NCBI GenBank assembly: GCA_000002435.2
Contig: CM018793.1
DNA: 64,000 nt
Source: Giardia intestinalis
Lineage: Eukaryota
Direction: 5' to 3' (one strand)
Translations under genes and position numbers: made by a program
In this document: one piece after another, positions 1-64,000 of the stretch
How positions within the stretch are numbered: position 1 is the first letter of the stretch
How the letters are laid out: each line of letters opens with the position of its first letter
Notes under the pieces: generated by a model
Told to the model about the DNA's origin: nothing
Seen by the model: the letters and a program-made list of their open reading frames with translations, nothing else
Database searches by the model: none

Positions 1-1
1 T

Positions 2-3000
2 TCTACCTCGGTCTATTCGTACAGCAGTAGCTATTCCTCAACCAAATACTACGATGATTCAGACGCATATTCTACCTACTCTGATTCAGTAGTGGAAGAA
101 GCAGATGAAGAAAGGCGCACAACATCAAGAAAGAGATCTCACTCACAGGGGAGGATGTCAACAAGGACGAACCATAAAGTTAGCAGCTCACAACGAAGGT
201 CAAAGAGGGAGTCTACCAGTCACTCAAAAAGGTCTCGTGGCCAATCTGCCCGACACCGACGCAGGCCTTCCTCCGCCACAAGATCTAGGTCAGCAAAGTC
301 AAAACCTGCAGACAAGGTGCACAGTGATTCCTTTATTGCAAAGGACGCGCACCAAAGAAGCATTTATGAGCCCAAAGAAAAGCCTCTTTCTCCCAGAAAT
401 CTTAATGCATCGAATCAAGCTTCAGTCAATGTTCCGTCTGGACACCAAACCCTTAATACTGGCATGGATTCAAAAAGTCAAGAGGAATATATGTCAGATC
501 GTGAGCTACTTCTTCAATTGGGCAGAGCCACAGCCAAAAAGTATGTGACTTCCGGCGGAGAATTCTACGACACGACTAGGCAAACACCCACTTCCTTGCA
601 GCAAATGTCTGAGTTTCCTGCCTCAAACTCTGACCCTACTCAGTTGCATGTAGATCTATCGCGTTACTCTGTTAAAGACAAGAGTATTCTTGCAAACACA
701 GCAATTGATAATGCAGATCTTCAGATCAATCATCTCAATGCCGTTCCGCTGCCACCGCGCGCTGGGCCCTTCTCTGCCGGTCCGCCAACTCTTCCTGCAG
801 TCCCGGTAACCAGCTCCTATCCACCGAGCTGCCATCCGTCCATTAATCCGGTATATAATGAACCTTCCTATAACATACAAGCAGCGTGTCCTGCCACACC
901 TCTTTACATTAATCCTCAAAGAGAAACTGGAGCAGAATCTGTTGGAACGAGCGCTGCTAATATGCCCACGTATAATTTCCCGAAGGATGGAGTATACGTC
1001 CCTGGATATCCTTATATTGTTCCGACTGAATTTGGTGATGCGCCCTCAAGAGAGCCCTACAGTGATGCAGAAGCTTCTGCTCTGCCAGCGTCGTTTGTTA
1101 TGGCACAGAGACATGTCGAAAGCACCCCAATCATGAGTAACGGACAAGACCTGAGGCCACTCCTAGATAAGCACCCAGACCCTATGATGGAGTACATGAT
1201 AGAAGCAGAGATCAGACGTGCAGAATCAGACCCGCGGCAATTAGAGGAAATAAACAATCTAGCACAAGAAGACAATTATCGGAAGAGCGTTACATCAAGA
1301 ACAACCACTCTTCCATTGCCCTCCACGTCGACATCAGTAGCTCTGAACAGCGACCATCCCACCTCAGTTCCTGCTACTTCTCTGCCAACACCATCCTATT
1401 CTGGCTCTGCGCACATGGGAAGGATAGATTCTCGCACCAATGAGCTTCTGCCAGCCCCATCAGTAACCAACAGCAACACTGTCGTTAGCGCTCGTGACGG
1501 AGCGTCCAGCCTGCCTCCGCCAACGACCACAAACTCAGGTATCTCCACAGCTCCCCTGAGATATCCTACGAGTACTACTGTTGAGACGCTCGATGATTAC
1601 ACTGGGCTCGTGAAGCATGCCCTCCAGAACACCCCATCCACTGCACCGTCACATCCAACCACCTCTGGATCCCACACTTCTCAGAGTTTTTATGACAACT
1701 TGACTAGCTATTCTGGGAAAGAGCTATCTAGTAGCTTTAGGGAGCGTATAAACAAACTAACCAGGGAATCCAGTTCAACGCCAGAGACGGCGTCCGTTTC
1801 AGCTAGAGAAGCGATTCCAACAAGAACAGTGGCCTCTTTGAATAACAGAATACTGGTAACCAATGGCCTCCCTGGAGTATCCTCCACTCCCACAGCGACA
1901 GCAGCAGTTCCATTAATGGTCAACAAATATGGACAGGTCCAGGTCAATCCAGATATAGTCTTTCCGGAGATACCGGCTTCAGAGCGCCACAAACCAGAGT
2001 ACAGAGCAGCTATTGAAGCAGAGGCCCTGCGACAAACACATGCTATCGTCCCAGATACAGCCAAGTATCACTCGGTAGGCGATCTTACTGAAGACGATCT
2101 TAAAAAGAGTGGCATTGCGTACATCAGGGAGTCGTCTACCACTTCTGGCTCTTCCAGTATCCCAGAGTGTGTGATTGGACACTTGGTAGGAGGAGGAAGT
2201 CGCTCTACCCTGTCGATGACCAAACCCACAGTTAACATAGAAGCTCCAGAGGTGGCTCTACAAGAGACGTTGACTGCTGGCGACAAATCATTCCACAAGA
2301 CCAGTAGACAAGATTATCCAGATCCTTACTCTGTGCCAAAACCGTTCAATAATCTACCCACTGCTAATGTCTCTGCTGTGCCGTCCACATCTCGCTCGTT
2401 GTACACACATAGTGTCAGCATTCCAGAGTCCATCCCGTTAGGTGGAAATATTAAGACTGCCATCGAAGCGATAACTGATCGAGTTGAACACGTACAGTCA
2501 GAGCTTACAGCGGCAACGGCGGCAACTGCAGCAATAATTGGATCACACAATGGTGTTGGTGGTAGCAGTAGTAGTAGTGCAAGCGTTGCCTCAATCCGAC
2601 AGCCTTATGACTTGTCCAAGACTAGCACTGGTGCACGGGGATCCAGACGTGATGATACACCAGTGACGAGTGGTCCGAGGGGAGATAGCGTGCTGAGTAG
2701 TATGAACACAATGTCCACAAAAAGCGTTCGCTTTGCTGGCCAGGACACAACGGACTCCCACGATTTATCAGAGCACTTGTCATCTGTCCGTGACGACTTT
2801 TTAAATTTAGAGCAGGTATCTAAGTCGCCATCTGACAGGGTATCTACATCTATGCACCAAATGACGAAAGAATCTAGTTCAACTACCCTGCCACTGCCCT
2901 CCACAAATACGACAAATCCAGAGAAGACACTAACATCCAACCTGCCTGTGGCGTCAAGCACTTCCCAAAACCACAGCTATGACATAGATAGTAAGCAGGC

Positions 3001-3931
3001 CCTCATAGAATCTGCTCAATCTCTTGGCAGAACAGCCAGTGCTCTGCAGAGACTCCAGGCCAGTGGGGTCTCCCACTCCACGCCAGCAACCTCATCTCCA
3101 AAGGAGTATATTGGACGCCGGTTCGACTCTACGCCCGAGACTACTGGTGGCTCTCTTCCTCCTCCCGAAAGCGCGTCATCAGTGTCCAACCCTATTGGTA
3201 CTGTGATGTCTGGAACCGGAAGCGTATTGATTCCCCCGTCTAGCACAACTAACACGGGTGCGACAGGATCAAGTGCTCGTCCAAATCTGTATCTTCCTAG
3301 CCTTGGTCAGTCTACTGAGATGATTTCCTCTGTGGAAAATCCCAATCTTGTACTGAATAATAGTACACTAGTTCTATCCGATGGCATAGCAAATTCCCTA
3401 GGACGACGACTTAATGCCGAGATGCACACAGAACCGAAGCATCATATTCCCCAGTATCCTCCTATGGGCCCTCCAGCCTCCAATGTTCCTCCAGCCATTG
3501 ATAAAGCAGCAGATGAACTAGGTGCCAAGCCAGGAGCCACGTCACAAACTAGTATCATATCCGGGTCTGCTGGGGGCTCCGGAACATCTAAGAGCTCTGG
3601 TGGATCAGGTAGCTCAACAAACACTATAAAACACTTATCTCACGGATTAAGCGATGATGCAAATGGCTTGGGAACCCTATCAGTTAATGCGCATCGAACA
3701 AGTACAGAAAGCCCCCCTAGTAATGGATTAGAAGCCAGTAGGATACCTTTGAGCGGAAGCCGCCTCCGAGAGCTTAAGGCGCAGGGAGAAAAGCTTATCA
3801 GGGCTGCAAATGAAATCGAGACAGCGTTTGTTCCTCCCTATCTTAATCAGGGGTCGTCTACAGGAACCACAGTGATTGGGCCAAGCAGCCTTGGAAGCAC
3901 GAGTGCAAATAATACGACATACTCCAGTTAG
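2..3931 (+). CDS. Ser/Thr/Pro-rich low-complexity protein, 5' end cut by window edge
   Basis: The frame of ORF 92..3931 stays open back to nt 2 (STSVYSYSSSYSSTKYYDDSDAYSTYSDSV precedes the GTG at 92), so the gene begins upstream of the window. It has a basic RS/KR-rich start followed by a long S/T/P-rich sequence. The motif TTLPLPST occurs twice. No recognisable domain. Confidence 0.6.
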   Translation, partial: STSVYSYSSSYSSTKYYDDSDAYSTYSDSVVEEADEERRTTSRKRSHSQGRMSTRTNHKVSSSQRRSKRESTSHSKRSRGQSARHRRRPSSATRSRSAKSKPADKVHSDSFIAKDAHQRSIYEPKEKPLSPRNLNASNQASVNVPSGHQTLNTGMDSKSQEEYMSDRELLLQLGRATAKKYVTSGGEFYDTTRQTPTSLQQMSEFPASNSDPTQLHVDLSRYSVKDKSILANTAIDNADLQINHLNAVPLPPRAGPFSAGPPTLPAVPVTSSYPPSCHPSINPVYNEPSYNIQAACPATPLYINPQRETGAESVGTSAANMPTYNFPKDGVYVPGYPYIVPTEFGDAPSREPYSDAEASALPASFVMAQRHVESTPIMSNGQDLRPLLDKHPDPMMEYMIEAEIRRAESDPRQLEEINNLAQEDNYRKSVTSRTTTLPLPSTSTSVALNSDHPTSVPATSLPTPSYSGSAHMGRIDSRTNELLPAPSVTNSNTVVSARDGASSLPPPTTTNSGISTAPLRYPTSTTVETLDDYTGLVKHALQNTPSTAPSHPTTSGSHTSQSFYDNLTSYSGKELSSSFRERINKLTRESSSTPETASVSAREAIPTRTVASLNNRILVTNGLPGVSSTPTATAAVPLMVNKYGQVQVNPDIVFPEIPASERHKPEYRAAIEAEALRQTHAIVPDTAKYHSVGDLTEDDLKKSGIAYIRESSTTSGSSSIPECVIGHLVGGGSRSTLSMTKPTVNIEAPEVALQETLTAGDKSFHKTSRQDYPDPYSVPKPFNNLPTANVSAVPSTSRSLYTHSVSIPESIPLGGNIKTAIEAITDRVEHVQSELTAATAATAAIIGSHNGVGGSSSSSASVASIRQPYDLSKTSTGARGSRRDDTPVTSGPRGDSVLSSMNTMSTKSVRFAGQDTTDSHDLSEHLSSVRDDFLNLEQVSKSPSDRVSTSMHQMTKESSSTTLPLPSTNTTNPEKTLTSNLPVASSTSQNHSYDIDSKQALIESAQSLGRTASALQRLQASGVSHSTPATSSPKEYIGRRFDSTPETTGGSLPPPESASSVSNPIGTVMSGTGSVLIPPSSTTNTGATGSSARPNLYLPSLGQSTEMISSVENPNLVLNNSTLVLSDGIANSLGRRLNAEMHTEPKHHIPQYPPMGPPASNVPPAIDKAADELGAKPGATSQTSIISGSAGGSGTSKSSGGSGSSTNTIKHLSHGLSDDANGLGTLSVNAHRTSTESPPSNGLEASRIPLSGSRLRELKAQGEKLIRAANEIETAFVPPYLNQGSSTGTTVIGPSSLGSTSANNTTYSS

Positions 3932-3956
3932 ATGCGCGACTTGTAAACTTAGAAAG

Positions 3957-5939
3957 CTACCATGTTTGTATCCTTCGCTCGTAAGAGCTACGTCGATCTG
4001 CTTCTTTAAGCCTCAGCCTATCTTGATAACAATCTATCCAACAACAAAAGGCGAGGTGTTGAATAAATTGATTGAGGCGAAGATCAAGCAGATTCTTATG
4101 TCTAGTCCACTTGTCCGTATAAAATTGTCCCGTCTCAAAGATTTCCTGCGCAAATTTTGCAACTAATCTGTTGCAGTCTCTAGCAGCCAGCGCCTCAGAC
4201 CATGCCCTGAATGCTCGCCGTTGAAGAAGATGGTTAACTAGCAAAAAGCCCGCATCATAGTAGGCATGTGCATACCGTGAAATAATATGCTGATTAGCTG
4301 CGCACGCAATAAGAGACTGCCGCTTGTAAATCCGCTGACCCTTGAACTTAAAATGAGGAGCTGTTGTGTCCTTGATTGTGTACCGAGACCAATCTATGTC
4401 CGACTGAGAGTCTGTATCGCCAAGTAGATTCAGGGATGTCTGTTCATAGTCTAAGTCCGATGTGGTAGGACTCGAAGGCGCCGAAGGCGGTGATGAGGGC
4501 CCTTCTTGTGAAGCAGGCATAAGCTGAGTGACAGTCTTTGGGGTCTTGAAGGCAGTAGGAGATGCTTTGGGTGGCTGAGAACCAGCCTGAGCAAGAGGTG
4601 AGAGAGGTAGTGTATTCGGTTTAGTTGAATCTGTGAGAATCGCAGACTGCACATTGGTATTTTGAGATGGGTTTGATGGTCCAGTAAGACTCACTTCCTG
4701 GGGTAAGACCGGCTTCCATGACACGTTTCGAGGTAGTTGACAAGATGCATAAGGGTACAAAATCTGCCAGGGAGAGCTCCTTTGAAAGAGGACCTCAATA
4801 CATGTGGTAATTAATTCCCGCTCTGCACCATTTGCGCCCCAGTCAGCCCCAGGAAGGACGGAGGCATAGTTGTCACACAAATCTACTGCTATAAGGAGAA
4901 ATGACAACTTCTTCTTTGCATTTTCATCCTTCGAACACCTTTCAACAATTGCCTTGTGCACGTGCCACGTTTCATTAAACTTTGAGATGAACTTCACGGA
5001 CTTCTTATGTGTCTCTAAAATTTCCTCCATGGACCTCAGCAGGTATACAAGTCTAGCGTGGTATCTGCTTTTGATAAAAAGGGCGTCAGCCAGATCAGTC
5101 AAGGGTACAGATCCATTGTCTTTTGGGACCTGAAATACTTTTTCTAGAATTCTATACCGGAGTAGCCCTAAGATTAGGCACGCGGAAGAAGCAAATAAAT
5201 GCCGTACATAGTCATTCCATGTCAGCGTTTGCTGCACCTCTGGAAAGTTATTGGACGTAAGCAAATTGTCCTGGATGAAGGACAGGCATTGCTCTAAATT
5301 GTTATCTTTGATCATCTGCTCTACTGCAGTATACATCTGCTGAATTTCTGCCCCTACAAGAGTCCTTCTTTTGCACTTTTTAGAAGGCACAACAGCATTT
5401 GTGAAGTAGCAGAGCAGATGAAATTCCCAGCCAAAGCTGCTTGCCTCACCTGATGCGTGTTTTAGAAGTTCAATGAAAAGCTTATCGTAGAAAGGAAACT
5501 CGATGGCTAGCGCGTTGCCTTTGGCTGCCTGAGATAGCAGATGCTTCGTATAGGCATAGATGGAGAAGGGCATCATGAGACAGTAAAACGAAAACAGCGC
5601 CATCGTGTGAGCAGAAATGATGGAAGCGTCTTCCTCCATGGAGCTTTGACGAAGCGTAGCGCATAGCTTCCGCGCACTGATGGGGATCACTTGTAGCCGT
5701 GGAACAAGATACTTAAGAATCTCCTCTATTCCATACGGCGCATATCTAAATAAATCAAGAATCAGATAGAAGTATGTGTGACAGATTTGGCTCTTGTTCT
5801 GTTCTGGAAGAGTAGTCGAGCTGTTAGCCCGTTGATAGGCAATTATTAGCCTCCAGTCGTTTGGCTTACCATTGAGCTGTTCGAATTTAGTGTCATAGTT
5901 GCGGTTAGGGTCGGGAGCTATTGAAAAGAAGATGTTCAT
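3957..5939 (-). CDS. hypothetical protein (about 660 aa)
   Basis: Long ORF. The track start at 5990 is a TTG. The first ATG (MNIFFSIAPDP) is at 5939 and is directly preceded by ttttaaaa, the typical AT-rich Giardia initiator. There is a Pro/Ser-rich middle segment. No domain recognised. Confidence 0.6.
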   Translation of the reverse strand: MNIFFSIAPDPNRNYDTKFEQLNGKPNDWRLIIAYQRANSSTTLPEQNKSQICHTYFYLILDLFRYAPYGIEEILKYLVPRLQVIPISARKLCATLRQSSMEEDASIISAHTMALFSFYCLMMPFSIYAYTKHLLSQAAKGNALAIEFPFYDKLFIELLKHASGEASSFGWEFHLLCYFTNAVVPSKKCKRRTLVGAEIQQMYTAVEQMIKDNNLEQCLSFIQDNLLTSNNFPEVQQTLTWNDYVRHLFASSACLILGLLRYRILEKVFQVPKDNGSVPLTDLADALFIKSRYHARLVYLLRSMEEILETHKKSVKFISKFNETWHVHKAIVERCSKDENAKKKLSFLLIAVDLCDNYASVLPGADWGANGAERELITTCIEVLFQRSSPWQILYPYASCQLPRNVSWKPVLPQEVSLTGPSNPSQNTNVQSAILTDSTKPNTLPLSPLAQAGSQPPKASPTAFKTPKTVTQLMPASQEGPSSPPSAPSSPTTSDLDYEQTSLNLLGDTDSQSDIDWSRYTIKDTTAPHFKFKGQRIYKRQSLIACAANQHIISRYAHAYYDAGFLLVNHLLQRRAFRAWSEALAARDCNRLVAKFAQEIFETGQFYTDKWTRHKNLLDLRLNQFIQHLAFCCWIDCYQDRLRLKEADRRSSYERRIQTW

Positions 5940-6221
5940 TTTTAAAACAGTTTGGTCAGTTTTTAGCAAGGCACGGAATTGCAAGGCCAATATCTCAAGT
6001 TAATAGGAGTGCAACTTTCTAATACTGTAAGCTCCATTTAACTTTTTGAGCATGGATTCCCGGCTCAGGGAACTTTGCCGCCATAGAGATTTAATAATAA
6101 ATAACTGGGATTATAGAGGCATGCGCGGATTGCTAAACGTTATGTTGGTGAACGCCCTCGGTACCATGAGAGCCGAAACAGCAAGGATTTCAAAATTTGT
6201 TTACCTCACAACCGATAGCGA

Positions 6222-8777
6222 ATGGTTGCACCGACCTCTCAGGGCCAACAAGAGGCCGAGAGCTCCACTAGCGTGGTAGAAATAACAACCGGGACTACTG
6301 TTCATCATATTACCATCCCAGCCAGACCTAGGGCTGCCAAGTCGCCGCCTTTGAGATCGGCAGTTGAAAACTTGATGAAGGGGGGTATCTTTTCAACAGC
6401 CCAGCATACAGGCTCAGAAGAGGCAGCTACAAGGGGTCTATCTAGGGGATCGGGAGCTAAATCGTCCCTGGGAGACAATGGAAGATCTTGTACCAGGAAA
6501 AAGCGGTCCAGAAGCACGATCTTGAATATGAGGAAGGAGCTTGACGATATCCTAGCGCCACTAGGACCCCCTGAGGGCTCTTCTGTTGCAAGCCCGAGAT
6601 CAGGCCAAAATATACGATCGGTTTCTCCTCTGGTTGCAGTTAATAACATAGATGATACCGACACTGCAGCAATGGGTGGGAGGACTAAACTGATGATGGC
6701 TGCTATTGTAGATGACGTACTCGCTGTACAGAAATACATCACTGAACAAGGGCAGCGCACTCCAGACGGAAGGACAGCTCTCATGCTTGCAGCTGAACAT
6801 GGATCAATTGCGTGTATCGATCAGTTGATCCCCTGGGAGTCCGGTCTGGTTAGCAATAATGGGTGGACAGCAATAATGTATGCCATCGCGGCACAGAAGT
6901 TGCAGGCAGTGGAGCTCCTGGCTAGAAAGCCAAAGGAGCTGACCTCGACAACAGCAGACGGACGAACTCCGCTTATCCTGGCCGCTGAGATTGGCAGCGA
7001 GGAAGTTGTACAGCTATTTCTGGAGTCCAGACTCATTGGAATGACAACAGCTGACGGCAGAACAGCACTTATGCAAGCCGCGTGGAATAGGCATTTAGAT
7101 TGTGTTCGTTGGTTAGCAAAAAAGGAGGGTGGAATACAAGACTCAGAAGGGAAAACGGCTCTTATGCTGGCCATTGAGGGGAGATCTATCAATAGGCAAC
7201 AACACGATAAGGCCAGGACACAGGATTTCGTTAATCTGCTGGCTAGTGAAATGGGCAAAACCACAGCCGACGGAACTACGGCACTAATGTGTGCTGTGCT
7301 GAACAATGAAGAGGATAGTATCCCTCTGCTCAAGAGTGAGCTCATGAAGAGGCAAAGGAGTGGACGCACTGCATTGATTCTGGCCGCCAGACAAGGCACA
7401 CTTACAAGTCTTCATGATTTGCTGCCTGAAGCTGGAAGTAGGGACGGCTCTGGAAAACCAGCTTTATATTATGCACTGGAAGGGCGAAACATGACTCATG
7501 TGAGGGAGTTATCTGCAGAGTATAATATGACGATTGATGACGATGTGTCCATGCTCATGTCGGCAATAATTTTCGGCAATGAAGAGGCAGCCCTTCTCAT
7601 ACTGAAGGAGCTACAAAAGCAATCACTTACTACCCCAGCCAAAGGTCCTTTGCCCCCGTTGCATGTTCCAGTTACCGAAAGAGAGCAGAAGACAGCCCTG
7701 ATTCTTGCCGTCGAGGCAGGAAGTCTCGCACTGGTGAAGGAGTTATCCCTTACAGAGCATTCTTTTCAAGATGTTAAGGGGACCACGGCTCTGATGTACG
7801 CTGCAGAACGAGAGTTTTGTGATGCAATTAAGATTCTCTTGCCTTTGGAGGAGCACATGAAAAACGTTGCAGGCCACACAGCACTCATTCAGATGGCCAT
7901 GAATAACAACATCCTTGCCGTATCCTTCCTTCTCTCAGAGGCCTGTGACACTGACAATTCTGGAATGACAGCGCTTATGCACGCAGCACATTTGGGGCAC
8001 CATAATATAGTGAGCATTCTTCTCAGTAGCAACGAGGTCGGGATGGTCGACACCCATGGGATGACGGCCCTCATGCACGCTGCCATGAACGGCCATACAC
8101 AGTGCGTCTCTCTCTTGGCCCCGAAGGAGCACCATTACGCGCGGATGTACCGCTTATTGAAGGATAGCAATACTGGCATGACTGATGAGCAGGTGTGGTC
8201 CCACCAAAGTTTCTATTCCGGCCGGACGGCATTAATTATAGCGGCCATGTATAATTCGCTGGACTGTGTCAAGCAACTAATTCCTTGGGAAGCCTGGGTT
8301 CTCAATGAATACAATCGACTTCCCTCTACAGTGATAAATATAGGAACTTATTCTAACGACATTCAGGACGCTCTTACCATTCGAGGCATTCATAGATTAA
8401 TGAAAATGTATTATGCAAGACGGCGTAATGAGCTGGGGTCCTGCAACATCTGCCTCAACAAGATCTCTAGCATGAAGTGCTACCCGTGTAATCACACTGT
8501 TTGTTGCGAGGAGTGTGCTGAGAGGCTAATGACAACAAAAAAGCCATGTCCCCTTTGCAGACGGCCAATCCTGTTCTGGATCACAGAGTGTTATGATTTG
8601 GCCACTATGTCATTTACTCTAGCCCCAAATTTCGAATGGATCGACCTCCCAAGCGACGACGACGATGACGACAGTGATAGAAAACATTCCAAAGATGAGG
8701 ATACTGATGACGAGCTGTATGTCAATATACACTTGGACCACGAGATAGAAGTCTCATCGTATTCATGGTTTCACTAG
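6222..8777 (+). CDS. ankyrin-repeat protein (protein 21.1-like) with C-terminal C3HC4 RING finger and acidic tail
   Basis: Many repeats of the G(R/W)TALM.AA..G...(C)V..L ankyrin type. The RING is CNICLNKISSMKCYPCNHTVCCEECAERLMTTKKPCPLCRRPI at nt 8442..8570, followed by DDDDDDSD. Confidence 0.8.
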   Translation: MVAPTSQGQQEAESSTSVVEITTGTTVHHITIPARPRAAKSPPLRSAVENLMKGGIFSTAQHTGSEEAATRGLSRGSGAKSSLGDNGRSCTRKKRSRSTILNMRKELDDILAPLGPPEGSSVASPRSGQNIRSVSPLVAVNNIDDTDTAAMGGRTKLMMAAIVDDVLAVQKYITEQGQRTPDGRTALMLAAEHGSIACIDQLIPWESGLVSNNGWTAIMYAIAAQKLQAVELLARKPKELTSTTADGRTPLILAAEIGSEEVVQLFLESRLIGMTTADGRTALMQAAWNRHLDCVRWLAKKEGGIQDSEGKTALMLAIEGRSINRQQHDKARTQDFVNLLASEMGKTTADGTTALMCAVLNNEEDSIPLLKSELMKRQRSGRTALILAARQGTLTSLHDLLPEAGSRDGSGKPALYYALEGRNMTHVRELSAEYNMTIDDDVSMLMSAIIFGNEEAALLILKELQKQSLTTPAKGPLPPLHVPVTEREQKTALILAVEAGSLALVKELSLTEHSFQDVKGTTALMYAAEREFCDAIKILLPLEEHMKNVAGHTALIQMAMNNNILAVSFLLSEACDTDNSGMTALMHAAHLGHHNIVSILLSSNEVGMVDTHGMTALMHAAMNGHTQCVSLLAPKEHHYARMYRLLKDSNTGMTDEQVWSHQSFYSGRTALIIAAMYNSLDCVKQLIPWEAWVLNEYNRLPSTVINIGTYSNDIQDALTIRGIHRLMKMYYARRRNELGSCNICLNKISSMKCYPCNHTVCCEECAERLMTTKKPCPLCRRPILFWITECYDLATMSFTLAPNFEWIDLPSDDDDDDSDRKHSKDEDTDDELYVNIHLDHEIEVSSYSWFH

Positions 8778-9013
8778 ACTCTCTCAGCTCCAAGACATGG
8801 ATACAATGCTTAGAATATTTCAGCTAGAACCCCAAGATCGCTTCTTAAGTGTAGTAACAATTTCGGCCCTAAAAGTCTGAACCTGCTGAACATAGCTATC
8901 ATCTAATGGTAACAGCTCATTTTGAAATCTAGACACTTCTCCAAATACTCCAAACATTGAATATTTTACAACCAACGCAGAGAGTGTGTCATACCATGGC
9001 GGGTACAAAACCC

Positions 9014-12000
9014 TTACTTGCGAAGAAGAATGTTTGCCCAGAGCCTCCCAACGGACCGAAGGTCTTTGCTCAAGAACTCTATGTCTTTGAGCCACGAGTC
9101 CACCGGTACTTCTAGAACATTTCCAATAACTACTAGAGCCTGCTCGATTAGATCCAACGGGGGCGAGAATACATGTAGAGATTTGGCATATTCTGTTGGT
9201 GGAAGAAGATCCATATAGGGCGTAATGCGAATGAGGTACGACTCGTCTGTGTATAACGAGTACGTAAGAATTTGTTCCTCATGTCTCTTTTCTGCATAAT
9301 TGAGGAGGGACAAGTAGATAGCATTGGACTTATTCGACAGCTGATCAGATTGAGCCACAATTGCAGCATAGAGGAGGCACACCCGCATAGAAAAATCACA
9401 TACAGTGTCCTTCTTAATAGGATGCTCCATTTCAGACAGCAGATGGACATAGCTGCTCACAAGCGCCTTCTTACAGATGGCGCGCAAGAAGTTTATGTAG
9501 ACCGTACGGATTATCCTGCAAGTAGACTGTGGGATATTAATGAGAACACCGGATTCTCTCATCAGAATCCACCCAGAGGCAGCAGTGTAGTTCATTATCG
9601 GCGATCTGTCATTGTACACGCCTGCGAGCCACTGCTGGGACGAAATGACGCCATCCTCTGTGTATGCAACATGGTTGAAGTAGGAACAGGCTGCCCCTAA
9701 AAGCAGGCCTAGAATTTGTGCGTCTGACAACAGGCCGTGAGAGCCTTTTTGGAGCATGGCTAGAAAGATGAATACTTGCCTTAGAACCAGGATAGACCGT
9801 GAGCTGCAGTAGTAGGTGCTGGAAACCTCATTGGTCGTGAGCTTATAGCAAAGATCTGAGAGAGACTGGGGAGGTATCTTATAGTGCGACAACTCAAAGT
9901 ATTGAATACAGGAAAAAAGAAGCCTGAAGAGCTTTTTATGGTTTGACACGTTACTCCTAAACGTGTACAACGTATGTTCTAGCTTCTCGGGCCTCTCTGC
10001 CTCCAACTTTTCATCTGAGACACTTCCATTCAAAATGATATTAGCCCAATAAGAGGCCATAGCCTCGTTGGTCATCTTCTTGAAGTTCTTGCTTACCTTG
10101 GCTGGAAAAAGCGTTCCAGTTGTGTAATCCTGGTAATCTTCGCATCCTTGAGAAAAGAAGCTATGAGGGTACTGGCTATACACATCTTCATTGATTTTCA
10201 TTATAAAATGCTCTGTGTCGACTATTTTTGATCTAGAAATAATAATGGACTTTAAAAACGCCTTTTCACTGGCAGAAAGCTCCTCGATGGTCTTGTAATT
10301 CTTCTCCGGTATCTGAGGCGTTGGGCAGGCAAGATACTGTCCTCGTACCTTTACGCGCTGGCCTATCTTAGCTTGTCGGACCATGTCGTCTGCACTGAAG
10401 CTGTCACGAACGAGCGAGTAGGACAGATGCCCCCCATCGTCTGTTATAGAATCCCGCGCACAAAACGTACCGGACAAGAAGGCGTCGACGGCATTATCAA
10501 TACTCTGCTCTATATGAGTGACCGATGAACGAAGGTCTGACAAATAGTTGTTAATGTTCATCGTCTCCTTCCTGCTCCTGTCGTCATACTTGTTCAGCAA
10601 AGGATTTCTGAGAGATGCGTTGTTCCTCTTTCCTATTAGATGACCAAAGAAGTAGTGGATTGTCTCCAAATGAATATCCTGGTCTCGAACAAAGAGTTGG
10701 TGCTGTATCTGTCTCATGAACATTTCTTTCAGATACAGTCTGATCAGCTTTTTCTGCGAGTTCGTGATAGCATCTGTGTTCAGAAGATCGATGGACAGGG
10801 CCAGAAGCTGCTGATGGGTCTCTTGCACTAAAAACCTAGATTTATACTGTAGCGGTGGCTTTATATCACCAGAGGGGGTATAATTGATCTCGTGTGCTGG
10901 CAAATAGAGAGCTATAATGTTGGGTATGTGCATTATCGTGTATGGATTCGAAGTAACCGTGTCGACTATCTCCTTGGTCTCAACTGCGTCACGCTTCAAT
11001 GCAAACACATTTGTTATCAAGTCTTCTGCCATCTTGTCGCTCCGGCACGGCTTTGCAAGACAGAAAAAGGTGTTATAGACATATTCCATGAAGCCGATGC
11101 GCGAACGCTGGTACTTTTCCAAGAGGATATGTGATATGTAATGCGACACGCTTATCTCTGCGTCCCTTAGGCACCGGATGAATAGTTTTTTGTACCCCTG
11201 AAGATCTCCGTCAGAGTGGGGCAGAGACAGTAGGGAGATAACTGTTTCAGTCACCGAATTGTATATCTCTGTAGAGAAGATAGGCGTTTTTATAAACCAG
11301 GCGTAGTAGACACGAATCAGAATGTCTTTCATTTGAGTCGTATCTGTCGCCACTGCTACTTCATTTTGATATGCAGCTGCATCAGTAAGAAAGAATAACT
11401 GCTGATTGCCCGCTCCCGTCTGTGTGATGTATATATTAAAGAGGTGTCTTGAGCGCTTATTGAACAAGATCTCGCAAAACCTGGCCGCCATCTTGGGTCG
11501 CACAACGGGTTCAAATGTTATTGTGCAGGTCACCAAATTGGCTAGGGGAGCGAAAATCCATATCTTTTGATACACCTTAACCGGTAGAAATACATTGAGG
11601 AAGGTAAGGAAACGTGTCAGTAGCGTCACTGAAAGATATTTCACATTAAGGACAGTAATTACTTCCAGCAGATTTTCTGTCCACTTCGTAAAAGTTGATT
11701 CTTGGCACAGCATATATAAGCACTTCCGCGATGTCACAGTGGACTCCAGAACCTTGAGGAACCTGCTGCGCACGGTGCAATTGATGAAGATTGTCATGAT
11801 TATGTTGAACACAGCGACAACGGAAAGAGCATGTATAAGTACATTGCTGGTGTATCCGGAAGAGGTAGAGACGTAGTTTGGCTCGGAGTTAAACTCATAG
11901 ATGAGACCCAGCAAATAGATCACACAAAGTGGGGGAATGCAGAGCTTTGCGTAGAAGGTTGCATGTACGGGGGAAAAGGCAAATGAAGTAAACAGGAGGC

Positions 12001-12322
12001 AGAGAAAGATGGGCTGGAAAATGTCGATAAAAAGAAATATCGTTCTAATATAGTAGTAAAACATCTCGGAGATAAAGACCCCAGCATTCTGCAGTAAGTT
12101 TAGAAACATGTATGTAATAATTGGAAGGTAGCTCAGTGTCACGATCGCAAAGAGCAGGGCGCTAGAGTAGGGATAGTGCACGGAGTCTTCGGAGCGTCTT
12201 GTGCGAAAGCTTAAAATTTGTCTTATCACCCGCGCATACCCAGCGATGTAAAATGCTAATGAGATGAATATCCACTCCTCAACTACCAGGCGCGCTATGC
12301 CGTGCGGCTCCAGCTCTGCCAT
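9014..12322 (-). CDS. large polytopic membrane protein, unknown function (1102 aa)
   Basis: ATG at 12322 with attatttatt just upstream. The first ~300 aa contain many hydrophobic helices (e.g. FISLAFYIAGY, LLFAIVTLSYLPIITYMFL, IFLFIDIFQPIFLCLLFTSFAF). The remaining ~800 aa look soluble. No family recognised. Confidence 0.65.
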   Translation of the reverse strand: MAELEPHGIARLVVEEWIFISLAFYIAGYARVIRQILSFRTRRSEDSVHYPYSSALLFAIVTLSYLPIITYMFLNLLQNAGVFISEMFYYYIRTIFLFIDIFQPIFLCLLFTSFAFSPVHATFYAKLCIPPLCVIYLLGLIYEFNSEPNYVSTSSGYTSNVLIHALSVVAVFNIIMTIFINCTVRSRFLKVLESTVTSRKCLYMLCQESTFTKWTENLLEVITVLNVKYLSVTLLTRFLTFLNVFLPVKVYQKIWIFAPLANLVTCTITFEPVVRPKMAARFCEILFNKRSRHLFNIYITQTGAGNQQLFFLTDAAAYQNEVAVATDTTQMKDILIRVYYAWFIKTPIFSTEIYNSVTETVISLLSLPHSDGDLQGYKKLFIRCLRDAEISVSHYISHILLEKYQRSRIGFMEYVYNTFFCLAKPCRSDKMAEDLITNVFALKRDAVETKEIVDTVTSNPYTIMHIPNIIALYLPAHEINYTPSGDIKPPLQYKSRFLVQETHQQLLALSIDLLNTDAITNSQKKLIRLYLKEMFMRQIQHQLFVRDQDIHLETIHYFFGHLIGKRNNASLRNPLLNKYDDRSRKETMNINNYLSDLRSSVTHIEQSIDNAVDAFLSGTFCARDSITDDGGHLSYSLVRDSFSADDMVRQAKIGQRVKVRGQYLACPTPQIPEKNYKTIEELSASEKAFLKSIIISRSKIVDTEHFIMKINEDVYSQYPHSFFSQGCEDYQDYTTGTLFPAKVSKNFKKMTNEAMASYWANIILNGSVSDEKLEAERPEKLEHTLYTFRSNVSNHKKLFRLLFSCIQYFELSHYKIPPQSLSDLCYKLTTNEVSSTYYCSSRSILVLRQVFIFLAMLQKGSHGLLSDAQILGLLLGAACSYFNHVAYTEDGVISSQQWLAGVYNDRSPIMNYTAASGWILMRESGVLINIPQSTCRIIRTVYINFLRAICKKALVSSYVHLLSEMEHPIKKDTVCDFSMRVCLLYAAIVAQSDQLSNKSNAIYLSLLNYAEKRHEEQILTYSLYTDESYLIRITPYMDLLPPTEYAKSLHVFSPPLDLIEQALVVIGNVLEVPVDSWLKDIEFLSKDLRSVGRLWANILLRK

Positions 12323-12489
12323 GCGCCTGCCAATAAATAATCGGCCAAAAAAGAGGACACAATAGATTAAAAAGTAATGTAAGTCAGGAAAAATGCATAA
12401 AAATTATGAAATGCCATGAACGCTAAAACATCATAGGCACCTTTCCGAGGAGCTAGAAGCTAGAGGAATGCACGGCTTGCACAGCCGGG

Positions 12490-13827
12490 TTATACGATGT
12501 TGCGCTTAAACTCCAAGCCATTGCGCAGCACCGAAATGAGATTGTTCAGCTTTCCTCGGTCAAATCTATTGTACTTATGTATAACATACTCGCTCTCTTT
12601 CACGGTGAGTACTCGCCCAGACACACCGTCTATGGTTGTTATATCTCCATATGTGGCGTCTATCAATTCAACAAAGTGGAATGCATACTCGCAAAGAGCT
12701 CTAGGGCTCACTTTTGCGAAATTTTTGGGCAGTAACGCACACTCCTCCAACGGCGCTTGTACCATTAGCGTGAACTCCCCAGCCTTCAGTTTGGCCACAA
12801 CAGTTTCTCGCTTGATTCTCTCGGCGGTTCTGGTGTTTCTTAAAACATTGGTAATGTGAAAGCATGAAAACGGCAACAGCATGCAACCAACAGCACCATG
12901 CATCAAGCAAGAGAGTACATGAATGGGGACGGAATTGATGAGCCAAAGTGCCATAAACTTAACAGATATCTTCTTAGACCAGGCTAGGCTCAGCACAGGG
13001 AGACCAGGAAGCGTTAGGACTCGATAAATGGTTAGAGCATTAATGAGCGCAGTGTTAATGAGTGCCACGGATGTAAAAAAGAGAAACCCGTTGAACCACA
13101 GAAGATTGTTTCTGCCTATGCAGCTATTAGTCCAGATGCAGTGGTGATCAAAGTCCAGCACACACCTTGAGCAAACGCCGCAGTGATGAGAACGAGGCGG
13201 TCGAGGAACCATGCATGTAGAGCATACTTTTCTGGGGTACAAAAAGGTGTCATATGCACTGTCGGACTCCAGGTCCGAAGCCTCCTTTCGGGCGTCAACC
13301 TCCGGGTCTGTCACACCAACAGAATTGTTAGCACCAGTGCTAGATTTATCTGGTGCCACGGTTCCAGGATCCAGCAGGCATGCCAGCGCAAAGGAGGTTG
13401 CTGATAAAATATTAAAGGCAGGTACACTGACCATACGAACCTTACCAACTATACTAACCTTACTAGGGCTAGACGAGTAGGGGGATAAATTTAAAAGCGC
13501 TCGGGTCCATTGATACGCGCCTTCCTCTCCACTTCTTTCTGGGATGATTACTGTTAGAGGTCCTAGAATAGTTTTGAAAAAAGAATACATGGACATGATG
13601 AAGAGCAGCCAATAGAAACATACGACAAAGCAGTTGCGTCGCTGAAATAAGAGCTGGTCAAGGTTCAGAACACACACACCCTTCCTATTTCTCTCTAAAC
13701 ACAAAAGACATTGCCTCAACCTATAGAGGCGCGACGTACGCGGTGCTGCAGCTGCAATGTTGCCAATAAGCACCCCGAACGCAAGAGATAACGGCGCTGC
13801 TATGACTAGAAAGACCAATATGGCCAT
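12490..13827 (-). CDS. DHHC-type protein S-palmitoyltransferase
   Basis: The Cys-rich domain CSTCMVPRPPRSHHCGVCSRCVLDFDHHCIWTNSCIGRNN (nt ~13102..13224) contains the DHHC catalytic motif and is flanked by transmembrane helices. Confidence 0.85.
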   Translation of the reverse strand: MAILVFLVIAAPLSLAFGVLIGNIAAAAPRTSRLYRLRQCLLCLERNRKGVCVLNLDQLLFQRRNCFVVCFYWLLFIMSMYSFFKTILGPLTVIIPERSGEEGAYQWTRALLNLSPYSSSPSKVSIVGKVRMVSVPAFNILSATSFALACLLDPGTVAPDKSSTGANNSVGVTDPEVDARKEASDLESDSAYDTFLYPRKVCSTCMVPRPPRSHHCGVCSRCVLDFDHHCIWTNSCIGRNNLLWFNGFLFFTSVALINTALINALTIYRVLTLPGLPVLSLAWSKKISVKFMALWLINSVPIHVLSCLMHGAVGCMLLPFSCFHITNVLRNTRTAERIKRETVVAKLKAGEFTLMVQAPLEECALLPKNFAKVSPRALCEYAFHFVELIDATYGDITTIDGVSGRVLTVKESEYVIHKYNRFDRGKLNNLISVLRNGLEFKRNIV

Positions 13828-13857
13828 CGAATTTTATACATTTATAAAAAGTAGAGA
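13828..13857. promoter_or_regulatory. 30-nt AT-rich bidirectional intergenic promoter region
   Basis: The divergent ATGs at 13827 (-) and 13858 (+) are separated only by cgaattttatacatttataaaaagtagaga. Confidence 0.5.
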
Positions 13858-16800
13858 ATGCCTCCAGATCCGAGCATGATCACAAAGCTTTTGCAGCAGG
13901 CCGAAGTGGCCTCGGCCCAGCTAGGAAGCACACAATCAAAGCTAAGTCTCAATAAAGCCACTAAGGTCTCAAAGCGGGCCACAACCACGATCACAACCAC
14001 GGCCACAGCAGTCCCCCCACCGGTGCTTCCAGAAGAGGAGGAGCACGGCGATGTCATGACATCAACGATGGAGCACCTTCTGCGAAACCGGGGATATGAG
14101 TATCTCACTGAACAGAATGAGTTAGCCCAAAAGAGCAAAGAGGACGCCCGCATTCTAGTTGAGCAAGGGGCGAAGGAGTTTTTCTATGGCAAAGATCTTC
14201 CGCCGATCAGCTTAACGCAAGACCCGGAACGCTACGTCAACAAGGTTTTATCAGATAACTCAGCGTTTTACTCGAACATCAGAGAGTCGTCTATCACCAA
14301 CAAAGGCAACACTAAACCAGGCTGCACTTTAGAGAACACTGTAAGGAAATGCAGCTCTGTTTTATCTGATGCATCGAGCAACCCTGACACAGTCTCAGCG
14401 AGCGGCACAACAGGATCTACTCATACAGGAAGGGCTTCTAAAGAACCAGGCGCAGTCAGGCAACGCAATCATCGCACACTCGCTACGTCTCTTAATATCG
14501 TACAGAAACTGCTTAACGAACCAGTCACTCGAAAGCAGTCTATATTTACACTTTCTCAGCGCCACTTCCTCACAGCAGACTTCCTCATGGGCGACATAAT
14601 CGATGCTTTAGCATCTGACTCCCGTGAGATGCGAGGTGCAATGGAGATGGCCAGGAAGATCTACACCTCAGCTTATTCAGATAACAAGTGTGGAGACTTT
14701 CTGCTGTCGGCGGAAATAGTACGCCTGAAGCAGGAGTTACACGAAACAAAAATAGCATTAGAAAAGCAGAGACAACGGGCAATTGTCTTGCTCACAGCCA
14801 TGGATGACCGGCGCAAGCTGGACCAAAAGAGAGCAGAAGAAACCGTCAAGAAGGTGGAGGAGCAGAGGGCCATAGAGGTCAATGCTGCAATGCAGCGGAC
14901 TCGTGACTACGGTGAGCAGGTGCGTATACTGCGGGCTGTCATTGAAGCAATTAAAAATGACCAGCAAGTGAAGGAAGTAGAGACCCTCAAGCAGAACCTG
15001 GATTCCTCGCGTGCGCTTACCAGGGAGTTGGAAGGCAAAAACGTGCAGCTCATGGAATCTCTTCAAACACTGCAGGCAGCGTACAGCGATCTTCAGATGG
15101 AGCATCAAGAGGCTGGAGCTGTAATAATGCAGCTGAGAGCAGAGCTAAAGGCTGCTAACAACGAGAGGGAGTACTGTAAGGGTTGTTCGAGTAGGATCAT
15201 AGAGAGGTCCAAATACGTCGGTTCTGAGATAACTAATCGCGTAGAGAGGCTGGAAGCTGTCAGTGCCATACTCTCTGGACTGCAGGTCAATAAGGAAAAG
15301 CTTCAGATGTCTATTGATAACCCAGGAGTGTCAGAGTATCTCTACGAAAAAGAGAAAGTAGTGTCTTCCTTCTTCGATGATTTAAGGGCAGCGGAGAAAG
15401 AGAAGCTGCACCTCCTGCAGCAGGAGCCGCCTGATGCTCAAGCCGAGCATCCCGAAGGACAGAACAAAGGGGCCTCTGTCGTCGACAGAGTAGACGAGTC
15501 GTATTACCTTATTGATCTCAGCAAGTTGGCACGCTCACTCTGTCTTATAGAAATGCGCCTGGAAGCGGCGCCAAAGCTTCAGCAGTTAGACGATGAAATA
15601 ACTGCTCTGCGGTACGAAAACAACAGGCTCAAGAACGTTGAGCAAGAGCTCACCGAGCTAAGGAAGGTATACCGATCTGTTATTTCTCGCACCCAGGCTA
15701 TAGAGCCCAAGGCTTCGGGTGCTGACACAGAAGCGGACCCCAAGGGGGACTCTACAAAGGAAACTCAGGGCGCTTCAGCCGGAAAGATAGAGGGGTCGCA
15801 CTTAGCATCAGCTCAGAACCAAGGTATCTACGAGAACTCTGTGACTCTTCTGCGCGAGCAGCCCTTGCAACTGCTTATATCTAAAAATTTCAAGATACAG
15901 CTAGTAGAAAGAGAAGACAGAGACAAGGAGGGATCAGAGCTTACAACAACACCAAACTACGTCTCCGCGGTTATTTTGAGCTTTCTCCGACACCTCTGCA
16001 TGTCCTCTTTCACATCAGATACGTCGATGTGCCGCCAGCTGACCGGGCGGTGCATGCCAAAAGCCGATGGCACACCCTATCCAACGACTTATCCCATACA
16101 GGCACTCTTTACGGGCTGGGTTCATGCGCAGTATCACATCGTTCCAGAAGATAGGAGGCAGTTTGAGGTCGAGCTACTTGTCAACAAGGTTTCTTGCTGT
16201 CTACAAGCCTTTCAATCTCTCACATCAGACATCTTTATTGAAGACGAGTCAATGCTGCTCTCCCTCGGCTCCCTACTATTAAACACCTCCATCAGCGCAG
16301 ACGAGGTGAGTTTCTTGATATACATTACCATTCTAACACACGGTGGCCTTCCAGACGCCCACCCTGTGCTTCTCCCTCACCTGGAGAAAGACGTAAAGAT
16401 AACCACAGCGTACATCTCCCTAAAACGAGCAATTAATATTATTCTTGCTACTGTCTCCAAAACTATTCAGAAGGGCTTTATCGAGTTCTTTATCCATCAA
16501 GGCCGGTCGACATCGCTGATAAAAGACGTCACGCTGGCCGACATCTCCTCTGGGAGGGTCTTCGTGGTCGACGTATACGAAAACCTGGATGGGGATGACC
16601 TTTATGACGCGGACATTCGTGAGATTTTTGCAGCCAACAAGGACTACTTCAGCGATACTGGAGCGGCGTCCTCCGCTACCGTTGGACTTTCCTCAAGTGT
16701 GGCATCACCCATCAAGAACCTACGGAACCGTGACGATCTAACACGAGTCTCCATCATTAACGCAAACTTCTTTTTGCTGTCCATGCTCAAGGCCTACCGG

Positions 16801-17664
16801 ACAGAGGTTATGACGCGCCTTGAAGCTACCAGACTGATGTATGCGGGAAGTCTTCTGGAGACCTCTACATTGTTGCGCTCTTCTAAGATGACCGCTCTTC
16901 CGGACACCATGAAATTCAGGATTGTGAGGGAGATAATAAGGATGATTAACCCCATCTGTGACGATAGCATGATTGATGCTGCTTATTTGGATGTCATTTG
17001 GAGGAGCCCGAGCGCCAACTGGAGCATCCTTGTCGACGCGTGCAAAACACGTGGCGTGTTTGCAAGCGCATTGAAGTTCCCGCCCATCGAGGTCATGATG
17101 CCTTTGGTGGGAGGCTACTATACAGGTGCTACAAACCCTGGGCTGTCATCTAACCCGGGTGTTGCTCCAGCAAGCATAGCGGCGTATGCAAATGACTACG
17201 ATACTATACTAAGCCAAGCAAGAAGCCTTTTTGACAAAGCAAAAGTGGCCCTTCTGCACCTGTCCAGCGCAATGGGAACGGAATCGGCTGTTTGCACCAG
17301 GTCCATTATTCAGGAAGTATCAAACATAGAGAGGACAGCGCTTACGTTTGACAATTTAGGCCTTGTCATTAGTGCCCTCAAAGCAACCCTGCTCTATGCA
17401 GTAGAGCTATCCTTCTCCGTCATTTCTGCCTGTGGAAGAGACTATGGAATAGAGTCTCTGTCTGTGCGTAAATCCCTTGCAGAAGGCAAGGGCGTGTCTC
17501 TTCGCAAGGTGGCCCGACAGCCGACAGAGATATGGATCGACAGCCTTTATTACCTCACAGGGGCCCTTGCAGCCTCCTTGGGGTGGGAGACGGACTCCGG
17601 CATGTGCGTGGCGAGCATGTCTATGAAACGGAAGCTATCATCTCGTGGAGAGTCGCGGGCGTAG
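13858..17664 (+). CDS. large coiled-coil protein, unknown function (1268 aa)
   Basis: ATG at 13858. Residues ~290-620 are heptad-like and E/K/Q/L-rich (e.g. LKQELHETKIALEKQRQRA, LTELRKVYRS). No enzymatic motif seen. Confidence 0.65.
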   Translation: MPPDPSMITKLLQQAEVASAQLGSTQSKLSLNKATKVSKRATTTITTTATAVPPPVLPEEEEHGDVMTSTMEHLLRNRGYEYLTEQNELAQKSKEDARILVEQGAKEFFYGKDLPPISLTQDPERYVNKVLSDNSAFYSNIRESSITNKGNTKPGCTLENTVRKCSSVLSDASSNPDTVSASGTTGSTHTGRASKEPGAVRQRNHRTLATSLNIVQKLLNEPVTRKQSIFTLSQRHFLTADFLMGDIIDALASDSREMRGAMEMARKIYTSAYSDNKCGDFLLSAEIVRLKQELHETKIALEKQRQRAIVLLTAMDDRRKLDQKRAEETVKKVEEQRAIEVNAAMQRTRDYGEQVRILRAVIEAIKNDQQVKEVETLKQNLDSSRALTRELEGKNVQLMESLQTLQAAYSDLQMEHQEAGAVIMQLRAELKAANNEREYCKGCSSRIIERSKYVGSEITNRVERLEAVSAILSGLQVNKEKLQMSIDNPGVSEYLYEKEKVVSSFFDDLRAAEKEKLHLLQQEPPDAQAEHPEGQNKGASVVDRVDESYYLIDLSKLARSLCLIEMRLEAAPKLQQLDDEITALRYENNRLKNVEQELTELRKVYRSVISRTQAIEPKASGADTEADPKGDSTKETQGASAGKIEGSHLASAQNQGIYENSVTLLREQPLQLLISKNFKIQLVEREDRDKEGSELTTTPNYVSAVILSFLRHLCMSSFTSDTSMCRQLTGRCMPKADGTPYPTTYPIQALFTGWVHAQYHIVPEDRRQFEVELLVNKVSCCLQAFQSLTSDIFIEDESMLLSLGSLLLNTSISADEVSFLIYITILTHGGLPDAHPVLLPHLEKDVKITTAYISLKRAINIILATVSKTIQKGFIEFFIHQGRSTSLIKDVTLADISSGRVFVVDVYENLDGDDLYDADIREIFAANKDYFSDTGAASSATVGLSSSVASPIKNLRNRDDLTRVSIINANFFLLSMLKAYRTEVMTRLEATRLMYAGSLLETSTLLRSSKMTALPDTMKFRIVREIIRMINPICDDSMIDAAYLDVIWRSPSANWSILVDACKTRGVFASALKFPPIEVMMPLVGGYYTGATNPGLSSNPGVAPASIAAYANDYDTILSQARSLFDKAKVALLHLSSAMGTESAVCTRSIIQEVSNIERTALTFDNLGLVISALKATLLYAVELSFSVISACGRDYGIESLSVRKSLAEGKGVSLRKVARQPTEIWIDSLYYLTGALAASLGWETDSGMCVASMSMKRKLSSRGESRA

Positions 17665-17672
17665 CGGGGACG

Positions 17673-17679
17673 GTTTACT
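17673..17679 (-). terminator. poly(A) signal AGTAAAC of the ribosomal protein gene
   Basis: The reverse complement of gtttact is agtaaac, 4 nt after the TAG of the minus-strand gene. It matches the Giardia AGTRAAY consensus and lies in the 18-nt gap between the two convergent stops. Confidence 0.6.
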
Positions 17680-17682
17680 TGC

Positions 17683-18411
17683 CTAGTCAGCGAGGGACAT
17701 GGTACGGATGTCCTGGACATGGTCGAGCTGTTCTTTTTTCCACAGGTCAGGCGTAAGAATGGAGTAGGAGCTTTTCAGGGCGTTGTAAACGGCCCCCACC
17801 GAGTTCATCAGCGTTCTTGAGTGGCCACTCTGCCTCGTGAAGACATCGGATACGCCCGCGAACTCAAGGACTTTTGCAACCGTGGGGGACGCCACAATGC
17901 CTGCGCCGCGGGGCGCGGGAATAAGACGGACCCGGACGGAGCCGCACTTACCTGAGAGCTTCGACGACACCGTATGAGGATCTCCAAGCTTTCCGCCCCA
18001 GAAGCCGCGCCTGACGGGAACGATGTTGAGCCTGGCGTTCTTTGCCGCCTTCTTGATGGCATTCGCCACCTCCTTGGAGACACCTGCTCCATAGCCGATG
18101 AATCCGTCACGGTTCCCGACTATCACATGAGCACGGAACCTCGTACGCTGCCCGGCTGTGGTCTGCTTCTGGACAGACATGATATTGCACACCTCCTCCG
18201 CAAGCTCGCTCTTCGGAAAGAAGTAGTCAATGATCTCTGTCTCCTTGATGGGGAGAGAATACTTGAAAATGTCATAAAGGGACTCTATCTTTCCTGCCTT
18301 CACCAAGCGGCCGAGTTTCGTGGACGGATGCCACTCTTCCTCCTCCATCTGACGAGGTCCGCGCTCACCGCGCTCTGGTCGTTCTGGCCTGGGAGCACTT
18401 TCAGCCTGCAT
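17683..18411 (-). CDS. RPS2: 40S ribosomal protein S2 (uS5)
   Basis: R/E/G-rich N-terminus, then WHPSTKLGRLVKAGKI, QKQTTAGQRTRFRAHVIVGNRDGFIGYGAGVSKEVANAIKKA and RLIPAPRGAGIVASPTVAKVLEFAGV, the conserved uS5 core. Confidence 0.9.
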   Translation of the reverse strand: MQAESAPRPERPERGERGPRQMEEEEWHPSTKLGRLVKAGKIESLYDIFKYSLPIKETEIIDYFFPKSELAEEVCNIMSVQKQTTAGQRTRFRAHVIVGNRDGFIGYGAGVSKEVANAIKKAAKNARLNIVPVRRGFWGGKLGDPHTVSSKLSGKCGSVRVRLIPAPRGAGIVASPTVAKVLEFAGVSDVFTRQSGHSRTLMNSVGAVYNALKSSYSILTPDLWKKEQLDHVQDIRTMSLAD

Positions 18412-18539
18412 GCTACGCCATGGACGTTAGTTTTGGGCTACAAAGTCAAATCAAAATTAGAACGTTTTTTTAATCGCTGGTCAGAAAAGTGGACGAAATT
18501 TGAAAAGTGTGCACCTCTAATTTCAGTGTAATAATTGCA

Positions 18540-20177
18540 ATGAGCACAAGGGACCGAGAGGCGGAGGAGGCTCTTTACAAGGACGTGTTTGGGGAGTCTG
18601 AGCTCCTGGACTTGTGCTCGGACAACAGGGCTCTGCAGGAGGGGTCTGTGCACGCGTCTCCCGGGGCATCTCCTCAATCTGGGGACGGGCGATCCGAAGC
18701 GTCTGGTTCAGTCCTCTCCGACGACTCCTTTTTTGATGACGAAGATGTCGATAAGACGGAAGAACAGAATATTCGCAATCAAAAGGCACGAGGTCTTTCC
18801 TGGGCCGTTGAACGGGCAGAGGACGATGAGTTTCGAAAAAGACTGGATGAGCTAGCCCGGGAAGAAGCTATCAATGTATTATCTTTGGGGACAGAACCCA
18901 ATCTAAAAAGGACCGTATTAAGCCAATTGGGTCCTTCTAGTCAACTGGAGTTAAAGCGGCTCTCACCACTCACAGTTTCTGATTGTCCTATGCACAAGGT
19001 AACGTCGATTCACGTGCACCCCAATGGAAGACTAGCGATTGTCTCTTCGCTGGACAATAGGCTCCGTCTCTTCGAGATAGACGACCCTACAAACCCACTT
19101 GTCAGCTCCTTCCTATTCACGCAGGTTACCCCCACATCTGCCTTCTTTTCAGACAACTACCGGTGGCTGGTGATTACTGGCAATACAAACTTTTATCACC
19201 TTTTTGATTTAGAGACGGGGACTGATGTCAAGCGCAGGCTTCCCTTGCGAAAGCGGCACCTCAAAGATGCTAGCTTGGACTATTATCTCAAAGGGAGGAA
19301 CCGTGAAGTCCTAGTTCTCTCCATGCAGAGCTCCATTCCAGGATGGCCAGGGAGTTCGCTTATATTTTTCAGCGAGTGCAGTGGTGCTGCAAATTATAGC
19401 AGGGTGAACAATTTGGCACACAGAAATGTTGACCCTGGGAAAACAAACGGCATAAAGGCAGGCTATGGGCCCCCAGACGCACAATCGGAGACCAGAGAGA
19501 CAGACAGATACACCTTTGTTTATGGCTTACACTTAGAGACCAACTCATATGCCTATAAGCTGCAATTCCCCTTTGCTACAACGGGTCTTATACGACTCAT
19601 AAGTCCGTCTAACATGTCCCTGGCGCGGATATCGGGCCACACAAATGAGCACCCTATCCTGGTGGTTTCGGGGCGGGGACATGGTAACATTGCCTTGGTC
19701 GAGTTCGATGCATCGAATTTCTACTCGGTGAAGGATCCTATAATCTTCGGTGACGACTCCTTCAATATCACGGCTATGGCGGCCAGCCAAGTGCATATTG
19801 CTACGGGCGATGAGCACGGCTTCATCAACATCTATCGCATCTCAGACGTTTACTCAGCTAGTTCCACCAATAGTTCCTTAGAGCAGGACGCCTCCTCCAT
19901 CTATCGGCGGCCTCTGCGCGTTGCCCCATTATACGTCATTAAGAACATCGTCACTGAGATTATTTCCATGGAATTCAATCCGACCGGAGAAATACTAGTG
20001 GTGGCTTCTCAAGCCAACGAGACTCGCTTTATCAATCTTCACACTGGCAAGGTCTTCGACATTCAAAAGCCCCCCAGTGGTGCGTGCACGTTCGCCTTCA
20101 CTCCGGATCTCAGTAGGGTCTTTTGCGGGAGCCGACGGGGTGTGGTGGACACTTATGAACTAGTGGCTTCAAGTTGA
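18540..20177 (+). CDS. UTP18: U3 snoRNP / SSU processome WD-repeat protein UTP18-like
   Basis: The first ATG is at 18540 (the track start 18507 is non-ATG). EEALYKDVFGE, SFFDDEDVD, IHVHPNGRLAIVSSLDNRLRLFEID, GDEHGFINIYR and MEFNPTGEILVVASQ...INLHTGKVF follow the same order as the yeast Utp18 blocks as I recall them. Confidence 0.7.
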   Translation: MSTRDREAEEALYKDVFGESELLDLCSDNRALQEGSVHASPGASPQSGDGRSEASGSVLSDDSFFDDEDVDKTEEQNIRNQKARGLSWAVERAEDDEFRKRLDELAREEAINVLSLGTEPNLKRTVLSQLGPSSQLELKRLSPLTVSDCPMHKVTSIHVHPNGRLAIVSSLDNRLRLFEIDDPTNPLVSSFLFTQVTPTSAFFSDNYRWLVITGNTNFYHLFDLETGTDVKRRLPLRKRHLKDASLDYYLKGRNREVLVLSMQSSIPGWPGSSLIFFSECSGAANYSRVNNLAHRNVDPGKTNGIKAGYGPPDAQSETRETDRYTFVYGLHLETNSYAYKLQFPFATTGLIRLISPSNMSLARISGHTNEHPILVVSGRGHGNIALVEFDASNFYSVKDPIIFGDDSFNITAMAASQVHIATGDEHGFINIYRISDVYSASSTNSSLEQDASSIYRRPLRVAPLYVIKNIVTEIISMEFNPTGEILVVASQANETRFINLHTGKVFDIQKPPSGACTFAFTPDLSRVFCGSRRGVVDTYELVASS

Positions 20178-20264
20178 TTTTCTTAGAGAGGTGACAGAGA
20201 AGGTGAATCTAACAGTGGTTTTACAGAGCGAAAAGACAGACGAGTAAATAGGTACACAAGTGAA

Positions 20265-20690
20265 TTAGAGGAGAGTGAGCGTGGCCCCGGCAAAGCCGAT
20301 TAGCATGTTGAGCAGCGCCTCGTTGACACTATATGGCCTGTCTGCAATGAAAAGGGAGGCTTGCTTGGCGAGTCCAACAATGAAGATGAATGCACCCGTG
20401 AGGCGCATAAAATTATGTGGGCCAAGGGCAGGCTTGCGAGGGATGATACAAGCTCGCAGAAGAGTCCAGACAAAAAGAAGAATAGTTGCTGAAAGAAACA
20501 GAGTCGTTAGTAATGGATTGGGGAAGCTGTGAATCATCAGGCTGTTGCGTAGTATCTTTGGGAAGAGCGGCACCTCCTCTCCACGAGCAAAGTAGTCAAT
20601 GCGAAGGTTAGTCACCATAAGTGCGTATGGGTTCGCTGTTTGCTTTTTTCCAGGAAAACAAACCAATTTACAATGAAAGCTGGGGTGCAT
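20265..20690 (-). CDS. small membrane protein, unknown function
   Basis: Two or three hydrophobic segments (LLTTLFLSATILLFVWTLL, LTGAFIFIVGLA, MLIGFAGATLTLL). The start is uncertain: track start 20699 is GTG, and ATGs occur at 20690 and 20618. Confidence 0.4.
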   Translation of the reverse strand: MHPSFHCKLVCFPGKKQTANPYALMVTNLRIDYFARGEEVPLFPKILRNSLMIHSFPNPLLTTLFLSATILLFVWTLLRACIIPRKPALGPHNFMRLTGAFIFIVGLAKQASLFIADRPYSVNEALLNMLIGFAGATLTLL

Positions 20691-20732
20691 GCCACACACA
20701 AGCCATACGAGACACGGTGGAAGGCAGCATAA

Positions 20733-21074
20733 TTAGACATGCTTATAGCGTAGATATTCTGTTAAGAAAACCATAAGACGCTTTGTGAAGAGTAAGCACA
20801 CACAGAAAACTGCCAAAACTACTAGAAGGACCATATTCCGCTTATCGGACCGCCGCTTGGCCGCTGTATCTTCGAAGTATTTCTCTAGTTCAGTAAGATC
20901 CTTCTCCCTCCTATCCATGAGCCGCTTTACAGTGTAGATACTCATCGTGAGATATTCCTTAAGATCCGAGTTCTCGGCCAGGACATTGAAAGAGCGCGTA
21001 GCTTGGCGATGAACATTTGCGTACAGCTGAGTGTTCGTCAGCTCCGACGGGACATCGCGCTTCTGTTGTTGCAT
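20733..21074 (-). CDS. tail-anchored coiled-coil protein (possible Sec20/SNARE-like)
   Basis: 113 aa. A helical segment (LKEYLTMSIYTVKRLMDRREKDLTELEKYFED) is followed by a basic linker and one C-terminal TM (MVLLVVLAVFCVCLLF). The family assignment is only a guess from architecture. Confidence 0.45.
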   Translation of the reverse strand: MQQQKRDVPSELTNTQLYANVHRQATRSFNVLAENSDLKEYLTMSIYTVKRLMDRREKDLTELEKYFEDTAAKRRSDKRNMVLLVVLAVFCVCLLFTKRLMVFLTEYLRYKHV

Positions 21075-21099
21075 TTGTAAATTTTGTCCTCATTAAAAA
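21075..21099. promoter_or_regulatory. 25-nt AT-rich bidirectional intergenic promoter region
   Basis: The divergent ATGs at 21074 (-) and 21100 (+) are separated only by ttgtaaattttgtcctcattaaaaa. Confidence 0.5.
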
Positions 21100-22038
21100 A
21101 TGTTCGAAGAATTGAAGGAAGAGCGGGAAAAGTTCGCAGCGAAGATACAGTCTTTACAGAGGGCCAGACATGAAAGCTTAGTCCGCTCGTTCTATTCTCT
21201 CCAGCCTCAAAAGTCCCAATCCCTATCGCGACTTTATAGCCAGACAATTGAGCCGGTATTATGCAGTAAAAGCGGTGATGAGACAAGAGCAACCAACCAG
21301 GTCGATCTCCTTGCCGAGTCAATTACTGATCCAGAGAAGATATATGGTGAGAAGCTCGATAGCATTGCTAATATTACTAATGTATCACAGGATAAAGCGA
21401 GCAGCACAGTGCCTCCGGCGACCACAGCCGATAATTCATCAGAAACATATTGTTCCCCTACCACATACAATGTAATACGTAGCGGATACCAGCTGTGTGA
21501 CAGCGATAGCTCTTTCGGCAACTACAACACGATTGATGTTCTCAACCATTTAGCTGTTCACAGCCAGGCGACAAACGAAGAAAGAGACGAAGAAGTAAGT
21601 ATCCCGGCGGCTGTGCACACCCCAGTGACGCGGCACACAGAAACTGTAGCTCACCGTGTGAACGTGACCAAGAATGCCGTATCTGCGAACAAGATAGACT
21701 ATCGGCAGGCTGGGACACACACCCCTAGCAGAGATCCATCAACACAAAGTCACAAGCAAGCTAACAAGGGAACAATGACGCACAGCCTGTGTCTCAAGTC
21801 AGTCGCTATACAGGTCCATAGCCAGCCACCAAAGGCCTCCGACCACAGACAAGATGTTAAAAAGAAATTAACAGTTTCAGCCTTCGTGCACCCCATTAGA
21901 AAACAGCCCAAAATAGAGTACCACCCCGGTGCCATATCAAGCCTGGTGCATCCTGCGTATAGCTCTTCTGTGCTCCAATCATACACAGAAATATATAAAA
22001 GCCTCAGCAACACTAGCAAAGCGATACTGAGCAGCTAG
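21100..22038 (+). CDS. hypothetical protein (312 aa)
   Basis: The ATG is directly preceded by cattaaaaa. Short N-terminal helical region, then S/T/H/Q-rich sequence. No domain recognised. Confidence 0.5.
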   Translation: MFEELKEEREKFAAKIQSLQRARHESLVRSFYSLQPQKSQSLSRLYSQTIEPVLCSKSGDETRATNQVDLLAESITDPEKIYGEKLDSIANITNVSQDKASSTVPPATTADNSSETYCSPTTYNVIRSGYQLCDSDSSFGNYNTIDVLNHLAVHSQATNEERDEEVSIPAAVHTPVTRHTETVAHRVNVTKNAVSANKIDYRQAGTHTPSRDPSTQSHKQANKGTMTHSLCLKSVAIQVHSQPPKASDHRQDVKKKLTVSAFVHPIRKQPKIEYHPGAISSLVHPAYSSSVLQSYTEIYKSLSNTSKAILSS

Positions 22039-24812
22039 TAGTCCATATTCGTCAGTACATCCTCCAGGGCATTGATGAGTTGCCGTGCACCAAGGCTTGC
22101 CAGGCCAAGTGGGGTTCTGTGAGTTTCCATGTATGATATCGCCTCATTCACCATCTTCTCTATCTGCTCACTAGATTGGCACAGCGTCGTTCCTAGCAAG
22201 GCGTGATGTTGTATTAACGGGTTTGTTAGCTTAGTCTCGCTATAGTTAACGACTGTCTGCCTGTGTACCTGCTGAGTCGTGGAGACGTCCAGAGAGCCGG
22301 GATTCAGAGACACCTCTTTGGCAGTTGAGTCTCTTGCACTGTACCCGACCCCTGGTGCAAAGATCAACGAGCTCAACGGCATAGCGCTTTCTGTGTTATA
22401 ATTGATAAGCCCCTCCTGCACCACAAACTTATAGATCTTATGGATTGTGTCAACTGGTACAGGAAGGATGTCATACAGTACAAAACATTTGAACGGACGC
22501 TTCTGCGTGGTTAGATAGTAATGTATTATCGTATTTCTAAACAGGATATAGTCTTGTTCTCGTAACTTCCCATTAGACAGCTCCGATGCGAAGTAGCCCT
22601 TTTCTAGCGGATACATGATAGTTACATCTTCGAACCACTTGTTCGGTGTCACCTGGAACAAGCTTGAATAGCTAGAATGAGTACGGGGGGCTGGGCTTTT
22701 AAAGTCAAGCATGCACTCTATCTCTCCATCCAGTACCTGTCTGGCCACAATAAGCCCTGACCCGGTGTGTCCATACGCCCTACCGTCATCGGCAACCCCC
22801 GTGAATTGCGGACCAAACAAGAGGGTGTCTAGGACAGGTGGGTACTTATATTTATGGCACTTAAACTCGTCCATTATCTGTGAAACAGGGACCAGATTTC
22901 CCTGTTCATCGGGTATCTTCAAATATTTGCGCAACTCTAGCTGATTATCACTACACCGAATTATGGATAACAGTATCTTTTCGGTATCACTGTCAAAATT
23001 ACTATTATAAATATAGCTAAATGCTGTCAATAGAAAGTGCTCTTTCAAGACCTCACACTTTCGTCCCAAGAAGCGCGGGTTGCTCAAAGTCATAGTGCAC
23101 TGAGCATCGTCTAGTGCTGCCTTTGTCTGATGATCTATTAACTGGCTCAGCACTGGCGAGTCCTCCTTAGCACCTGCCAAGAGAGCATGTGGCAGGTGTC
23201 CGTTCTGCCACTTAGATGGGTCTGAGGTTGGACTGAACAGAATATCGACAACATCCTTGGTCGAAAGGACACCGTGAAATGATAACATCCTATGTTCGTT
23301 TGGAGCATCTCTAAAAGATAATGTGCCAAAAGAGAGTGTGACATTTATTTTTTCATAGTTATATGTCTCTGCATCTCTCTCGTTTATGCCTGATTGACTG
23401 TCAGCTGGACTAAGGGTATATCCTATGTTTTTCTTTAAAAGATTCAAGGAGGACTCGTACTTCTCAGGATGGGCTCGCATGTTAGTGTAGAAGTAACTAA
23501 GATTGGGGCTCGTAAACTCAATATCTCGAAAAACAAATCTACATCCTCCACAGTGGCATTCGTAGTATTTGCAAGAATTATCTGAGGGCTGTGATAAGGG
23601 CGCAGCCGCCACATTCGCTGACTCCTCGAGGGCAGCTATGGGAACGTAGGTTATGTTTTGCTCGGTATAGTCTGATAGCTCACATAGCTCATTGTAGTTT
23701 AACGAATCCAAAAGCCACTGGAGCGACAGAAAGACAACTTCAAGACACACAGACCTGGGTGAAACAGATTCATGGGTGTCTGATTGTGCGGAGGCATCTG
23801 AAGAGAAGGTGTCCAGAGCATCTATAAAGTTCTGTGCATCAATGGAGTTGTCAAAAGAGAGTAGGGCGCGGGACCCTAGAAGGGGGACTACCTCACTTGC
23901 AGTAGGCTTTACCCCCTTGGCCTCTGCAACAAGCTGCTTCTGTTCCACTGTGTCGTACGAAGGAGGAGACCGTAACATGTGCACCAAGTACTGGTCTTCT
24001 ACAAATTCCAATATGCGGAAGGAGATTCGTGAAATGGCGAGATTGTCCTGCAATCGTCCTCGTCTAGGCTGAACAATTACTTTTCGCAGCTTATCGTCGC
24101 CACTCGGAAACCATGGAGCACACAACACAAGTGGGACAGCTGAGGTAAATACTTTGCCGAGCTGGTTGCAGGAACTAAGTGAGTCATCATCCTGCTTTTG
24201 TGTCGTATCCCGATCCTCATCGTGATAGTAAATTTCGTCAGCGTGAACTGAAAAGGAATGCTTGCCTACTACTGCTACTGAAGATGGCGCAAAATAGGAC
24301 GAGATTTTGAACTTGTTACACGCCTCCCCAAGCAATCTTTTTAACTCTACTGGCATGTGAGGATCAAAGATCAAGATATATTGCTTGCCAATCCTCTCTT
24401 CATTAATAGCTGCATAACACTTCGCATAGAGCGATAGGAACTCGTCAGTTGCCATGGAGGAGATGTGCTGGTAAACAGCGTCATACCTGAGCATGATCGA
24501 TGCCTCCGATGAATGAGAGATAATCATCCGCAGAATAAGGTGAAGCGTCTTATTGCGTGTTTTAGTATTGCTTAGGAGATAATGGGGGATCTTTGTTTGA
24601 GGCTGCACCCCTGCCTTCAACCCAAGAAGGGTGTCTGCACGCTCAAAAAAACACGAAAAGATACCTGAGAGCTTGTTGGAACAGTAAGCGTCCGTAAGTT
24701 TCCGACCGTCTTCAAAGAATGAGTGCGGAAGTTGCTGAATAAATGAATGAATATATGGCTGTAATAGCGTCTCCAGATAATCTTGAGACCAAGTGGCCTT
24801 GAGAAAAACCAT
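22035..24812 (-). CDS. large protein with C-terminal SWIRM-like domain (925 aa)
   Basis: ATG at 24812 with an AT-rich upstream region. Residues ~735-806 (nt 22395..22610), YPLEKGYF...YILFRNTIIHYYLTTQKRPF...DTIHKIYKFVVQEGLINYN, fit the SWIRM pattern (Y..iRN.i...y......l.......d...i.ri..FL...GLINY). There is also a CHCGGC cluster. Confidence 0.6.
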   Translation of the reverse strand: MVFLKATWSQDYLETLLQPYIHSFIQQLPHSFFEDGRKLTDAYCSNKLSGIFSCFFERADTLLGLKAGVQPQTKIPHYLLSNTKTRNKTLHLILRMIISHSSEASIMLRYDAVYQHISSMATDEFLSLYAKCYAAINEERIGKQYILIFDPHMPVELKRLLGEACNKFKISSYFAPSSVAVVGKHSFSVHADEIYYHDEDRDTTQKQDDDSLSSCNQLGKVFTSAVPLVLCAPWFPSGDDKLRKVIVQPRRGRLQDNLAISRISFRILEFVEDQYLVHMLRSPPSYDTVEQKQLVAEAKGVKPTASEVVPLLGSRALLSFDNSIDAQNFIDALDTFSSDASAQSDTHESVSPRSVCLEVVFLSLQWLLDSLNYNELCELSDYTEQNITYVPIAALEESANVAAAPLSQPSDNSCKYYECHCGGCRFVFRDIEFTSPNLSYFYTNMRAHPEKYESSLNLLKKNIGYTLSPADSQSGINERDAETYNYEKINVTLSFGTLSFRDAPNEHRMLSFHGVLSTKDVVDILFSPTSDPSKWQNGHLPHALLAGAKEDSPVLSQLIDHQTKAALDDAQCTMTLSNPRFLGRKCEVLKEHFLLTAFSYIYNSNFDSDTEKILLSIIRCSDNQLELRKYLKIPDEQGNLVPVSQIMDEFKCHKYKYPPVLDTLLFGPQFTGVADDGRAYGHTGSGLIVARQVLDGEIECMLDFKSPAPRTHSSYSSLFQVTPNKWFEDVTIMYPLEKGYFASELSNGKLREQDYILFRNTIIHYYLTTQKRPFKCFVLYDILPVPVDTIHKIYKFVVQEGLINYNTESAMPLSSLIFAPGVGYSARDSTAKEVSLNPGSLDVSTTQQVHRQTVVNYSETKLTNPLIQHHALLGTTLCQSSEQIEKMVNEAISYMETHRTPLGLASLGARQLINALEDVLTNMDY

Positions 24813-25051
24813 GATAATTTATTTTAATTTCAGTAAGCCAACGGTGATTGCTACATGCCCCTCTGTTGCACAAATGCAGGCCGAAACAGTGTTCCTCGGG
24901 CAATGGACACGAAGAGCCCTTTTAATTTTAAAGTAATCTTCTGTGAGCACTCTGAATCATAGTCAAAGTGTGCTGGCATACAGATCCTACGAGATAAAGT
25001 GTGTTGAGAACCAATATTATTGATATTAGATTACTTAACTTAAAAAGCCGA

Positions 25052-25411
25052 ATGGAGGCCTTTGTTGATGTTCGAATGCTCGGTTTGTGGGCGTCGTCTA
25101 AGGCGGCTACATGTACTAACGAGATCTCAGAGTGCCAGGATGTCATGCACTTCCTGCTGGCAGCAGAGGAGCTACTGCTATCAGGAAAGAGTGAGCGGAA
25201 GGTTCTCGTGCACTTAGGTTGCGACGTCTACGAGCCTGGTCTTTGCGACTTAAATGGGTGGATAAAGATCCACCTCGGCGCAGGGATTGTGGTTGAGATG
25301 ACCTATGCAGAGGCCAAGAAGTATTTGACACGGCGGATTCGTGATCTTACCGATGAGATAGACGAACTTCATAAGACCATGGCTGATTGCGCAGCTTTAT
25401 GTTCTAATTGA
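25052..25411 (+). CDS. UXT: UXT / prefoldin alpha-type subunit-like protein
   Basis: The first ATG is at 25052, after cttaaaaagccga. VLVHLGCDVYEPGLCDLNGWIKIHLGAGIVVEMTYAEAKKYLTRRIRDLTDE parallels the human UXT block VDLGCNFFVD...[25 protein letters not shown] as I recall it. Confidence 0.55.
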   Translation: MEAFVDVRMLGLWASSKAATCTNEISECQDVMHFLLAAEELLLSGKSERKVLVHLGCDVYEPGLCDLNGWIKIHLGAGIVVEMTYAEAKKYLTRRIRDLTDEIDELHKTMADCAALCSN

Positions 25412-26042
25412 GACCTATCCTGTCTTATTCACTGTCTACACCTCAAGATAGCCACTTATCATTCTAGCAGCTAGAGTTCTCAACTCTCCAGTGTTATGTC
25501 CTTGTTGGATCGCCCATAACTATCTGGTGCGTTGTACCGTAGTTTTCGATGCACGTATGCAATGCAGTATCCGATTGTATCTCTATTCGGCAAACGTGAG
25601 ATGTACTTGGATTTACCCTTGAGGCAGAGTATTCATCTTATTAGACGCAACAGTGCTGCCGACCAAGCCACTGCTAGGCAGAGCACACGGCCTGTATCTG
25701 CTCATCTCGTGCTCTAGCCAGCCACCCTGCGTGAGCATCTGGAGACATGCCTGGACATATGTGTGGTATTCTGCGGTGTGTACGGTCCCGTGTCCACGCA
25801 GTAGGCCAGCCAGAGAGCGTGTGCAGGCACGCCATGTGGCACCACGTCCTTTGTGGAGCGCTGGAGGAATACACAGGTGAGGGTCTACCATCAAGATGCG
25901 GACACGTTGCTTCCTGACATGGAAGGTCAATGAGGCTATCCAGATGGCCCAGCTATGGTAGAAGGCTAGCAGATGTGATCGTATTGGCCATCAGCACTGT
26001 CACTAACACCAACATGCATGACTAATGGACCTAGCAGGGCCG

Positions 26043-26052
26043 CAATGTTGCT
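26043..26052 (+). promoter_or_regulatory. VSP initiator-type motif caATGttgct spanning the start codon
   Basis: The same 10-mer, caatgttgct, spans the ATG of the second VSP at 59356..59365. It matches the PyAatgTT initiator described for vsp genes. Confidence 0.55.
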
Positions 26053-27610
26053 ACTAGTTCTCTGCTTTTTGATGAGCGCCCTCGCCGCGCAACGCACTAA
26101 ACAACCCACATCCGACTGCGGAGTCGCAAACTGCGCCCAGTGCAACGCGGACGGCAGGACGTGTGATCAGTGCAGCGAGGGGTACAACCTCAACCAGGAG
26201 AAGACCCAGTGCACCAAGGCGTGCGCGGTCGCAAACTGCGCCCAGTGCAACGCGGACGGCAGGACGTGTGATCAGTGCAGCGAGGGGTACAACCTCAACC
26301 AGGAGAAGACCCAGTGCACCAAGGCGTGCGCGGTCGCAAACTGCGCCCAGTGCAACGCGGACGGCAGGACGTGTGATCAGTGCAGCGAGGGGTACAACCT
26401 CAACCAGGAGAAGACCCAGTGCACCAAGGCGTGCGCGGTCGCAAACTGCGCCCAGTGCAACGCGGACGGCAGGACGTGTGATCAGTGCAGCGAGGGGTAC
26501 AACCTCAACCAGGAGAAGACCCAGTGCACCAAGGCGTGCGCGGTCGCAAACTGCGCCCAGTGCAACGCGGACGGCAGGACGTGTGATCAGTGCAGCGAGG
26601 GGTACAACCTCAACCAGGAGAAGACCCAGTGCACCAAGAACCCAGAAGCGCGATGCAATACTCCCAACTGTAAGACCTGTGACAGCCCCAAAACAGACAG
26701 TGAAATCTGCACTGAATGTAATAATGGCAACTACCTCACCCCGACAAAGCAGTGCACGCAGAGCTGCGGAACAATAGGAAGCTACTACAACGGAGACAAA
26801 GTGTGCGAGCCCTGTGATCCTAGCTGTGCTGCGTGCATCACAAAGGGACCAGCGAAGTGCACGCTGTGTCCTCCCGGGAAGAGGCTCCAGTACACAGATG
26901 AAGGAGCCACTCAGAACGGCGGATCCTGCGTAGATGAGTGCAAGCCTGAAGGAGGAGCTAGCGGATGCGAGACCTGCGGAGCCACCATCGGAGGGACAAA
27001 GTATTGCTCGAAGTGCAGCACATCCACGGAGGTCCCCGTCAACGGGGTCTGTACAGCAGACAATGCCCGCGCAGCTGCGTGCAAGGTGAAAGATGGCAAG
27101 GGAGGGTGCACTACGTGTGAGAGTGGATACTTCCTCCAAGACGGCGGTTGCTACAAACTCGGTAGACAGCCCGGTGAGCAGATATGCACAGCAGCCAGTA
27201 GCGCTGGTAAGTGCGAGACGTGCGCCAATAGTCTTCAGCCCAATAATGGAGCATGCCCCTCGTGTCACTCGACCTGTAAGACATGTCGTGATGCTAATTC
27301 TGCAAATGCTTGTACAACGTGTGCAGCTGGGTACTATATGGTCGGATCAGCAGCTGGACCATGCACTTCGTGTGACAGCAACAGTGGAAGTGTCAAGGGA
27401 GTTGCTGGCTGCATGAGCTGCGCTCCTCCATCGTCTAGTACTGGCTCCGTCCTTTGCTACCTCATGAACGGTGACAGTGCCGGCGGAAGCACGAACAAGA
27501 GCGGCCTTAGCACAGGCGCCATCGCAGGCATTTCTGTCGCAGTCATCGTTGTCGTGGGGGGTCTTGTCGGCTTCCTCTGCTGGTGGTTCCTCTGCAGGGG
27601 CAAGGCGTAG
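26045..27610 (+). CDS. vsp: variant-specific surface protein (VSP) with five 35-aa tandem repeats
   Basis: Signal peptide MLLLVLCFLMSALAA, many CXXC motifs, a GGCY motif (QDGGCYKLG), and the conserved C-terminus GLSTGAIAGISVAVIVVVGGLVGFLCWWFLCRGKA. In-frame upstream ATGs at 26018/26014 are possible, but the initiator motif favours 26045. Confidence 0.95.
   Translation: MLLLVLCFLMSALAAQRTKQPTSDCGVANCAQCNADGRTCDQCSEGYNLNQEKTQCTKACAVANCAQCNADGRTCDQCSEGYNLNQEKTQCTKACAVANCAQCNADGRTCDQCSEGYNLNQEKTQCTKACAVANCAQCNADGRTCDQCSEGYNLNQEKTQCTKACAVANCAQCNADGRTCDQCSEGYNLNQEKTQCTKNPEARCNTPNCKTCDSPKTDSEICTECNNGNYLTPTKQCTQSCGTIGSYYNGDKVCEPCDPSCAACITKGPAKCTLCPPGKRLQYTDEGATQNGGSCVDECKPEGGASGCETCGATIGGTKYCSKCSTSTEVPVNGVCTADNARAAACKVKDGKGGCTTCESGYFLQDGGCYKLGRQPGEQICTAASSAGKCETCANSLQPNNGACPSCHSTCKTCRDANSANACTTCAAGYYMVGSAAGPCTSCDSNSGSVKGVAGCMSCAPPSSSTGSVLCYLMNGDSAGGSTNKSGLSTGAIAGISVAVIVVVGGLVGFLCWWFLCRGKA
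26123..26638 (+). repeat. perfect tandem repeat, 105-bp unit x 4.9, in frame inside the VSP
   Basis: Unit gtcgcaaactgcgcccagtgcaacgcggacggcaggacgtgtgatcagtgcagcgaggggtacaacctcaaccaggagaagacccagtgcaccaaggcgtgcgcg starts at 26123, 26228, 26333, 26438 and 26543. I saw no mismatch between copies. It encodes (A)CAVANCAQCNADGRTCDQCSEGYNLNQEKTQCTK. Confidence 0.95.
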
Positions 27611-27616
27611 ATGTGT

Positions 27617-27631
27617 ACTTAGGTAGTAAAC
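27617..27631 (+). terminator. VSP 3' motif plus poly(A) signal ACTTAGGTAGTAAAC
   Basis: It begins 7 nt after the stop. The identical 15-mer follows the other two VSP copies and contains the AGTAAAC poly(A) signal. Confidence 0.8.
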
Positions 27632-28664
27632 GCGTCATTGTGTGTGGCTTATATAAATGTGCTGCTGGGGCTATCTGAGCGTGGCCCAGAGGTCGTGCGG
27701 GTGAGCCCGCTCCTTCCTGGCCAGTCCAGGAACGATGGCTGGTTTTGGATGATATAATAGGGATCTCCCTTCACTTGTATACCAGGAGTCTTTTGCGTCC
27801 CTCAGTTGTTCCGCAGAGGTGTGCTCAGTTCGAGTGTGCGCGTCGCTCAGCCCAGGATTCAACTTACTTGTCCATCTGCATTGTCCACCATTGGTGCCAC
27901 TTCTTGGTCTACCGCTCTGATGCCGGAGGGTCCCAGTAGTTGATGACCCTGGACTGACGCCTCGACAGACCGAAGCATCAGCCCAAGTGTGCTGTGCAGT
28001 GCAGATGGACCAGCCCACACGTCACTGAGCCAGACGCACTGCACAGGGTGAGCGTCGACACGGTCTCGTACTGGATGACGGACCACCTGCAAGAGCGCAC
28101 TGCGATCCATGAGCAGAGGACCATACTTCTCCCCCGATACCAACGCATAGGAGCTGTCCGCCGGCATCCACGAACGCGTACTATGACTCCAAGATAGAGG
28201 CGCACGGGGAGCATACCCTCCGATCATACTCGGAACCGATGATCGCTTCATGGGGAGACAAAGAGGTGCCCCGAGGAACGGGATAGGCACCCGAGGTCGT
28301 GGCGTGCGATCTTCGTCACGGAGCACCAGGGCCACGTGGAGGCCAGGCTGCTGTGACCGACGGTAGCCCCGAGACAACAGGTGCTCACTAGATATCAGAC
28401 GATGGTTGACCCCGACGGGCCAGAGGATGGGAGGAATCTAGAGGCACCGCGAGGAGCGGCAGGTCCCGGGGGAGACAGGATATAGGAGTTCTCCCGCCGG
28501 GATCGAGGGCATCCGACTCTCGGATTTCTGATCTCAGCTATTGTATGAGCGAGAGGCTTGCCCAGGGCGGCAATGGCTCGCATGAAAAGACCACTCCGGT
28601 AGCAGGCGACAACCCCGCCTCATTAAAATTTACTCTTCCCTAACCTCGTCTCTCTAGATATCTG

Positions 28665-29219
28665 ATGGTAGGCCCATTTGACAGTCTTGCAGATGCATTA
28701 ATACGACAGATGAACCTCCAGTTGGAGGACATGCGGCACAATGGAGAATACTCTCTCCTTCTAAGGATCATTCGGGGCCAGACCTCATTAACAGACAGAG
28801 TTGCCAAGAACCAAGAAGCACTATCTGTTGCCCGGAAGAAAGCAGGGGCAATTTTGACTGTATCACGACCTAAGCCACAAACTGACCCTGGATTTATTCA
28901 GAGAACGCAAAAAGCCCTTGAAGAAACACAGGACGCTATCCAGGAGACTCAGCGAAATATAGAGCGTCTCGAAGCCCAGCTAAAAGATGTTACTGCCAAG
29001 ACTGCAAACAAGGATGAATTACGACGTGCTGCATTGACTCTAGCAGACAGAGAAAATGCGGGTAGGGAGGAGCTCGTTGAACTTTATCACAGCATATCGG
29101 GAGTACACTGGGATCAGCCCGACTTGGGATATGTGCTTAGCGAGGAGATTGCAAAACCCATCCGTTTCAGCTCCTGTGTCGATGCCACCAACCAGCTCTG
29201 GGAAATGATTAACATGTAG
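28665..29219 (+). CDS. SPC24: kinetochore NDC80-complex subunit Spc24-like
   Basis: 184 aa with an N-terminal coiled coil. C-terminal ELYHSISGVHWDQPDLGYV...IAKPIRFSS...ATNQLWEMI parallels human SPC24 QLYHQVSKIEWDYE...VAQPIHLDS...ISDYLWSLV as I recall it. Confidence 0.55.
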   Translation: MVGPFDSLADALIRQMNLQLEDMRHNGEYSLLLRIIRGQTSLTDRVAKNQEALSVARKKAGAILTVSRPKPQTDPGFIQRTQKALEETQDAIQETQRNIERLEAQLKDVTAKTANKDELRRAALTLADRENAGREELVELYHSISGVHWDQPDLGYVLSEEIAKPIRFSSCVDATNQLWEMINM

Positions 29220-29250
29220 TGACTACATTCACTTCTTACTATGGCTCCGG

Positions 29251-31101
29251 TCATCTTGCCTTTTTCCATCTACTATCTTTGGTAGGAATGCGTACGGGTT
29301 CTGCTAGTTTCCCTTTGCCACGCCCCTTTCCGATTCCTCTGCGAGGCATCATGGGCTTTCTCACTGGGCCCAGCCCTTGTTTCATTGCCCTTGCTGCCCG
29401 TGCATCCGCTCTTCGCATCCGCTCTGTCTTGTGTGACCCGATTGCAAAACTTCCCTGGTAAGTAGAGCGTATTCCCTCTGCATTGGGAAGTAAATAAGAG
29501 GGGACGAATTTCAGGTGCATTGTCATCTGACGTTGTCTTTCTATGAGGGGGTTCGTTTTGATCCGTTTAATCAGGGCCATATCTTTGCTCTGCTGGCTGA
29601 AGTACTTTCGTAAGGAATCTGAAGCCAAAATCTCTGCCTTTATCTCAGAAAGCCGATATTCCTTAATGGCGGAGGGTGTTAGTCCATGCAGCACATCCAC
29701 AACACGGTAGCGGAAGCTCTCCAGGGCTTGGATATTGAACTGAAATGGTGCGAGGAGCTCTTTTCCAAACTCTTCGCGCTGCGCCCGCAATACGTCAAGG
29801 ACGACATCACGATTATCCTTACTATCTTCATGGATAATAGTTATAGCGTGCCCGCAAGGATTGGCGCCACGCGCTGTGCGGCCTATTCTATGGATATAGT
29901 TTATGCTAGACACTGGGCAGTCGAAGTTTAGCACTACATCGACTCTCGTGAAGTCCAGCCCTCTGAAAATTCCGGCCTCCTTTGAGGCTGATGGCGCTGA
30001 TGCTTGCTTCTCTGCTGGGGTGCTAGGGTCATGCTCGGCAGCTTTTGTTGCCATGCTCGAACTATCTGCCTCTTGCACACCTTCAGTTTCCTTATTATCA
30101 GAAGCTTTAGTACCATCTTTGGTATCACTTTTGGTATCATCCTTGGCACTATCCCTGATACTGTCATCAACCGCAATAAGAACATACTCTGCTCCAAGGT
30201 TGTAGCCTTCAATGACTGCTTGCCGAGTCGAGACAGGAAGCTCTGGATTATAAAGAAATGCCTTCTGGCCGAATCGGTACAAGAACAATTTAAGCTTGTA
30301 CGCTGTAGTGACAGAGTTGACAAAGATCACAATGTATCCGCGAAGAATTTGCAGCTTGACAAGGGCATATATTAGCATGTATTTTTTCTCTGTTGTGTCT
30401 AGAGATATTAGATGTTGGACTGGCTGTGTAAGGAGCTTTTGCTCCGTCTCCTCTAGCTTGATAAGCTTTGGCGATCGTAAATGTAGATTGACTATGTTCT
30501 CCAGTTTTTGGTCAAGGGTTGCTGAAAGAAAGAACTTCTGAGCTGACGCGGGCAAATATTCGAGGAGAGCCTCTAGATCGGGACCGTAGTCCATGTCAAA
30601 GATCAAGTCTGCCTCATCGCATACAAACTGGACGATGTTCTTGAGAGAGATCTTGCTGTCTTTGATAAGGTTCATAACCAAAGATGGAGTGGAGATGAGG
30701 ATCTCTGGCATAGACCGCAGAGTAATTGCTTCTGCAGAAGAATTTTCTCCAAGATAAATCGCTGCGCAGGTGACAGTAAATGCGTTGCTTGAAAACTCCT
30801 TTATTATGGCAAGTAGGACCTCCTCGAGCTGGCGACAGAGCTCACGTGTGGGGACCACTATGAGGGCCGTTATGGCGGCCATTGGCTTAACACTCCTAGA
30901 GCGCCCCTGAAGAATGCGATGAAGAATGGCGGTGAGATATATGACAGTCTTCCCGCTACCCGTAAAACTCTGGCAGAGGATATCATTGTGTGCTAAGGCC
31001 TCGGGTATTGCAAGTTTTTGTATAGGTAGTGCCTCATATAAGCCAAGGTTTCGCAGTGCATCGCAGAGTCTAGGATCAATACCGAAGCTCTCCCAATCCA
31101 T
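29251..31101 (-). CDS. DDX56: DEAD-box ATP-dependent RNA helicase, DDX56/Dbp9-like
   Basis: The Q-motif region is FGIDPRLCDALRNLGLYEALPIQKLAIP. Helicase motifs are TGSGKT, VCDEADLIF, LSAT and YIHRIGRTARG. The C-terminal ESFRYRVVDVL...EIKAEILASDSLRKYF...HLKFVPSYLLP matches the DDX56/Dbp9 tail pattern. There is an acidic/Ser-rich insertion. Confidence 0.8.
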   Translation of the reverse strand: MDWESFGIDPRLCDALRNLGLYEALPIQKLAIPEALAHNDILCQSFTGSGKTVIYLTAILHRILQGRSRSVKPMAAITALIVVPTRELCRQLEEVLLAIIKEFSSNAFTVTCAAIYLGENSSAEAITLRSMPEILISTPSLVMNLIKDSKISLKNIVQFVCDEADLIFDMDYGPDLEALLEYLPASAQKFFLSATLDQKLENIVNLHLRSPKLIKLEETEQKLLTQPVQHLISLDTTEKKYMLIYALVKLQILRGYIVIFVNSVTTAYKLKLFLYRFGQKAFLYNPELPVSTRQAVIEGYNLGAEYVLIAVDDSIRDSAKDDTKSDTKDGTKASDNKETEGVQEADSSSMATKAAEHDPSTPAEKQASAPSASKEAGIFRGLDFTRVDVVLNFDCPVSSINYIHRIGRTARGANPCGHAITIIHEDSKDNRDVVLDVLRAQREEFGKELLAPFQFNIQALESFRYRVVDVLHGLTPSAIKEYRLSEIKAEILASDSLRKYFSQQSKDMALIKRIKTNPLIERQRQMTMHLKFVPSYLLPNAEGIRSTYQGSFAIGSHKTERMRRADARAARAMKQGLGPVRKPMMPRRGIGKGRGKGKLAEPVRIPTKDSRWKKAR

Positions 31102-31383
31102 TTTTTAAATTTCAATTATTACAAACTCATACTCATTAGAAAGCTTCTGAATGTAGGAGTCTGCGCTTTCTCCGGCCAATATATTTATGTTCCGCCAGTC
31201 TAAAAAGCAGCTCGCATGCAGTTTCTGATGGATAGGATGTGGCTTTCTGTGATCGGGGCCACAGAATCGAAACGACAATCAAGAGTGTCATACAGTATTA
31301 CCATTCGCTCATCATTATGTTGGATTAATTGGCCTGTAGAGAAGCATTATCACGAATGAATCACCTTGCTTCATCATTTGGAA

Positions 31384-33771
31384 TTACTTTACAGGGCCAC
31401 TTGCATCATCCTTGTTGCTCATTTTCTTTTCAAAAAGTGCATATAAATTGCTTATGCTTTCAATCTGTTTCATCAATATAGAATTTCTAATAAGAATGTT
31501 ATCATATCTTGATAACTCGGCTGTAAGCTTATTAAAGACCATCACATCCTCTGGTATTAGTGGATCCGGTGATATCAGTGAAGCAGATTTATCGGCGGTC
31601 TCTGCCTCTACCTCCAGGGTGTCATGTAAAAGAGCTACAGAACCAGTGGCTCTTGAGCAGTTTTCAGCGTTCTGGATCGTATCCTTTGGCGGCTTCCTGC
31701 ACAGCTGATAGCTAGATTTGCATGGCTTACAGCAGCACATAAAGCACCTGACACACAGTGGGCAAAGCCTCACAAAAAGGGGGACAAAAATGATGAGTAG
31801 GATGATTGACATGATAAGCAAAAGAATTCGCCCAACCCTCGTCGTAAAAAACAGCCTTACAATTTCAAAGAAGCCCTTCCCCTTCAGCTTTTCAAAGAAC
31901 TCTATTACGTCCCGGAAAACTGTGTTTTTCCACGACGGAACTTCAGGATCAGCAAAAACAAAGTCGTCGAGACACATGTAAAGCTTGTTATCTTCACGCG
32001 TTTCATAGCGTGTTGCTCCCTCTGGGCAGACGCATGGAACTGCCAAAATGTTGGTGCTATTATTTTTCTTTCCCTTTCCACAATCTACAGAAATATTAGT
32101 AAATGGTATGTACTGAGGGATGAAGAGATCGTCTGCGCTTACCCCATCTTCCGCTGCCTTCTCCTCTGTGGATATGCACACGCCTCTTATGGACGAGAAG
32201 TATGGACGAGAATGTCCATACTTAGCTAGGCAGTCGACCGGCCTGCATGACGGAATATCACCCATTTCCATGGTCTGATCACATGAGCAGGCGACTAGGC
32301 ATACAAGGGTGGATGTTTGTGGAGCTGTAAATCGTATGTCTGGGTCTACACACTGTACAGGAGAGTCTATCCTCACGTAGGTTCCTGGCGCATATCCAGA
32401 TACTGTCCCTAGCCAAGAGATAGTGGCTTCGCTAGTAGCCGCCTGGGACTCGCTTTCGGGCCCCGCGGCTTGGAGAAATTGTATACTACACCTTCCTGGG
32501 CTCAAAGCAAGAGATTCGGCAACGATGACATTTGCCGGGCTCGTCAGCAAAAAGCTGTAGATGGCTGTCTTATCCACGTCAATGAAGTGCTTGATAGGCT
32601 TTCCTGTATAAGTAAAGGACCCAACGATTGGAGAGCTCGAAATGCACCGAAGAAGCTTGACTGTCACTACTCCCGGCATCATGCCTTCGTTCCCAACTGT
32701 AATGTTCAAGATGGCCTGCCTGCGGACGAGACTCACTACCGATTGAAGCACAACCGGCTTGCCTATGAGTTGTGTGAGCGTGACACTGTCTGCTGAAATG
32801 TGTAGACTAAATGCCAATAGAAGAATATCATCGCTGCATGCATACTTTACGGTTTGTGCTGAATCGCCACTCATGTTACACCCCTCTACACAGTTGCAAT
32901 TGCTTGGCAAATAAGGTGAATCATCCCTGTAGTTTAGTAGCTGATCGGCAGGAAACACGTCAGGGGTTGGCGGACTGCCTATGAATGTCAGCTCATTCGT
33001 CCTGGTGCTAGAGTCTGAAGCTATAACGGCTCTCTTCCAGACGCTCGGGAGCATGCCCAGTAAGTTTGTGCCACCAAACCCGACAACATCAAAAGGCACT
33101 GCCATGCTATTGAGCACTCCCTCGTTTTCCCTGTGTATCACGTAGCAGCCAAAGCAGAACATGTTATTTGTGGAGCCTGTGGAAACAACCACGGTCTGCA
33201 TGTATGAATTTCCATCTATGACAGGTCCCTTCTTGTTGTGCTCGTTGAAGATGACGTCATACTTGTTAACCGTTCCGTCTTCCTCCTCAATGGTTATGAC
33301 AGCAGTCACTGTGTATGATAAACGTGGGAGACCTGGCTTCCACACTTTGTGTGGGTCGACCTGCTGCAGTTTGCGAACCTTGTTCCCATAGGGCGTTCTT
33401 TTGCAGTGGCCGATATTTGTATCCGTGAAGTCTGGGCATCGAAGGGTAGTGATTTCTAAGGTCTCTGCAGCATTATACGCATCGAAGCGCTTGGCATAAT
33501 CTATGACTGCGCGCGCTTCCATCTTGATGAGGACCTTCACCAGGGACTTAAGCTCCCATCGACTGACAACGTGCCCATCCTTATCGACGATCTGGTAAAT
33601 CTTAGACGTGGTATAGGAAAGCTGCTTGTCGTAAGCATCTGACTTAATCTCGCCATAGATGGAGACGTACTGCTTTCCGTCAGACGTTATGATCTCACTA
33701 TTGATGCCTTGAGTCGGCTCGGTAGCAAGCGCTGACCACAAGCAAACAGCCCAAATGCACGATCTAATCAT
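31384..33771 (-). CDS. type I membrane protein, candidate HAP2/GCS1-like fusogen
   Basis: Signal peptide MIRSCIWAVCLWSALA, a ~620-aa Cys-containing ectodomain, one TM (nt 31768..31833), and a juxtamembrane Cys cluster CPLCVRCFMCCCKPCKSSYQLC. ITTLRCPD...C, KVWKPG...SYTVTAVITIE, ADQLLNYRDDS, ISADSVTLTQLIGKPV and ILNITVGNEGMMPGVVTVKLLRC occur in the same order as the plant HAP2 blocks. The ORF itself is secure. The family call is tentative. Confidence 0.45.
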   Translation of the reverse strand: MIRSCIWAVCLWSALATEPTQGINSEIITSDGKQYVSIYGEIKSDAYDKQLSYTTSKIYQIVDKDGHVVSRWELKSLVKVLIKMEARAVIDYAKRFDAYNAAETLEITTLRCPDFTDTNIGHCKRTPYGNKVRKLQQVDPHKVWKPGLPRLSYTVTAVITIEEEDGTVNKYDVIFNEHNKKGPVIDGNSYMQTVVVSTGSTNNMFCFGCYVIHRENEGVLNSMAVPFDVVGFGGTNLLGMLPSVWKRAVIASDSSTRTNELTFIGSPPTPDVFPADQLLNYRDDSPYLPSNCNCVEGCNMSGDSAQTVKYACSDDILLLAFSLHISADSVTLTQLIGKPVVLQSVVSLVRRQAILNITVGNEGMMPGVVTVKLLRCISSSPIVGSFTYTGKPIKHFIDVDKTAIYSFLLTSPANVIVAESLALSPGRCSIQFLQAAGPESESQAATSEATISWLGTVSGYAPGTYVRIDSPVQCVDPDIRFTAPQTSTLVCLVACSCDQTMEMGDIPSCRPVDCLAKYGHSRPYFSSIRGVCISTEEKAAEDGVSADDLFIPQYIPFTNISVDCGKGKKNNSTNILAVPCVCPEGATRYETREDNKLYMCLDDFVFADPEVPSWKNTVFRDVIEFFEKLKGKGFFEIVRLFFTTRVGRILLLIMSIILLIIFVPLFVRLCPLCVRCFMCCCKPCKSSYQLCRKPPKDTIQNAENCSRATGSVALLHDTLEVEAETADKSASLISPDPLIPEDVMVFNKLTAELSRYDNILIRNSILMKQIESISNLYALFEKKMSNKDDASGPVK

Positions 33772-34051
33772 ATAGTAACTATTTGCAGATCCACACGCTC
33801 ACCCGTCCATAGCGGTTCGTTTCCGGATTGCTCGTTTCCAGTTGTAAATTAATTTAAAGTGAATTCTTCTCAAGTTTTTACGCGGTGTCGAGAATGATGA
33901 GACGTGTTCCTCTCTCCTACAGACTCCCTGGGGATGCTATGTACACCTTACTGATTTACTTTCCTTTTCTCAAGGGCCATTGTGTCGTGCCATTGTGTTT
34001 TTGCGGGGCTTAGTGGTTCCCAGTGCAGTCGCCCGGATCCGGCAGGACCTA

Positions 34052-35251
34052 CTACTCTCTATCATCGTGCTTGAACCCAAACTCAGAGAGAGCAATCTCG
34101 AGAGCCTTGATCCCTTCGATGTATTCTTTCACTGCCTCGGAGTCAAGGAAGTAGCGGCGGGGGGTCATGACCTCCGTTGCGAGGATTTCTGCGGTGGCAG
34201 TCGCGCTGCGTGTGTCGTATTCTTTGCCGCGCAGAAGTTCGTCGCGCCTCATAGTGAAGAATTTGATGATGTTCGTGGCCTTGTAGAGGGCCAGCTTGTA
34301 CTCACTGGTGCCACTGTTGGTCCCGTGCTTGGCGGGGAGTGATTGCATACTTGTAGACCCATCGACACCGTCTACCTGCTCAAGAACAGCTCCGAGCCCG
34401 GTGCTTTGCTGAAGTTTCTGGGTTGTTTCTTGTATCAAGCTCCGAATTCCTGTGTGTGCAGCGCGTATTATCTGTGTCTTATCGTGCAAATCTCGAGATT
34501 GCTCGATTTTAAAACGCTCTATGTTGTCCAAGAGATCAGCCTCTCTTTCGTTAAGGATCTTCCGGAGGCGCTCAAAGCCTTCTCGAGTGCGGGATCGGAC
34601 AAGCTCAACGCTCTCGTTAAGCTCATCTGTAGACACTTTTAGGCTTTCGAGGGCCTGCTCCAAGTCAGAGCTCTTCTGCTGAAGAAGATCGAGGGCAGAA
34701 GACATTTCCAAGCGAACCACGGACAGCCCCTTGGCGACACTCTGAACAATGTGGTCCGGCCCAGGTGGATGGGAGCCGCTGACAATGCAATAAATACAGC
34801 ACAGCTCTTGGCACGTGGCGCAAATGTGCGTCGTCACTTCTGCTTCATGGTACTTGCACATGACAGGAGGCATGTAGTCCAATGCACTGACGCGCTCATG
34901 CCTTACAAAGAGTTTGTTATGGTGGATATTAGCTTCGCATCGACTACAAAGCCAGCCTTGGCAGTTCAAGCAGAACACGGATGCCCCTGCCTCTTGACAG
35001 CTGTCGCAGAGGTGCTGCTTTCCCACAGACCTCTGTGATGTTGCGCCAGATATTAAATTACCAAAGCCCGATGCTGAAATATGCGGTTCAGCAAGATCCT
35101 CGGGCATTTTTGCCTTGGATGCCACGCGCTTCTGGGTCGGTCTGGGCGGCGAACCCTTAGTCTGCGCAAGGGGCATGATGCTCTCATAGCTTTCAGAGTG
35201 GCTTCCAGGAGACTGCCGATCAACAGACGAACGCGTCCTCGCGGCTTGCAT
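34052..35251 (-). CDS. tandem B-box zinc-finger + coiled-coil protein (TRIM-like, no RING)
   Basis: B-box 1 is CDSCQEAGASVFCLNCQGWLCSRCEANIHHNKLFVRHERV and B-box 2 is CKYHEAEVTTHICATCQELCCIYCIVSGSH (nt ~34748..35008). A long helical region follows (LDLLQQKSSDLEQALESLKVSTDELNESVELV). Confidence 0.7.
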   Translation of the reverse strand: MQAARTRSSVDRQSPGSHSESYESIMPLAQTKGSPPRPTQKRVASKAKMPEDLAEPHISASGFGNLISGATSQRSVGKQHLCDSCQEAGASVFCLNCQGWLCSRCEANIHHNKLFVRHERVSALDYMPPVMCKYHEAEVTTHICATCQELCCIYCIVSGSHPPGPDHIVQSVAKGLSVVRLEMSSALDLLQQKSSDLEQALESLKVSTDELNESVELVRSRTREGFERLRKILNEREADLLDNIERFKIEQSRDLHDKTQIIRAAHTGIRSLIQETTQKLQQSTGLGAVLEQVDGVDGSTSMQSLPAKHGTNSGTSEYKLALYKATNIIKFFTMRRDELLRGKEYDTRSATATAEILATEVMTPRRYFLDSEAVKEYIEGIKALEIALSEFGFKHDDRE

Positions 35252-35285
35252 TAAAATTCAAAATTCTTGGTTAAATGAAGTTAGA
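35252..35285. promoter_or_regulatory. 34-nt AT-rich bidirectional intergenic promoter region
   Basis: The divergent ATGs at 35251 (-) and 35286 (+) are separated only by taaaattcaaaattcttggttaaatgaagttaga. Confidence 0.5.
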
Positions 35286-35672
35286 ATGAAGTTTGTACCT
35301 CATGAACGAGGCGGCCTGGGGCCAGATCTAGACCGTGAATGCACACGTGAAGCTCGCGAGAAGCGGACAAAACAACAGGAGTATGCAAGGCGTCTCCGCG
35401 AAACGATCCAGGATCTTCCCAAGCGGGTGGAGAAGCCTCCACGCAAAACGGAGGCCGAGTTGAAACGCGAGAGGCAGCAGGAGTATGCGAAGAACATACC
35501 AAGACCAGCTGTACGTCCTCAAACTGACAGAGAAACCATTTCCCTCCCTCCTCTTAGAAAGTCTACAACACAGGAAGAGAGGCCCATTGTAAAGCTGATG
35601 GACATGCTTGAGCAGCACGACAAGATGCTGAAAGAGTGCGCAGAAATCTACGCATACTTCGGCCTGCAGTGA
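35286..35672 (+). CDS. small basic charged protein (128 aa), unknown function
   Basis: ATG at 35286. K/R/E-rich with a duplicated QQEYA(R/K) motif (KQQEYARRL, RQQEYAKNIPRP). No family assigned. Confidence 0.5.
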   Translation: MKFVPHERGGLGPDLDRECTREAREKRTKQQEYARRLRETIQDLPKRVEKPPRKTEAELKRERQQEYAKNIPRPAVRPQTDRETISLPPLRKSTTQEERPIVKLMDMLEQHDKMLKECAEIYAYFGLQ

Positions 35673-35689
35673 GGCTACAGCTCGGTCAA

Positions 35690-37537
35690 CTAGGGCTCCA
35701 TTATATACCCTTTAGTGTACGTCATTGTGAGAACTATAATCCCGCAAATCAATACTGTTGCAGCAATACTCGCAGAAATAAGTCCACTTTCAAAGTAACT
35801 TTCTTTTATAAATATGTATTGATACTCCTTGTGAATATCCGCAGCGGGCGCTCCAGAGTCAGTGGGGCGGAAGGAAGTCTCGGCATATACGCCGGTACCG
35901 TTTTTGTAAGCTTCCAGGACACTTTTCAGCTTGCTAGAACAGCTTCCTGTCACGTAGTACTCGATATCCTGCTTAGGAACGTTTTCAGACGAGTATACTC
36001 CCCGCTGATACATTGTATCGCAAGTAAATACTAGTTCTTTGCCCCTCTTGTACTCTGTCTCCCCAGACATTCGCACAAAAAGCCTTTCCAAAGTGATTGC
36101 TGAAATGCTAGTGCCAGAGTGGATGTAGATGTCTAAAGTAACTTCTGTCATGCCCTCAGCAACGGGGCATTCCGCCGGGGATCTTCCGATGGGTCGTAAT
36201 ATGGCCAAATTAGTTGCCACGACAAGGGTAGCCCTGGAAAAGCATGTTCGCTGAACACTCCCAGGATAGGGAATAATGGTCTCGGGAAGAGCTTTTCCTG
36301 AAAAGTACTGTAAGGTGAATGAACCTGTCAACGACAGATTGCCAGCCAGCAGCCTATTCATATCTCTGAGGCATGTAACAGTGGTGCATGGAAGGAACTG
36401 CTTTGTCCGTTTGAATGTAAAGTTTGAATTTTCGAGGGATATCCTAATAGTAGGTGCAAGTAACGAGGTGTCCTGTGCAGTTGTAAGCTCTCCGCAGACG
36501 ATGATTTTATGGTAGTCTATTAGGTCGTTGCAGATTGAAGCGGAATCACGTTCAAGAAGCACAGCGAGGACCCCAAAGTAGACCTGCACTATAACAGACT
36601 TATAGCACTTAGAGTACCCTGCGCTGGCCTTGACAGCAGAGACAATCCCTGCTTGAGCAACTGTGCTTGGGGTCACCACTTCTACCTGAGGATCTGAAGA
36701 TGAGACCGCTGTGGGGGTCTTCGACTTTGTCGTACCAGGAATGGGCACATAGACAATCAAGGTTGCAGACCACGCTGTCTCCACCTTGAGGATATCAATA
36801 AGCTCTATGCATCTATCGTATTTGTTTGAATTAGTAAGCCAGTCGTTACCAGGGTAGCGAACCCCGTTGCATGAGTAGCAAAATTGAGTTACTAAATTAT
36901 GGGTATACGGTCTGATAAAGTTGGGTAGTTGAGCATTTGTGCCATGGGATGATAATGTTATGTTTAGATAAGCATCCGGTAGTGTATCCAGATGAATCAA
37001 CATGAAGGCCTCATAAGTATTCTGCAAATTAGTGTCCTTGGGCAGGTCGCAGTCCGAAGGAGTCACTAAAAAGCATATCTCCTTATTGAAATAATCCACC
37101 GAGACCCTAGGATCCGTCCAGCAAGCAGAGTTATTCGTGAGAGTGTAGTAGACATTGGTTGTTACTAACGAGACCTTCGAGCTAGCGTAGTTGAGTTCCA
37201 CCTGGACCACTGTAGACCCAGTGAGATTTGTCTGGCAATCTGAAGTGGCTGTTTTATCTGTTGGACAGGTAAATGTTAGTAAGTTAGGCTGCTCCATACT
37301 CCAAAACGGAACACTTATCGATGAAAATGTGTACGACCCTACCATGGCAGTGGCCGTCATCCCTGTTGTGCCCTGGAGGATGGAGCAGTCGGCGGTCTGG
37401 TGATTTAGTGGCAGCGGCCAGACTGTAATTGCTAATGAATGCTTGTTAAGCAAAATATTAACGGTGGTGTTGGGGGAAAAGCAGCTTAGAGCACTTATGG
37501 TGGCAAACAGGCCCTTTAAAGCCAAGAAGATGAGCAT
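35690..37537 (-). CDS. type I membrane protein, unknown function (615 aa)
   Basis: Signal peptide MLIFLALKGLFATISALS, a long beta-rich-looking ectodomain with scattered Cys and many N-x-S/T sites, and a C-terminal TM LISASIAATVLICGIIVLTM with a short tail. caaaaaa lies just upstream of the ATG. Confidence 0.65.
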   Translation of the reverse strand: MLIFLALKGLFATISALSCFSPNTTVNILLNKHSLAITVWPLPLNHQTADCSILQGTTGMTATAMVGSYTFSSISVPFWSMEQPNLLTFTCPTDKTATSDCQTNLTGSTVVQVELNYASSKVSLVTTNVYYTLTNNSACWTDPRVSVDYFNKEICFLVTPSDCDLPKDTNLQNTYEAFMLIHLDTLPDAYLNITLSSHGTNAQLPNFIRPYTHNLVTQFCYSCNGVRYPGNDWLTNSNKYDRCIELIDILKVETAWSATLIVYVPIPGTTKSKTPTAVSSSDPQVEVVTPSTVAQAGIVSAVKASAGYSKCYKSVIVQVYFGVLAVLLERDSASICNDLIDYHKIIVCGELTTAQDTSLLAPTIRISLENSNFTFKRTKQFLPCTTVTCLRDMNRLLAGNLSLTGSFTLQYFSGKALPETIIPYPGSVQRTCFSRATLVVATNLAILRPIGRSPAECPVAEGMTEVTLDIYIHSGTSISAITLERLFVRMSGETEYKRGKELVFTCDTMYQRGVYSSENVPKQDIEYYVTGSCSSKLKSVLEAYKNGTGVYAETSFRPTDSGAPAADIHKEYQYIFIKESYFESGLISASIAATVLICGIIVLTMTYTKGYIMEP

Positions 37538-37860
37538 AAGAGGGGTTTTTTGAAATCACTTATGCCAAGTAAACGGTCTCCGGAGGAGTGGAAGCAAACA
37601 GATTGATGCGTTGCTCTACAAGGCAGGCACTTCTGTGGTACTTTTGTAGCGGCACTTAAGGCCACATTCCTCGGCTATTGCCTGCTACTTTTTGGAAAAA
37701 ATCATTATCCCCTCCCCTCAGTCATCTGGGCACACGCACCTCAGAGCAACATGAAGAAAGCGAAATACTAGGAACGCCATTCAACATGCAATTAGGTATT
37801 TTAAAAACCTTATCGAAATTAAATTAAAATTTGGGAATACAAAGCCAAATCGCAAAAGCC

Positions 37861-40635
37861 ATGTTCTCCCATGAGGTTGCCCTTAGCAGCAAGCCGCCAA
37901 TTTCCCCTCAGAAGCCCGTGAACCCCCGTGTAGCTGCGCTCCTCGTTGAGCAGGACTCAATCGGGCACGGCAAGGCTATCGCGAATACGCTACTGGCTGA
38001 TAACAGCCAGGCCATGGGGACGTGCATCGGGTCGTTGCAGTTTCACAACATGTTCCAGGTACCCTCTAAGATAAAGGAGGACACCATTCAGAGCAACATC
38101 ATCAGCTTCATAAAGTATCACCTGGGGCGTGACTCCACCACTATAGACACCTTTGGAATGTTCCAGGCTACCTCGATATCGATTCGCAACACCCTTATTG
38201 ACAACTGGCGCAAGACTCTACAGCACCAGACCGCTACAAAGGCGCGCACGGTTAACTATCTCAGCTTGGAGTTTCTGATGGGCCGCGCTCTGACCAACAC
38301 GCTCTACAATTTGGAGTTGGGCCATGTTTATAAAAATGCCCTCAAGGACCTCGGCTTTACCATCGAGGCTCTCCAGCAGGAGGAGTCCGACGCGGCCCTT
38401 GGAAACGGTGGTCTTGGCCGTCTAGCAGCGTGCTTTATCGATTCCATGGCGTCTATGGACATTGCTTCGTACGGGTATGGCATCCGCTACAGTTATGGAA
38501 TGTTCAAGCAAACCATTAGAGATGGGTGTCAAGAGGAGTTCCCAGACTATTGGCTGACACACGGCAGCGAACCGTTCCCCATAATCGAGCGTCTCGACAA
38601 GGACTACACCGTGCGCTTCTACGGTTATTCTAGCAGTGAGCCAGATGTCAAGAACCCTAAGCGCAAGCTTTTCAGATGGGAAGGGGGCGAAACTGTCCGC
38701 GCCATAGCTCACGATTGCCTTTGCCCTGGGCATCACACAACCAACGTATCTAACATCAGGCTTTGGAGTGCCCAGGCTAGCTGTGACTTCAATCTGGCCG
38801 CCCATAGTAGCGGGGACTATTACTCCTCCATCCGCGAGCGCATGGAGAGCGAAAACATCTCCTTTGTACTGTATCCGTCTGACAGTACGGACAGCGGAAA
38901 ACTCTTGCGACTTAAGCAGGAGTACTTCTTCGTCTCTGCCTCTCTGCAGGATATGATCTACCGCTGCAAGAATATGGGCTGCAGTGTTCATGACTTCCAC
39001 AAATACTTCGCGATCCAGCTGAACGATACACATCCTGCTCTGGGCATTCCCGAGCTCATGCGCTTGTTGATGGACGAGGAACGTCTCGAATGGTCGGAAG
39101 CCTGGACAATCGTCAGCAACACCTTCTGTTACACAAACCACACAGTTCTTCCTGAGGCTCTCGAAAAGTGGAATCTCGGAATCATTGCAAAGCTCCTCCC
39201 CAGACATACAGAGATCATATTTGAAATCAACCGTCGCTTTATTGATGAGTTGAGAAAGATCCACAAATGTCCAGACGATGTTATCTCGAAGCTCTCGATA
39301 TTTGAAGAATGCGGAGGATCCAAGAAGGTGCGCATGGCCAACCTTAGCATTATAGGCTCATACAAAGTTAATGGAGTGGCGGCTCTCCACACGGAGATCA
39401 TCCGGAACACGCTCTTCAAGGAGTTCAATGATCTCTATCCCAACAAGATTGTCAATGTCACTAACGGAGTCACACCGCGTAGATGGGTTGCGCAGGCGAA
39501 CCCGCTTCTGTCTCACTATCTCACCAAGCACCTGAAGGAGCATAAGATAGCGGAGTCTGAGCACGAGTGGCTCAGTAATATGCAGCTGCTCACCTCGCTT
39601 GTGGAGCCTCTATCTAAGGATTCTCATGCAATAGCTGAGCTTTTGGAGATCAAGAGGCATAACAAGCAACGCCTGGCAAACTACATCCAGAGGCATGTGA
39701 GCTCTGAGTATACGTTCGACCGTCCGATTCCCACCACAATGATCTTCGATACCCAAGTGAAGCGTATCCATGAGTACAAGCGCCAGCTTCTGAACATTCT
39801 TCAAGCCATCCATTTCTATTTGACCCTCAAGCAGATGCACACGCACGAGGAGAAGGAGGCGTTCATGGGATCAGGGGTTTGCAAGATATTTGCTGGTAAG
39901 GCTGCATCGGCCTATGTGACTGCAAAGCGCATCATCAAACTCATAAACAATGTGTCGAAGCGCATAAATAACGATCCGGATACATGCAATTACTTGCAAG
40001 TCTACTTTTTACCGAACTATAACGTGTCATCGGCGGAGATAATATTCCCGGGCACAGACCTTTCCGAGCAAATCTCTACAGCAGGCGCTGAGGCTTCGGG
40101 CACAGGAAATATGAAGGCCTGCATGAACGGCGGAGTTATTGTCGGCACGATGGATGGCGCCAATGTCGAGATCTACAACCATGTGGGCGAGGAGAACATC
40201 TTTATCTTTGGTGCAGACACTAATACCGTTACGGAAGTGAGAGAGCAGTACTCGCAGGGCCGTCGCTTGCAGATATCTACGAGCTTGAATGAGGTCCTTG
40301 ACTGCATTGAGTCTGGCTTCTTCGGTGGCCTAGACGACTACAACACGCACTTCAAGCCCCTCGTAGACATGATCAGAGCGGGCAATGACTGGTATCTTGT
40401 GAGCGTCGACTTCGAAAGCTACAACGAGTGCTACCAGACTCAGATTGTGCCTCTGTTCCGTGATAAGAAGACCTGGGGGAAGATGGCACTAAACAACTGC
40501 CTCCGCATGTCATACTTCAGCAGTGACCGCTCCATCCGCGACTACTGCGAGAAGATTTGGAATGTGGAGCCCTGCAACCCGGACAGCAGTGTTGGTTCCT
40601 GCCTGGCTGGGGTGCCCTTGAACAGAAGTGCCTAG
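37861..40635 (+). CDS. glycogen (alpha-glucan) phosphorylase
   Basis: The first ATG is at 37861 (the track start 37831 is TTG). Motifs are LGNGGLGRLAACFIDSMA, VNGVAALH, HEYKRQLLN, and the PLP-lysine block EQISTAGAEASGTGNMKACMNGG. Confidence 0.95.
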   Translation: MFSHEVALSSKPPISPQKPVNPRVAALLVEQDSIGHGKAIANTLLADNSQAMGTCIGSLQFHNMFQVPSKIKEDTIQSNIISFIKYHLGRDSTTIDTFGMFQATSISIRNTLIDNWRKTLQHQTATKARTVNYLSLEFLMGRALTNTLYNLELGHVYKNALKDLGFTIEALQQEESDAALGNGGLGRLAACFIDSMASMDIASYGYGIRYSYGMFKQTIRDGCQEEFPDYWLTHGSEPFPIIERLDKDYTVRFYGYSSSEPDVKNPKRKLFRWEGGETVRAIAHDCLCPGHHTTNVSNIRLWSAQASCDFNLAAHSSGDYYSSIRERMESENISFVLYPSDSTDSGKLLRLKQEYFFVSASLQDMIYRCKNMGCSVHDFHKYFAIQLNDTHPALGIPELMRLLMDEERLEWSEAWTIVSNTFCYTNHTVLPEALEKWNLGIIAKLLPRHTEIIFEINRRFIDELRKIHKCPDDVISKLSIFEECGGSKKVRMANLSIIGSYKVNGVAALHTEIIRNTLFKEFNDLYPNKIVNVTNGVTPRRWVAQANPLLSHYLTKHLKEHKIAESEHEWLSNMQLLTSLVEPLSKDSHAIAELLEIKRHNKQRLANYIQRHVSSEYTFDRPIPTTMIFDTQVKRIHEYKRQLLNILQAIHFYLTLKQMHTHEEKEAFMGSGVCKIFAGKAASAYVTAKRIIKLINNVSKRINNDPDTCNYLQVYFLPNYNVSSAEIIFPGTDLSEQISTAGAEASGTGNMKACMNGGVIVGTMDGANVEIYNHVGEENIFIFGADTNTVTEVREQYSQGRRLQISTSLNEVLDCIESGFFGGLDDYNTHFKPLVDMIRAGNDWYLVSVDFESYNECYQTQIVPLFRDKKTWGKMALNNCLRMSYFSSDRSIRDYCEKIWNVEPCNPDSSVGSCLAGVPLNRSA

Positions 40636-40780
40636 GTGCGTTTGAAGTTTGCGCGTATAGGCGGGGCAGACGTAAATACTTTTGTTAGCACTCTTTATTT
40701 ATATATGCCTCCAAGTCTGCGAAGTTTCTGCGCGTTGGGCTCGCATTGCGAAAGATGTCGTGGTATAAAAATAATTACAC

Positions 40781-41593
40781 ATGCCAACCCCCGATGTGGT
40801 GCAAGTTGACATCCCCGCAGAAGCCAATCCCGACGGCTACAGTGAGCTGATGTGGTTCCGAGCGCGGATCAATGCAATCTCCGGAGTCCACTTCTTAAAT
40901 CTCATCCTGATTGTTATTGGATTTGCAGTGAGCATAGCATCTCTTGCTTTAGGAGTACAGTTCACCACGGTGCTACCCTTGCTGGCATTCGCAGGGGGCT
41001 TCTTTTGCAATATCTTTATTAATTATATAACACTATTCCTATCCACGCCTCTATTTCTTATTGTCGTTATCTACGGAATCTATAGTCTAAGCCTCTTTAT
41101 CTTGTTTGCTATCTCATCTGGCATAGGATCCTTTTCGTCGAAAGAGCTCGCTGCATTTGTGTTGGACATATGCTTGCTTCCGTTGGGCATTACCTTAGTT
41201 GTGTTAAACTTAGTGGTGCGCCGGCTGATTATCAAGACCATGGAGCACGTAATGCCCAATGCGCCTTTGCCAGGCACTGCCCTTCGGTACTCCTACACGA
41301 AGGCATACACGAAGATGAAGTCGATGAACGATGAAGCATACATTATTCTGGGGCATAGCGACATTGGAGAACAGTGTCAGCCCTTAGTAATAGCTGCCCC
41401 CGAAGAAAGCCATAAGCCAGTATTGCGAGAATTTGAAAAAGACCGGCGCAAGGGAATAATTCGCTCTGGAGGCATAGGGATTTTAAGGGGCTCACACAAA
41501 AATATAAACCCGGAGGCAATATCGTACCGCTATATGGCAAAGACGTTTCTGCCTCTAGGCTCTGACTTTGTCCCATCAGGTGTTATAAAATAA
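40781..41593 (+). CDS. polytopic membrane protein, unknown function (270 aa)
   Basis: The ATG follows ataaaaataattacac. There are four to five hydrophobic helices in the first 150 aa and a hydrophilic C-terminal third. Confidence 0.55.
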   Translation: MPTPDVVQVDIPAEANPDGYSELMWFRARINAISGVHFLNLILIVIGFAVSIASLALGVQFTTVLPLLAFAGGFFCNIFINYITLFLSTPLFLIVVIYGIYSLSLFILFAISSGIGSFSSKELAAFVLDICLLPLGITLVVLNLVVRRLIIKTMEHVMPNAPLPGTALRYSYTKAYTKMKSMNDEAYIILGHSDIGEQCQPLVIAAPEESHKPVLREFEKDRRKGIIRSGGIGILRGSHKNINPEAISYRYMAKTFLPLGSDFVPSGVIK

Positions 41594-41613
41594 GCAAAAA
41601 CGTCAAAGATAGC

Positions 41614-44600
41614 ATGTTTCCTGGCTTACCGAATCCCAGTAAGCCGGTGACTGACAACGATATTATGGACGCGTACCTCCAACTGAGGAAGCAGACGGGA
41701 TCCCGGTCCTCTTCGCCAGCTAAGTCCTTATCGAAGCCGGCCGCCCTTCCCAAGACTCTTAAGCCTATACAAGTTTCGCATCAAATGAAGATAGATACTG
41801 AAACGGCTTCTCTAGCGGTAGAGCATCGGTTTACAGATCACATGTACGACCTCTTTGGAGAGCTTGAAAACGATCCTATTTTTGGGGAAGATGGGCTACT
41901 GAGGAGCAATGGTTCACTTCTACATGTCTCTTCTTCTCTCAAAGTCCCTTTCGGCAAAGAGGTTGGCATTACTGACCTTTCGCCCTCCAGATTCTCGACC
42001 GTGTCTAGCCCTTCCCCGCACTCAACCAGCTCAGGTAGCCTCAAGACAAAGGATCCTTTGGATATTTACCTAGAGTCGGCATATTCTGCTTTAGACACCG
42101 TAAACACCTTTGACCCTTCCGCCGCAGATGTGCTCTATAGGGTGATTAAGTGGCTAGTAACCGACGCTCGAGTCAAGCCTGAGGAGGTAGCGCGCCACAA
42201 GGAAGCATCTGCCCATGCTCTCGCTCTGGTCGCAGACAGAGAAAAAGTGATCGAATCCCTTACAAAGGAGAAGAACTCTGCTGTGGCCGAGTTTGAGGAC
42301 CTACGAAGACAAATAAAAGACTCAGAAAGCGCTGCTGCTAGACTCCAGTTCGACCTAGACTCATCTAGAGCGGAGATTCGCATGCATCTGGAGAAGATCT
42401 CTCTTCTCCAAGCAGATTTACTTGAAGAGGAAAAAAAGTTTTATGACATGAAGATGGAGAGAAATAAGTTAGCTTACCGGAACACGGAGCTGGTCACCAC
42501 TGGTGTTGAGTTACGCACGCAGATAGAGGAGTTTATTAAAGTCCAGAAGGAGTGCACGTCTCACGACGAGGAGTACACTATGGAGATTAAAAGGCTGAAG
42601 AGTGAGCTTGACAATCTGAAGGAGCAGTATGACGATGACATTGTGGCGTATCAGCAAATAGTGGGCTCAAAGACAGAGTTGATTGCAGATTTAACAATGC
42701 AATGCAACACGGCTCAGAATGAAGTTATGATATTAAAGGACAAACTAGCGTACATGCAGAATTGTATTATGGCCAACAAAACGGTCTCAAGCCAAAGAGT
42801 CAAAGATGGGAGCCTTGAGGGCAGCCTTGTCGGGATTGTCGATCAATCAACAAAGAATACTAAAGGCAGTGGTGATCAATCTGATACCGCGTCACAAGCT
42901 AGAGCGGCTGTAAAAAAATCTAAGCCAACTCGTGGTATCGCTGTCCAGATAGGAGGTGACAAAGATGGCCTCTGCACAGTTGCAGGAGAAGATCTAGAGG
43001 ACTCTGAGGCTAGCTCATTTATCCAGTTCAGACTAGGAGATGCAGGAGCCGGTTCTCAGCTACTGGACTTGCCCTCTCTGGCAGCCTTCCTATCTGCCCA
43101 AGTGAGCGCGGAGGCATCGAAGGTGAATGCCCTGCTGGATATATGCTCTACTGGTTCGCCTTCTAAGCAGTCCAATGTTGCTTCCAATGTAATCAGGCGG
43201 AAGATGCAGCTATTCAACAATCAGGTTTCAAAATATAAAGAGCTCTTGATCAAACTTGCTAACTCTGAGGACGTGGCTGTCGATCTGGACGTAGACTCAG
43301 ATATAGACTTTCAGGCCAGCCCACATACCCACTCGGCAAAGAATCCAAACGAGAACCCTTCCAAGAAGACTCTGCATGGAGTAAGCTCCTCTTCTGATGC
43401 CCAATTGAAGACCGATGACATTAGGACGTTGCAGACTATACAAGCAGTGCTTGGTGAGACGTTTACACTGGATGATCTCATCACTAACGAGGAGCTTTTA
43501 CGCATCGTGGGAGAAGCGAAACTGAACTTGCTTCTAGGTAAACTCAAGCAGAGAGGGTGCTCAACCTTTAACGCGAGCAACCTACTCAGCGAGGCTAGCA
43601 CTAAAGACGCCGATGATTCTAAGCTAAGCGTGGCACAGCATTCTCTACCACTCAGGGAGCCAGGAAAAGAACAGCTATTTGCAGCTACGAGTCCTCATGT
43701 TAAAGCACCCAAAAAAGGAGGACAAAAGAATGCACTAGGAACAGAGTCCTTAACCCGCAAAAAAGCTCCATCATTTCCGCAAAAGGTGTTGAATCACACT
43801 GGAGTTAGAACTGCACAGAAAACCATGCCTAATCGTGCAGCAGTACGTGATGGCAAACTTCCACAGGATGAGGCTTCACAGCTTGTCATGGACGGCCGCT
43901 TAGAGGGCCAAATGCTGCAGAAGATCACTGATATTTCGCAAATTGATGTCAACCTTAATCCAGAAAACGACTCACTGATAGAGGAAAATGGGCCAAGCAA
44001 TCTCCTACCTTCCGATATGACTGAAGAGACGCCTATCTACGGATATGTGTCACCGGCTCTCACCTCAGATATATTTGGTGCTGACCCTAAAGGATCACGC
44101 GAGTACCCAACCAAGGTTATCACTGACAAGAACACTGTGGAGAACAAGCCCGAATCAGTTGTGCATAATAGACTCTCTACTGAAACGAGTGTCTCCCAGA
44201 AAAAGCCTGTAACAGCTATTGCTATGACAGGAACGCGAACTGCGACCCAAGAGTCAGCAGAAGAGACACACCAAGCTATGAAGGAAATTCTTGAGCCTCC
44301 TGCTCGCCTGCAAACGCCGCAAGATCAACAGAGGCAGAGAATGCCTCCTGACACGAAGCAACAGGCCATGTACACTGTCACCACCAAGCAAGACTCTCAA
44401 TTGTTAACTGGAATGGTTGTTAAAGCAACAGGTCCTCTAGTTTCTGAAACGCCAGTGCGCATAAAAGGCACACCATCCGTTCAGGTAGGGAAAGCCACGC
44501 CACACATTTATAAGTCCAGTGTACGGCAGCCTAATGACCAGATGGTATTTCTACCAGGTAACCCAGTTAAGAGCATAGGCAAATTGAATGACCATCAGGA

Positions 44601-47600
44601 CAGCGACGATGAATCGGAGTCCAGTTCATCTTCGTCTCTTTCACTAAGTTCACACTTTGAAGATGGCAAGCTCCTAGAGAAGGATGTTGCTGGCGGAGTG
44701 ACCAATGAACCGGCTGCATCTCCAACCCAAATAGGTCTTACTGAAGATCGTAAACATAAAAAGAAGAAGCATAACGCTAAAGCACATATTAAATCTGATA
44801 AGGAACAAGGCATATTGATACAGCTCCAAGGAAAAGATGCTAAGAAGGGCTACTACACGTATCTACAGACAAAGAACGACAAGGCATTGCAGTATGAACC
44901 TCTCCTCGAGGGCAGCCGTGCATTTTCTGATGTTATTCTCACGGCGTCACATATTTATGATCCACATTTTGAGAATGCCCTTCTGGCGAAAAGTAAGCAG
45001 GCGCTGGAGCGCATTAAGACCAGGGCCCTGTCGGACCGCACAAAGCTACAGATGGCAGACCTTGATTATAACTACAAAATGCCGGCAAACAGCATCTTGC
45101 AAGGATCCCAACTTCTCAAACGTCAGCAATCAGAGCCGGATCTGTCCAGGGGCTCCGAGAAGCTGGGCGGCCCTATCGTTACGGCCTTGTTTGATGGAAC
45201 AATTCCTCATGTAGATGGAGTTACATCAGTTGCAAAGAAACTGATAGAAAATAAAGCTATTGATCACACTCCTAGAGGAGATGCTTCTGTGAGTGACCTA
45301 GATCTTTCGGGCCTTAGAACATATGACACAGGAAGCTTTGCGTCAAGCAAGTCGGTATTGGACAATGACGATCCACTAATTGACATGGCACAACGCGCAG
45401 TGAGACATTTCCGCTTGGTTGGTAAAAGCATGCAAGCGGACGACACTCCACCCTTCACTACTGAAGCAGCTACCAGTACACCCATGCGGGAAGAACTGCC
45501 CACAAATCCTAAGCCTTTACTCTCCTTGCATCAATCACCTCCAATAGAGCTGCAAGAGCATAAGACTGCGGCTGGGGAAGTGTGCCAATCCAGTCACGAT
45601 ATGTCTGCGTCGAAGCCTGAACCTACCCTAGCGTCTGCAAAACGTGAGAATTTAGTCTCACAGGCGAGCTCCTTGTTGAAGAAAACAGCCCCCATCCTGG
45701 TTCGTACATTTGAACCTGATCCGCTTTTATCGGACCGAGCCACTGATGAAGAAGGTAGCACTAATAAGTGTTGTTATGATATTGAGTCTATCTTTTCACT
45801 GGGAATGCCTAGCGACGAGAAGTCCTTTGAATTGCTAAGAACTGCTGTTTCGGCGCTAGCTGCTAAAAATATGGCATTGCATGATGAGATAGAAATGCTT
45901 AAGCAGAAGCTTGCAAGCGCTAAATCCACTAGCATCGCTCATCCGACTCCGTCAATATCTATGGCATGTCAATCAGATCCCAATCCAGCGGCAATGGCGT
46001 CACCAGCAAAGACAGATACTGAGGCATTTACTGTTGCCGCGGATTCATCTCACCCGAAGCGGCAAGAATTGCGATCTTTTTATCCCCCAAAGGCATTGAA
46101 TGTTCCTGCGCAGTGTTCTTCTAATGACCTCGTGGACCAGCAGCCTAATGCTTCTTTTGTGTCGCCTCCAACAAACTCCTTTGTAGAAATTAAGTCACAG
46201 GAGGGACTGATAGATACACGCTCTCCATGTCAATTTGAGACTGATCAAAGGACTATCAATTTGGAGTTTTCCAACGAGGAGAGAGTAGGTTCAGCGGTCG
46301 TAAAGCGAAAGCTAGGATATGAGGTGTTGACACACGTTGCCCAGGTAGCTCACGAGCCGCTTCTCAAGCCAAATAAGGACATAGTCCACCAATCAGAACT
46401 TTATGCCTATCCTCTTGTTGATCCAGCAGCTGAGAATACAGCGGATGGTGGCTTTGGAGCTTCACTTACCTATGATACTGCCTTAAATCTGGCGAAGTCT
46501 TCTATTAGCAAGTCGATAATAGTTAAGAACAAGGCCATAGATCATCCAACCCAGTCAGCAGAGCTCGACAATCTAATGCAGATAGACCCTAACAGTGAGC
46601 ATGTTCTTGCCCTGTCTGATGGCTCCGAAGATGAATTCCATCAGTTGGCAAGTACCAACACTGCTGATACTTTTAGACCCAGTGCTACAGAACAGCACAT
46701 AAATAGAATTCTGTTTCGCAATCACGCAAAGCCTCTGCTAGATGAGTACACGTCCATCAAGCATGCCAATGGACTCACTACTAATGCAAATTCACGCGAC
46801 GAAAATATTCCTAGTGCTCGATCCGCAGCACTACCTGTTTTGGTTACTGATCTAAAAGCTGCAGGTCTCAAAGGGAGGCCTCATCGCTCTGCAAGCGCAT
46901 CAACCAGTGTCCAGGGTACTGCTTTGCAACTGTTCCCCGCGGAAGATATTGACACGCAAAATCAGTATCTGGTAAGAACAGGATCATGCAAGGCAATCTT
47001 GATAACTACGCAAAATGAAGAGCCCCTGGGTAGCAAGGAATTAGAAAATTCTAATGGCAACATTGCTAGCAGTACTGATAATCAAAAACCTCCTTCAACG
47101 TCTGATAGGTTTTTACAGGGGCTGCAACCTCCCACCAATGGAAGAATCCAGCTAGATGGAGATGAAGATAAGACCACTGTTGTTGGCGCATCTCAGTACA
47201 ATCCATATATGCAGAAAAGAGTTGTGCCTTATGGAGACTTGCAGACGAGTAGAATCCACGTCCAGGATAACTGCGAAGTGGTCCCTGCTGATCTTTTATA
47301 CAAGGAGCCAACCGATGAAGAGGTAATAAGGCAGCACATACACCAGTCTGCACAGGCAGACCTAGATGCTTCGGCTGAAAGGCTTGGCAGTCTGGTGCGT
47401 AATCGGTGCAACGCTATCACAGAGCGCCCTATCAACTTAAAGTCACAACGCTCTTCTCCAAAACAATCGCCATCTAGATCTATCTCCCCAACCGTTACAG
47501 CTATGGGCAAGGGCGAGGTTTCTGCGGAGCCTCACCTCTATACTAGCGCACCTCTGAGTCCTATGCGGATGCTTCCACAGCAAAATGACGGGGCCGTTCA

Positions 47601-49803
47601 TCAGGGCTTGCAATCCAAACGTATGTCATATCCAAACACGTTCACTTGGAGAGAAGAAAAGCACCATGATTTTCAGGTTCTGTCTCCACGACGGCACACA
47701 TCAAACAAGAAGACAGGGTCATCGTTCAGCTTAGCGCTAAAGAAGGAAGAGCTGCGGCAACGGAATGAATTAGCTAAGCACATTCACATCCTAGAGGCAG
47801 AACTAGCGCTTGAGCGACAGCGCGTTGAAATGGCGCAGACAAATCCCATGATGATATCGTGCAACTACAATCCAAGCTCTTACCCCTCTGCATTTTTTCA
47901 GGTGAGCGACGGGTTCAAGACTATAATGATCAAAAATCTCAAGAGCAAGCCAGCTGCCCGTCTCCTTTTGCGTGTAGGATCAGATTCTTTAGAGCGGAAC
48001 GATGCTTCTTCCGTGAGGGCGCCTGTAGCAACCCGCTCGCATAGATCTGTTCACCTTCCTTCTGCTCCAGTGGCTATTCCATTATTTGAGCCAACTGAAG
48101 TCCATCAAGGGCTGGCGATAAGCGTTAAGAAAGAGCAGAACCCGGATATCAATGAGCATGTTACCTTCAATGACTCTCTCACCTATGCCACTGCACTAGA
48201 CTGTTTACTGAATGAGATTTTTCCGCTCCCGCCTTCTATCTATAACAACACGCTGACATCATCAGCATTCCTTCAGTCCTATGTTGCAAAGTTTCCAGAA
48301 CTAGCTGAACTACGCAGAGCTCGGACAGCTGCAGCAGATATTCTTCTTTTAGTTCCAGCATCCTGTCCTGCAGCAGAATTGGGAAAATACATTTGTGACT
48401 ACCGTGCGACTAATCCACAAACACATACCTATCCATTGGCTATCGGGGACAAGGTGACCATGGTCTTTTATAAACAAGAGCTTACCAAAGGGGATGGGCG
48501 CGTCATAGAGTCCACACCTGATCCTGCTATCCAGTTCCTGGTCACTAACTCACCAGATCTACAACTGTTACGATATAACACTACAGCAATATATGCATTA
48601 CTTCCATGCCATGTTAAGATTAAATCCATCTCTTGGTTGACACGATTGATCCGACTTCTGATTGAAGAGATTACAAGTCAGGGCCCAGTATCTGCTTTGC
48701 TAGATAGGAACATGGCTATTAAGCGCGTCCATTTATGGGCAAAGAAAAAGTATGGTCTTCAACAATTGGTTACGAATCTTCTCTGGCATCTGTATTGCTC
48801 TCTACTTTTTCATCGACGCACTGATGTAGAGGTGGATTTCTTTGCACGTATTCTGTGCGGAGACTATGATGCCGACCAGCTAAACTTTTATTTGAGCCTC
48901 CGCGATCTGCTTATGCTATCTGCAGGTGCTCAAGATAAGGATAAAGATAAAAGTAGAGACAACTGTGATAGCGGAGATTCTTCTGCAGCTTCCGATAAAA
49001 GTCAACACATAATCGCCTTGAGCGCAGCATTCTCAGTGACAGACAAGCTTTTCCCGATGCTAAACTCCGCTGACGCCTATGAGGTGTTTGGGGCCATCCT
49101 GGACAATTCTACCTTAATGACAGACTCCAGGGATGTTTTCAGAACCGATCTCCGTGCGCATATTAGCACTGTAAAAGACAATCCTGACAAGTGCTCCTCC
49201 ATACGGTCTCTTTCCGTGCCTGTAGGAACTCTGGAAACGTATGTGCTCGTACACATATTACTTAGCATATACACATCTAGAAGAACGGTATTTAACATGC
49301 ATCTCATAGATTTGTTTGAAGCAAGTGCTAGCAGTGCCGGTCCCAAAGCAGGACTGAGCTTAGAAATTGGTCTCGAGATTCTGCGGAAAGCGTGGCCGTA
49401 CCTGCACCGCGAGACCATACTCTCGTTAGTTCATAGAAAGAACCCCAACTCCGCGGTAACTCAGGTGCTGCATTTCGAGGAGTTCGTGGAGCTGTTGGCA
49501 GGTCTTGTTATTGCACCCCCTACTACGATAGACCCTCTCCTTCTACAAGCAAAGGCCGGATTTGCTGCTGCGGAGCAGCAAGCGGTGAAGTTGATACCTC
49601 TTTTGGACAAGGATGTGCCGGACGATGCAGCGCTTTTGCAGGCGCTGGATTCTTTGCGGCAAGATGCCATTGCTGCGCTGCAAAGGCAGTGTTCGCTCAA
49701 GGCAAATGTTGTGGTCGCTGAGTACCTTCGGGTGGCAGAGTTTGAAGGAATGAGGAGAGGCCTTGTGGAAGAAACTCCCGATACTCCAAACGAAATAGAA
49801 TGA
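41614..49803 (+). CDS. giant protein (2729 aa), N-terminal coiled coil, largely low-complexity
   Basis: A single uninterrupted 8.2-kb ORF from the ATG at 41614. There is a coiled coil at ~aa 190-390, and a long S/T/P/Q-rich middle with an acidic/Ser run (DSDDESESSSSSSLSLSS) and KKKKH. The C-terminal ~700 aa are more ordered. No domain recognised. Confidence 0.7.
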   Translation: MFPGLPNPSKPVTDNDIMDAYLQLRKQTGSRSSSPAKSLSKPAALPKTLKPIQVSHQMKIDTETASLAVEHRFTDHMYDLFGELENDPIFGEDGLLRSNGSLLHVSSSLKVPFGKEVGITDLSPSRFSTVSSPSPHSTSSGSLKTKDPLDIYLESAYSALDTVNTFDPSAADVLYRVIKWLVTDARVKPEEVARHKEASAHALALVADREKVIESLTKEKNSAVAEFEDLRRQIKDSESAAARLQFDLDSSRAEIRMHLEKISLLQADLLEEEKKFYDMKMERNKLAYRNTELVTTGVELRTQIEEFIKVQKECTSHDEEYTMEIKRLKSELDNLKEQYDDDIVAYQQIVGSKTELIADLTMQCNTAQNEVMILKDKLAYMQNCIMANKTVSSQRVKDGSLEGSLVGIVDQSTKNTKGSGDQSDTASQARAAVKKSKPTRGIAVQIGGDKDGLCTVAGEDLEDSEASSFIQFRLGDAGAGSQLLDLPSLAAFLSAQVSAEASKVNALLDICSTGSPSKQSNVASNVIRRKMQLFNNQVSKYKELLIKLANSEDVAVDLDVDSDIDFQASPHTHSAKNPNENPSKKTLHGVSSSSDAQLKTDDIRTLQTIQAVLGETFTLDDLITNEELLRIVGEAKLNLLLGKLKQRGCSTFNASNLLSEASTKDADDSKLSVAQHSLPLREPGKEQLFAATSPHVKAPKKGGQKNALGTESLTRKKAPSFPQKVLNHTGVRTAQKTMPNRAAVRDGKLPQDEASQLVMDGRLEGQMLQKITDISQIDVNLNPENDSLIEENGPSNLLPSDMTEETPIYGYVSPALTSDIFGADPKGSREYPTKVITDKNTVENKPESVVHNRLSTETSVSQKKPVTAIAMTGTRTATQESAEETHQAMKEILEPPARLQTPQDQQRQRMPPDTKQQAMYTVTTKQDSQLLTGMVVKATGPLVSETPVRIKGTPSVQVGKATPHIYKSSVRQPNDQMVFLPGNPVKSIGKLNDHQDSDDESESSSSSSLSLSSHFEDGKLLEKDVAGGVTNEPAASPTQIGLTEDRKHKKKKHNAKAHIKSDKEQGILIQLQGKDAKKGYYTYLQTKNDKALQYEPLLEGSRAFSDVILTASHIYDPHFENALLAKSKQALERIKTRALSDRTKLQMADLDYNYKMPANSILQGSQLLKRQQSEPDLSRGSEKLGGPIVTALFDGTIPHVDGVTSVAKKLIENKAIDHTPRGDASVSDLDLSGLRTYDTGSFASSKSVLDNDDPLIDMAQRAVRHFRLVGKSMQADDTPPFTTEAATSTPMREELPTNPKPLLSLHQSPPIELQEHKTAAGEVCQSSHDMSASKPEPTLASAKRENLVSQASSLLKKTAPILVRTFEPDPLLSDRATDEEGSTNKCCYDIESIFSLGMPSDEKSFELLRTAVSALAAKNMALHDEIEMLKQKLASAKSTSIAHPTPSISMACQSDPNPAAMASPAKTDTEAFTVAADSSHPKRQELRSFYPPKALNVPAQCSSNDLVDQQPNASFVSPPTNSFVEIKSQEGLIDTRSPCQFETDQRTINLEFSNEERVGSAVVKRKLGYEVLTHVAQVAHEPLLKPNKDIVHQSELYAYPLVDPAAENTADGGFGASLTYDTALNLAKSSISKSIIVKNKAIDHPTQSAELDNLMQIDPNSEHVLALSDGSEDEFHQLASTNTADTFRPSATEQHINRILFRNHAKPLLDEYTSIKHANGLTTNANSRDENIPSARSAALPVLVTDLKAAGLKGRPHRSASASTSVQGTALQLFPAEDIDTQNQYLVRTGSCKAILITTQNEEPLGSKELENSNGNIASSTDNQKPPSTSDRFLQGLQPPTNGRIQLDGDEDKTTVVGASQYNPYMQKRVVPYGDLQTSRIHVQDNCEVVPADLLYKEPTDEEVIRQHIHQSAQADLDASAERLGSLVRNRCNAITERPINLKSQRSSPKQSPSRSISPTVTAMGKGEVSAEPHLYTSAPLSPMRMLPQQNDGAVHQGLQSKRMSYPNTFTWREEKHHDFQVLSPRRHTSNKKTGSSFSLALKKEELRQRNELAKHIHILEAELALERQRVEMAQTNPMMISCNYNPSSYPSAFFQVSDGFKTIMIKNLKSKPAARLLLRVGSDSLERNDASSVRAPVATRSHRSVHLPSAPVAIPLFEPTEVHQGLAISVKKEQNPDINEHVTFNDSLTYATALDCLLNEIFPLPPSIYNNTLTSSAFLQSYVAKFPELAELRRARTAAADILLLVPASCPAAELGKYICDYRATNPQTHTYPLAIGDKVTMVFYKQELTKGDGRVIESTPDPAIQFLVTNSPDLQLLRYNTTAIYALLPCHVKIKSISWLTRLIRLLIEEITSQGPVSALLDRNMAIKRVHLWAKKKYGLQQLVTNLLWHLYCSLLFHRRTDVEVDFFARILCGDYDADQLNFYLSLRDLLMLSAGAQDKDKDKSRDNCDSGDSSAASDKSQHIIALSAAFSVTDKLFPMLNSADAYEVFGAILDNSTLMTDSRDVFRTDLRAHISTVKDNPDKCSSIRSLSVPVGTLETYVLVHILLSIYTSRRTVFNMHLIDLFEASASSAGPKAGLSLEIGLEILRKAWPYLHRETILSLVHRKNPNSAVTQVLHFEEFVELLAGLVIAPPTTIDPLLLQAKAGFAAAEQQAVKLIPLLDKDVPDDAALLQALDSLRQDAIAALQRQCSLKANVVVAEYLRVAEFEGMRRGLVEETPDTPNEIE

Positions 49804-49867
49804 ACTCCTTCCCCATAAAGCCAACTATACTTATGTAAAAGTGTGTGTTGTCGCTTTGAATAAAAGT

Positions 49868-50374
49868 ATGGAGCGTGAAGAGGTTCCTGTTTTTGACCCT
49901 GAAACGCTCGAGATAATAGGGAAGAGGTATCGCGATGAACTTACGAAAGAGGACATCCATGGAATTGTCTGCGTTGTCGTCGAGAATTCCGTTGGACAGA
50001 TATTTATGCAAGTTCGCTCTCACACGAAGAAGCTCTATCCTGGAGCCTTTGATCTGTCTGCAAGCGGGTTTGTGCGTGCAGGCGAGCGCTTTGAGGAGTC
50101 TGCATCTCGTGAGCTTGCAGAGGAAATTGGACTGATCGTCGACCCCTCAGCGTTGTCTGAGAGATTGATTTTCCGGGGGATGCTAGCGCCTTCAGAGTAC
50201 CCCTGCTATACACATGTTTACAAGGTACAGACGGATGAGCCGCCTTTGACGTCGACTGATGAGGTCGAGGATGGAAAGTGGTTTGCTCTAGACGAACTGC
50301 GGACAGCAATGCAGACCCAGCCAAAGCGTTTCACACGACTTGCACCTTTGGTTCTGAACCGAGTTTATCCATGA
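49868..50374 (+). CDS. Nudix hydrolase
   Basis: The first ATG is at 49868, after aataaaagt. The Nudix box is GFVRAGERFEESASRELAEEIGL (nt 50066..50134), which fits GX5EX7REUXEEXGU. Confidence 0.8.
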   Translation: MEREEVPVFDPETLEIIGKRYRDELTKEDIHGIVCVVVENSVGQIFMQVRSHTKKLYPGAFDLSASGFVRAGERFEESASRELAEEIGLIVDPSALSERLIFRGMLAPSEYPCYTHVYKVQTDEPPLTSTDEVEDGKWFALDELRTAMQTQPKRFTRLAPLVLNRVYP

Positions 50375-50381
50375 TTAGAGC

Positions 50382-51524
50382 TTAACAGCCATTAAGGACG
50401 CTCATGATTATTCCCCTCTCTGCTTCGTCAGGACACATTTCGTATGGCTGTGTCTGCTTCTTGACGTCTTGTGCTGGAGATACGCAGTAGAGCGTGCTAT
50501 AATACTGTGCATAGTCATGAACTGTCAGACCTCCTTCAACGCCATTCCGTTTTGCATATCCCAGAAGTGAGTTAGATAAGCACCTGATCTTGTTGAACCA
50601 CAGTGGCTTGTTCTTCTTAATCCAGTAGTGCAGTGTTTCGACCTCATTAAGCTCATTGATGAATCCTGTTTCGACTGCGAACTCCATCGCTCTCGTGCTA
50701 TCTTCATCTGGAAATGCTCTGCGCAAACTGTCCACTGCTTGCTTTCCAATCTTAATGGATGTCTCGGTGTTATTACTGTAGGCCATTACAATAGACTTCG
50801 GGGCTATCCTGAGGATTAGATCGCTGAATGTAGAGTTTTCTACAGGCACATAGTCTTGTAGTGCACCTATCTCGTCTATTACACTTTCCAATTTGAACTG
50901 GGCGGTGATACTGGATAGTTTTTCACGGACCCACTGTGGCTTTAAGGATACACCTATATCAATGTATTGTGATGCTATACTTAGCATTCGCAATAGATCT
51001 GCGTACCTATTTTGTTTAGATGGTTCTTGATCTATATGGAGAACATTCAATGGGACGCCTTCATCTCGTAAGCGTCGTGCAATGCGAGCGACTGCTTCTA
51101 TATGGCGATAGTCCGTCATGTTGTTGGGATCATCGTTGAGATATATCATCAAATCAGTTGTTATTCCTTTGCTCGCTAAGTACTGGATGTCATAAACATA
51201 ATCTTCCTCGTACGGGAGGACTCCCTTGCTATAGTAATCTTCATACTCCCACTCCACAGACCCTGCGAAGAGAATTACGTTATTAAAGCCATGGAGTGAG
51301 CAAAAGTCTGCTAACTTTTCTATTTCTCCCTGTCTGTTTTTGATCAGGAGGATCCAGGCAGGCGTGCCGTCAATACGGTTGGTTGTGGAGTGAGACCACA
51401 CATAGAGGGACTTCTTTTGTTCTTTATATGCAGTAAATTCCGGATATAGCGCGTCTACATCACTTGAAGAAGTGAATGCGTATGTTGTTACTGCAAGCTC
51501 AAGGATCAGTCCCAGTGTGAGCAT
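50382..51524 (-). CDS. secreted protein, unknown function (380 aa)
   Basis: The ATG follows an AT-rich stretch (aaataaaat). There is an N-terminal signal-like segment MLTLGLILELAVTTYA and no other TM. The alternating pattern with HIDQEPS could be a TIM-barrel glycosidase-like fold, but this is unverified. Confidence 0.55.
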   Translation of the reverse strand: MLTLGLILELAVTTYAFTSSSDVDALYPEFTAYKEQKKSLYVWSHSTTNRIDGTPAWILLIKNRQGEIEKLADFCSLHGFNNVILFAGSVEWEYEDYYSKGVLPYEEDYVYDIQYLASKGITTDLMIYLNDDPNNMTDYRHIEAVARIARRLRDEGVPLNVLHIDQEPSKQNRYADLLRMLSIASQYIDIGVSLKPQWVREKLSSITAQFKLESVIDEIGALQDYVPVENSTFSDLILRIAPKSIVMAYSNNTETSIKIGKQAVDSLRRAFPDEDSTRAMEFAVETGFINELNEVETLHYWIKKNKPLWFNKIRCLSNSLLGYAKRNGVEGGLTVHDYAQYYSTLYCVSPAQDVKKQTQPYEMCPDEAERGIIMSVLNGC

Positions 51525-52458
51525 TTTATTTCCCGGGCCAGAGCATAGCTTATTAAGCCATCATTCGATTGGGTACACATATGAACAATGAGTTCCTAGT
51601 GTTCATATACTTTGGCTGAGACTTTCCTCTTCAGATACGATTACAAAAGTCTAAGATCACCTTTCTAACTATTATCTGAACAAGTTTCTTGGTAAGAAGC
51701 ATTGTTCAGATTCACACCCCAATACTTTATATCAATAATTTAGAAAGTTTCTGTAGACTGCTTGTATTATGCTGATATGTCTTTGAATAACTTGCCAACC
51801 ATATCTGCATTATCTACAAGTAAAAAGGAGAGTGCCGTATATTGCTGACTGGTGATGCATCGCACAGAAAGCATACCACAAGACAGTTTAGATAATAATT
51901 CACTCCACCTTAGTTATTTTCATCGTCGGCTCTTTGGGACTGACTAATGGCTGCCTCTGTCGTCTCTTGGTGTCCGTCCAGTTCGTGGCCTCAGAGATAC
52001 TTGAGATCTCCGGGTAGCTGGCGGTTCTTCCTTTCCAATCGCTTTGGAGACAGACTCTCGGAGCCTGTTAACTAGCCCCATCGGGTGCTCACTTTGCTGC
52101 CATGCCAAATCTCTCAAGATGTTTCTGGACATAGAATGGAGAAGTCATCTGCTCCATGTGTAATTGAGAGCATCCTATCCTTGTATCTTTGCTGCTTCCT
52201 CGTCGTAGTCAGTATGGCTATTGAATGATGCACACGTCAACTGCCTTTCACTTGCCGATAATCCAGATATCCAGCTGTTGAGTATGCGCCAGCTCCCCTA
52301 CAGCTAAGGATTGTGTGAGTGACCATGTCTGGCTTTTAGTCCTTTCTTTGTGCAGCCTTGGGGACCCTCCTCCATGGTCAAGGATTGAGCAGTCTATAAT
52401 GGCAGGATTGCGCTCGCCAGGGGCCCTTTTCCTGTCTCCTGGTGATCTAATAGTCTTT

Positions 52459-54588
52459 TTAACAGCAGCACTCCAACCTTTGTAGTACTTCGTTCGAGAG
52501 GAGGGAGACTATCTCGTGGCATCCCCATAGCTTGGCCATACAAAGAGCATCTCCTCCCGTACTGTCTCTCAGACTCTTCTCTCTCACGAGGAGCTTTACA
52601 CAGTCAATACTACCAATTTTCATAGCAAACATAAGAGCGGTCCATCCCGTTTTCTCCTTCATGCCAGCTTCCTTGTCTACGAGTAGCCTAACACAATCTA
52701 CGTGACGATTCTGCGCAGCCCACATGAGAGCGGTCATCCCGTCAGTCCTCTGCATACCACCCTCCAGCTCCACAAGTAATTTGACGCAGTCTGTGCGGCC
52801 GAGCTCTGCAGCGCACATGAGAGCGGTCCATCCATTGCCATCTTGCATGCGGCTTTCCTTTTTCATGAGTAGCTTAACACAGTCTGTATAACCACGACCT
52901 GCTGCAGCCATGAGAGCTGTAGTTCCGTTATTATCTTGCATACATATCTCCTTCCTTAGTAAACTCCTGGCGCAGTTCGAGTAGCCATTACCTACTGTGG
53001 CCATAAGAGCCGTTCCTCCATTGTTATCTCTCATACCTCCTTCCCTTTCCAGCAAAAGCTCGAGACAGTCTATGTGACCAGTTCTTGCAGCCCATATGAG
53101 GGCCGTCCACCCGCTATTATCTCTTATGCCCCCTTCCTTCTCCAGTAGCAGCCCCACAAGTTCTGTGTGACCGTGTATCGCTGCTCTCATCAGGGCGGTC
53201 CCTCCGCATATCTTCCATCTGTCCACATGTGTGCATCCCTTCATCTGCATGCCTCCCTGGAGCGGTATGAGGGTCTTCACTGCCTCCACGTCGTTTCTGT
53301 CAACGGCCCTCATGAGGTCGGTGGAGTCGTCCTCTTCGAGATGCTCCTCCTCTGTGTCCTCTATATTGTCTGTCTCGTCTGTCGTATCTATTGCATCTAC
53401 TGTGTCTGTCGTATCTGTCGTATCCGCTGTATCCGTTGCATTCCACGCGTCCCCCATGCCTATCTTCATCCATATCTCCTTTACCTTCTCAAGCGTCTTG
53501 GAGGTCTCACCAAACTGCTCCTTAGGGATATCTGCCCCTGCGGATTTAGCAGCAAGCTCCTTCTCAAGAGATAGGATCTTGTTGTTGGCATCATTCAGAG
53601 CAGCCTCCAAAGATGCGCATCTGTTCCTCAGTGCTTTATCTTTGGCTTCCTGTTCATCAGGAGGGCCGTTGAGCATCTGAAGCAGACGGACAAGCCCTCT
53701 GGCTGTCGGCCTCCTCTCTGGATCCAGCACGAATATCCGCTCCAGAACACTCTTTATGAAGCCGTCGGTGATGCCACTCAGATCGGGCCTCCACCCATCG
53801 ACGAAGACATCCTCTGGTTCTCTGCCCCCCAAGAAGTCCGGCTTCCTCAGGGTGGCGAGCTCGTATGCTATGGCCCCAATGCTCCAGATGTTGGACGCGG
53901 GAGTTATGATACCGCGGAGGAGCGTCTCGGGGGCCATGTATGCGGGGTCGCCGGTCTTCGTAGCCCAGCTCGACATGCCCATGCAGAGTTCGAAATTCGC
54001 AAGAACAATGTGCCTCCTATTTTCTGTGAATAAAATATTGTCAGGCTTGAAGATAACACCAGGAAACAGGCTGCCGTGGACACCATTGATGGGATCATGC
54101 AAGTAGATAAGGCAATTAGCAAGGTCTCTTACAAGGGAAAGTACCAACCTCTTAGGAATAGGCTTATGAGTTTCTCTGTAATTAGTGATCAACTGCTGAA
54201 GGTCTCCGCAGCGGCGGTCCATGATAATAAAAATCGTATTGCGACTCTTAATTATCTTGCCGCAGCTGAGAACATCCGGATAAGAGGTGTTTGGAAGAGC
54301 GACTAGCTTGAGTTTGGCAGCATCTACACTATACTGGTCTGGATCATCAGGCCGGATCTCCTTCGCGGCAAGGTGAGGGTATCCTTTAAGAGAGTAGATA
54401 GTACTGTAGGCATCCTTGCTGAGCACGTCACCCAGGCACCTGCGCAGCTTCTCGGGACTGAACATGGGGACGTCATCTGTATCCACCAGCCCCGCAAAAC
54501 CACTAGCTGACCCCTCAGTAGGACTCCTTAGAGTGCTATGTGCGGCGGATGAGGTAAGGGGGTAAGACCGGCAGTCAACAGCCATCAT
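52459..54588 (-). CDS. NEK-family kinase-like protein with C-terminal ankyrin repeats (predicted pseudokinase)
   Basis: The first ATG (MMAVDC) is at 54588, preceded by aaaattaaaagta (the track start 54684 is GTG). The kinase fold spans ~nt 53671..54447 (LAAKEI, DPAYMAPE, SNIWSIGAIAYEL). HRD is replaced by G-V-I (GVIFKPDN) and DFG by NFE. A coiled coil, a DT-rich acidic linker and at least seven GGTALM/GWTALM ankyrin repeats follow. Confidence 0.85.
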   Translation of the reverse strand: MMAVDCRSYPLTSSAAHSTLRSPTEGSASGFAGLVDTDDVPMFSPEKLRRCLGDVLSKDAYSTIYSLKGYPHLAAKEIRPDDPDQYSVDAAKLKLVALPNTSYPDVLSCGKIIKSRNTIFIIMDRRCGDLQQLITNYRETHKPIPKRLVLSLVRDLANCLIYLHDPINGVHGSLFPGVIFKPDNILFTENRRHIVLANFELCMGMSSWATKTGDPAYMAPETLLRGIITPASNIWSIGAIAYELATLRKPDFLGGREPEDVFVDGWRPDLSGITDGFIKSVLERIFVLDPERRPTARGLVRLLQMLNGPPDEQEAKDKALRNRCASLEAALNDANNKILSLEKELAAKSAGADIPKEQFGETSKTLEKVKEIWMKIGMGDAWNATDTADTTDTTDTVDAIDTTDETDNIEDTEEEHLEEDDSTDLMRAVDRNDVEAVKTLIPLQGGMQMKGCTHVDRWKICGGTALMRAAIHGHTELVGLLLEKEGGIRDNSGWTALIWAARTGHIDCLELLLEREGGMRDNNGGTALMATVGNGYSNCARSLLRKEICMQDNNGTTALMAAAGRGYTDCVKLLMKKESRMQDGNGWTALMCAAELGRTDCVKLLVELEGGMQRTDGMTALMWAAQNRHVDCVRLLVDKEAGMKEKTGWTALMFAMKIGSIDCVKLLVREKSLRDSTGGDALCMAKLWGCHEIVSLLSNEVLQRLECCC

Positions 54589-57500
54589 TACTTTTAATTT
54601 TACAGTACAGTTTACTCTCCGTTTCACTGGGTAAATCTCCCATGCGAGCCAGCGCCGCCCTGGGCAGGTCTCTTGCTTACTCACTAACCGAAATCCAAAT
54701 CCAGACTTCGCAAGTCAAACGTCGTCCACTTCAGCGGGAGAAGAAGCCCAAATGGGGAAGTCGGTGGTCCAACGCCTAGCCCTCTGCGTCCCCAGTAGAC
54801 AACAAACCCGCGGCTGCTCCCACGAGTGAGCCGCTGAGGAAGGCCTGCGGGGACTCGAAGAAAAGAGTCTAGAGAGCATCCAATAGAATGAGCAGGAGGG
54901 CCAGGAGACAGGAACAAGAGAGCTCTAGCATCTTCCTCTAGCGAACCTCCCTGTCATGGAGAAGGGTGTATGGTGGCTGAGTGTGGGGGTTGTAAACCTA
55001 GAGCAATCGCCGGGTCGATGGCTTCAGCATGGCTTTCAGCAAGATGTAGCAGGGAATCCGAACCAGCTGAGCATTGGACCAGGTCCTGGATAGGAGCTAA
55101 GGGCTCCTGTGCACGGCTGGGCTGCTCTCTAGATGGGACAGGGCACGGTGAGCTGGACGGGTGTGATACTATAAGGTATCTATAGTTGTATCGATACAAC
55201 TAGTAGGCCCACACTGGACTCTGAGAAGTACACTGCTAGACAGGCTGGAGAAGCCTGAGGGGCGATAGCACCATCTTGTTATCGCTATGCAGTGCTCTGT
55301 GGGCATGCATTCAAGACATCATCCCCTGGTAGCCGGGGAGGGGACAGAGTCAGGCGGTAGTGAGCATGCCCATCAGAATGCCTCTAGGTACTGACCAGCC
55401 ACTCCCTAGAAGCGCAGATGTCTCGGCTAGGTTGCATCACATCCAGAGCAAAAGAGGAAGCTGTACTGTCCTATTTGTTTCTCAGAACAATGTGCGAATA
55501 GAAGGCGGCCCAGCGACTGATACTCTGCACCGTCCTCTTCATCCACAGCCTGAGCAGCCAGATGCCAGGCTCAATATGAAGACGGAGGCTGCGAAGAGTA
55601 AACTCACCACGGGGCCGATTGTCTGACACCAAAAAATCCGAAAGGACGACAGTAGCTGCTGTCTCCTTGAAGAGTGCATCACACACAGTATCGACCTTGG
55701 TCTCCTAGACGAACACTCTAGAACATTCTACACTAGCCCTGACTTCTGAGGCATTAAACCCTATAACTAGCACAGAGTGAGGCAACAGCATGCAGACGGT
55801 GCGTTATCTTCATAGATGTGTACTACAGCTTCCGACTGCATATGGATGTACCGAGATGGGCAGTTTGACCGGCTTACATTGGCGACTTGTCCGTCACCGT
55901 GTTTGCTGCGATGAGAAGCTGCGTCTGCCCGGCAGACTGAGCATAGATTACAGCAGCTTCTCTGCTGATGCATGTATGGCCATGCGCCGCCCTAGTAGGT
56001 GGCGTAAATACCATAATGCCTAACCTGTCTGTTGTTAGCGGAAAATAGCAGTTAGTCGTGTTAGAGATGCCTCTAAGTAAGCCTCTAGTCTTTGTGCCTA
56101 CTCCTCTACCAATTATAGTGACGACCGTATATTCAGAAAGACTACGGAACTCTCCACCGTCTCTCAAGGAGACTAACGGCTCATGCATGGGCTAGCGACG
56201 GAGGCCCATGAACTACCTACTACGAGCCTAGCTTACTGAGCAGTCTGGATCACAGTGCACTTGATAAGCATCTATGCACTCATTTGGATGCTCACTACTA
56301 ATACTGACAAGACTACAAGGAGGTTTGCTTTTGGTCACACTCCCCTCATAATGCTTAGCCCTTGGCACCACATTTCAACGAAGGAAGATGTTAGGTAGGT
56401 ACGCAAAAGGCTATTTGTGCACGGTGGTTCCTGGAGAGCAAGTTTGCACAAAGACTGTAAAGGCGACTAGCAGATCAGTGAGGTAAGCCTGACGTTATAG
56501 AGACAAGCTGTAGATCCGGATTGCAATGGGGACGCCTGTGGTGTCTCTCTGGCCTTCGAGTGTAGAAAAATCGCGAGGTCTGCAGACAGGTGAAGCTAGT
56601 TTTTGATTTATGCGCTTATAGCAGTGTAATATTTATTGGGACCTGTTTCGTCTGAGGCCGAAGACGTTTATCTTTTCTCCGTATACAAGCAAGGATCTAC
56701 TGTAGAGATATACTGTGCAGGCCAGTACCAATCGACGTGGTTGCTATTAGCAGGTGTCTCACTTGCACCTTCTCATAACGGGTAGCCATCAGCAGCGTCC
56801 TCGGCCCACGTGACATTCTAGATGCATCTCTGCCTTTGACCAAAGATTGACACACGCGTTGTGTAGTTTAGATTGCTCATCAGCCAGAGTGGCGTGGCTA
56901 CCCCTTATCCTCTACTTGTCTATCTCGTACAACCATTGCTGATGGCCTTTCCAGATTAGCATGCAAATGCTCTTATCGGTCCCACAAAGGCATACGTCAT
57001 ACAAATAATCACTACAGTCTAGGGTCCTGTCTACCAAAGAAAAGGCCAACCAGTTTACCACGTAGGCATTCATTGTGCATCTCATATAGTCTGGCAAGTC
57101 TTGTGCTCCCCAACATTCCCTCGCAAGCCCTCAGCTAAAGCCCGTATGCATATCGTTATTGACAAGCGCCTTAGCTTCATCTGGCCACTTAGGGCGTTAG
57201 ACCCTTTGCCTTGTACAATGAGTATACTCGGCGTGGGAGGTATACAATCAGCATCGGCCTTTTCTGCTCGTTGTCCGTATGATACTGTTGTTGCTTCTTG
57301 ATTCAACCAGCAACCTAGTTAATGGCTCAAGAGTAGGTGATAGCCCGCCAACGGGCAGTCAATAGTGGCCATAACGCATACCTTCACCAAGGCACAGCCT
57401 CCCTGAGCAGAGCACAAAAGTGGACCCTGCCATTCTGCGGCCCTACTATTCTCTTGAATAACAGGATCAGAGCAGCTCATGGTTAGTATTAGCTGTCTTC

Positions 57501-59357
57501 GGGTCTCCACCTGTCCTTATTGTCTGAGGTATGCTTGACTCCGTAGATTCGAAAGATGCTGTACTGTACTCGTACCTGCAAGCCTCAGCCAAGCAAGGCT
57601 ACCATCTTGAAGGCTTGGCAGTGATGAGCCACACAGTCGGCGGGATCTGCAGAGAGCATTCATCCCAATGAGCCTTTTACTTGTCGTATACAGGTTGTGG
57701 CTGTGACCTCATAGGCGCAGGACTTTCTGGAATAACCGGTCAACTACAGAGTCTGTCCACTCATGTAAAGCCACCTGATAGAGGGCGATATCAATCTCGT
57801 CACTCGTCTACAACATACACCAGTCGAATCTCACAGATGAACAAGGGCCACCCAGCCCGCAGCACTAGACATTAACAGATATCCTTCACGACAAAGGGGG
57901 TGAGCGACTAGTAGACCACAGCAGTCGCCTGCCCATTGAAGATCTTCCAGTCACTGACCTAGGTCAGCTTCCTACAAGATCTTGAGAGCTTTATTAGAGG
58001 TGCATGCTTATAGAATCCCCAACTCAAGGTGCATGCTGTCGGACCCTGCTATTTTTCACATCAGCTCGTAGACATCGGTTCTTTTGATCTCTAGTGGGGT
58101 CACGGGGGATCGCAAGATATGGTTCCCTCAGTAAGGCTTTATCTGACTCCTGTAGCTATATGACAGGAGGATACCGGTCTTCTATGGATTATTTAACGCA
58201 TGCTAAGGTGCACCAGTACAAGTCCTACAGTGTGGCATGATTCGTGAGTCAAAAGGTAGGATGCTTGGGCTGATTGGCGTGTCTCCTCGGGACCAAATAC
58301 AGCTAGGACCAAAGGTCATGAACGAATGCTATTCGATTCCCTTATCAGCAGATGGGGGTCAACTGCTCTAGTATCCACAAGAGGCTATAGAGGGTACTGG
58401 ACCAGGCATCCGGCCAATTGCTGGCAAATCAACACAACCTCCTTGGATCTCCATTCTTTCCTCACAGGCATCTACATGTAGGAAGCTCTGAGGACCTAGA
58501 GCCCTACACTAACAGGCTCAAGGTATTGCACTCCTAGGTGCTTCCATTAGTGGTGGTAGTGATAGCACCAGGATGATCCAGAAGGGGGATAGAAATCCTG
58601 CCCCGTTAGCTCAAGAAATGGCACAGTTTGAGCAGGGTTTCCTCCTTGTTTAAATTTGGGAGTACTAGCCTACGCCCTCTGACCATCTGACGCCTTATCA
58701 TGCGATGGGGAATCTTAATAGTATCCACTACAAAAAGCCAGAAATAGCACCATGCACACCCAACAAACCAGAGCGTCTCATAGGCTAATCTACACTGATT
58801 CGCACTTCCACGGACCCTAGCGACCACTGTAACCGTCTCTCGGGATCTTGCAAGGGACTGTCCTTGAGCGCGATTCCTCCATGACAACCAGAAGTCGCAG
58901 ACATAGTCCAAAGGGATGAGAATACTATAGAGGCGGAGAAGAGATCATCTGCGCACGGGGGTCCGCAGGGGCCCGACCCGCACAGGGAAGGCGTAAGAGG
59001 CCAATTCCCCAGGAATGCAGAGACATTAAGAGAGGAACCAGCAGTGGGCCCATAACACAGGGAGGTCACCCGGGCCGCCCCCTGATTGGCCACAGGGTAG
59101 AGGAGCAGCATGCGCGCGGGACAGCATTGCTACTTATTTTTGAATTTTCTGTTTCCCTGCATGTTGTGCAGGGGTCCGCGGTGGGTGCTAGACTATAGTT
59201 AGTAGATGCTTTCGGCATTAACAACTATCTCTTGTACAACAATATTATCAAAAAGGGATTTCTTTAAGCTGGCAGCATAGCAATAACCGAATGGAGCTTT
59301 TTAGCTTTGGGTATCTTTGCTAGTAGGATTCTTGATAGTGGATTAAGAAGAATCTCA
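54589..59357. other. ORF-poor tract (4.8 kb) between the NEK gene and the VSP
   Basis: All six frames are interrupted. The longest ORF in the track here is 108 aa, none has a recognisable motif, and I saw no internal tandem repeat. The rest of the window is mostly coding. Confidence 0.7.
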
Positions 59358-59365
59358 ATGTTGCT
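59356..59365 (+). promoter_or_regulatory. VSP initiator-type motif caATGttgct spanning the start codon
   Basis: The 10-mer is identical to the one at 26043..26052. Confidence 0.55.
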
Positions 59366-60617
59366 GATAGCTTTCTATCTTGGGCTGAGCGCCCTTGCGG
59401 CACAATGTAAGCAAGTACAAAATTGTGCAGCAGGTAAGTGTGAGATGGTTGGCGGCACTGAAATTTGTACAGAATGCGCGACAAATGGAAACGTTCCTAT
59501 CAATGGGGAGTGTACACCAAAAGGTAATGCGGCTGATAAATGCAAGAAAGTTAACGGTAATGAGCTTGTTGACGATAAGACATGTGGAAAATGTGAGAAC
59601 ACATACTTCATGTACAAGGGTGGATGCTATCAACTTGGCAGTGATGTCGCACTCCTCATCTGCAACGATCAAGCTGCTTCACCTGGAGGGCGTAATGCTG
59701 TTGCTGGCGTTTGCACAGAATGTAATGCTACTGGGGGATTCTTCAAAAGCCCAGAGGCGGCCGACACGACAGATTCCTGCATATCGTGCAGTGATACAAC
59801 TGGAGTGCAGGTTAATGGCGGTAACACGTATAAAGGTATCGAGAATTGTGTAGTATGTGCAGCTCCAGAAAGAGGAACAGGTAACGAAAATAAGATTGCT
59901 GCATGTGAGTCATGTCTTGAAGGATTCTTCGTTGCATCTAACAAGGCAGTATGCACACGTTGTACTGATAATGATAATTGCGCTAAGTGTGATGCAGGCG
60001 AAAACAAGTGCACAAAATGTAAGGCAACAGCCAGCAAACCATATCTAAAAAAGGGCGAAACCGAGGACTCTAATACATGTGTTAATAGTAACGAATGTAC
60101 TACTGATAAAACTTACTTCACTGATGATACTGACGACCCTACTCATGGAAAGATGTGCAAGAAATGCTCAGAAGGGATAGCAGACTGTAAGAAATGCGCT
60201 CCATCATCACCTTCTGCTTTAGCTACAGTATCCGCAATTGTGTGCACAGAATGTACAACACAGACCAACAAACCCAATGTTGCCGGAACAGGGTGCTTCA
60301 CATGCTCCGTAGACGGATGTAGTAACTGTAGCGAGAATGACGTATGTGAAAAGTGTGGACCTAACAAGAAGGTGAGCCCCGGGAGGAAGTCATGCGTGGA
60401 TAGCTGTCCCGAGAACTCCATTGACGATAACTCTGTCTGTACATGCAGCAGTGGGTACAGCCCTGACAGCAGTGGGGCCTCCTGTGTGTCCACTGGCAGT
60501 AATAGGAGCGGGCTCTCCACGGGGGCCATAGCGGGGATCTCCGTCGCAGTCATCGTCGTCGTCGGGGGTCTCATAGGGTTCCTCTGCTGGTGGTTCGTGT
60601 GTAGGGGGAAGGCGTGA
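59358..60617 (+). CDS. vsp: variant-specific surface protein (VSP), left copy of the inverted pair
   Basis: The first ATG is at 59358 (the track start 59307 is TTG). Signal peptide MLLIAFYLGLSALAA, many CXXC motifs, a GGCY motif (YKGGCYQLG), and the C-terminus GLSTGAIAGISVAVIVVVGGLIGFLCWWFVCRGKA. Confidence 0.95.
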   Translation: MLLIAFYLGLSALAAQCKQVQNCAAGKCEMVGGTEICTECATNGNVPINGECTPKGNAADKCKKVNGNELVDDKTCGKCENTYFMYKGGCYQLGSDVALLICNDQAASPGGRNAVAGVCTECNATGGFFKSPEAADTTDSCISCSDTTGVQVNGGNTYKGIENCVVCAAPERGTGNENKIAACESCLEGFFVASNKAVCTRCTDNDNCAKCDAGENKCTKCKATASKPYLKKGETEDSNTCVNSNECTTDKTYFTDDTDDPTHGKMCKKCSEGIADCKKCAPSSPSALATVSAIVCTECTTQTNKPNVAGTGCFTCSVDGCSNCSENDVCEKCGPNKKVSPGRKSCVDSCPENSIDDNSVCTCSSGYSPDSSGASCVSTGSNRSGLSTGAIAGISVAVIVVVGGLIGFLCWWFVCRGKA

Positions 60618-60631
60618 CTTAGGTAGTAAAC
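60617..60631 (+). terminator. VSP 3' motif plus poly(A) signal ACTTAGGTAGTAAAC
   Basis: It overlaps the last base of the TGA stop and is identical to 27617..27631. Confidence 0.8.
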
Positions 60632-61074
60632 ACGTCACTGTATATGGCTTATTACGCTATTCTGCCGGGGCTATCTGAGGATCGCCCAGAGGTCGTGCGA
60701 GTGATCCTCGCTCAAGCTCTGACCAGTCTAAGGACGAGGGTTGGTCATGAATAACATGACGGAGAGCCCTCTCCAGTGACACATCCAGAATCTGGGCATT
60801 CCTCGCCGCTCCATGAGGATATGCTCTGTCTGGATGTCCATGCCGATCTATCTTGGATTCAGGCCTTCTCGCAGGCTCTCTACTCTACCCGTGGCGCCTC
60901 TCCATGGTCTTCCTTCGTGGTGGGTGAAGCTCCGGTCGCTGTTTTTTAGATGCTCCTGTCTGTCAGGGGCTGCCACCGGGCTCTCCGCTGGCTGGGCCCT
61001 CGGTGTCCGTCCGGCTGTGGCCCGGGCAGCGCTCTACGGTCGCGGTCACTTGGGTCTCAGTGGGTTCGGATGGT

Positions 61075-61135
61075 GGGGAGGCGAGGGGAGTTAGGGCGGT
61101 GAGGCCGGAGGGGCTGGAGGGGCTGGAGGGGCTGA
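61075..61135 (+). repeat. G-run tract with a 9-bp GGGGCTGGA tandem at the inner end of the left arm
   Basis: Six runs of at least 3 G lie in ggggaggcgaggggagttagggcggtgaggccggaggggctggaggggctggaggggctga. It is mirrored as a C-run tract at 62737..62797. Confidence 0.8.
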
Positions 61136-61147
61136 GGTTGGTGGTGG

Positions 61148-62724
61148 TTGTATGCGCCTCTGGTCCCTCGATAGACTGGGGTGATCGCAGCTGTGGTGAC
61201 TGGGGGCTGTCCATCTGTGACTCACCCCTCTGTGTGCTCGTGGTCTGTGAGTGCCTCCACCCAGACAACCCTCAGGAGCCGTGCACACCAGGACAGAGAG
61301 GGTGACAGAGGAGAGTCAAGCAGCCCTGCCACGAGGGTGCACAGCAGCCAGCCTGGGCTGCAGGGCCCGCTCGAGCGATGGTAGTGACAGACGACTCCCT
61401 CTGACAGCAGCCCTGGTGACTGGCACTGGTCTGCTTTCGAGGCTGAGTGACAGTGTGCACAGATGGACATGAGTGCAGGAGGACCATCCACACACGGACA
61501 GACTGTGCCCCCATACGAGAGCGCCAGGCAACCACCCGAGCACCCGAGAGGCAGCAACAGACACGGGCACTAGAGATCCCCAGCCAGACAGCTGCCATGC
61601 TCATCCATAGGGGCATCAGAGGACCAGGGGAGTCACCCTCACAATCAGGGTATGATAGGAAGCCAGAGGACTCAAACACTACAGCATAGCAGATCCAAGG
61701 GAGGCACACTCCAGCAGGCGAGCAGTGGCAGAGCCCTGATAGCTGCCAGCCCCCCATGACACCCAGGCAGGCACCAGGCTCACCGAAGGCTCTGCTGGCC
61801 TCCACCGATGATCCGAGGGGGCAGCAACCAGAGGAGTGGGGAGGCCTTCGGACACCACAAGAGGCCCGGCTGTCCAGCAGGCGATGGAGCACAGGTGGCC
61901 TCTGAGCACCATACAGGCACAGAGCCGACCATCAGAGTGATGCCCGATCAGAGACGACCACGAGCACCCTCCACCGCACTCTGAGGGGCTGTCGATCATC
62001 CCACTGCCTCTCATAGCAGACCTCCTTGAGAGCAGTGCAGTGGGTCCCAGCTCATGCACGCCTCCCCTGGCATAGGACACCCCGGCTCTCCCCGAGGGGT
62101 CATCAGAGCCACGAGAGGTGTCAAGGTCCTGGTAGATCACACCGGGAACTCCCCGAGGGCACAGCAACTGAGATATGAGTGACCCTCAGTGTGCTCCTCT
62201 CTGATGGTAGAGCATCTTGAGACCAAGGGGGTCACCTCTGCCTACGGACGACACACAGCACTCCACAACAAGGACCCACTAGGAGCAGCACAGCTGACCA
62301 CGGGGACAGTGCAGTCACCAGTGCCCCACCGTGCCAGTTTTCTGGGCCATCATACTATAGGCATGAGAGAACCCCATCCCATCCACAGGGTCATCCATGC
62401 CCCTGCTGGCCCGAGGTGAACTCCCCGTCGAGGCGCTGGACAGGGCATGCCAGGGGCTCAGCAGACCCACAGAGAGAATCAGCGAGTAGCAGGAGGGGCT
62501 GCGATGGCCTGCCTCAGCCCTCACGTACCAGCCAGACAGAGAGACAGTACTGCCTGAGGCATGCAGGGGCCAAGGGAGGCGATCAGTCAGGGGACACGAC
62601 ACGATCGTCGGTGCCTGTGTCTCGGGAGTGCAACGAAGGCTGGAGATCAGACACAGCCACCTTAGCAAACAGAGTGGGGACAACCCACCACCCCAATAGC
62701 CCACCGAACCCAGAGGCACATACA
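61148..62724. other. spacer of the inverted VSP pair (1,577 bp, GC-rich, strand-skewed)
   Basis: It lies between the two identical arms. The first ~110 nt on each side are still recognisably but imperfectly homologous. I could support no credible gene. Confidence 0.75.
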
Positions 62725-63240
62725 ACACCACCAACCTCAGCCCCTCCAGCCCCTCCAGCCCCTCCGGCCTCACCGCCCTAACTCCCCTCGCCTCCCCACC
62801 ATCCGAACCCACTGAGACCCAAGTGACCGCGACCGTAGAGCGCTGCCCGGGCCACAGCCGGACGGACACCGAGGGCCCAGCCAGCGGAGAGCCCGGTGGC
62901 AGCCCCTGACAGACAGGAGCATCTAAAAAACAGCGACCGGAGCTTCACCCACCACGAAGGAAGACCATGGAGAGGCGCCACGGGTAGAGTAGAGAGCCTG
63001 CGAGAAGGCCTGAATCCAAGATAGATCGGCATGGACATCCAGACAGAGCATATCCTCATGGAGCGGCGAGGAATGCCCAGATTCTGGATGTGTCACTGGA
63101 GAGGGCTCTCCGTCATGTTATTCATGACCAACCCTCGTCCTTAGACTGGTCAGAGCTTGAGCGAGGATCACTCGCACGACCTCTGGGCGATCCTCAGATA
63201 GCCCCGGCAGAATAGCGTAATAAGCCATATACAGTGACGT

Positions 63241-63255
63241 GTTTACTACCTAAGT
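63241..63255 (-). terminator. VSP 3' motif plus poly(A) signal ACTTAGGTAGTAAAC
   Basis: The reverse complement of gtttactacctaagt is acttaggtagtaaac, mirroring 60617..60631. Confidence 0.8.
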
Positions 63256-64000
63256 CACGCCTTCCCCCTACACACGAACCACCAGCAGAGGAACCCTATG
63301 AGACCCCCGACGACGACGATGACTGCGACGGAGATCCCCGCTATGGCCCCCGTGGAGAGCCCGCTCCTATTACTGCCAGTGGACACACAGGAGGCCCCAC
63401 TGCTGTCAGGGCTGTACCCACTGCTGCATGTACAGACAGAGTTATCGTCAATGGAGTTCTCGGGACAGCTATCCACGCATGACTTCCTCCCGGGGCTCAC
63501 CTTCTTGTTAGGTCCACACTTTTCACATACGTCATTCTCGCTACAGTTACTACATCCGTCTACGGAGCATGTGAAGCACCCTGTTCCGGCAACATTGGGT
63601 TTGTTGGTCTGTGTTGTACATTCTGTGCACACAATTGCGGATACTGTAGCTAAAGCAGAAGGTGATGATGGAGCGCATTTCTTACAGTCTGCTATCCCTT
63701 CTGAGCATTTCTTGCACATCTTTCCATGAGTAGGGTCGTCAGTATCATCAGTGAAGTAAGTTTTATCAGTAGTACATTCGTTACTATTAACACATGTATT
63801 AGAGTCCTCGGTTTCGCCCTTTTTTAGATATGGTTTGCTGGCTGTTGCCTTACATTTTGTGCACTTGTTTTCGCCTGCATCACACTTAGCGCAATTATCA
63901 TTATCAGTACAACGTGTGCATACTGCCTTGTTAGATGCAACGAAGAATCCTTCAAGACATGACTCACATGCAGCAATCTTATTTTCGTTACCTGTTCCTC
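63255..64000 (-). CDS. vsp: variant-specific surface protein (VSP), right copy of the inverted pair, 5' part outside the window
   Basis: The minus-strand frame is open to the window edge. The visible ~248 codons are identical to codons of the left copy (…GTGNENKIAACESC…CWWFVCRGKA). The track lists only the part from the internal Met (63255..63719). Confidence 0.9.
   Translation of the reverse strand, partial: GTGNENKIAACESCLEGFFVASNKAVCTRCTDNDNCAKCDAGENKCTKCKATASKPYLKKGETEDSNTCVNSNECTTDKTYFTDDTDDPTHGKMCKKCSEGIADCKKCAPSSPSALATVSAIVCTECTTQTNKPNVAGTGCFTCSVDGCSNCSENDVCEKCGPNKKVSPGRKSCVDSCPENSIDDNSVCTCSSGYSPDSSGASCVSTGSNRSGLSTGAIAGISVAVIVVVGGLIGFLCWWFVCRGKA

Follow-up and report, generated by a model that had tools for sequence, protein, structure and literature searches.

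Gene and Features of the Locus

[quoted passage not shown] The gene is vsp108 (GL50803_102662), and the window belongs to chromosome 5 of Giardia lamblia WB, an isolate of assemblage A1. The locus is flanked by the prefoldin gene (25001-25411) and a 184-aa gene (28665-29219). A profile search found the Pfam family VSP (PF03302) with E=2.4e-98 and a score of 330 bits, where the cutoff is 31.4, and the 530-aa reading matches XP_001705986.1 at 100% identity, annotated as "VSP [Giardia lamblia ATCC 50803]". Both results agree with the first-pass annotation, made from the sequence alone, in which the gene had been called a VSP. ORF calling used translation table 11, a choice without effect on the ORF of vsp108.

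The start codon at 26045 is embedded in the initiator element CAATGTT (26041-26047, plus strand), which was read in the sequence gccgCAATGTTgct and is also the Inr given for this gene in the catalogue of Adam et al. (2010). An in-frame upstream ATG adds the stretch MTNGPSRAA (26018-26044, plus strand), found in the ORF list and in the 530-aa model of 2007. This stretch is probably 5' UTR and not coding. The model of 2020 has 521 aa, and the change of the start codon goes back to Xu et al. (2020), who in their re-annotation re-set VSP start codons to yield a proper signal peptide (PMC7000408). Only VSPs with a SignalP-predicted peptide were kept in that work (PMC7000408), and GL50803_102662 was retained as a 521-aa VSP. 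The initiator ATG opens a 78-bp leader (26045-26122, plus strand), which encodes the predicted hydrophobic signal peptide MLLLVLCFLMSALAA, modelled as a helix at residues 2-15, followed by QRTKQPTSDCG.

A tandem repeat array (26123-26638) follows the leader and is succeeded by a non-repeated Cys-rich ectodomain (26639-27517, plus strand). The latter was delimited from the sequence, from its match to three P15 VSP bodies (83-86% identical nucleotides), and from the invariant Cys columns in alignment A1. It contains a GGCY motif at residues 367-370 (QDGGCY, 365-370; nucleotides 27143-27154), of which G368-C369-Y370 are invariant in the same alignment. The coding region ends with a transmembrane segment, AIAGISVAVIVVVGGLVGFLCWWFL, and the cytoplasmic tail CRGKA (27518-27607, plus strand), both near-invariant in alignment A1. 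The C terminus reads GLVGFLCWWFLCRGKA up to the stop codon, with a helix predicted at residues 497-518 in the AlphaFold2 model.

The conserved VSP 3' motif TACTTAGGTAGTAAACGCGT is located eight bases after the stop codon (27616-27635, plus strand) and includes the polyadenylation signal AGTAAAC (27625-27631, plus strand). The same 20-mer has been given for GL50803_00102662 and many other VSPs (bioRxiv 10.1101/2022.03.07.483299). Both the (C/T)AATGTT initiator and the extended poly(A) signal of VSP genes are therefore present at vsp108. The protein contains 71 Cys residues (13.6% of 521 aa, in the range of ~11-14% used for Cys-rich VSPs) and 24 CXXC motifs, and both counts agree with the catalogue values of Adam et al. 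(2010). A scan for bacterial-type promoters and terminators returned nothing usable and is irrelevant to a eukaryote. A further candidate, that the 3' flank is a repeat also present upstream of P0004 and P0010, was dropped, as tblastn gave only E=0.26.

Anatomy of the Repeat Array

Tandem Repeats Finder reported the array at 26123-26638 with a period of 105, 4.9 copies, 100% matches, 0% indels, and a score of 1032. By direct string comparison, perfect periodicity extends over 516 bp (4.91 copies), with no mismatch or indel. The 411 consecutive matching positions at offset 105 cannot be attributed to chance. This is the only long tandem array that Tandem Repeats Finder found within the 64-kb window, and it is in frame 0 relative to the ATG at 26045.

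Four units of 105 bp (35 aa), all on the plus strand, were delimited by Tandem Repeats Finder and string comparison: unit 1 (26123-26227), unit 2 (26228-26332), unit 3 (26333-26437), and unit 4 (26438-26542). These four are alike over the full 105 bp. Unit 5 (26543-26638, plus strand) is truncated. String comparison showed that its first 96 bp equal unit 1, after which the sequence departs and the final 9 bp, GCGTGCGCG, are missing. The array had earlier been described as five perfectly identical 105-bp copies; the starts of the copies, the end at 26638, and the absence of substitutions hold, but the fifth copy extends over 96 bp only. No leftward continuation of the array beyond 26123 was found by sequence comparison at its edge. 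Nevertheless, the 9 bases before the array, GACTGCGGA (D-C-G), are similar to the unit tail GCGTGCGCG (A-C-A), so that the protein has five full Cys-bounded modules.

The translated unit, VANCAQCNADGRTCDQCSEGYNLNQEKTQCTKACA, has six Cys residues arranged in CAQC, CDQC, and CTKAC with the spacing CXXC-x6-CXXC-x12-CXXXC, in line with the 35-aa module with two CXXC motifs described in the first-pass annotation. The first module after the array, CNTPNCKTC…CTEC…CTQSC, is a diverged sixth module with the same CXXC-CXXC-CXXXC pattern. Since it shares the Cys architecture of the units, the repeat is an amplified native VSP module.

The structure of the protein was predicted with AlphaFold2 from a 30-sequence alignment (mean pLDDT 77, about 80 within the array). 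Every unit was modelled with four short strands, at an exact periodicity of 35 residues. The best matches to solved structures in a Foldseek search were furin-like Cys-rich repeats, namely R-spondin Fu1-Fu2 (E about 1e-3, probability 0.98-0.99). The predicted modules are like furin-like repeats (R-spondin Fu1-Fu2, ErbB Cys-rich domains) in having disulfide-rich beta-hairpin pairs stacked into a rod; the TMt values are low (0.28-0.41), and the resemblance is one of fold class only, with no membership claimed. No PDB chain matched the vsp108 protein by sequence. Going by the model, each unit would form a disulfide-bonded module of its own, the gain or loss of which would be structurally tolerated: because the unit is a whole structural module with an even number of Cys residues, the remaining protein should still fold when units are added or removed.

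vsp108 Among the Tandem-Repeat VSPs

The repeat of vsp108 is already known, as there are publications on the gene, on the 105-nt unit, and on the membership in the repeat class. Adam et al. (2010) list vsp108 in their Additional file 1 as a clade II gene, GL50803_102662, of type TR105 with 4 repeats of 105 nt on chromosome 5 (PMC2996952). The same row gives the Inr CAATGTT, 530 aa, 71 Cys, and 24 CXXC (PMC2996952). The catalogued number of 4 repeats differs from the 4.9 copies obtained here with Tandem Repeats Finder. For GL50803_102662, the supplement of a 2022 preprint gives a 105-nt consensus that is exactly the unit found in the window (bioRxiv 10.1101/2022.03.07.483299). With the gene catalogued and an identical consensus in print, no novelty attaches to the repeat.

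In the PacBio-based WB reference, the gene is GL50803_00102662 (XP_001705986.2, NC_051860.1) and has 521 aa, 71 Cys, and five modules (bioRxiv 10.1101/2022.03.07.483299). A further hallmark of VSPs is antigenic variation, in which a single member at a time is displayed on the surface and expression can switch. The expression values of vsp108 in the supplement of that preprint are low, about 3-37 in the supplement's own units, and it is marked "Not Unique" in the peptide table, Supplemental Table S13 (bioRxiv 10.1101/2022.03.07.483299). A main-text literature search for '102662' returned only unrelated papers, and neither PMC11169602 nor PMC10132058 mentions the gene in its supplements. No exact match was obtained for the 530-aa protein or for a hypothetical partial product (26609-27607), and the 521-aa form had no exact entry in the protein collection searched.

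Adam et al. (2010) counted 30 vsp genes that carry repeats, with unit lengths of 105-516 bp, and gave the copy numbers in the assembly as approximate (PMC2996952). The leader of these genes extends for 66-99 bp before the array (Adam et al., 2010, legend to Figure 1; PMC2996952). With its 78-bp leader and a CXXC-bearing unit of 105 bp, or 35 codons, repeated in frame 0, vsp108 is an ordinary member of this class. The first-pass annotation had stated as background that some Giardia VSPs carry immunodominant repeats of variable copy number. This agrees with the accounts of earlier work relayed by Adam et al. (2010), according to which copy numbers vary between alleles of vspA6 and of vspC5, and the repeat of vspA6 is immunodominant (PMC2996952).

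Two groups of known members were compared with vsp108. The gene vspC5 (vsp90; Yang et al., 1994, in PMC2996952) is reported there to have a 105-bp unit as well, with the array after a 66-99 bp leader and with variable alleles; it belongs, however, to clade III and another locus, and its about 20-25 copies reach the conserved 3' end (PMC2996952). The possibility that vsp108 is vspC5 itself was ruled out, as its 4.9 copies are followed by a 957-nt unique body that includes the conserved 3' end. The two are also separate catalogue entries (vsp108 and vsp90). The genes vspA6/CRP170 (vsp67) and CRP136 (vsp130), as far as they are described in the same source, resemble vsp108 in their in-frame N-terminal repeats of CXXC-bearing units and are variable in copy number; they differ in having 195-bp and 120-bp units and 22-25 copies, and encode much larger proteins. 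An alignment of the CRP136 and vsp108 units covered just 41 nt, at 76% identity.

Copy Number Across Assemblies

The Sanger assembly of 2007 and the PacBio assembly of 2020, both of WB-C6 (ATCC 50803), agree in having five modules and 4.9 copies. It follows that the reference array is not collapsed, which qualifies the earlier remark that such an array is easily collapsed or expanded in assemblies.

Different lengths were obtained for other lines. In Pollo et al. (2020), the reference proteins were mapped with exonerate onto hybrid assemblies of nanopore and Illumina reads (PMC7048089). In the beaver assembly, GL50803_102662 (530 aa, 1590 nt) maps as 180 nt, a 210-nt gap annotated as an "intron", and 1410 nt; in the assembly of AWB (WB ATCC 30957), it maps as 180 nt, a 200-nt gap, and 1410 nt (PMC7048089). 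According to the GFF coordinates, the gap in both hybrid assemblies falls within the array, at aa 60/61, between exons that are without indels. The locus is syntenic in the hybrids: GL50803_102654 (8187 nt) is ~14.0 kb away from it, much like the 2729-aa ORF (41614-49803) of the window. The beaver gap is exactly 2x105 bp; the 200 bp of AWB is a multiple of neither 105 nor 3 and probably reflects unpolished indels. Judged indirectly from these coordinates, the other A1 lines (AWB and beaver) appear to carry about 6.9 copies. The 200 and 210 extra bases within the array lend indirect support to the copy-number polymorphism that had been expected from the sequence.

Alternatively, the copy number may be fixed at 4.9 in assemblage A1, with the extra 200-210 bases being errors of hybrid assembly and not polymorphism. 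The AWB gap, with a length that fits neither the unit nor the reading frame, is what such errors might produce, and the distance to the neighboring gene is off by 8 bp in AWB, a sign of residual indel errors. Pilon polishes perfect repeats poorly, and short-read-polished nanopore assemblies are weakest precisely at such repeats. On the other hand, a nearly equal excess is present in two independently sequenced isolates, the beaver excess is exactly two units, and its flanking exons are flawless (insertions 0, deletions 0). Allelic copy-number variation is, moreover, documented for vspA6 and vspC5 in the work relayed by Adam et al. (2010; PMC2996952). A fixed copy number is accordingly the less likely reading of these data, with perhaps one chance in four.

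It is much less probable that the array, its copy number, or its perfect identity is an artefact of assembly or consensus building, through collapsed, expanded, or homogenized units. Adam et al. (2010) did caution that repeat copy numbers in WB are approximate and may be condensed (PMC2996952). The gene is also longer in the two nanopore hybrid assemblies, and among the short-read contigs of dozens of sequencing runs there is none that crosses vsp108. Dozens of Logan contigs containing the flanking genes were found, none of which spans the gene; they end at window position 25851 upstream and at 28478-28727 downstream and give no copy number. The junction between the unit and the body was not found in JGI metagenome contigs. 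However, Sanger and PacBio sequencing are independent technologies and agree for WB-C6 on both the five modules and the protein, the 516-bp array fits within single reads of either kind, and the ORF is intact with all VSP hallmarks present.

Divergence Within and Between Genes

The closest full-length relatives of vsp108 are three VSPs of P15 (assemblage E): ACVC01000194 (P0002), ACVC01000220 (P0003), and ACVC01000171 (P0005). Their bodies are 83-86% identical to vsp108 at the nucleotide level, and they have a homologous module at the matching position, present as 105 bp x 3.0, 120 bp x 2.9, or a single copy. They differ from vsp108 in an extra N-terminal module ahead of the repeats, and the identity between their units and the WB vsp108 unit is only 75-81%. 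None of them is syntenic with the locus in the window, and they were ruled out as positional orthologues.

Both P15 arrays are 100% identical internally and make, together with vsp108, three perfect independent arrays. Across vsp108 and these relatives, the units of different genes are 67-81% identical (19-33% nucleotide difference), and the gene bodies are 83-95% identical. Among the P15 paralogues, dS is 0.9-2.2 for the module and 0.11-0.29 for the body; such an excess in the module argues for mosaic histories. Between the WB unit and the single-copy P15 module, dS is ~0.44, similar to the 0.64 of the body, against 0 within the array, these module values being noisy since only 32 codons are available. 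For units of different genes, also over only 32 codons, dS is 0.4-2.2 and dN/dS is 0.19-0.42.

Tandem repeats were found in 13 of the 120 homologues, and adjacent copies are identical at the protein level in 12 of these 13. Zero divergence is thus the norm of the family and not peculiar to vsp108, which points to rapid turnover or homogenization of the units. The first-pass annotation had read recent expansion or unequal crossover from the zero divergence of the array. This reading gains strength from the absence of any difference within the array, synonymous sites included, against 19-33% between genes, as well as from the three independent perfect arrays and the perfect repeats in almost all repeat-bearing homologues. 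That the units are instead kept identical by selection on their nucleotide or protein sequence is hardly credible: the Cys framework is strongly constrained (invariant Cys columns in alignment A1) and units from different genes show dN/dS values under 1, but synonymous sites are identical too in all vsp108 copies, homologous units elsewhere are strongly diverged at such sites, and third positions cannot be frozen by selection at the protein level.

Within WB, the vsp108 unit is gene-specific. The nearest units come from GL50803_114813 and GL50803_50392. The former has a 120-nt unit that opens with ACTGCGGAGTCGCAAACTGCGCCCAGTGC, also found at 26116-26144 in the window, and is 75.5% identical to the vsp108 unit over 98 nt. 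The latter has a 117-nt unit with 75.6% identity over 90 nt. Both differ from vsp108 in unit length and by about 25% divergence, and both are separate genes.

Proposed Origin and Consequences of the Array

Taken together, the repeat block of vsp108 on chromosome 5 is best read as an amplified native module with recent expansion or homogenization and a changeable copy number, to which we assign a probability of roughly 0.88. One native 35-residue module with six Cys residues would have been amplified head to tail, in frame, straight after the 78-bp leader. Because of this position directly behind the leader, the array would form the membrane-distal tip of the ectodomain. The units would be alike through a very recent expansion or a recent last round of homogenization. 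Judging by the pattern, the likely routes are unequal sister-chromatid or inter-allelic recombination between the 105-bp units, or replication slippage. The process that homogenizes the units may also alter their number, with 4.9 copies in WB-C6 and about 6.9 in the two hybrid assemblies. By analogy with vspA6, the array would be a repeated and probably immunodominant epitope that would confer size variation on the antigen when vsp108 is expressed.

A bolder and rather doubtful extension is that the array is a fast contingency locus, at which WB ATCC 30957 and its clone C6 (ATCC 50803) differ by two units. If so, modules would be gained or lost during laboratory culture, or different length alleles would coexist among the four genome copies, and both antigen size and epitope valency could change without switching of the expressed gene. 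Whether WB sublines or alleles truly differ by two units is the mildly interesting point of the locus. As a discovery, the array carries little weight, since vsp108, its 105-nt unit, and its place among the 30-36 repeat-bearing vsp genes have been published.

The locus calls for caution in the mapping of reads and peptides, given the "Not Unique" mark of vsp108 in the peptide table and short-read assemblies that never span the gene. It also illustrates concerted evolution and mosaicism in an antigen family, both by the 100% identity within the array against 67-81% between genes and by the module dS far above the gene-body dS of the P15 paralogues. In practical terms, the 651 bp across 26050-26700 at 4.9 copies can serve as a simple marker for PCR or long reads, which would report repeat instability and differences between assemblage A1 lines.

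Short-Read Contigs around vsp108

Logan contigs assembled from short reads and carrying the genes next to vsp108 (GL50803_102662; 26045-27610, + strand) were found in dozens of Giardia sequencing runs. All of these contigs stop at 25851 or within 28478-28727: the end point is exactly 25851 for the upstream-side contigs shown, and the downstream-side ends are dispersed over the 28478-28727 interval. The vsp108 cassette (~2.6 kb, with gene-poor flanks) is never connected to the neighboring genes in the Logan contigs. Allelic variation was previously found to be higher around VSPs (Xu et al., 2020; PMC7000408). A flank repeat common to other regions is unsupported for the vsp108 cassette. One Logan contig, L002 (SRR21529620), matches the region 28512-39210 at just 98.6% identity, whereas the identity for the other contigs is 99.9-100%. 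The opening 21 bases of L002 have no match to the window. This contig may originate from another sub-assemblage, in which the sequence beyond the junction, toward the VSP, differs.

Gene Models and Modules of vsp108 and Related VSPs

In vsp108, an additional in-frame ATG precedes the Inr start by 27 bp (26018-26044), which explains the difference between the 530-aa (2007) and 521-aa (2020) models of this gene. Two further long ORFs overlap vsp108: one of 404 aa (26054-27268, - strand) and one of 204 aa in another frame (26163-26777, + strand). Both are periodic because they read through the vsp108 repeat; these ORFs are not genes but by-products of the GC-rich repeat.

In three VSP paralogues related to vsp108 in Giardia P15 (assemblage E; L022, L023, and L024), dS is 0.9-2.2 for the N-terminal module vs. 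only 0.11-0.29 for the gene body. This excess of module dS over body dS suggests module exchange between the P15 VSP genes via recombination.

Inverted VSP Pair at the Window End

Two inverted repeat arms, 59872-61146 and 62726-64000, are 1275 nt each and 100% complementary, the second arm being clipped by the window end. Within this inverted repeat, a VSP gene is present twice in tail-to-tail orientation (ORF at 59307-60617; Pfam VSP, E = 3.4e-26). The computed stop-to-stop spacing of 2637 bp is the same as that listed for the chromosome 5 pair d14331/14331 (419 aa) in Table 2 of Xu et al. (2020; PMC7000408). The pair corresponds to vsp107.1/107.2 (Adam et al., 2010; PMC2996952). Micro-repeats with a 9-bp unit lie within the arms, at 61103-61134 and 62738-62769, as mirror images of each other.

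Kinase-Ankyrin ORF

A 741-aa ORF (52459-54684, - strand) encodes a protein kinase domain and many ankyrin repeats, a domain layout typical of the Giardia NEK/ankyrin architecture. Both GC skew and AT skew are markedly negative across this region, which also contains an imperfect 27-bp x 2 repeat at 53377-53430.

Follow-up and report, generated by a model that had tools for sequence, protein, structure and literature searches.

Non-LTR retrotransposons of the R2/NeSL type carry C2H2 zinc fingers at the N-terminus of their protein, with the reverse transcriptase (RT) following on the same strand. In Giardia, the families GilM and GilT (Genie 1) belong to the broad class of LINE-like elements with a single ORF that includes an RT; they are subtelomeric, form head-to-tail arrays, retain intact ORFs, and are potentially active. 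Both are reported to possess long 3′ UTRs (PMC5537684), and GilM, at 5,474 bp, is present in at least nine copies (PMC7000408). GilD, by what PMC2861651 summarises of its description (Arkhipova & Morrison, 2001), is dead, carries many microhomology deletions, and occupies gene-poor regions adjoining VSP genes. The surroundings of VSPs are gene-poor and richer in allelic variation, and VSP pairs arranged head-to-head have RT remnants between them (PMC7000408). VSPs typically have a long stretch of non-coding DNA upstream and share the initiator consensus PyAatgTT; in that account, the upstream DNA is treated as undefined non-coding sequence (Adam et al., 2010; PMC2996952).

The window analysed here, a stretch of 64,000 nucleotides from chromosome 5 of Giardia intestinalis WB, contains a tract of 4,769 nt (54589–59357) flanked on the left by a NEK kinase gene (52459–54588, minus strand; 709 aa, Pkinase and Ank domains, 100% identical to a Giardia WB NEK, P0001) and on the right by the VSP gene GL50803_14331 (59358–60617, plus strand; 419 aa, PF03302, C-terminal CRGKA). 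We consider it likely that this tract represents, in WB, a dead GilD-type unit of a non-LTR, LINE-like retrotransposon, where GilD is assigned by its published description and not by a sequence match. Unlike GilM and GilT, which are of the same broad class, the tract lies internally, stands alone, and is dead. In contrast to the undefined upstream DNA of the earlier account (Adam et al., 2010; PMC2996952), with which it shares the long non-coding 5′ region and a CAatgTT initiator (59356–59362), it belongs for the most part to a unit that occurs in multiple copies and is linked to remnants of an RT.

The tract is truly non-coding. Its longest ORF with a start codon spans 108 aa (58785–59111, minus strand) and its longest stop-to-stop run, over all frames, 114 codons, compared with 138 ± 27 codons (5–95%: 104–192) in shuffles of the same 4,769 nt; its ORF-poverty is on a par with that of random sequence, not below it. 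The period-3 Fourier signal stays at the null level (0.3–2.0, against 2–8 in the flanking genes), the GC content is 0.500, TRF detects two trivial two-copy repeats only, and a six-frame Pfam search returns nothing at E ≤ 1. These results bear out the original prediction of a 4.8-kb ORF-poor tract devoid of low-complexity or tandem structure. Its reading by eye, in which no RT, ankyrin, kinase, or CXXC remnant was seen, agrees with the searches of the WB tract: tblastn with 82 NEK/ankyrin proteins gave nothing below E = 0.04, the density of CXXC motifs matches the shuffle level, and the WB tract itself yielded no trace of an RT, endonuclease, or zinc finger at any sensitivity reached. Its emphasis on frequent stops holds for TAG (22.4 per kb in the tract vs. 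12.7 per kb in the remaining window) and CTAG (7.5 vs. 3.0 per kb), but not for all stops together, whose density (0.0476) is the 3/64 expected by chance. As a special signal, the CTAG excess was rejected (z = 0.86 after allowing for trinucleotide content). The further claim that spacers elsewhere measure 18–330 nt proved too narrow: a gap map built from ORFs of at least 150 aa contains other gaps of 922, 934, 1205, and ~1050 nt, the last discounting a TTG-start ORF of 172 aa, and two of the window's other long gaps flank the other VSP, at 26018–27610.

Given its location between NEK and VSP, in a fast-evolving region, the tract might be expected to derive from one or more decayed cellular genes, be it NEK, protein 21.1, HCMP, VSP, or another; a 48-aa ORF at its left edge (MRASAALG...) does have a 62-aa counterpart at 28395–28583. 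Such a pseudogene, the first of three alternatives originally put forward, is highly improbable, considering that the Pfam, tblastn, CXXC, and period-3 analyses are uniformly negative, revealing no trace of NEK, ankyrin, VSP, CXXC, or any other Pfam domain, and that the sole protein-database matches of the tract are spurious, being short ORFs predicted on non-coding copies homologous to it. Those matches came from a full-HMMER representative search with a 1125-aa concatenation from the tract, which recovered nine short ORF products and led to the related loci described below. A word-indexed search of 5.8 billion proteins with a 2910-aa concatenation of the stop-free pieces of at least 45 aa found no match, a false negative. 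In a repeat search of the whole window, the tract shares a 63-nt stretch with 28522–28584 and contains a 20-nt palindrome, and no others.

The tract recurs in other isolates, whose comparison had been proposed as a check. Logan contigs from at least nine A1 runs match 53839–57845 at 99.9–100%, and the A2 orthologue, located on DH contig AHGT01000063 (L022), is ~92% identical to the tract in a global alignment; two gut-metagenome contigs (L023 and L024) are 99.7–99.9% identical to L022. The chance that the WB assembly is in error here or has taken in foreign DNA, which the random-like ORF statistics of the tract and nothing else would suggest, is vanishingly small in view of the independent assembly of the same sequence, at 99.9–100%, from many SRA runs and of the diverged orthologues in DH and metagenomes.

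The A2 orthologue aligns to two segments of the window, 54633–54937 and 54969–63291. Between 54937 and 54969, it holds an extra 3,094 nt (DH L022 8322–11415) that have no counterpart in WB. The repeat unit begins with a left-end segment (54633–54968, plus strand) that is 93% identical to DH L022 11719–11416 and to L023 and L024, and shows ~70% identity to the terminal stretch of DH contig 43, which precedes the DH NEK. The short NEK 5′ flank that precedes it (54589–54632) is absent from the A2 copy of the unit, and homology to DH contig 63 starts at 54633. At the internal-deletion junction (54968–54981, plus strand), where a ~3.1-kb segment with zinc-finger and RT remnants is present in A2 and missing from WB, the WB sequence shares TATG with both DH breakpoints, inside the imperfect 13-nt repeat TATGRTRGCWGAG. 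The same ~3.1-kb deletion is found in the A1 contigs L013–L021. Judging from this one junction, WB appears to have lost the ~3.1-kb piece by a deletion at the TATG microhomology; this loss of the zinc-finger/RT segment would explain why no YxDD is visible by eye in the WB tract.

The segment that A2 retains carries the diagnostic features. It matches RVT_1 with E = 1.9e-6 over profile positions 139–203, and the remnant reads AYTDG where the intact P15 protein reads AYADD. A frameshift-corrected A2 pseudo-protein of 270 aa matches this P15 protein, annotated as "Reverse transcriptase/endonuclease, putative" (P0095), at 48% identity with 100% coverage (E = 1.7e-61), and P0095 aligns to the A2 insert over its residues 1–365, split across three frames. 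P0095 itself contains a bona fide RVT_1 domain (89 bits); among solved structures, those of LINE-1 ORF2p and R2 come closest to it. Upstream of the RT, the A2 insert has weak, frameshifted C2H2 zinc-finger motifs, in the order and strand arrangement of R2/NeSL-type elements; unlike in those elements, a C-terminal CCHC or restriction-like endonuclease is not recognisable in the A2 copy, and a PDB sequence search with its post-RT part found no match. A protein-database search with the RT of the relatives matched only the P15 RT fragment and no protein named GilM or GilT. In the WB tract, the ORF at 54970–55185 contains a C-x2-C-x13-[W/R]-x4-C string, which is at most suggestive of a CCHC/endonuclease remnant. 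Copies of Genie 2 are flanked by inverted repeats; around the zinc-finger/RT part of A2, the only such repeat is a weak 47-nt match at 77%.

An association between RT remnants and the tract is also evident within A1. The paralogue L029 was assembled from an A1 run that also yielded a core contig 100% identical to WB. It matches 55015–57984 at 70% and then continues colinearly into a homologue of the N-terminal zinc-finger/RT part (E = 6.5e-11 for the N-terminal part of the RT element). L029 carries a deletion of its own of ~0.95 kb, so that three deletion states are represented: WB lacks 3.1 kb, L029 lacks ~0.95 kb, and A2 has neither deletion. The second originally proposed alternative, a dead copy of the degenerate non-LTR family, is supported by this colinearity at both the A2 orthologue and the A1 paralogue.

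The body of the putative element downstream of the RT (54969–59172, plus strand) has no ORF left and presumably comprises a decayed C-terminal part of the ORF followed by a long 3′ region. It is 85.7% identical to the locus L012 and 67–70% identical to the paralogues L029, L030/31, L032–35, and L028. At least four further lineages, with 67–70% identity to the tract and to each other, stem from A1 runs or from WB itself, and the predicted product of the L030/31 ORF (P0087) clusters at 90% identity or more with the WB protein GL50803_107308. L012, L028, and L032–35 run into VSPs, those of L012, L028, and L032 all being different; every copy that reaches the right-hand end adjoins a VSP. The proximal VSP 5′ flank (59173–59357, plus strand) is alignable, with indels, among these VSP-linked copies, and the homology goes on, more weakly, past the VSP promoter into the signal-peptide coding region without a clean element end.

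This continuity across the promoter, together with the VSP at each right-hand end, raises another reading, namely that the 4.2 kb represent the long non-coding flank found upstream in a VSP subfamily, copied along with its VSP by segmental duplication, with the zinc-finger/RT part being a separate retroelement inserted distally before the duplications. Such upstream regions are typical of VSPs (Adam et al., 2010; PMC2996952), and the reconstructed unit of ~7.5 kb is unusually long for a Giardia LINE, exceeding the 5,474 bp of GilM, a point that also speaks against the retroelement interpretation. We nonetheless regard a duplicated VSP flank as unlikely on four grounds. Two loci sharing only 70% identity, WB/DH and L029, both have the zinc-finger/RT part colinear with the tract and on its strand, making this association as old as the copies. 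The tract can be aligned between copies, whereas the VSP coding regions cannot. The BLAST homology of L012 and L032–35 breaks at 59172/59173, just past a conserved hairpin, as expected of the 3′ end of an element. Finally, the other VSP in the window (26018–27610) has no such tract. We infer that the whole 4.2 kb belongs to the element and is not a co-duplicated VSP flank.

A dead retrotransposon copy, the preferred reading, would have arisen as follows. On the plus strand of the window, the ancestral unit would have comprised the left-end segment, an N-terminal C2H2 zinc-finger region, the RT, and ~4.2 kb of post-RT sequence, the last made up of a decayed C-terminal domain and a long 3′ region ending at a conserved T-rich/hairpin block ~185 nt short of the VSP ATG. 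This element would sit immediately 5′ of GL50803_14331 and share its orientation. A deletion of ~3.1 kb, mediated by microhomology, would have removed the zinc-finger/RT part in the A1 lineage and left only unrecognisable, neutrally decaying sequence, which would account for 4.8 kb without an ORF. The tract would then be relic DNA, persisting because VSP neighbourhoods tolerate non-coding DNA, on which ectopic recombination probably acts.

The resemblance to GilD, within what PMC2861651 summarises of it, extends to several features. RT derivation is evident through the A2 orthologue and L029, albeit not in the WB tract itself, and the LINE-type RT remnant and long post-RT region are also shared with the RT pseudogenes of WB near VSP pairs (PMC7000408). 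The copies are all dead, with stops, frameshifts, and differing internal deletions: no WB run exceeds 114 codons, and the A2 RT is split over three frames. A deletion with microhomology, an internal, gene-poor, VSP-adjoining site like that of the WB pseudogenes, and dispersal in multiple copies within one genome complete the likeness, and from it we infer that the family is GilD itself. Neither a poly(A) tail nor a target-site duplication was identified for the element. Compared with annotated RT remnants, the unit is long, and the WB copy, having no RT at all, would escape RT-based annotation.

The hairpin at the 3′ boundary forms part of a 41-nt T-rich block (59132–59172, plus strand; stem of 7–8 bp, CCCTGCA-TGT-TGCAGGG), always situated ~190–225 nt upstream of a VSP ATG. 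Over the initial 29 nt (59132–59160), all nine loci extending this far match exactly, given R/Y at two positions of the pattern, against a background identity of 67–70%. The block marks either where the element ends on its 3′ side or a feature that VSPs have in common upstream; it and the 26-nt motif of the left-end segment (54641–54666, recurring at 28559–28584) may be new sub-features. A metagenome scan with the 29-nt block gave no match.

Conservation of this block in all copies, while the remainder has drifted to 67–70%, leaves a small opening for the third original alternative, a functional long non-coding RNA or epigenetic control domain of the VSP pair, which would be compatible with a retroelement origin. 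A reference cited in PMC1950533 likewise attributes small RNAs to another Giardia retroposon family. Such a function is nevertheless very unlikely. Rfam 15 covariance models find no match at E ≤ 1 on either strand of 52000–64000, only four 60-nt windows reach 82% identity among the paralogues (mean ~63%), and the A1–A2 divergence of the tract, ~8% or roughly twice that of core intergenic DNA, points to an absence of constraint. The hairpin, although predicted in four copies, has fold z-scores of −0.9 to −1.8, which are not significant, and shows almost no covariation among copies. Partial co-option of the dead element is conceivable yet distinctly doubtful: the block might act as a cis-element of a VSP subfamily, as a promoter-distal control or transcript-processing signal, or the whole relic might nucleate the state of chromatin or small RNAs that plays a part in silencing VSPs and in switching between them. 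As such, the block offers a concrete and cheap candidate for VSP expression studies.

The 4.8-kb gene-free tract is real but ordinary for Giardia, and leaves the current understanding of Giardia biology unchanged. It provides a worked example of three published points, namely, gene-poor VSP neighbourhoods, the GilD relics within them, and decay by microhomology deletion. For annotation, it illustrates that a tract without any protein or RNA-family match can become explicable only when haplotypes and paralogues are compared; here, A1 has lost the diagnostic RT piece by deletion, whereas A2 retains it. Such relics also mark points of rearrangement: the A2 element adjoins different genes, and the identity between WB and DH in the neighbouring NEK gene drops from 98–100% to 70–90% from ~53720 onward.

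To the right, GL50803_14331 is the left member of an identical tail-to-tail VSP pair (GL50803_14331 / d14331), of whose second ORF the window includes only a part. The predicted inverted repeat is confirmed, with the visible part of the left arm (59872–61146; 1275 nt) 100% complementary to the right arm (62726–64000), itself cut by the window end. Beyond the stop codon, the arm continues for 529 nt, and the two stops are separated by 2637 nt, in agreement with the chromosome 5 pair of 419-aa genes listed with 2637 bp between them (Xu et al., 2020, Table 2; PMC7000408) and with vsp107, with a 3′ divergence at 529 nt and a distance of 2638 (Adam et al., 2010, Table 5; PMC2996952). The pair falls within the published tail-to-tail class of identical, facing ORFs 2.4–3.2 kb apart with 3′ flanks identical over 318–559 nt. 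Seven independent A1 short-read contigs end exactly at 57845, which would be explained if the inverted-repeat arm reached into the tract.

The ORF-poor tract at 54589-59357 is bordered on its left by a NEK kinase gene (52459-54588, minus strand; Pkinase plus ankyrin repeats), whose product is 100% identical to a protein of Giardia intestinalis WB (ATCC 50803), chromosome 5, in the long-read assembly, and on its right by a variant-specific surface protein (VSP) gene (59358-60617, plus strand; C-terminal CRGKA). It is free of coding constraint. The scarcity of ORFs on which the original prediction was built is borne out, the longest ORF with a start codon having 108 aa and the longest stop-free run 114 codons versus 138 ± 27 in shuffles, and period-3 signal stays at null level along the whole tract versus 2-8 in all flanking genes. 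GC content is 0.50; TpA is not depleted (0.98), and CpG (0.57) is more depleted than in genes. Compared with coding DNA the tract is indeed rich in TAG and CTAG, as noted earlier, but this follows from trinucleotide composition (CTAG z = 0.86), and total stop density is the random 3/64. Neither tandem nor internal repeats were found, in keeping with the earlier impression of a tract lacking tandem structure, and similarity to the remaining window is absent beyond 63 nt at the left edge. A perfect 20-nt palindrome, TAGTTGTATCGATACAACTA, lies at 55183-55202. The claim that spacers elsewhere measure 18-330 nt went too far, as gaps of 0.9-1.2 kb free of ORFs are present, two of them adjoining a second VSP gene at 26018-27610.

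Decayed cellular genes were considered as a source of this DNA. Comparison of 82 NEK/ankyrin proteins with the tract returned only noise, and a VSP pseudogene was likewise rejected, CXXC density being at shuffle level and VSP Pfam matches absent. Six-frame Pfam searches at E ≤ 1 gave no match, VSP, Ank, Pkinase and RVT_1 included, and Rfam, which bears on a noncoding RNA, gave none.

Relatives were sought through the tract's stop-free pieces. A word-indexed protein search with all of them (a 2910-aa concatenated query) gave no match, although the indexed collection contains an identical 71-aa product and several that are 74-87% identical; the candidate list of such a search seems to be flooded when the concatenated query is long, and the missed products were recovered by a full-HMMER representative search. 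Full HMMER searching with the twelve longest pieces yielded nine short predicted "proteins" at 42-100% identity. They are artefactual ORF predictions from homologous DNA in other assemblies, and that DNA was retrieved through them.

The orthologue comes from A2, the lineage that includes isolate DH. DH contig AHGT01000063 aligns with window 54969-63291 and 54633-54937, and two gut-metagenome contigs are 99.7-99.9% identical to it. In global alignment, A2 and WB agree at 92% across the tract, 95% in the VSP gene and 84% downstream of it, versus 98-100% in core genes and ~96% in core intergenic DNA. Between the two aligned blocks A2 carries 3094 nt that have no counterpart in WB. Read along the window's plus strand, the inserted DNA has weak C2H2 zinc-finger motifs and, after them, a reverse transcriptase (RT) remnant spread over three frames (RVT_1, E = 1.9e-6, profile positions 139-203), with AYTDG in place of the AYADD found in an intact protein of another isolate, P15. 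The frameshift-corrected 270-aa pseudo-protein matches this P15 "Reverse transcriptase/endonuclease, putative" at 48% identity and full coverage (E = 1.7e-61), and P15 residues 1-365 align to the A2 DNA. The P15 protein has a clear RVT_1 domain, its nearest solved relatives being LINE-1 ORF2p and R2. For the A2 sequence after the RT no match was found in the PDB. The WB tract itself holds no recognisable element-coded motif; a C-x2-C-x13-[W/R]-x4-C string in ORF 54970-55185, at the expected CCHC position, is only a hint of one.

A contig (L029) from a sequencing run of A1, the WB lineage, the core contig of which is 100% WB, shows which state is ancestral. It matches 55015-57984 at 70% and, past the tract homology, extends on the same strand and in colinear order into a homologue of the A2 insert comprising the zinc-finger region and the RT N-terminus (E = 6.5e-11 against the P15 RT); ~0.95 kb of RT is missing. 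Given this colinearity, the combination of zinc fingers, RT and tract is as old as the 30% divergence of the copies, and the deletion therefore occurred in WB. The WB junction at 54968-54981 contains TATG, within an imperfect 13-mer, common to both A2 breakpoints.

Among the alternatives originally offered, a dead retroelement thus proves the right one, since the A2 orthologue and L029 both carry RT remnants colinear with the tract. Judged from sequence, the tract is probably a relic of a dead non-LTR element of the GilD type; every defining feature of GilD that was tested is present, the comparison being by description only. GilD copies are described as dead, peppered with microhomology deletions and lodged in gene-poor DNA beside VSP genes (PMC2861651). 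Unusually long 3′ UTRs are credited to GilM, GilT and GilD (review, PMC5537684). VSP surroundings are gene-poor with more allelic variation, head-to-head VSP pairs have RT remnants between them, and mean intergenic length in Giardia is 477 bp (Xu et al., 2020, PMC7000408). The tract is accordingly ordinary for Giardia and accounted for by a known kind of element; what is new is confined to a copy that lacks its RT and to two short conserved motifs.

The family is larger than these loci. Two contigs cover 55868-57615 at 69-71%, and their ORF product clusters at ≥90% identity with WB protein GL50803_107308, so WB itself carries this paralogue. Four others (L032-L035) match 56833-59173 at 68% and then the VSP 5′ end; L028 matches 56529-59380 at 69.5% and runs into a different VSP of 506 aa; L012 matches 54969-59172 at 85.7% and runs into another, different VSP (at least 585 aa). 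Mutual identities of 67-70% imply at least five lineages. Upstream DNA is alignable between copies and VSP coding regions are not. Homology among the copies does not stop at the tract: interrupted by indels, it reaches across the VSP promoter and initiator as far as the signal-peptide codons, and the copies may therefore have multiplied as segmental duplications of relic plus VSP. The same extension favours the view that much of the 4.2 kb is VSP flank rather than transposon, which we consider unlikely beside a relic with colinear RT remnants. L012 (SRR21529620, 1-6164), whose identity is 85.7% with WB and 86.7% with DH, represents a third haplotype or copy; the contig begins precisely at position 54969, the deletion junction of WB, and includes 60-nt patches 100% identical to WB, a mosaic that suggests gene conversion.

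The original prediction asked for a look at other isolates. In A1, contigs assembled from nine or more SRA runs agree with window 53839-57845 at 99.9-100%, in addition to the 92% of the A2 orthologue; shorter A1 contigs cover 53922-56394 and 54633-55639. This shows that the tract is real and that A1 maintains it stably. Its left border is rearranged between A1 and A2. In A2 the element's left end (the 11720-17413 side of the DH contig) borders, in place of NEK, on an EGF-like gene of 193 aa, a cathepsin (Peptidase_C1) and a DEAD helicase, and the DH NEK gene (contig 43) carries on its 5′ side a different left-end copy, ~70% identical. Within NEK, WB/DH identity breaks at ~53720-53750 from 98-100% to 70-90% and remains low through the N-terminus (88% overall for the protein). 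A1 contigs that approach from the left terminate at 53750-53766, and contigs on the right-hand side start at 53839-53922; ~70 nt inside NEK are unassembled between them. The break at 53720-53840 points to a recombination boundary or to allelic heterozygosity, if not to the two combined. The different A2 neighbours and the break together place relics at rearrangement points, in agreement with a published synteny-break analysis of P15 versus WB.

The most conserved piece of the tract is a block at 59132-59172, ACTTATTTTTGAATTTTCTGTTTCCCTGCATGTTGTGCAGG, whose first 29 nt are exact at the specified bases (two positions are R/Y) in all nine loci reaching it. A 7-8 bp hairpin at its end is predicted in four copies, lacks statistical support and has almost no covariation. 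BLAST homology of L012 and L032-L035 stops directly after the block, a candidate for either the 3′ end of the element or an upstream element of a VSP subfamily. The second motif, 26 nt long (TGCCCAGGGCGGCnnTGGCTCGCATG), recurs at 54641-54666 (minus) and 28559-28584 (plus), agreeing at 24/24 specified bases (chance expectation 0) inside a homologous stretch of 63-100 nt. Each copy precedes the ATG of an ordinary gene (NEK; a 184-aa ORF) by 53-81 nt and sits at the edge of VSP-flanking ORF-free DNA, and in both a short ORF, MRA[S/I]AALG..., starts and is directed away from the neighbouring gene. A2 has a diverged copy at the element's left end and a weak inverted partner near the RT.

Around the VSP gene at 26018-27610, ORF-free DNA extends ~1.2 kb upstream and ~1.05 kb downstream (24813-28664). 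This gene contains five to six 105-nt tandem repeats, each encoding a 35-aa Cys-rich unit, and over its last 120 nt and the 91 nt past the stop codon it shares 79-81% identity with the VSP gene at 59358-60617.

The latter is the left partner of an identical tail-to-tail pair, and the inverted repeat reported there is confirmed, with visible arms at 59872-61146 and 62726-64000 that are 100% complementary. The arm ends 529 nt past the stop codon and the ORF-to-ORF gap is 2637 nt, matching the 529 and 2638 of vsp107 (Adam et al., 2010, PMC2996952) and the values of GL50803_d14331/14331 (419 aa, 2637 bp, chromosome 5; Xu et al., 2020, PMC7000408). All seven independent long A1 short-read contigs end exactly at 57845, where neither a repeat nor a change in identity can be seen; this position could be the outer edge of the arm (then 57846-61146) or an allelic structural difference. 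The spacer (60618-63254; GC 0.61-0.64, CpG- and TpA-poor, without period-3 signal) is unique only in its central 1579 nt (61147-62725) and bears mirrored GGCTGGAGG ×3.6 repeats at 61103-61134 and 62738-62769. Its orientation is opposite in one metagenome A2 contig (L023) and the DH contig, which could reflect flip-flop inversion or assembly ambiguity.

Follow-up and report, generated by a model that had tools for sequence, protein, structure and literature searches.

A perfectly identical tail-to-tail VSP gene pair of Giardia intestinalis WB and the probable role of gene conversion in keeping its arms alike

At the right-hand end of the stretch of DNA analysed here (64,000 nt, hereafter the window), two VSP genes converge tail to tail within arms that mirror each other, raising the questions of whether such a palindrome is real, how its arms have stayed identical and whether it acts as a source of dsRNA. 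The locus is a real, perfectly identical tail-to-tail VSP gene pair of Giardia intestinalis WB, and it is already in the literature twice, as vsp107.1/107.2 (Adam et al. 2010, BMC Genomics 11:424) and as GL50803_00d14331/GL50803_0014331 in the WB PacBio assembly (Xu et al. 2020, Sci Data 7:38). We put the probability at roughly 0.85 for our best explanation as a whole, namely that the pair is vsp107.1/107.2 on chromosome 5, one of about 20 identical inverted VSP pairs in WB, with arms kept alike by gene conversion. No dedicated regulatory function has been demonstrated for the palindrome. The present analysis adds an inverted pair with near-identical arms in DH, the divergence of the arms between WB and DH, and a repeat family of flank and spacer that is common to other VSP loci.

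A repeat search of the window reported one inverted pair, with 1579 nt between its arms, and direct string comparison confirmed that the arms are exact reverse complements over 1275 nt with 0 mismatches (Table 1). A perfect inverted repeat of this length cannot arise by chance. Each arm includes the last 746 nt of a VSP CDS (stop counted), the VSP poly(A) motif ACTTAGGTAGTAAAC and 529 nt of 3' flank, in close agreement with the first-pass annotation, which had described arms, mismatch-free in the parts compared, of about 745 nt of CDS, the stop, the motif and about 530 nt of flank, a 1.58-kb spacer, and a right arm running past the window, where it is indeed cut at position 64000. The outer ends given there (59872 and 64000) also stand, but the inner ends (61147 and 62725) had been set one base too far, as G at 61147 faces A at 62725. 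Past a 1-nt indel, 16 more nucleotides match at 15 of 16 positions, followed by abrupt divergence with no similarity. The left arm appears to start at 59872 because its partner is cut by the window end. The true left arm reaches further left, and arm identity in the first 514 nt of the CDS and in the promoter is taken from the literature. For the full-length ORFs, identity is likewise taken from the literature and from two protein accessions that share one sequence, the 746 nt of CDS having been compared directly.

Table 1. Features of the inverted VSP gene pair, with positions in the window.
Feature	Position	Strand	Basis
Initiator/Kozak-like CAATGTT around the left-copy ATG, context TCTCAATGTTGCTG	59356..59362	+	matches the Inr listed for vsp107.1/107.2 (Adam et al. 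2010)
Left VSP gene, complete, 419 aa, ends CRGKA, TGA at 60615-60617	59358..60617	+	ORF, translation, Pfam, 100% protein identity
Left arm, visible part; true arm reaches further left	59872..61146	+	exact reverse complement of 62726-64000
Extended VSP polyadenylation signal ACTTAGGTAGTAAAC, overlaps last stop-codon base	60617..60631	+	motif scan
3' flank within left arm, 529 nt, GC-rich, A-poor	60618..61146	+	composition, five-locus alignment, identity profile
Conserved non-coding flank core, ~90% identity in ortholog and paralogs	60880..61060, mirror ~62812-62992	.	alignment, identity profile
Short tandem repeat GGCTGGAGG x3.6 near inner arm end	61103..61134, mirror 62738-62769	.	Tandem Repeats Finder
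Single-copy spacer, 1579 nt, 61% GC, T-poor on + strand, non-coding	61147..62725	.	composition, homology searches
Right arm, cut by window end	62726..64000	-	repeat search, string comparison
Right-copy extended VSP polyadenylation signal, mirror of ACTTAGGTAGTAAAC	63241..63255	-	motif scan
Right VSP gene, 3'-terminal 746 nt, stop at 63255-63257, remainder past window	63255..64000	-	ORF list, arm comparison

The left gene has the hallmarks of a VSP. Its product has a cysteine-rich ectodomain (46 Cys, 11%, with 15 CXXC motifs in 43.19 kDa), matches the Pfam VSP family PF03302 (E 1.9e-26; 93.3 bits against a cut-off of 31.4) and ends in the conserved transmembrane segment followed by CRGKA (...GAIAGISVAVIVVVGGLIGFLCWWFVCRGKA), while its N-terminus, MLLIAFYLGLSALAAQC, looks like a signal peptide. 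The start codon lies in a PyAATGTT context, and the extended poly(A) signal ACTYAGRTAGTRAAY is found at the stop codon of both copies. The published consensus of this signal, ACUUAGRUAGURAAYRY, occurs in all 136 VSPs, and ACTTAGGTAGTAAAC conforms to it.

The same values identify the gene, as the left ORF equals the vsp107 entry of Adam et al. 2010 (Additional file 1) in length (419 aa), mass, cysteine and CXXC counts and the Inr CAATGTT. The distances of 529 nt to the 3' divergence point and of 2637 nt between the ORFs match the 529 and 2638 in Table 5 of that study, and the window geometry also matches the row 'chr5 d14331 14331 -> <- 419 aa 2637 bp' in Table 2 of Xu et al. 2020, whose PacBio assembly gives each gene as a complete protein of 419 aa. 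The left protein is 100% identical to the sequence under KAE8305600.1, KAE8305601.1, XP_001705960.1 and XP_037902306.1, the first two being consecutive accessions with one sequence on a 4,018,654-bp contig. The window pair and vsp107.1/107.2 are thus one locus with no difference between them, the window having just 746 nt of the right copy. Identical inverted VSP pairs have been described as two identical ORFs placed head-to-head or tail-to-tail, 2-4 kb apart, with flanks that stay identical for 139-729 nt from the ORF and then diverge abruptly (Adam et al. 2010; Xu et al. 2020), and we find this arrangement here, in tail-to-tail form and over the 746-nt stretch of CDS that the window shows for each copy. 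The earlier remark that such tail-to-tail pairs had been reported before therefore applies to this very pair.

Taking the window together with the published full length, each copy is an intact VSP gene that can be expressed independently, with an initiator element of its own and a poly(A) signal that overlaps its stop codon. Because of these signals, and from published data on other VSPs, normal mRNAs would be expected to terminate shortly after the stop, a few tens of nucleotides on at most, before the spacer. This bears on the alternative that fares best, itself unlikely, in which some of the transcripts from either copy would ignore the proximal poly(A) signal and continue through the spacer into the antisense strand of the partner, so that a stem of at least 1 kb would feed Giardia Dicer and yield small RNAs of 25-26 nt that help to silence this or related VSPs. 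The geometry would allow it: the arms are perfectly complementary, the 2637-nt inter-ORF region has no other AGTRAA hexamer on either strand, and the next one for a read-through RNA lies in the partner CDS, at the equivalent of 60122, giving a stem of about 1 kb. Some VSPs are reported to use an alternative poly(A) site about 1.3 kb downstream, VSP antisense RNA is abundant, and Dicer, Argonaute and RdRP have been implicated in VSP control. Against these points stands the strong, family-wide signal at each stop codon, together with the behaviour of VSP1267, a member of another duplicated pair, whose mRNA ends 24 nt past the stop and which is dominant and very highly expressed in clones. GL50803_14331 itself is reported as differentially expressed, with up-regulation in cysts that persists after excystation, and so it is not constitutively silenced. 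Moreover, mutually exclusive expression applies to all VSPs, although only about 40 of the 136 belong to pairs and 7 of the 20 pairs have the head-to-head arrangement, and antisense RNA is widespread among VSPs irrespective of pairing. Our literature search returned no paper linking inverted VSP pairs to small RNAs, and the hairpin reading is geometrically possible but unsupported.

Drosophila hpRNA loci and mouse oocyte inverted pseudogene loci have a single transcription unit over both arms and mapped small RNAs. The vsp107 pair resembles them in being an inverted gene duplication, from which a single transcript through both arms could form long dsRNA, in a host with Dicer and Argonaute, but differs in having a strong poly(A) signal in each arm and two intact, expressible genes. 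It also departs from a hairpin-RNA locus proper, with one transcription unit over both arms and no efficient 3'-end signal between them, the extended VSP signal following directly on each stop and lying between the two coding parts, although flank and spacer have no further AGTRAA. To our knowledge, no spanning transcript or small RNA is known from this pair. It is quite unlikely that the flank core and spacer act together as an antisense or dsRNA generator, through poly(A) read-through or initiation at the single conserved A-tract in each flank, from which small RNAs might bias VSP silencing or switching.

How the arms have stayed identical is best approached by comparison with DH. A DH contig (L003) has the left flank and the spacer in common with WB, in the same orientation, and likewise bears an inverted pair, whose arms, over the 484 nt visible at the contig end, match except at 2 positions no more than 26 nt from the inner end; short-read assemblers can collapse near-identical repeats, making this weaker evidence of identity than that from WB. 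Within the CDS, WB and DH are 97.9% identical in the 5' part and 93.0% identical in the part enclosed by the arm; for the flank of the arm the value is 77%, and for the spacer 89%. Orthology is judged from the common left flank, at 91-93% identity, far lower than the 98-99% quoted for A1 vs A2.

These values weigh on the possibility that the pair is a very recent inverted duplication, too young to have diverged and not subject to ongoing conversion. The 100% identity over 1275 nt would fit such an event, and a relatively recent origin of the duplications was put forward as a possibility by Adam et al. 2010. We nevertheless regard it as very improbable: DH has the same pair, a homologous spacer and the same end motif, with arms 7-23% from those of WB and identical or nearly so within each isolate, paralogous cassettes have the same repeat boundary, and identical pairs are found in G. 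muris too. Of the two explanations offered in the first-pass annotation, very recent duplication or ongoing gene conversion, the second is thus favoured and the first is not, and the comparison between isolates that it had proposed is what separates them.

Recurrent arm-to-arm gene conversion is therefore the better account of the identity, as far as can be judged from comparing sequences. The pair and its spacer would then be older than the split of the WB (A1) and DH lineages, and their perfect identity would be upheld by intrachromosomal conversion between the inverted copies, with occasional import of sequence from other VSP loci that is then homogenised within the pair. The WB flank is nearer to a paralogous flank (82.5%, contig L004) than to the DH ortholog (75.6%). 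The ortholog and paralog spacers are about equally diverged, which points to a regional history that is not simple. Identical copies in direct orientation would presumably be lost through deletion, while recombination between inverted copies would merely flip the spacer, so that inverted pairs would persist; Adam et al. 2010 encountered identical vsp genes in inverted pairs only.

The flank and spacer belong, on the alignments, to a repeat family common to other VSP loci. Two further contigs (L004 and L005) carry other VSPs with homologous flank and spacer, the spacer of the WB locus is 88-90% identical to those of DH, L004 and L005, and the repeat boundary in all compared loci has the same motif, TTGTATGTGCCTCTGG. 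L004 has lost the partner VSP, and its leftover inverted flank has decayed to 77-88%, as expected once conversion stops. The layout of VSP, flank of about 0.5 kb, spacer of about 1.6 kb, flank and VSP may thus be one member of a cassette family with a common ancestor.

Human Y-chromosome ampliconic palindromes and plastid inverted repeats have arms kept identical by arm-to-arm gene conversion and a spacer that can flip by recombination. The vsp107 pair is like them in its kilobase-scale arms around a unique spacer and in an arm identity far above the divergence between lineages, but it is much smaller, its arms carry an antigen gene, conversion is deduced from just two lineages and a flip of its spacer is hypothetical. 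Among VSP loci, the vsp1267 pair, the other roughly 19 WB pairs and the 7 identical pairs of G. muris similarly have identical inverted ORFs a few kilobases apart with flanks identical until an abrupt divergence, and differ in VSP coding sequence. Tail-to-tail VSP pairs mostly diverge 486-559 nt from the stop and lie 2.4-3.2 kb apart; in G. muris their spacers hold pseudo-ARP-2 genes, whereas the vsp107 spacer has no detectable domain.

Could arm recombination make the spacer a switch, with two functionally different isomers? A metagenome contig 99.9% identical to DH (L001) has the same left flank as DH and WB but the spacer turned the other way round; the path of an assembly graph through an identical inverted repeat is arbitrary, however, and the assembler may simply have chosen this orientation. 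The spacer has no Pfam-matching ORF, recombinase gene or Rfam match and almost no A/T-rich promoter-like tract, and the flanking genes encode the same protein, leaving a flip with no obvious consequence; a functional inversion is most improbable. A site-specific invertible switch, with a recombinase gene and short sites around a promoter-bearing segment, was considered separately and set aside, the spacer ORFs having no Pfam match, the arms being of kilobase scale and the spacer being free of A/T tracts of at least 7 nt. Finally, Adam et al. 2010 noted that contigs ended at identical pairs, and doubts were once raised that such pairs might be artefacts. A collapse or mis-join of the repeat is effectively excluded here, as published length, inter-ORF distance and 3' divergence point all match and the same geometry recurs in the Sanger (2638 bp) and PacBio (2637 bp) assemblies, the DH contig and metagenome contigs, thereby providing the long-read support that had been proposed as a check.

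The non-coding parts show some internal structure. In the five-locus alignment, the proximal ~270 nt of the 3' flank vary between loci and the distal part is conserved; indels in the flank core are not multiples of 3, which argues against coding, and the core gave no RNA structure signal (z -0.45 and -0.78). Spacer ORF lengths fall inside a first-order Markov null, and across loci the spacer substitutions are spread evenly over codon positions, with frequent indels of 1-2 nt. The spacer holds no A/T tract of at least 7 nt, the only two in the inter-ORF region being TTTTTTA at 60942, in the flank core, and its mirror TAAAAAA at 62924. Both A-tracts are conserved, and in their orientation (62924 on the + strand, 60942-60948 on the - strand) they point antisense into each VSP copy.

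The inverted repeat described in the first-pass annotation is real and lies far beyond chance. A repeat search of 56000-64000 returned a single inverted pair, with arms of 1275 nt each and 1579 nt between them (1.58 kb in the annotation), and in a direct string comparison each arm equalled the reverse complement of the other, without a mismatch, over all 1275 nt in the window. The outer ends hold as annotated, but the inner ends (61147 and 62725) had been placed one base too far inwards, where a G at 61147 faces an A at 62725. Past this boundary a 1-nt indel is followed by 15 matches over 16 nt and then by an abrupt loss of similarity. The left arm seems to start at 59872 because the window stops at 64000. 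Its content had been described as ~745 nt of VSP coding sequence, the stop, a motif and ~530 nt of flank, in agreement with the measured lengths (Table), and the right arm is its mirror image. Internal palindromy of the spacer was not above chance.

Table. Features of the inverted VSP locus and their identity between the WB and DH isolates.
Feature	Position	Strand	WB vs DH identity	Remark
NEK kinase/ankyrin-repeat gene	52459-54684	-		left of VSP
5' flank of VSP			91.1%	
VSP CDS, first 514 nt			97.9%	
Left arm	59872-61146			
Left arm, last 746 nt of CDS			93.0%	includes stop; ORF 59358-60617
Left arm, motif ACTTAGGTAGTAAAC	60617-60631			overlaps stop codon
Left arm, 3' flank			75.6-77%	529 nt
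Spacer	61147-62725		89.4%	
Right arm	62726-64000			mirror image of left-arm content

The ORF product has 419 aa, a mass of 43.19 kDa, 46 Cys and 15 CXXC motifs, with a VSP C-terminus (a hydrophobic segment, then CRGKA) and the start context CAATGTT, and it matches the Pfam VSP family (PF03302, E 1.9e-26). It is 100% identical to a WB protein deposited twice in GenBank with successive accession numbers (KAE8305600.1, KAE8305601.1) and also listed as XP_001705960.1 and XP_037902306.1. AS1 and S3 are older names of the gene, GL50803_14331.

The pair has been published before, as vsp107 and as d14331-14331. The statement in the first-pass annotation that tail-to-tail vsp pairs had been reported is true, and both the class and this member are known, since they are listed in Adam et al. 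2010 (PMC2996952) and Xu et al. 2020 (PMC7000408). The former describes vsp107.1/107.2 as an identical tail-to-tail pair on chromosome 5, gene GL50803_14331, with 419 aa, 43.2 kDa, 46 Cys, 15 CXXC, the Inr CAATGTT, 3' divergence 529 nt past the stop and an inter-ORF distance of 2638 bp; ours is 2637 nt (60618-63254), and the other measured values equal this entry. The latter, based on the PacBio assembly GCA_000002435.2, lists 'chr 5, d14331, 14331, -> <-, 419 aa, 2637 bp'. A later survey counted 20 VSP pairs with complete identity at both the nucleotide and the amino-acid level, of which 13 were tail-to-tail and 7 head-to-head, and seven identical VSP pairs are reported from G. muris. The published tables conflict on the orientation of two pairs: vsp1267/112208 is tail-to-tail in Adam et al. 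2010 and head-to-head in a 2022 preprint, and 119706/119707 is given as '<- ->' in Xu et al. 2020 and as tail-to-tail in the preprint. An assembly artefact, against which the annotation had advised a check, is excluded because the pair is present in two assemblies made independently, the PacBio one being built from long reads.

Three contigs were compared as relatives of the window: L003 from GCA_000498715.1, which we take to be the DH isolate of assemblage A2, and the metagenome contigs L001 and L002, both 99.9% identical to L003 in collinear overlap (99.7% in a flipped spacer part of L001). The left flank of the window at 54969-58008 is common to all three with ~93% identity. L003 continues with the VSP, the flank, a 1792-nt spacer oriented as in the window and then a right arm, of which 484 nt are visible; 482 of these match the left arm, and both mismatches lie at most 26 nt from the inner boundary. 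Comparison between isolates, also proposed in the annotation, thus finds the inverted pair in DH as well, and because L003 carries the same arrangement with homologous segments, the pair and its spacer pre-date the split between WB and DH. The annotation had read the perfect identity of the arms as either very recent duplication or ongoing conversion. Between WB and DH the arms differ by 7-23%, yet within each genome they are identical or nearly so, and for this reason arm identity is, on the sequence comparison, best explained by ongoing arm-to-arm gene conversion (concerted evolution) within an old, family-wide tail-to-tail cassette, whereas a very recent duplication is not upheld. Two points qualify this reading: the DH right arm is short and lies at a contig end, and WB and DH differ across the region, its single-copy 5' flank included (91-93% identity), far more than the 98-99% identity usually quoted between assemblages A1 and A2 would suggest.

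The cassette was followed further with the translation of one spacer ORF, used as a handle only, which found nine ORF clusters in metagenome assemblies, two of them on ~6-kb contigs from the same sample as L001. These two contigs, L004 and L005, carry paralogous VSP loci and were compared with the window. L005 carries a different VSP of 506 aa and resembles the window only in 59000-59380 (5' upstream sequence and start, 81%) and 60501-62214 (80%), the latter comprising the VSP 3' end, flank and spacer. L004:313-2951 is a decayed tail-to-tail cassette: behind its VSP 3' end, flank and spacer, all that is left of the inverted half is a degenerate flank copy, 77-88% complementary with one perfect patch of 77 nt; this locus has no partner VSP and continues with a Mec-17 acetyltransferase gene and a further VSP. 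Any two of the spacers of WB, DH, L004 and L005 share 88-90% identity, the ortholog and the paralogs being about equally diverged. In a five-way alignment of the flank, the proximal ~270 nt from the stop are poorly conserved (55-70%), and a distal non-coding core of ~180 nt (~60880-61060, mirrored at ~62812-62992) is ~90% conserved across the ortholog and the paralogous loci. All aligned flank copies end at the motif TTGTATGTGCCTCTGG, which is the end of the inverted repeat, and the WB flank shares more identity with that of the L004 paralog (82.5%) than with that of the DH ortholog (75.6%). From these comparisons we infer that one ancestral palindromic unit probably gave rise to the tail-to-tail cassettes, that VSP and flank sequence would have been exchanged between loci and then homogenised within the pair, and that arms may decay after loss of a partner, as in L004. 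High similarity of the intergenic sequences that separate duplicated VSPs has also been noted in print, in agreement with such a cassette family. The modest added value of the analysis is comparative, namely a pair older than the WB/DH split and probably kept identical by conversion, exchange with paralogs, and a cassette family with a sharp repeat boundary and a conserved non-coding core, points that bear on the evolution of the VSP repertoire.

A coding role of the spacer was considered and rejected: eight spacer ORFs gave no Pfam match at E<=1, the longest open frame has 219 codons, which is near the 95th percentile under a first-order Markov null, substitutions between paralogs are even over codon positions (24-29 each), and indels of 1-2 nt are frequent. 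The long spacer ORFs on the - strand result from composition (A 14% on that strand). Likewise, no known RNA family (Rfam) was found at E<=1 in 54-64 kb, including the spacer, and a structured RNA in the conserved flank core was rejected (z -0.45 and -0.78). Spacer and right flank (61147-63254) share one continuous composition (T ~14% on the + strand), which breaks at the left junction, 61146/61147, and nowhere else. The left arm may accordingly be an inverted duplicate, and the right copy, together with what lies downstream of it, the parental unit. Relative to DH and WB, the spacer of L001 is reversed behind the same left flank and arm (L001:8957-11168 vs L003:11823-14034), and L001 and L003 are near-identical A2-type assemblies (99.7-99.9%) with opposite spacer orientations. 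Recombination between the arms could have inverted the spacer in the genome itself; just as well, the assembler could have taken an arbitrary route through identical inverted arms.

The first-pass annotation had proposed the locus as a source of hairpin or double-stranded RNA formed from read-through transcripts, a reading whose function is speculative and which we regard as improbable. The arms are perfectly complementary, and past the proximal signal there is no AGTRAA hexamer on either strand across the 2637-nt inter-ORF region; the next AGTRAA lies antisense in the partner CDS (equivalent of 60122), so that RNA reading through could fold into a ~1-kb stem, and alternative polyadenylation ~1.3 kb downstream is published for some VSPs. 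Against this, each copy carries the extended poly(A) signal that all 136 VSPs possess, at a median distance of 6 nt from the stop, and VSP1267, itself paired, has a 3' UTR of 24 nt and a very abundant transcript in clones. Nor does the palindrome keep GL50803_14331 silent, since this gene is one of two VSPs reported to be up-regulated in cysts and is still up after excystation. Sense exceeds antisense transcripts in only 12-20% of VSPs, in a survey that pools paired and unpaired genes, the majority of VSPs are unpaired, and 7 of the 20 pairs are head-to-head. The literature searched on inverted VSP pairs contained nothing specific on small RNAs, hairpins or convergent transcription, and described neither small RNAs nor spanning transcripts from them. 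If the proposal were true, the locus would be a genomic source of VSP dsRNA independent of RdRP, and the RNAi model of antigenic variation, which is disputed, would gain a link to a conspicuous feature of the vsp repertoire that Adam et al. 2010 (PMC2996952) call 'cryptic'.

The sole A/T tract of at least 7 nt in the 2637-nt inter-ORF region lies in the flank core (TTTTTTA at 60942, TAAAAAA at 62924), against a mean of 3.4 tracts of this kind per kb over the window. Because its A-rich strand is directed antisense into each VSP copy, this tract is a candidate antisense start site.

Upstream of the VSP, 4.6 kb (54700-59300) contain no ORF of at least 110 aa and the rest of the window is densely coding, which agrees with the gene-poor regions around VSPs remarked on by Xu et al. 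2020 (PMC7000408). An insertion of ~3.1 kb is present upstream of the VSP in DH and the metagenome contigs and absent from WB (window 54937-54969 vs L003:2619-5714), and it includes an ORF with a weak reverse-transcriptase (RVT_1) match. Left of 54633 synteny between the isolates is lost, with the NEK kinase/ankyrin gene in WB and a Peptidase_C1 gene and an EGF-like ORF in DH.

Follow-up and report, generated by a model that had tools for sequence, protein, structure and literature searches.

Why do the two arms of an inverted pair of VSP genes, identical from the coding sequences into the downstream flanks, cease to be identical at one particular point, and why does the DNA between them resemble one copy rather than both? 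These questions are raised by a convergent VSP gene pair on chromosome 5 of Giardia intestinalis WB (assemblage AI), located in the final 5 kb of the 64-kb stretch of DNA that was analysed as a whole and is called the window here. The left VSP gene (59358-60617, + strand) is a GL50803_14331-type ORF of 419 aa with a CRGKA tail directly before the stop codon, and an AGTAAAC poly(A) signal follows the stop. The encoded protein is 100% identical to P0122 (KAE8305600.1/KAE8305601.1/XP_001705960.1), and the same 419-aa protein is deposited under two adjacent WB accessions, KAE8305600.1 and KAE8305601.1. The right copy (63255-64000, - strand) is clipped by the window end, so that only its 3' part is present; it is a perfect mirror of 59872-60617, with 100% identity across all 746 nt inside the window. 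The two ORFs are separated by 2637 nt (60618-63254) that gave no Pfam or Rfam match. With convergent identical ORFs, the CRGKA tail, PF03302 (present in homologs of the window VSP), a non-coding gap in the range of 2-4 kb and abrupt divergence of the flanks, the pair is one of the identical tail-to-tail vsp pairs of Giardia.

Such pairs have been described before. Adam et al. (2010; PMC2996952) report 14 identical inverted vsp pairs, the flanks of which are identical until a ‘point of abrupt divergence’ that lies 139-729 nt from the coding region, with 2-4 kb of non-coding DNA between the ORFs. For vsp107, Table 5 of that study places the 3' divergence at 529 nt and the ORFs 2638 nt apart; these numbers are those of the locus studied here, which is vsp107. 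A more recent study (bioRxiv 2022.03.07.483299) lists GL50803_00d14331/GL50803_0014331 in its S4 table as a convergent pair on chromosome 5, 2,637 nt apart and with no annotation in between, and counts it among eight pairs whose intergenic regions are called ‘very similar’. In Giardia WB, the palindrome is one of a family of tail-to-tail VSP modules that measure 2.5-2.8 kb. The pair itself, the 529-nt divergence point and the likeness among intergenic modules are already published, and the locus represents no new system or kind of element. In the parts of these two publications that were consulted, neither the G-run tract nor the A/T-skew flip was found to be mentioned, nor were the left/right asymmetry or any homogenisation or shift of the boundary across isolates; these are the subjects of the present analysis.

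The perfect inverted repeat covers 59872-61146 and 62726-64000, that is 1275 nt at 100% identity with 1579 nt between the arms, and its outer end is clipped by the window end. Its inner parts are the 3' flanks of the two genes: 60618-61146 on the + strand, extending 529 nt after the stop, and the mirrored 62726-63254 on the - strand; read in the sense direction, the flank has more T than A and more G than C. The original prediction had placed the end of identity at 61147/62725. That boundary is real but off by one, since 61146/62726 is the last identical pair of positions and 61147 carries the first difference between left and right in WB, a 1-nt indel in a (GGT)n run. Together with one substitution, this indel is all that separates the near-identical arm tail at 61147-61163 (+ strand) from its partner 62709-62725, and identity in WB extends to 546 nt after the stop if two differences are allowed. 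It had further been proposed that the next ~110 nt can still be aligned. This held for these 17 nt (61147-61163 against 62725-62709), but the remainder did not outscore control blocks drawn from the spacer. When the halves of the spacer were aligned with each other, nothing was found beyond the 17 nt, the best local score of 19 being within the shuffle range, and an anchored alignment of the halves reached a score of 36 that was equalled by the control blocks.

Six G-runs had been predicted just before the end of identity, and this was confirmed. A tract of five GGGG runs and one GGG run occupies 61075-61131 (+ strand), with the last run 15 nt from the WB boundary, and it is mirrored at 62741-62797 (- strand), where it is seen as C-runs on the + strand. 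TRF identified a 9-nt unit repeated 3.6 times at 61103-61134, mirrored at 62738-62769, and a further GGG at 61062 lies outside the six-run tract. At a density of at least six G-runs (or C-runs) per 80 nt, the 64-kb window contains only the tract at 61075-61131, its mirror and a C-run cluster at 62684-62709 that adjoins the right boundary; the tract at 61075-61131 is the densest G-run cluster of all. No canonical G4 motif (at least four runs of at least G3, loops of 1-7 nt) was found in the arm tract, which would need a 13-nt loop. The sole canonical G4 motif of the window (loops of at most 7 nt) is instead right-specific, at 62684-62711 on the - strand, where it overlaps a 10-nt insertion that is specific to the right side. 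ViennaRNA folding changed from -4 to -17 kcal/mol when G4 was allowed, as calculated with a hybrid-parameter energy model, and this gain is at most suggestive of a quadruplex. Indels are also more frequent in the G tract than anywhere else in the flank, in WB, in both flanks of isolate DH (DH_L and DH_R) and in three paralogous VSP loci (L004, L027 and L028). The tract is hypervariable and slippage-prone, and in this way probably speeds the decay of the edge.

Whether the boundary is a fixed property of the locus was judged from isolate DH (assemblage AII), in which the orthologous locus was found on contig AHGT01000063.1 (L003), and from two metagenome contigs of the same type (L001 and L002); in all, one orthologous lineage and parts of three paralogs were compared. 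L003 and the window are colinear over positions 54969-63291, a stretch that includes the spacer and reaches the right arm. The DH arms are 100% identical to each other, and their identity ends 447 nt past the stop codon. When the four flanks are aligned, WB_L is the same as WB_R and DH_L the same as DH_R. The two isolates differ from each other at 128 columns, and these differences are common to both arms; as far as the DH boundary, 0 differences separate the arms of either isolate. Past the boundary the grouping is by side, with WB_L going with DH_L (z = 37) and WB_R with DH_R (z = 42), whereas left against right reaches only z = 2.4-5.4. WB and DH have orthologous spacers and orthologous inner junctions on either side, and therefore the palindrome predates the AI/AII split. 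Since arms of an orthologous palindrome are identical within isolates and differ between them, arm-to-arm gene conversion must have acted separately in each lineage. The gene conversion that had been offered as one option was thereby borne out. As judged from these alignments, conversion removes differences between the arms until a lineage-specific limit, which is 529 nt after the stop in WB and lies ~80-100 nt nearer to the gene in DH, and inside this limit the two sides have been diverging since before the AI/AII split.

Homogenisation does not seem to be restricted to the two arms. Identity between WB and DH is a mosaic, with 98.6% in the 5' CDS, 65-78% in the block 60400-60900, 92% further in and 89-91% in the spacer, and the flanks of L004, L027 and the other VSP in the window are mosaics of one another. 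Both mosaics therefore point to further ectopic exchange among VSP 3' ends, in line with a report that gene conversion is enriched at VSP genes in assemblage AI (PMC12669663).

The DH comparison also bears on how rigid the association with the G tract is. In WB coordinates, identity in DH ends at ~61029, followed by 21 more identical nt, and hence before the G tract, at a point ~80-100 nt nearer to the gene than the WB boundary. For nine tail-to-tail pairs, Adam et al. (2010) give 3' boundaries of 318 (572), 354, 486, 514, 515, 529, 530, 541 and 559 nt, where 572 is a bracketed second value for the 318-nt pair; the other WB pairs were judged from these published numbers alone. All of these boundaries lie less than 587 nt after the stop, the point at which the ancestral homology of the arms would end. 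Identity had been expected to end at the G-run or G4 tract as a rule. This expectation was not supported, as DH identity ends before the tract, the published sister boundaries spread over 318-572 nt, and the arm tract has no canonical G4. Because of the DH boundary and the spread of the sister boundaries, the G tract is not a fixed stop. The WB and DH boundaries nevertheless bracket it closely, so that some causal role for the tract is possible.

The flank beyond the identity boundary was traced with paralogs. Protein searches with ORFs from the flank and the boundary gave three matches only, which yielded L004, L027 and L028; a scan of JGI metagenomes with the VSP poly(A)-signal pattern returned 21 chance matches and 0 from Giardia. 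With DH and the paralogs as bridges, the left side could be recognised as homologous to the flank family until 61204, and the claim that the sequence beyond the boundary is alignable was upheld to that extent. The segment 61164-61204 (+ strand) is a decayed remnant of the left arm that is 85% identical to L028 and only 56% to its right-side counterpart, a diverged stretch located by alignment with DH and the paralogs at 62661-62709 (- strand). The right-side inner flank (62605-62708, - strand) continues into the spacer, and its part 62605-62661 corresponds to the consensus of the VSP 3'-flank family, with 100% identity to L028 and 83-90% to L004. L028, which is another DH VSP locus, has such a flank followed by a hybrid boundary. 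Over 61164-61204 it is of the left type (85% to WB_L versus 62% to WB_R), past the counterpart of 61204 it is of the right type (96-100% to WB_R versus about 40% to WB_L), and it then continues through at least 860 nt that resemble the spacer, at 84% identity to window 62709-61850, until the contig ends in the middle of the spacer. L004, a single VSP, shares the right-type flank until window position 62605, ~650 nt after its stop (z = 12-14). Beyond 62605 no sequence shared with L004 was detected and its T>A skew stops as well, and an extension of the flank family into the spacer was rejected for this locus.

Composition changes abruptly on the left side. The A/T counts that had been given for four 60-nt segments were all exact, and the sharp skew transition announced near 61260 was recovered as a minimum of the cumulative (A-T) curve at 61256. 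The AT-skew jump at ~61261 (delta 0.99; A11/T37 versus A30/T9; Fisher p = 5e-7) is the largest change between adjacent windows in the 64 kb. The T-rich, left-specific segment that precedes it (61205-61256, + strand) keeps the T>A skew of the left arm and ends at the flip, which makes it a candidate for the junction of an old inverted duplication; the DH orthologue was its only detected homolog. The unique spacer that follows (61257-62604) has a GC content of 62%, an A>T skew of +0.30 on the + strand and no recognisable gene. It is ~90% identical to DH, with many indels (gap columns) in the alignment of WB and DH, and its part 61850-62604 is ~84% identical to the DNA downstream of the paralogous VSP in L028. 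Neither a Pfam search with nine spacer ORFs nor an Rfam search of the spacer gave a match, and the spacer has no similarity to the reverse transcriptase of a neighbouring element. A tblastn match of its - strand to the VSP transmembrane region was faint and non-colinear (E about 0.02). A coding or RNA function of the spacer was rejected on these grounds.

Taken together, the locus is probably the inner edge of an old palindrome whose arms are kept identical by arm-to-arm conversion with a limit that varies between lineages, in which the G tract is no fixed barrier and which arose as a fold-back inverted duplication with a loop native to the right copy. The palindrome would consist of a VSP gene whose 3' flank measures about 590 nt, then a ~1.4-kb loop of unique sequence, and finally the inverted copy. 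Conversion tracts could presumably not be extended or resolved where homology is poor, which would leave the edge just outside the decayed zone and allow it to creep. The G-run microsatellite probably mutates fast by slippage and would then often provide the first heterology without being a fixed barrier. The order in the ancestral flank would have been left type, right type and then spacer, and the left arm would be an inverted copy of this flank that ends at 61204 or, at the latest, at 61256. Such a copy could have been made by fold-back or template switching, and the skew flip at 61256 may mark the resulting junction, which is located to 61204-61256. The loop would be native DNA downstream of the right copy, and for that reason composition would change sharply on the left side only. 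The evidence from composition and L028 favours, we infer, an inverted duplication with a loop from the right copy. That the spacer belongs with the right copy had been proposed from composition, and it gains support from the way in which the L028 flank runs into spacer-like DNA in the right-side orientation; the support is incomplete, as L028 is possibly half of a pair and the single-copy L004 has no spacer. L028 may itself be half of a tail-to-tail module, and would then be uninformative on which copy was the parent. Among the loci compared, none was found that preserves the arrangement before the duplication.

Other explanations of the boundary have to be weighed against this reading. The G-run tract, by forming a G-quadruplex or a slipped structure on the sense strand downstream of the VSP, might be a causal barrier to heteroduplex extension or repair synthesis. 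The density of its G-runs and its distance of 15 nt from the WB boundary agree with this, as do the DH boundary 20-40 nt on the other side of the tract, the end of the L027 contig inside the tract, the sole canonical G4 motif of the window abutting the right boundary, and the folding gain, which rests on a hybrid energy model. However, conversion in WB has crossed the tract in full, four G3 runs come together in the arm tract only across a 13-nt loop, so that it has no canonical motif, and the published sister boundaries, at 318-559 nt (plus 572), share no single site. The tract moreover lies near the end of arm homology in any case, so that its association with the boundary is confounded. A causal barrier therefore seems unlikely, if still worth considering. 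A stronger version, in which the G-rich tract with its quadruplex potential is a selected boundary element of the conserved 2.5-2.8-kb module that delimits conversion, could stop read-through hairpin RNA and is tied to RNAi-based VSP silencing, is very improbable; were it true, a stop to read-through would prevent a long hairpin RNA of the two VSP copies. Finally, the identical arms could be an assembly artefact or the product of two recent independent duplications. Identical vsp pairs did come under suspicion as assembly artefacts in the past, according to bioRxiv 2022.03.07.483299; that study confirms 20 identical pairs in the newer WB assembly and, with Xu et al. as its source, puts the number of VSPs in duplicated pairs at 38. 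The independent DH assembly has the same architecture with orthologous spacer and junctions, and independent duplications could not yield orthologous left-type and right-type junctions. Both variants were rejected on the orthology of the left and right junctions in DH, and we consider it almost certain that they are wrong. The spacer of L001 is reversed relative to L003 and WB, as would be seen in a flip-flop inversion isomer of the repeat; however, identical arms longer than 1.7 kb are beyond what a short-read assembly can phase.

For the centre of the palindrome, the original prediction had offered as one of two options an older and longer palindrome that was truncated on one side. Left-side homology does continue for 58 nt past perfect identity, to 61204, which supports a slightly greater former length, but a truncation is not needed, because the asymmetry follows without any deletion from an inverted duplication whose loop is one-sided. 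In this alternative, a symmetric and longer palindrome lost its left centre through a centre-break deletion or an insertion, and the spacer is what remains of the right arm. The homology beyond perfect identity is compatible with such a loss, the - strand of the spacer has the T>A polarity and the GC content of the flank, and the orthologue in P15 has a very different centre, so that such centres are labile. Against it, 61257-62604 contains no trace of left/right similarity anywhere, and in the single-copy L004 the flank loses both its homology and its T>A skew at ~650 nt past the stop codon, which means that the family flank does not reach 2 kb. A loss of the left centre is thus quite unlikely. 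The skew of the spacer could alternatively stem from a degenerate gene or a retroelement relic on the + strand and not from the native flank of the right copy. An A>T skew of 0.30 on the + strand exceeds that of all genes in the window, bioRxiv 2022.03.07.483299 reports that tail-to-tail pairs can have pseudogenes or ‘VSP like regions’ between them, and the faint tblastn match on the - strand (E about 0.02) would fit. However, the spacer lacks similarity to Pfam, Rfam and the neighbouring reverse transcriptase, its ORFs are apparently no longer than its composition predicts, and it has accumulated many indels between WB and DH. A relic is therefore a decidedly unlikely source of the skew. The preferred reading remains a conversion edge in an old inverted duplication with a loop from the right copy.

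The gain over the published record is modest. The locus is the same as in Adam et al. (2010) and bioRxiv 2022.03.07.483299 (vsp107 or GL50803_14331/d14331), and its intergenic module is like that of other pairs. What the present analysis contributes is a demonstration across isolates of concerted evolution in the arms of a VSP pair, with a homogenised zone that has a movable inner limit beside a hypervariable G-rich microsatellite. It also offers a concrete hypothesis for the origin of VSP modules, by inverted duplication with a one-sided loop. This helps to account for the occurrence of identical VSP genes only as inverted pairs, and it accounts for the breaks of short-read assemblies at such loci. 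The pair could furthermore serve as a natural system in which the limits of conversion tracts are measured in an asexual polyploid parasite.

Several known systems share parts of this picture. Palindromes of the Y chromosome in humans and other primates reportedly undergo arm-to-arm gene conversion. As in those, inverted arms that carry genes surround a unique spacer in Giardia, and arm similarity is greater within a genome than between lineages, even though the palindrome arose before these split. The Y palindromes differ in scale (9 kb-1.45 Mb), whereas the Giardia arms measure about 2 kb or more, belong to an asexual tetraploid protist and carry antigen genes as cargo. The boundaries of plastid inverted repeats are said to ‘ebb and flow’ by gene conversion, and the Giardia pair is similar in that the edge of a homogenised repeat shifts by tens to about 100 nt between close lineages. 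Plastid boundaries, however, are those of an organelle and usually lie in genes, while the Giardia boundary lies in a G-rich microsatellite zone of a non-coding flank. Fold-back inverted duplications, whether hairpin-primed or generated by template switching, have an asymmetric single-copy loop. The Giardia spacer is likewise continuous with one arm only and has a sharp novel junction on the opposite side; unlike in those cases, its origin is deduced from composition and one paralog. Recombination for antigenic variation at pilE of Neisseria reportedly depends on a G4, which resembles the Giardia locus in that a G-rich and potentially quadruplex-forming tract lies beside an antigen gene under gene conversion. 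In Neisseria, however, the G4 initiates conversion and is strictly required, whereas the Giardia tract is found where the converted DNA ends, away from the gene, differs between lineages and is non-canonical.

Identity between WB and the orthologous locus of isolate DH (assemblage AII) changes in blocks around the VSP. It is 98.6–99% across window 59100–60400, but it falls to 65–78% in 60400–60900, which comprises the final ~215 nt of the coding sequence and the initial ~300 nt of the 3' flank, and to 74% directly upstream of the VSP cassette (58900–59100). This alternation suggests that an ectopic replacement, which then would have spread to both arms, lies behind the low-identity blocks. At 59071 the window has its second-largest jump in AT skew.

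The 64-kb window contains a single canonical G4 motif (loops ≤ 7 nt), at 62684–62711 on the minus strand, where it overlaps a right-specific 10-nt insertion adjoining the right boundary, the end of perfect arm identity at 62726. A second, unpaired VSP gene is present at 26018–27610, with 105-nt tandem repeats at 26012–26746, and homology of its 3' flank to the flank of the pair is limited to ~130–240 nt. At a paralogous VSP locus of DH (L028), an ORF in the 3' flank and spacer DNA (P0126, 10001–10489) is annotated as 'Serine/threonine protein kinase, partial'. Since P0126 has zero Pfam matches on record and is located in VSP flank and spacer DNA, this name looks like a misannotation.

In a metagenome contig of the same locus type (L001), alignment of 9464–11168 with 14034–11823 of the DH locus (L003) showed the left outer flank and arm joined to a right-type boundary, and the spacer runs in the opposite direction to that of DH and WB. 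This reversal points to one of two things, a flip-flop inversion isomer or a path ambiguity of short-read assembly. An element of ~3 kb that carries an RVT_1 reverse-transcriptase ORF was found in DH (L003 ~2620–5713), in metagenome contigs (L001 325–3105) and in the assemblage E isolate P15 (L026 3347–7702); WB is without it at 54937/54969. The DH copy is flanked on both sides by inverted repeats of 53–59 nt.

The 4.6 kb upstream of the left VSP (54690–59300) contains no ORFs of at least 110 aa and shares homology with the inverted arms at the P15 locus; it may belong to the WB arms where they continue past the window. The nearest P15 homologue of the pair's VSP is 62% identical and has homologous flanking DNA, and it is a single gene (L026 10001–11164) between inverted arms of 2057 nt that are 98% identical (7704–9760 and 11175–13231). 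These arms consist of the VSP-upstream region, corresponding approximately to window 57484–59091. The P15 palindrome thus encloses one VSP and has neither the 3' flank unit nor the spacer, which shows that palindromes of this family have an evolutionarily labile centre.
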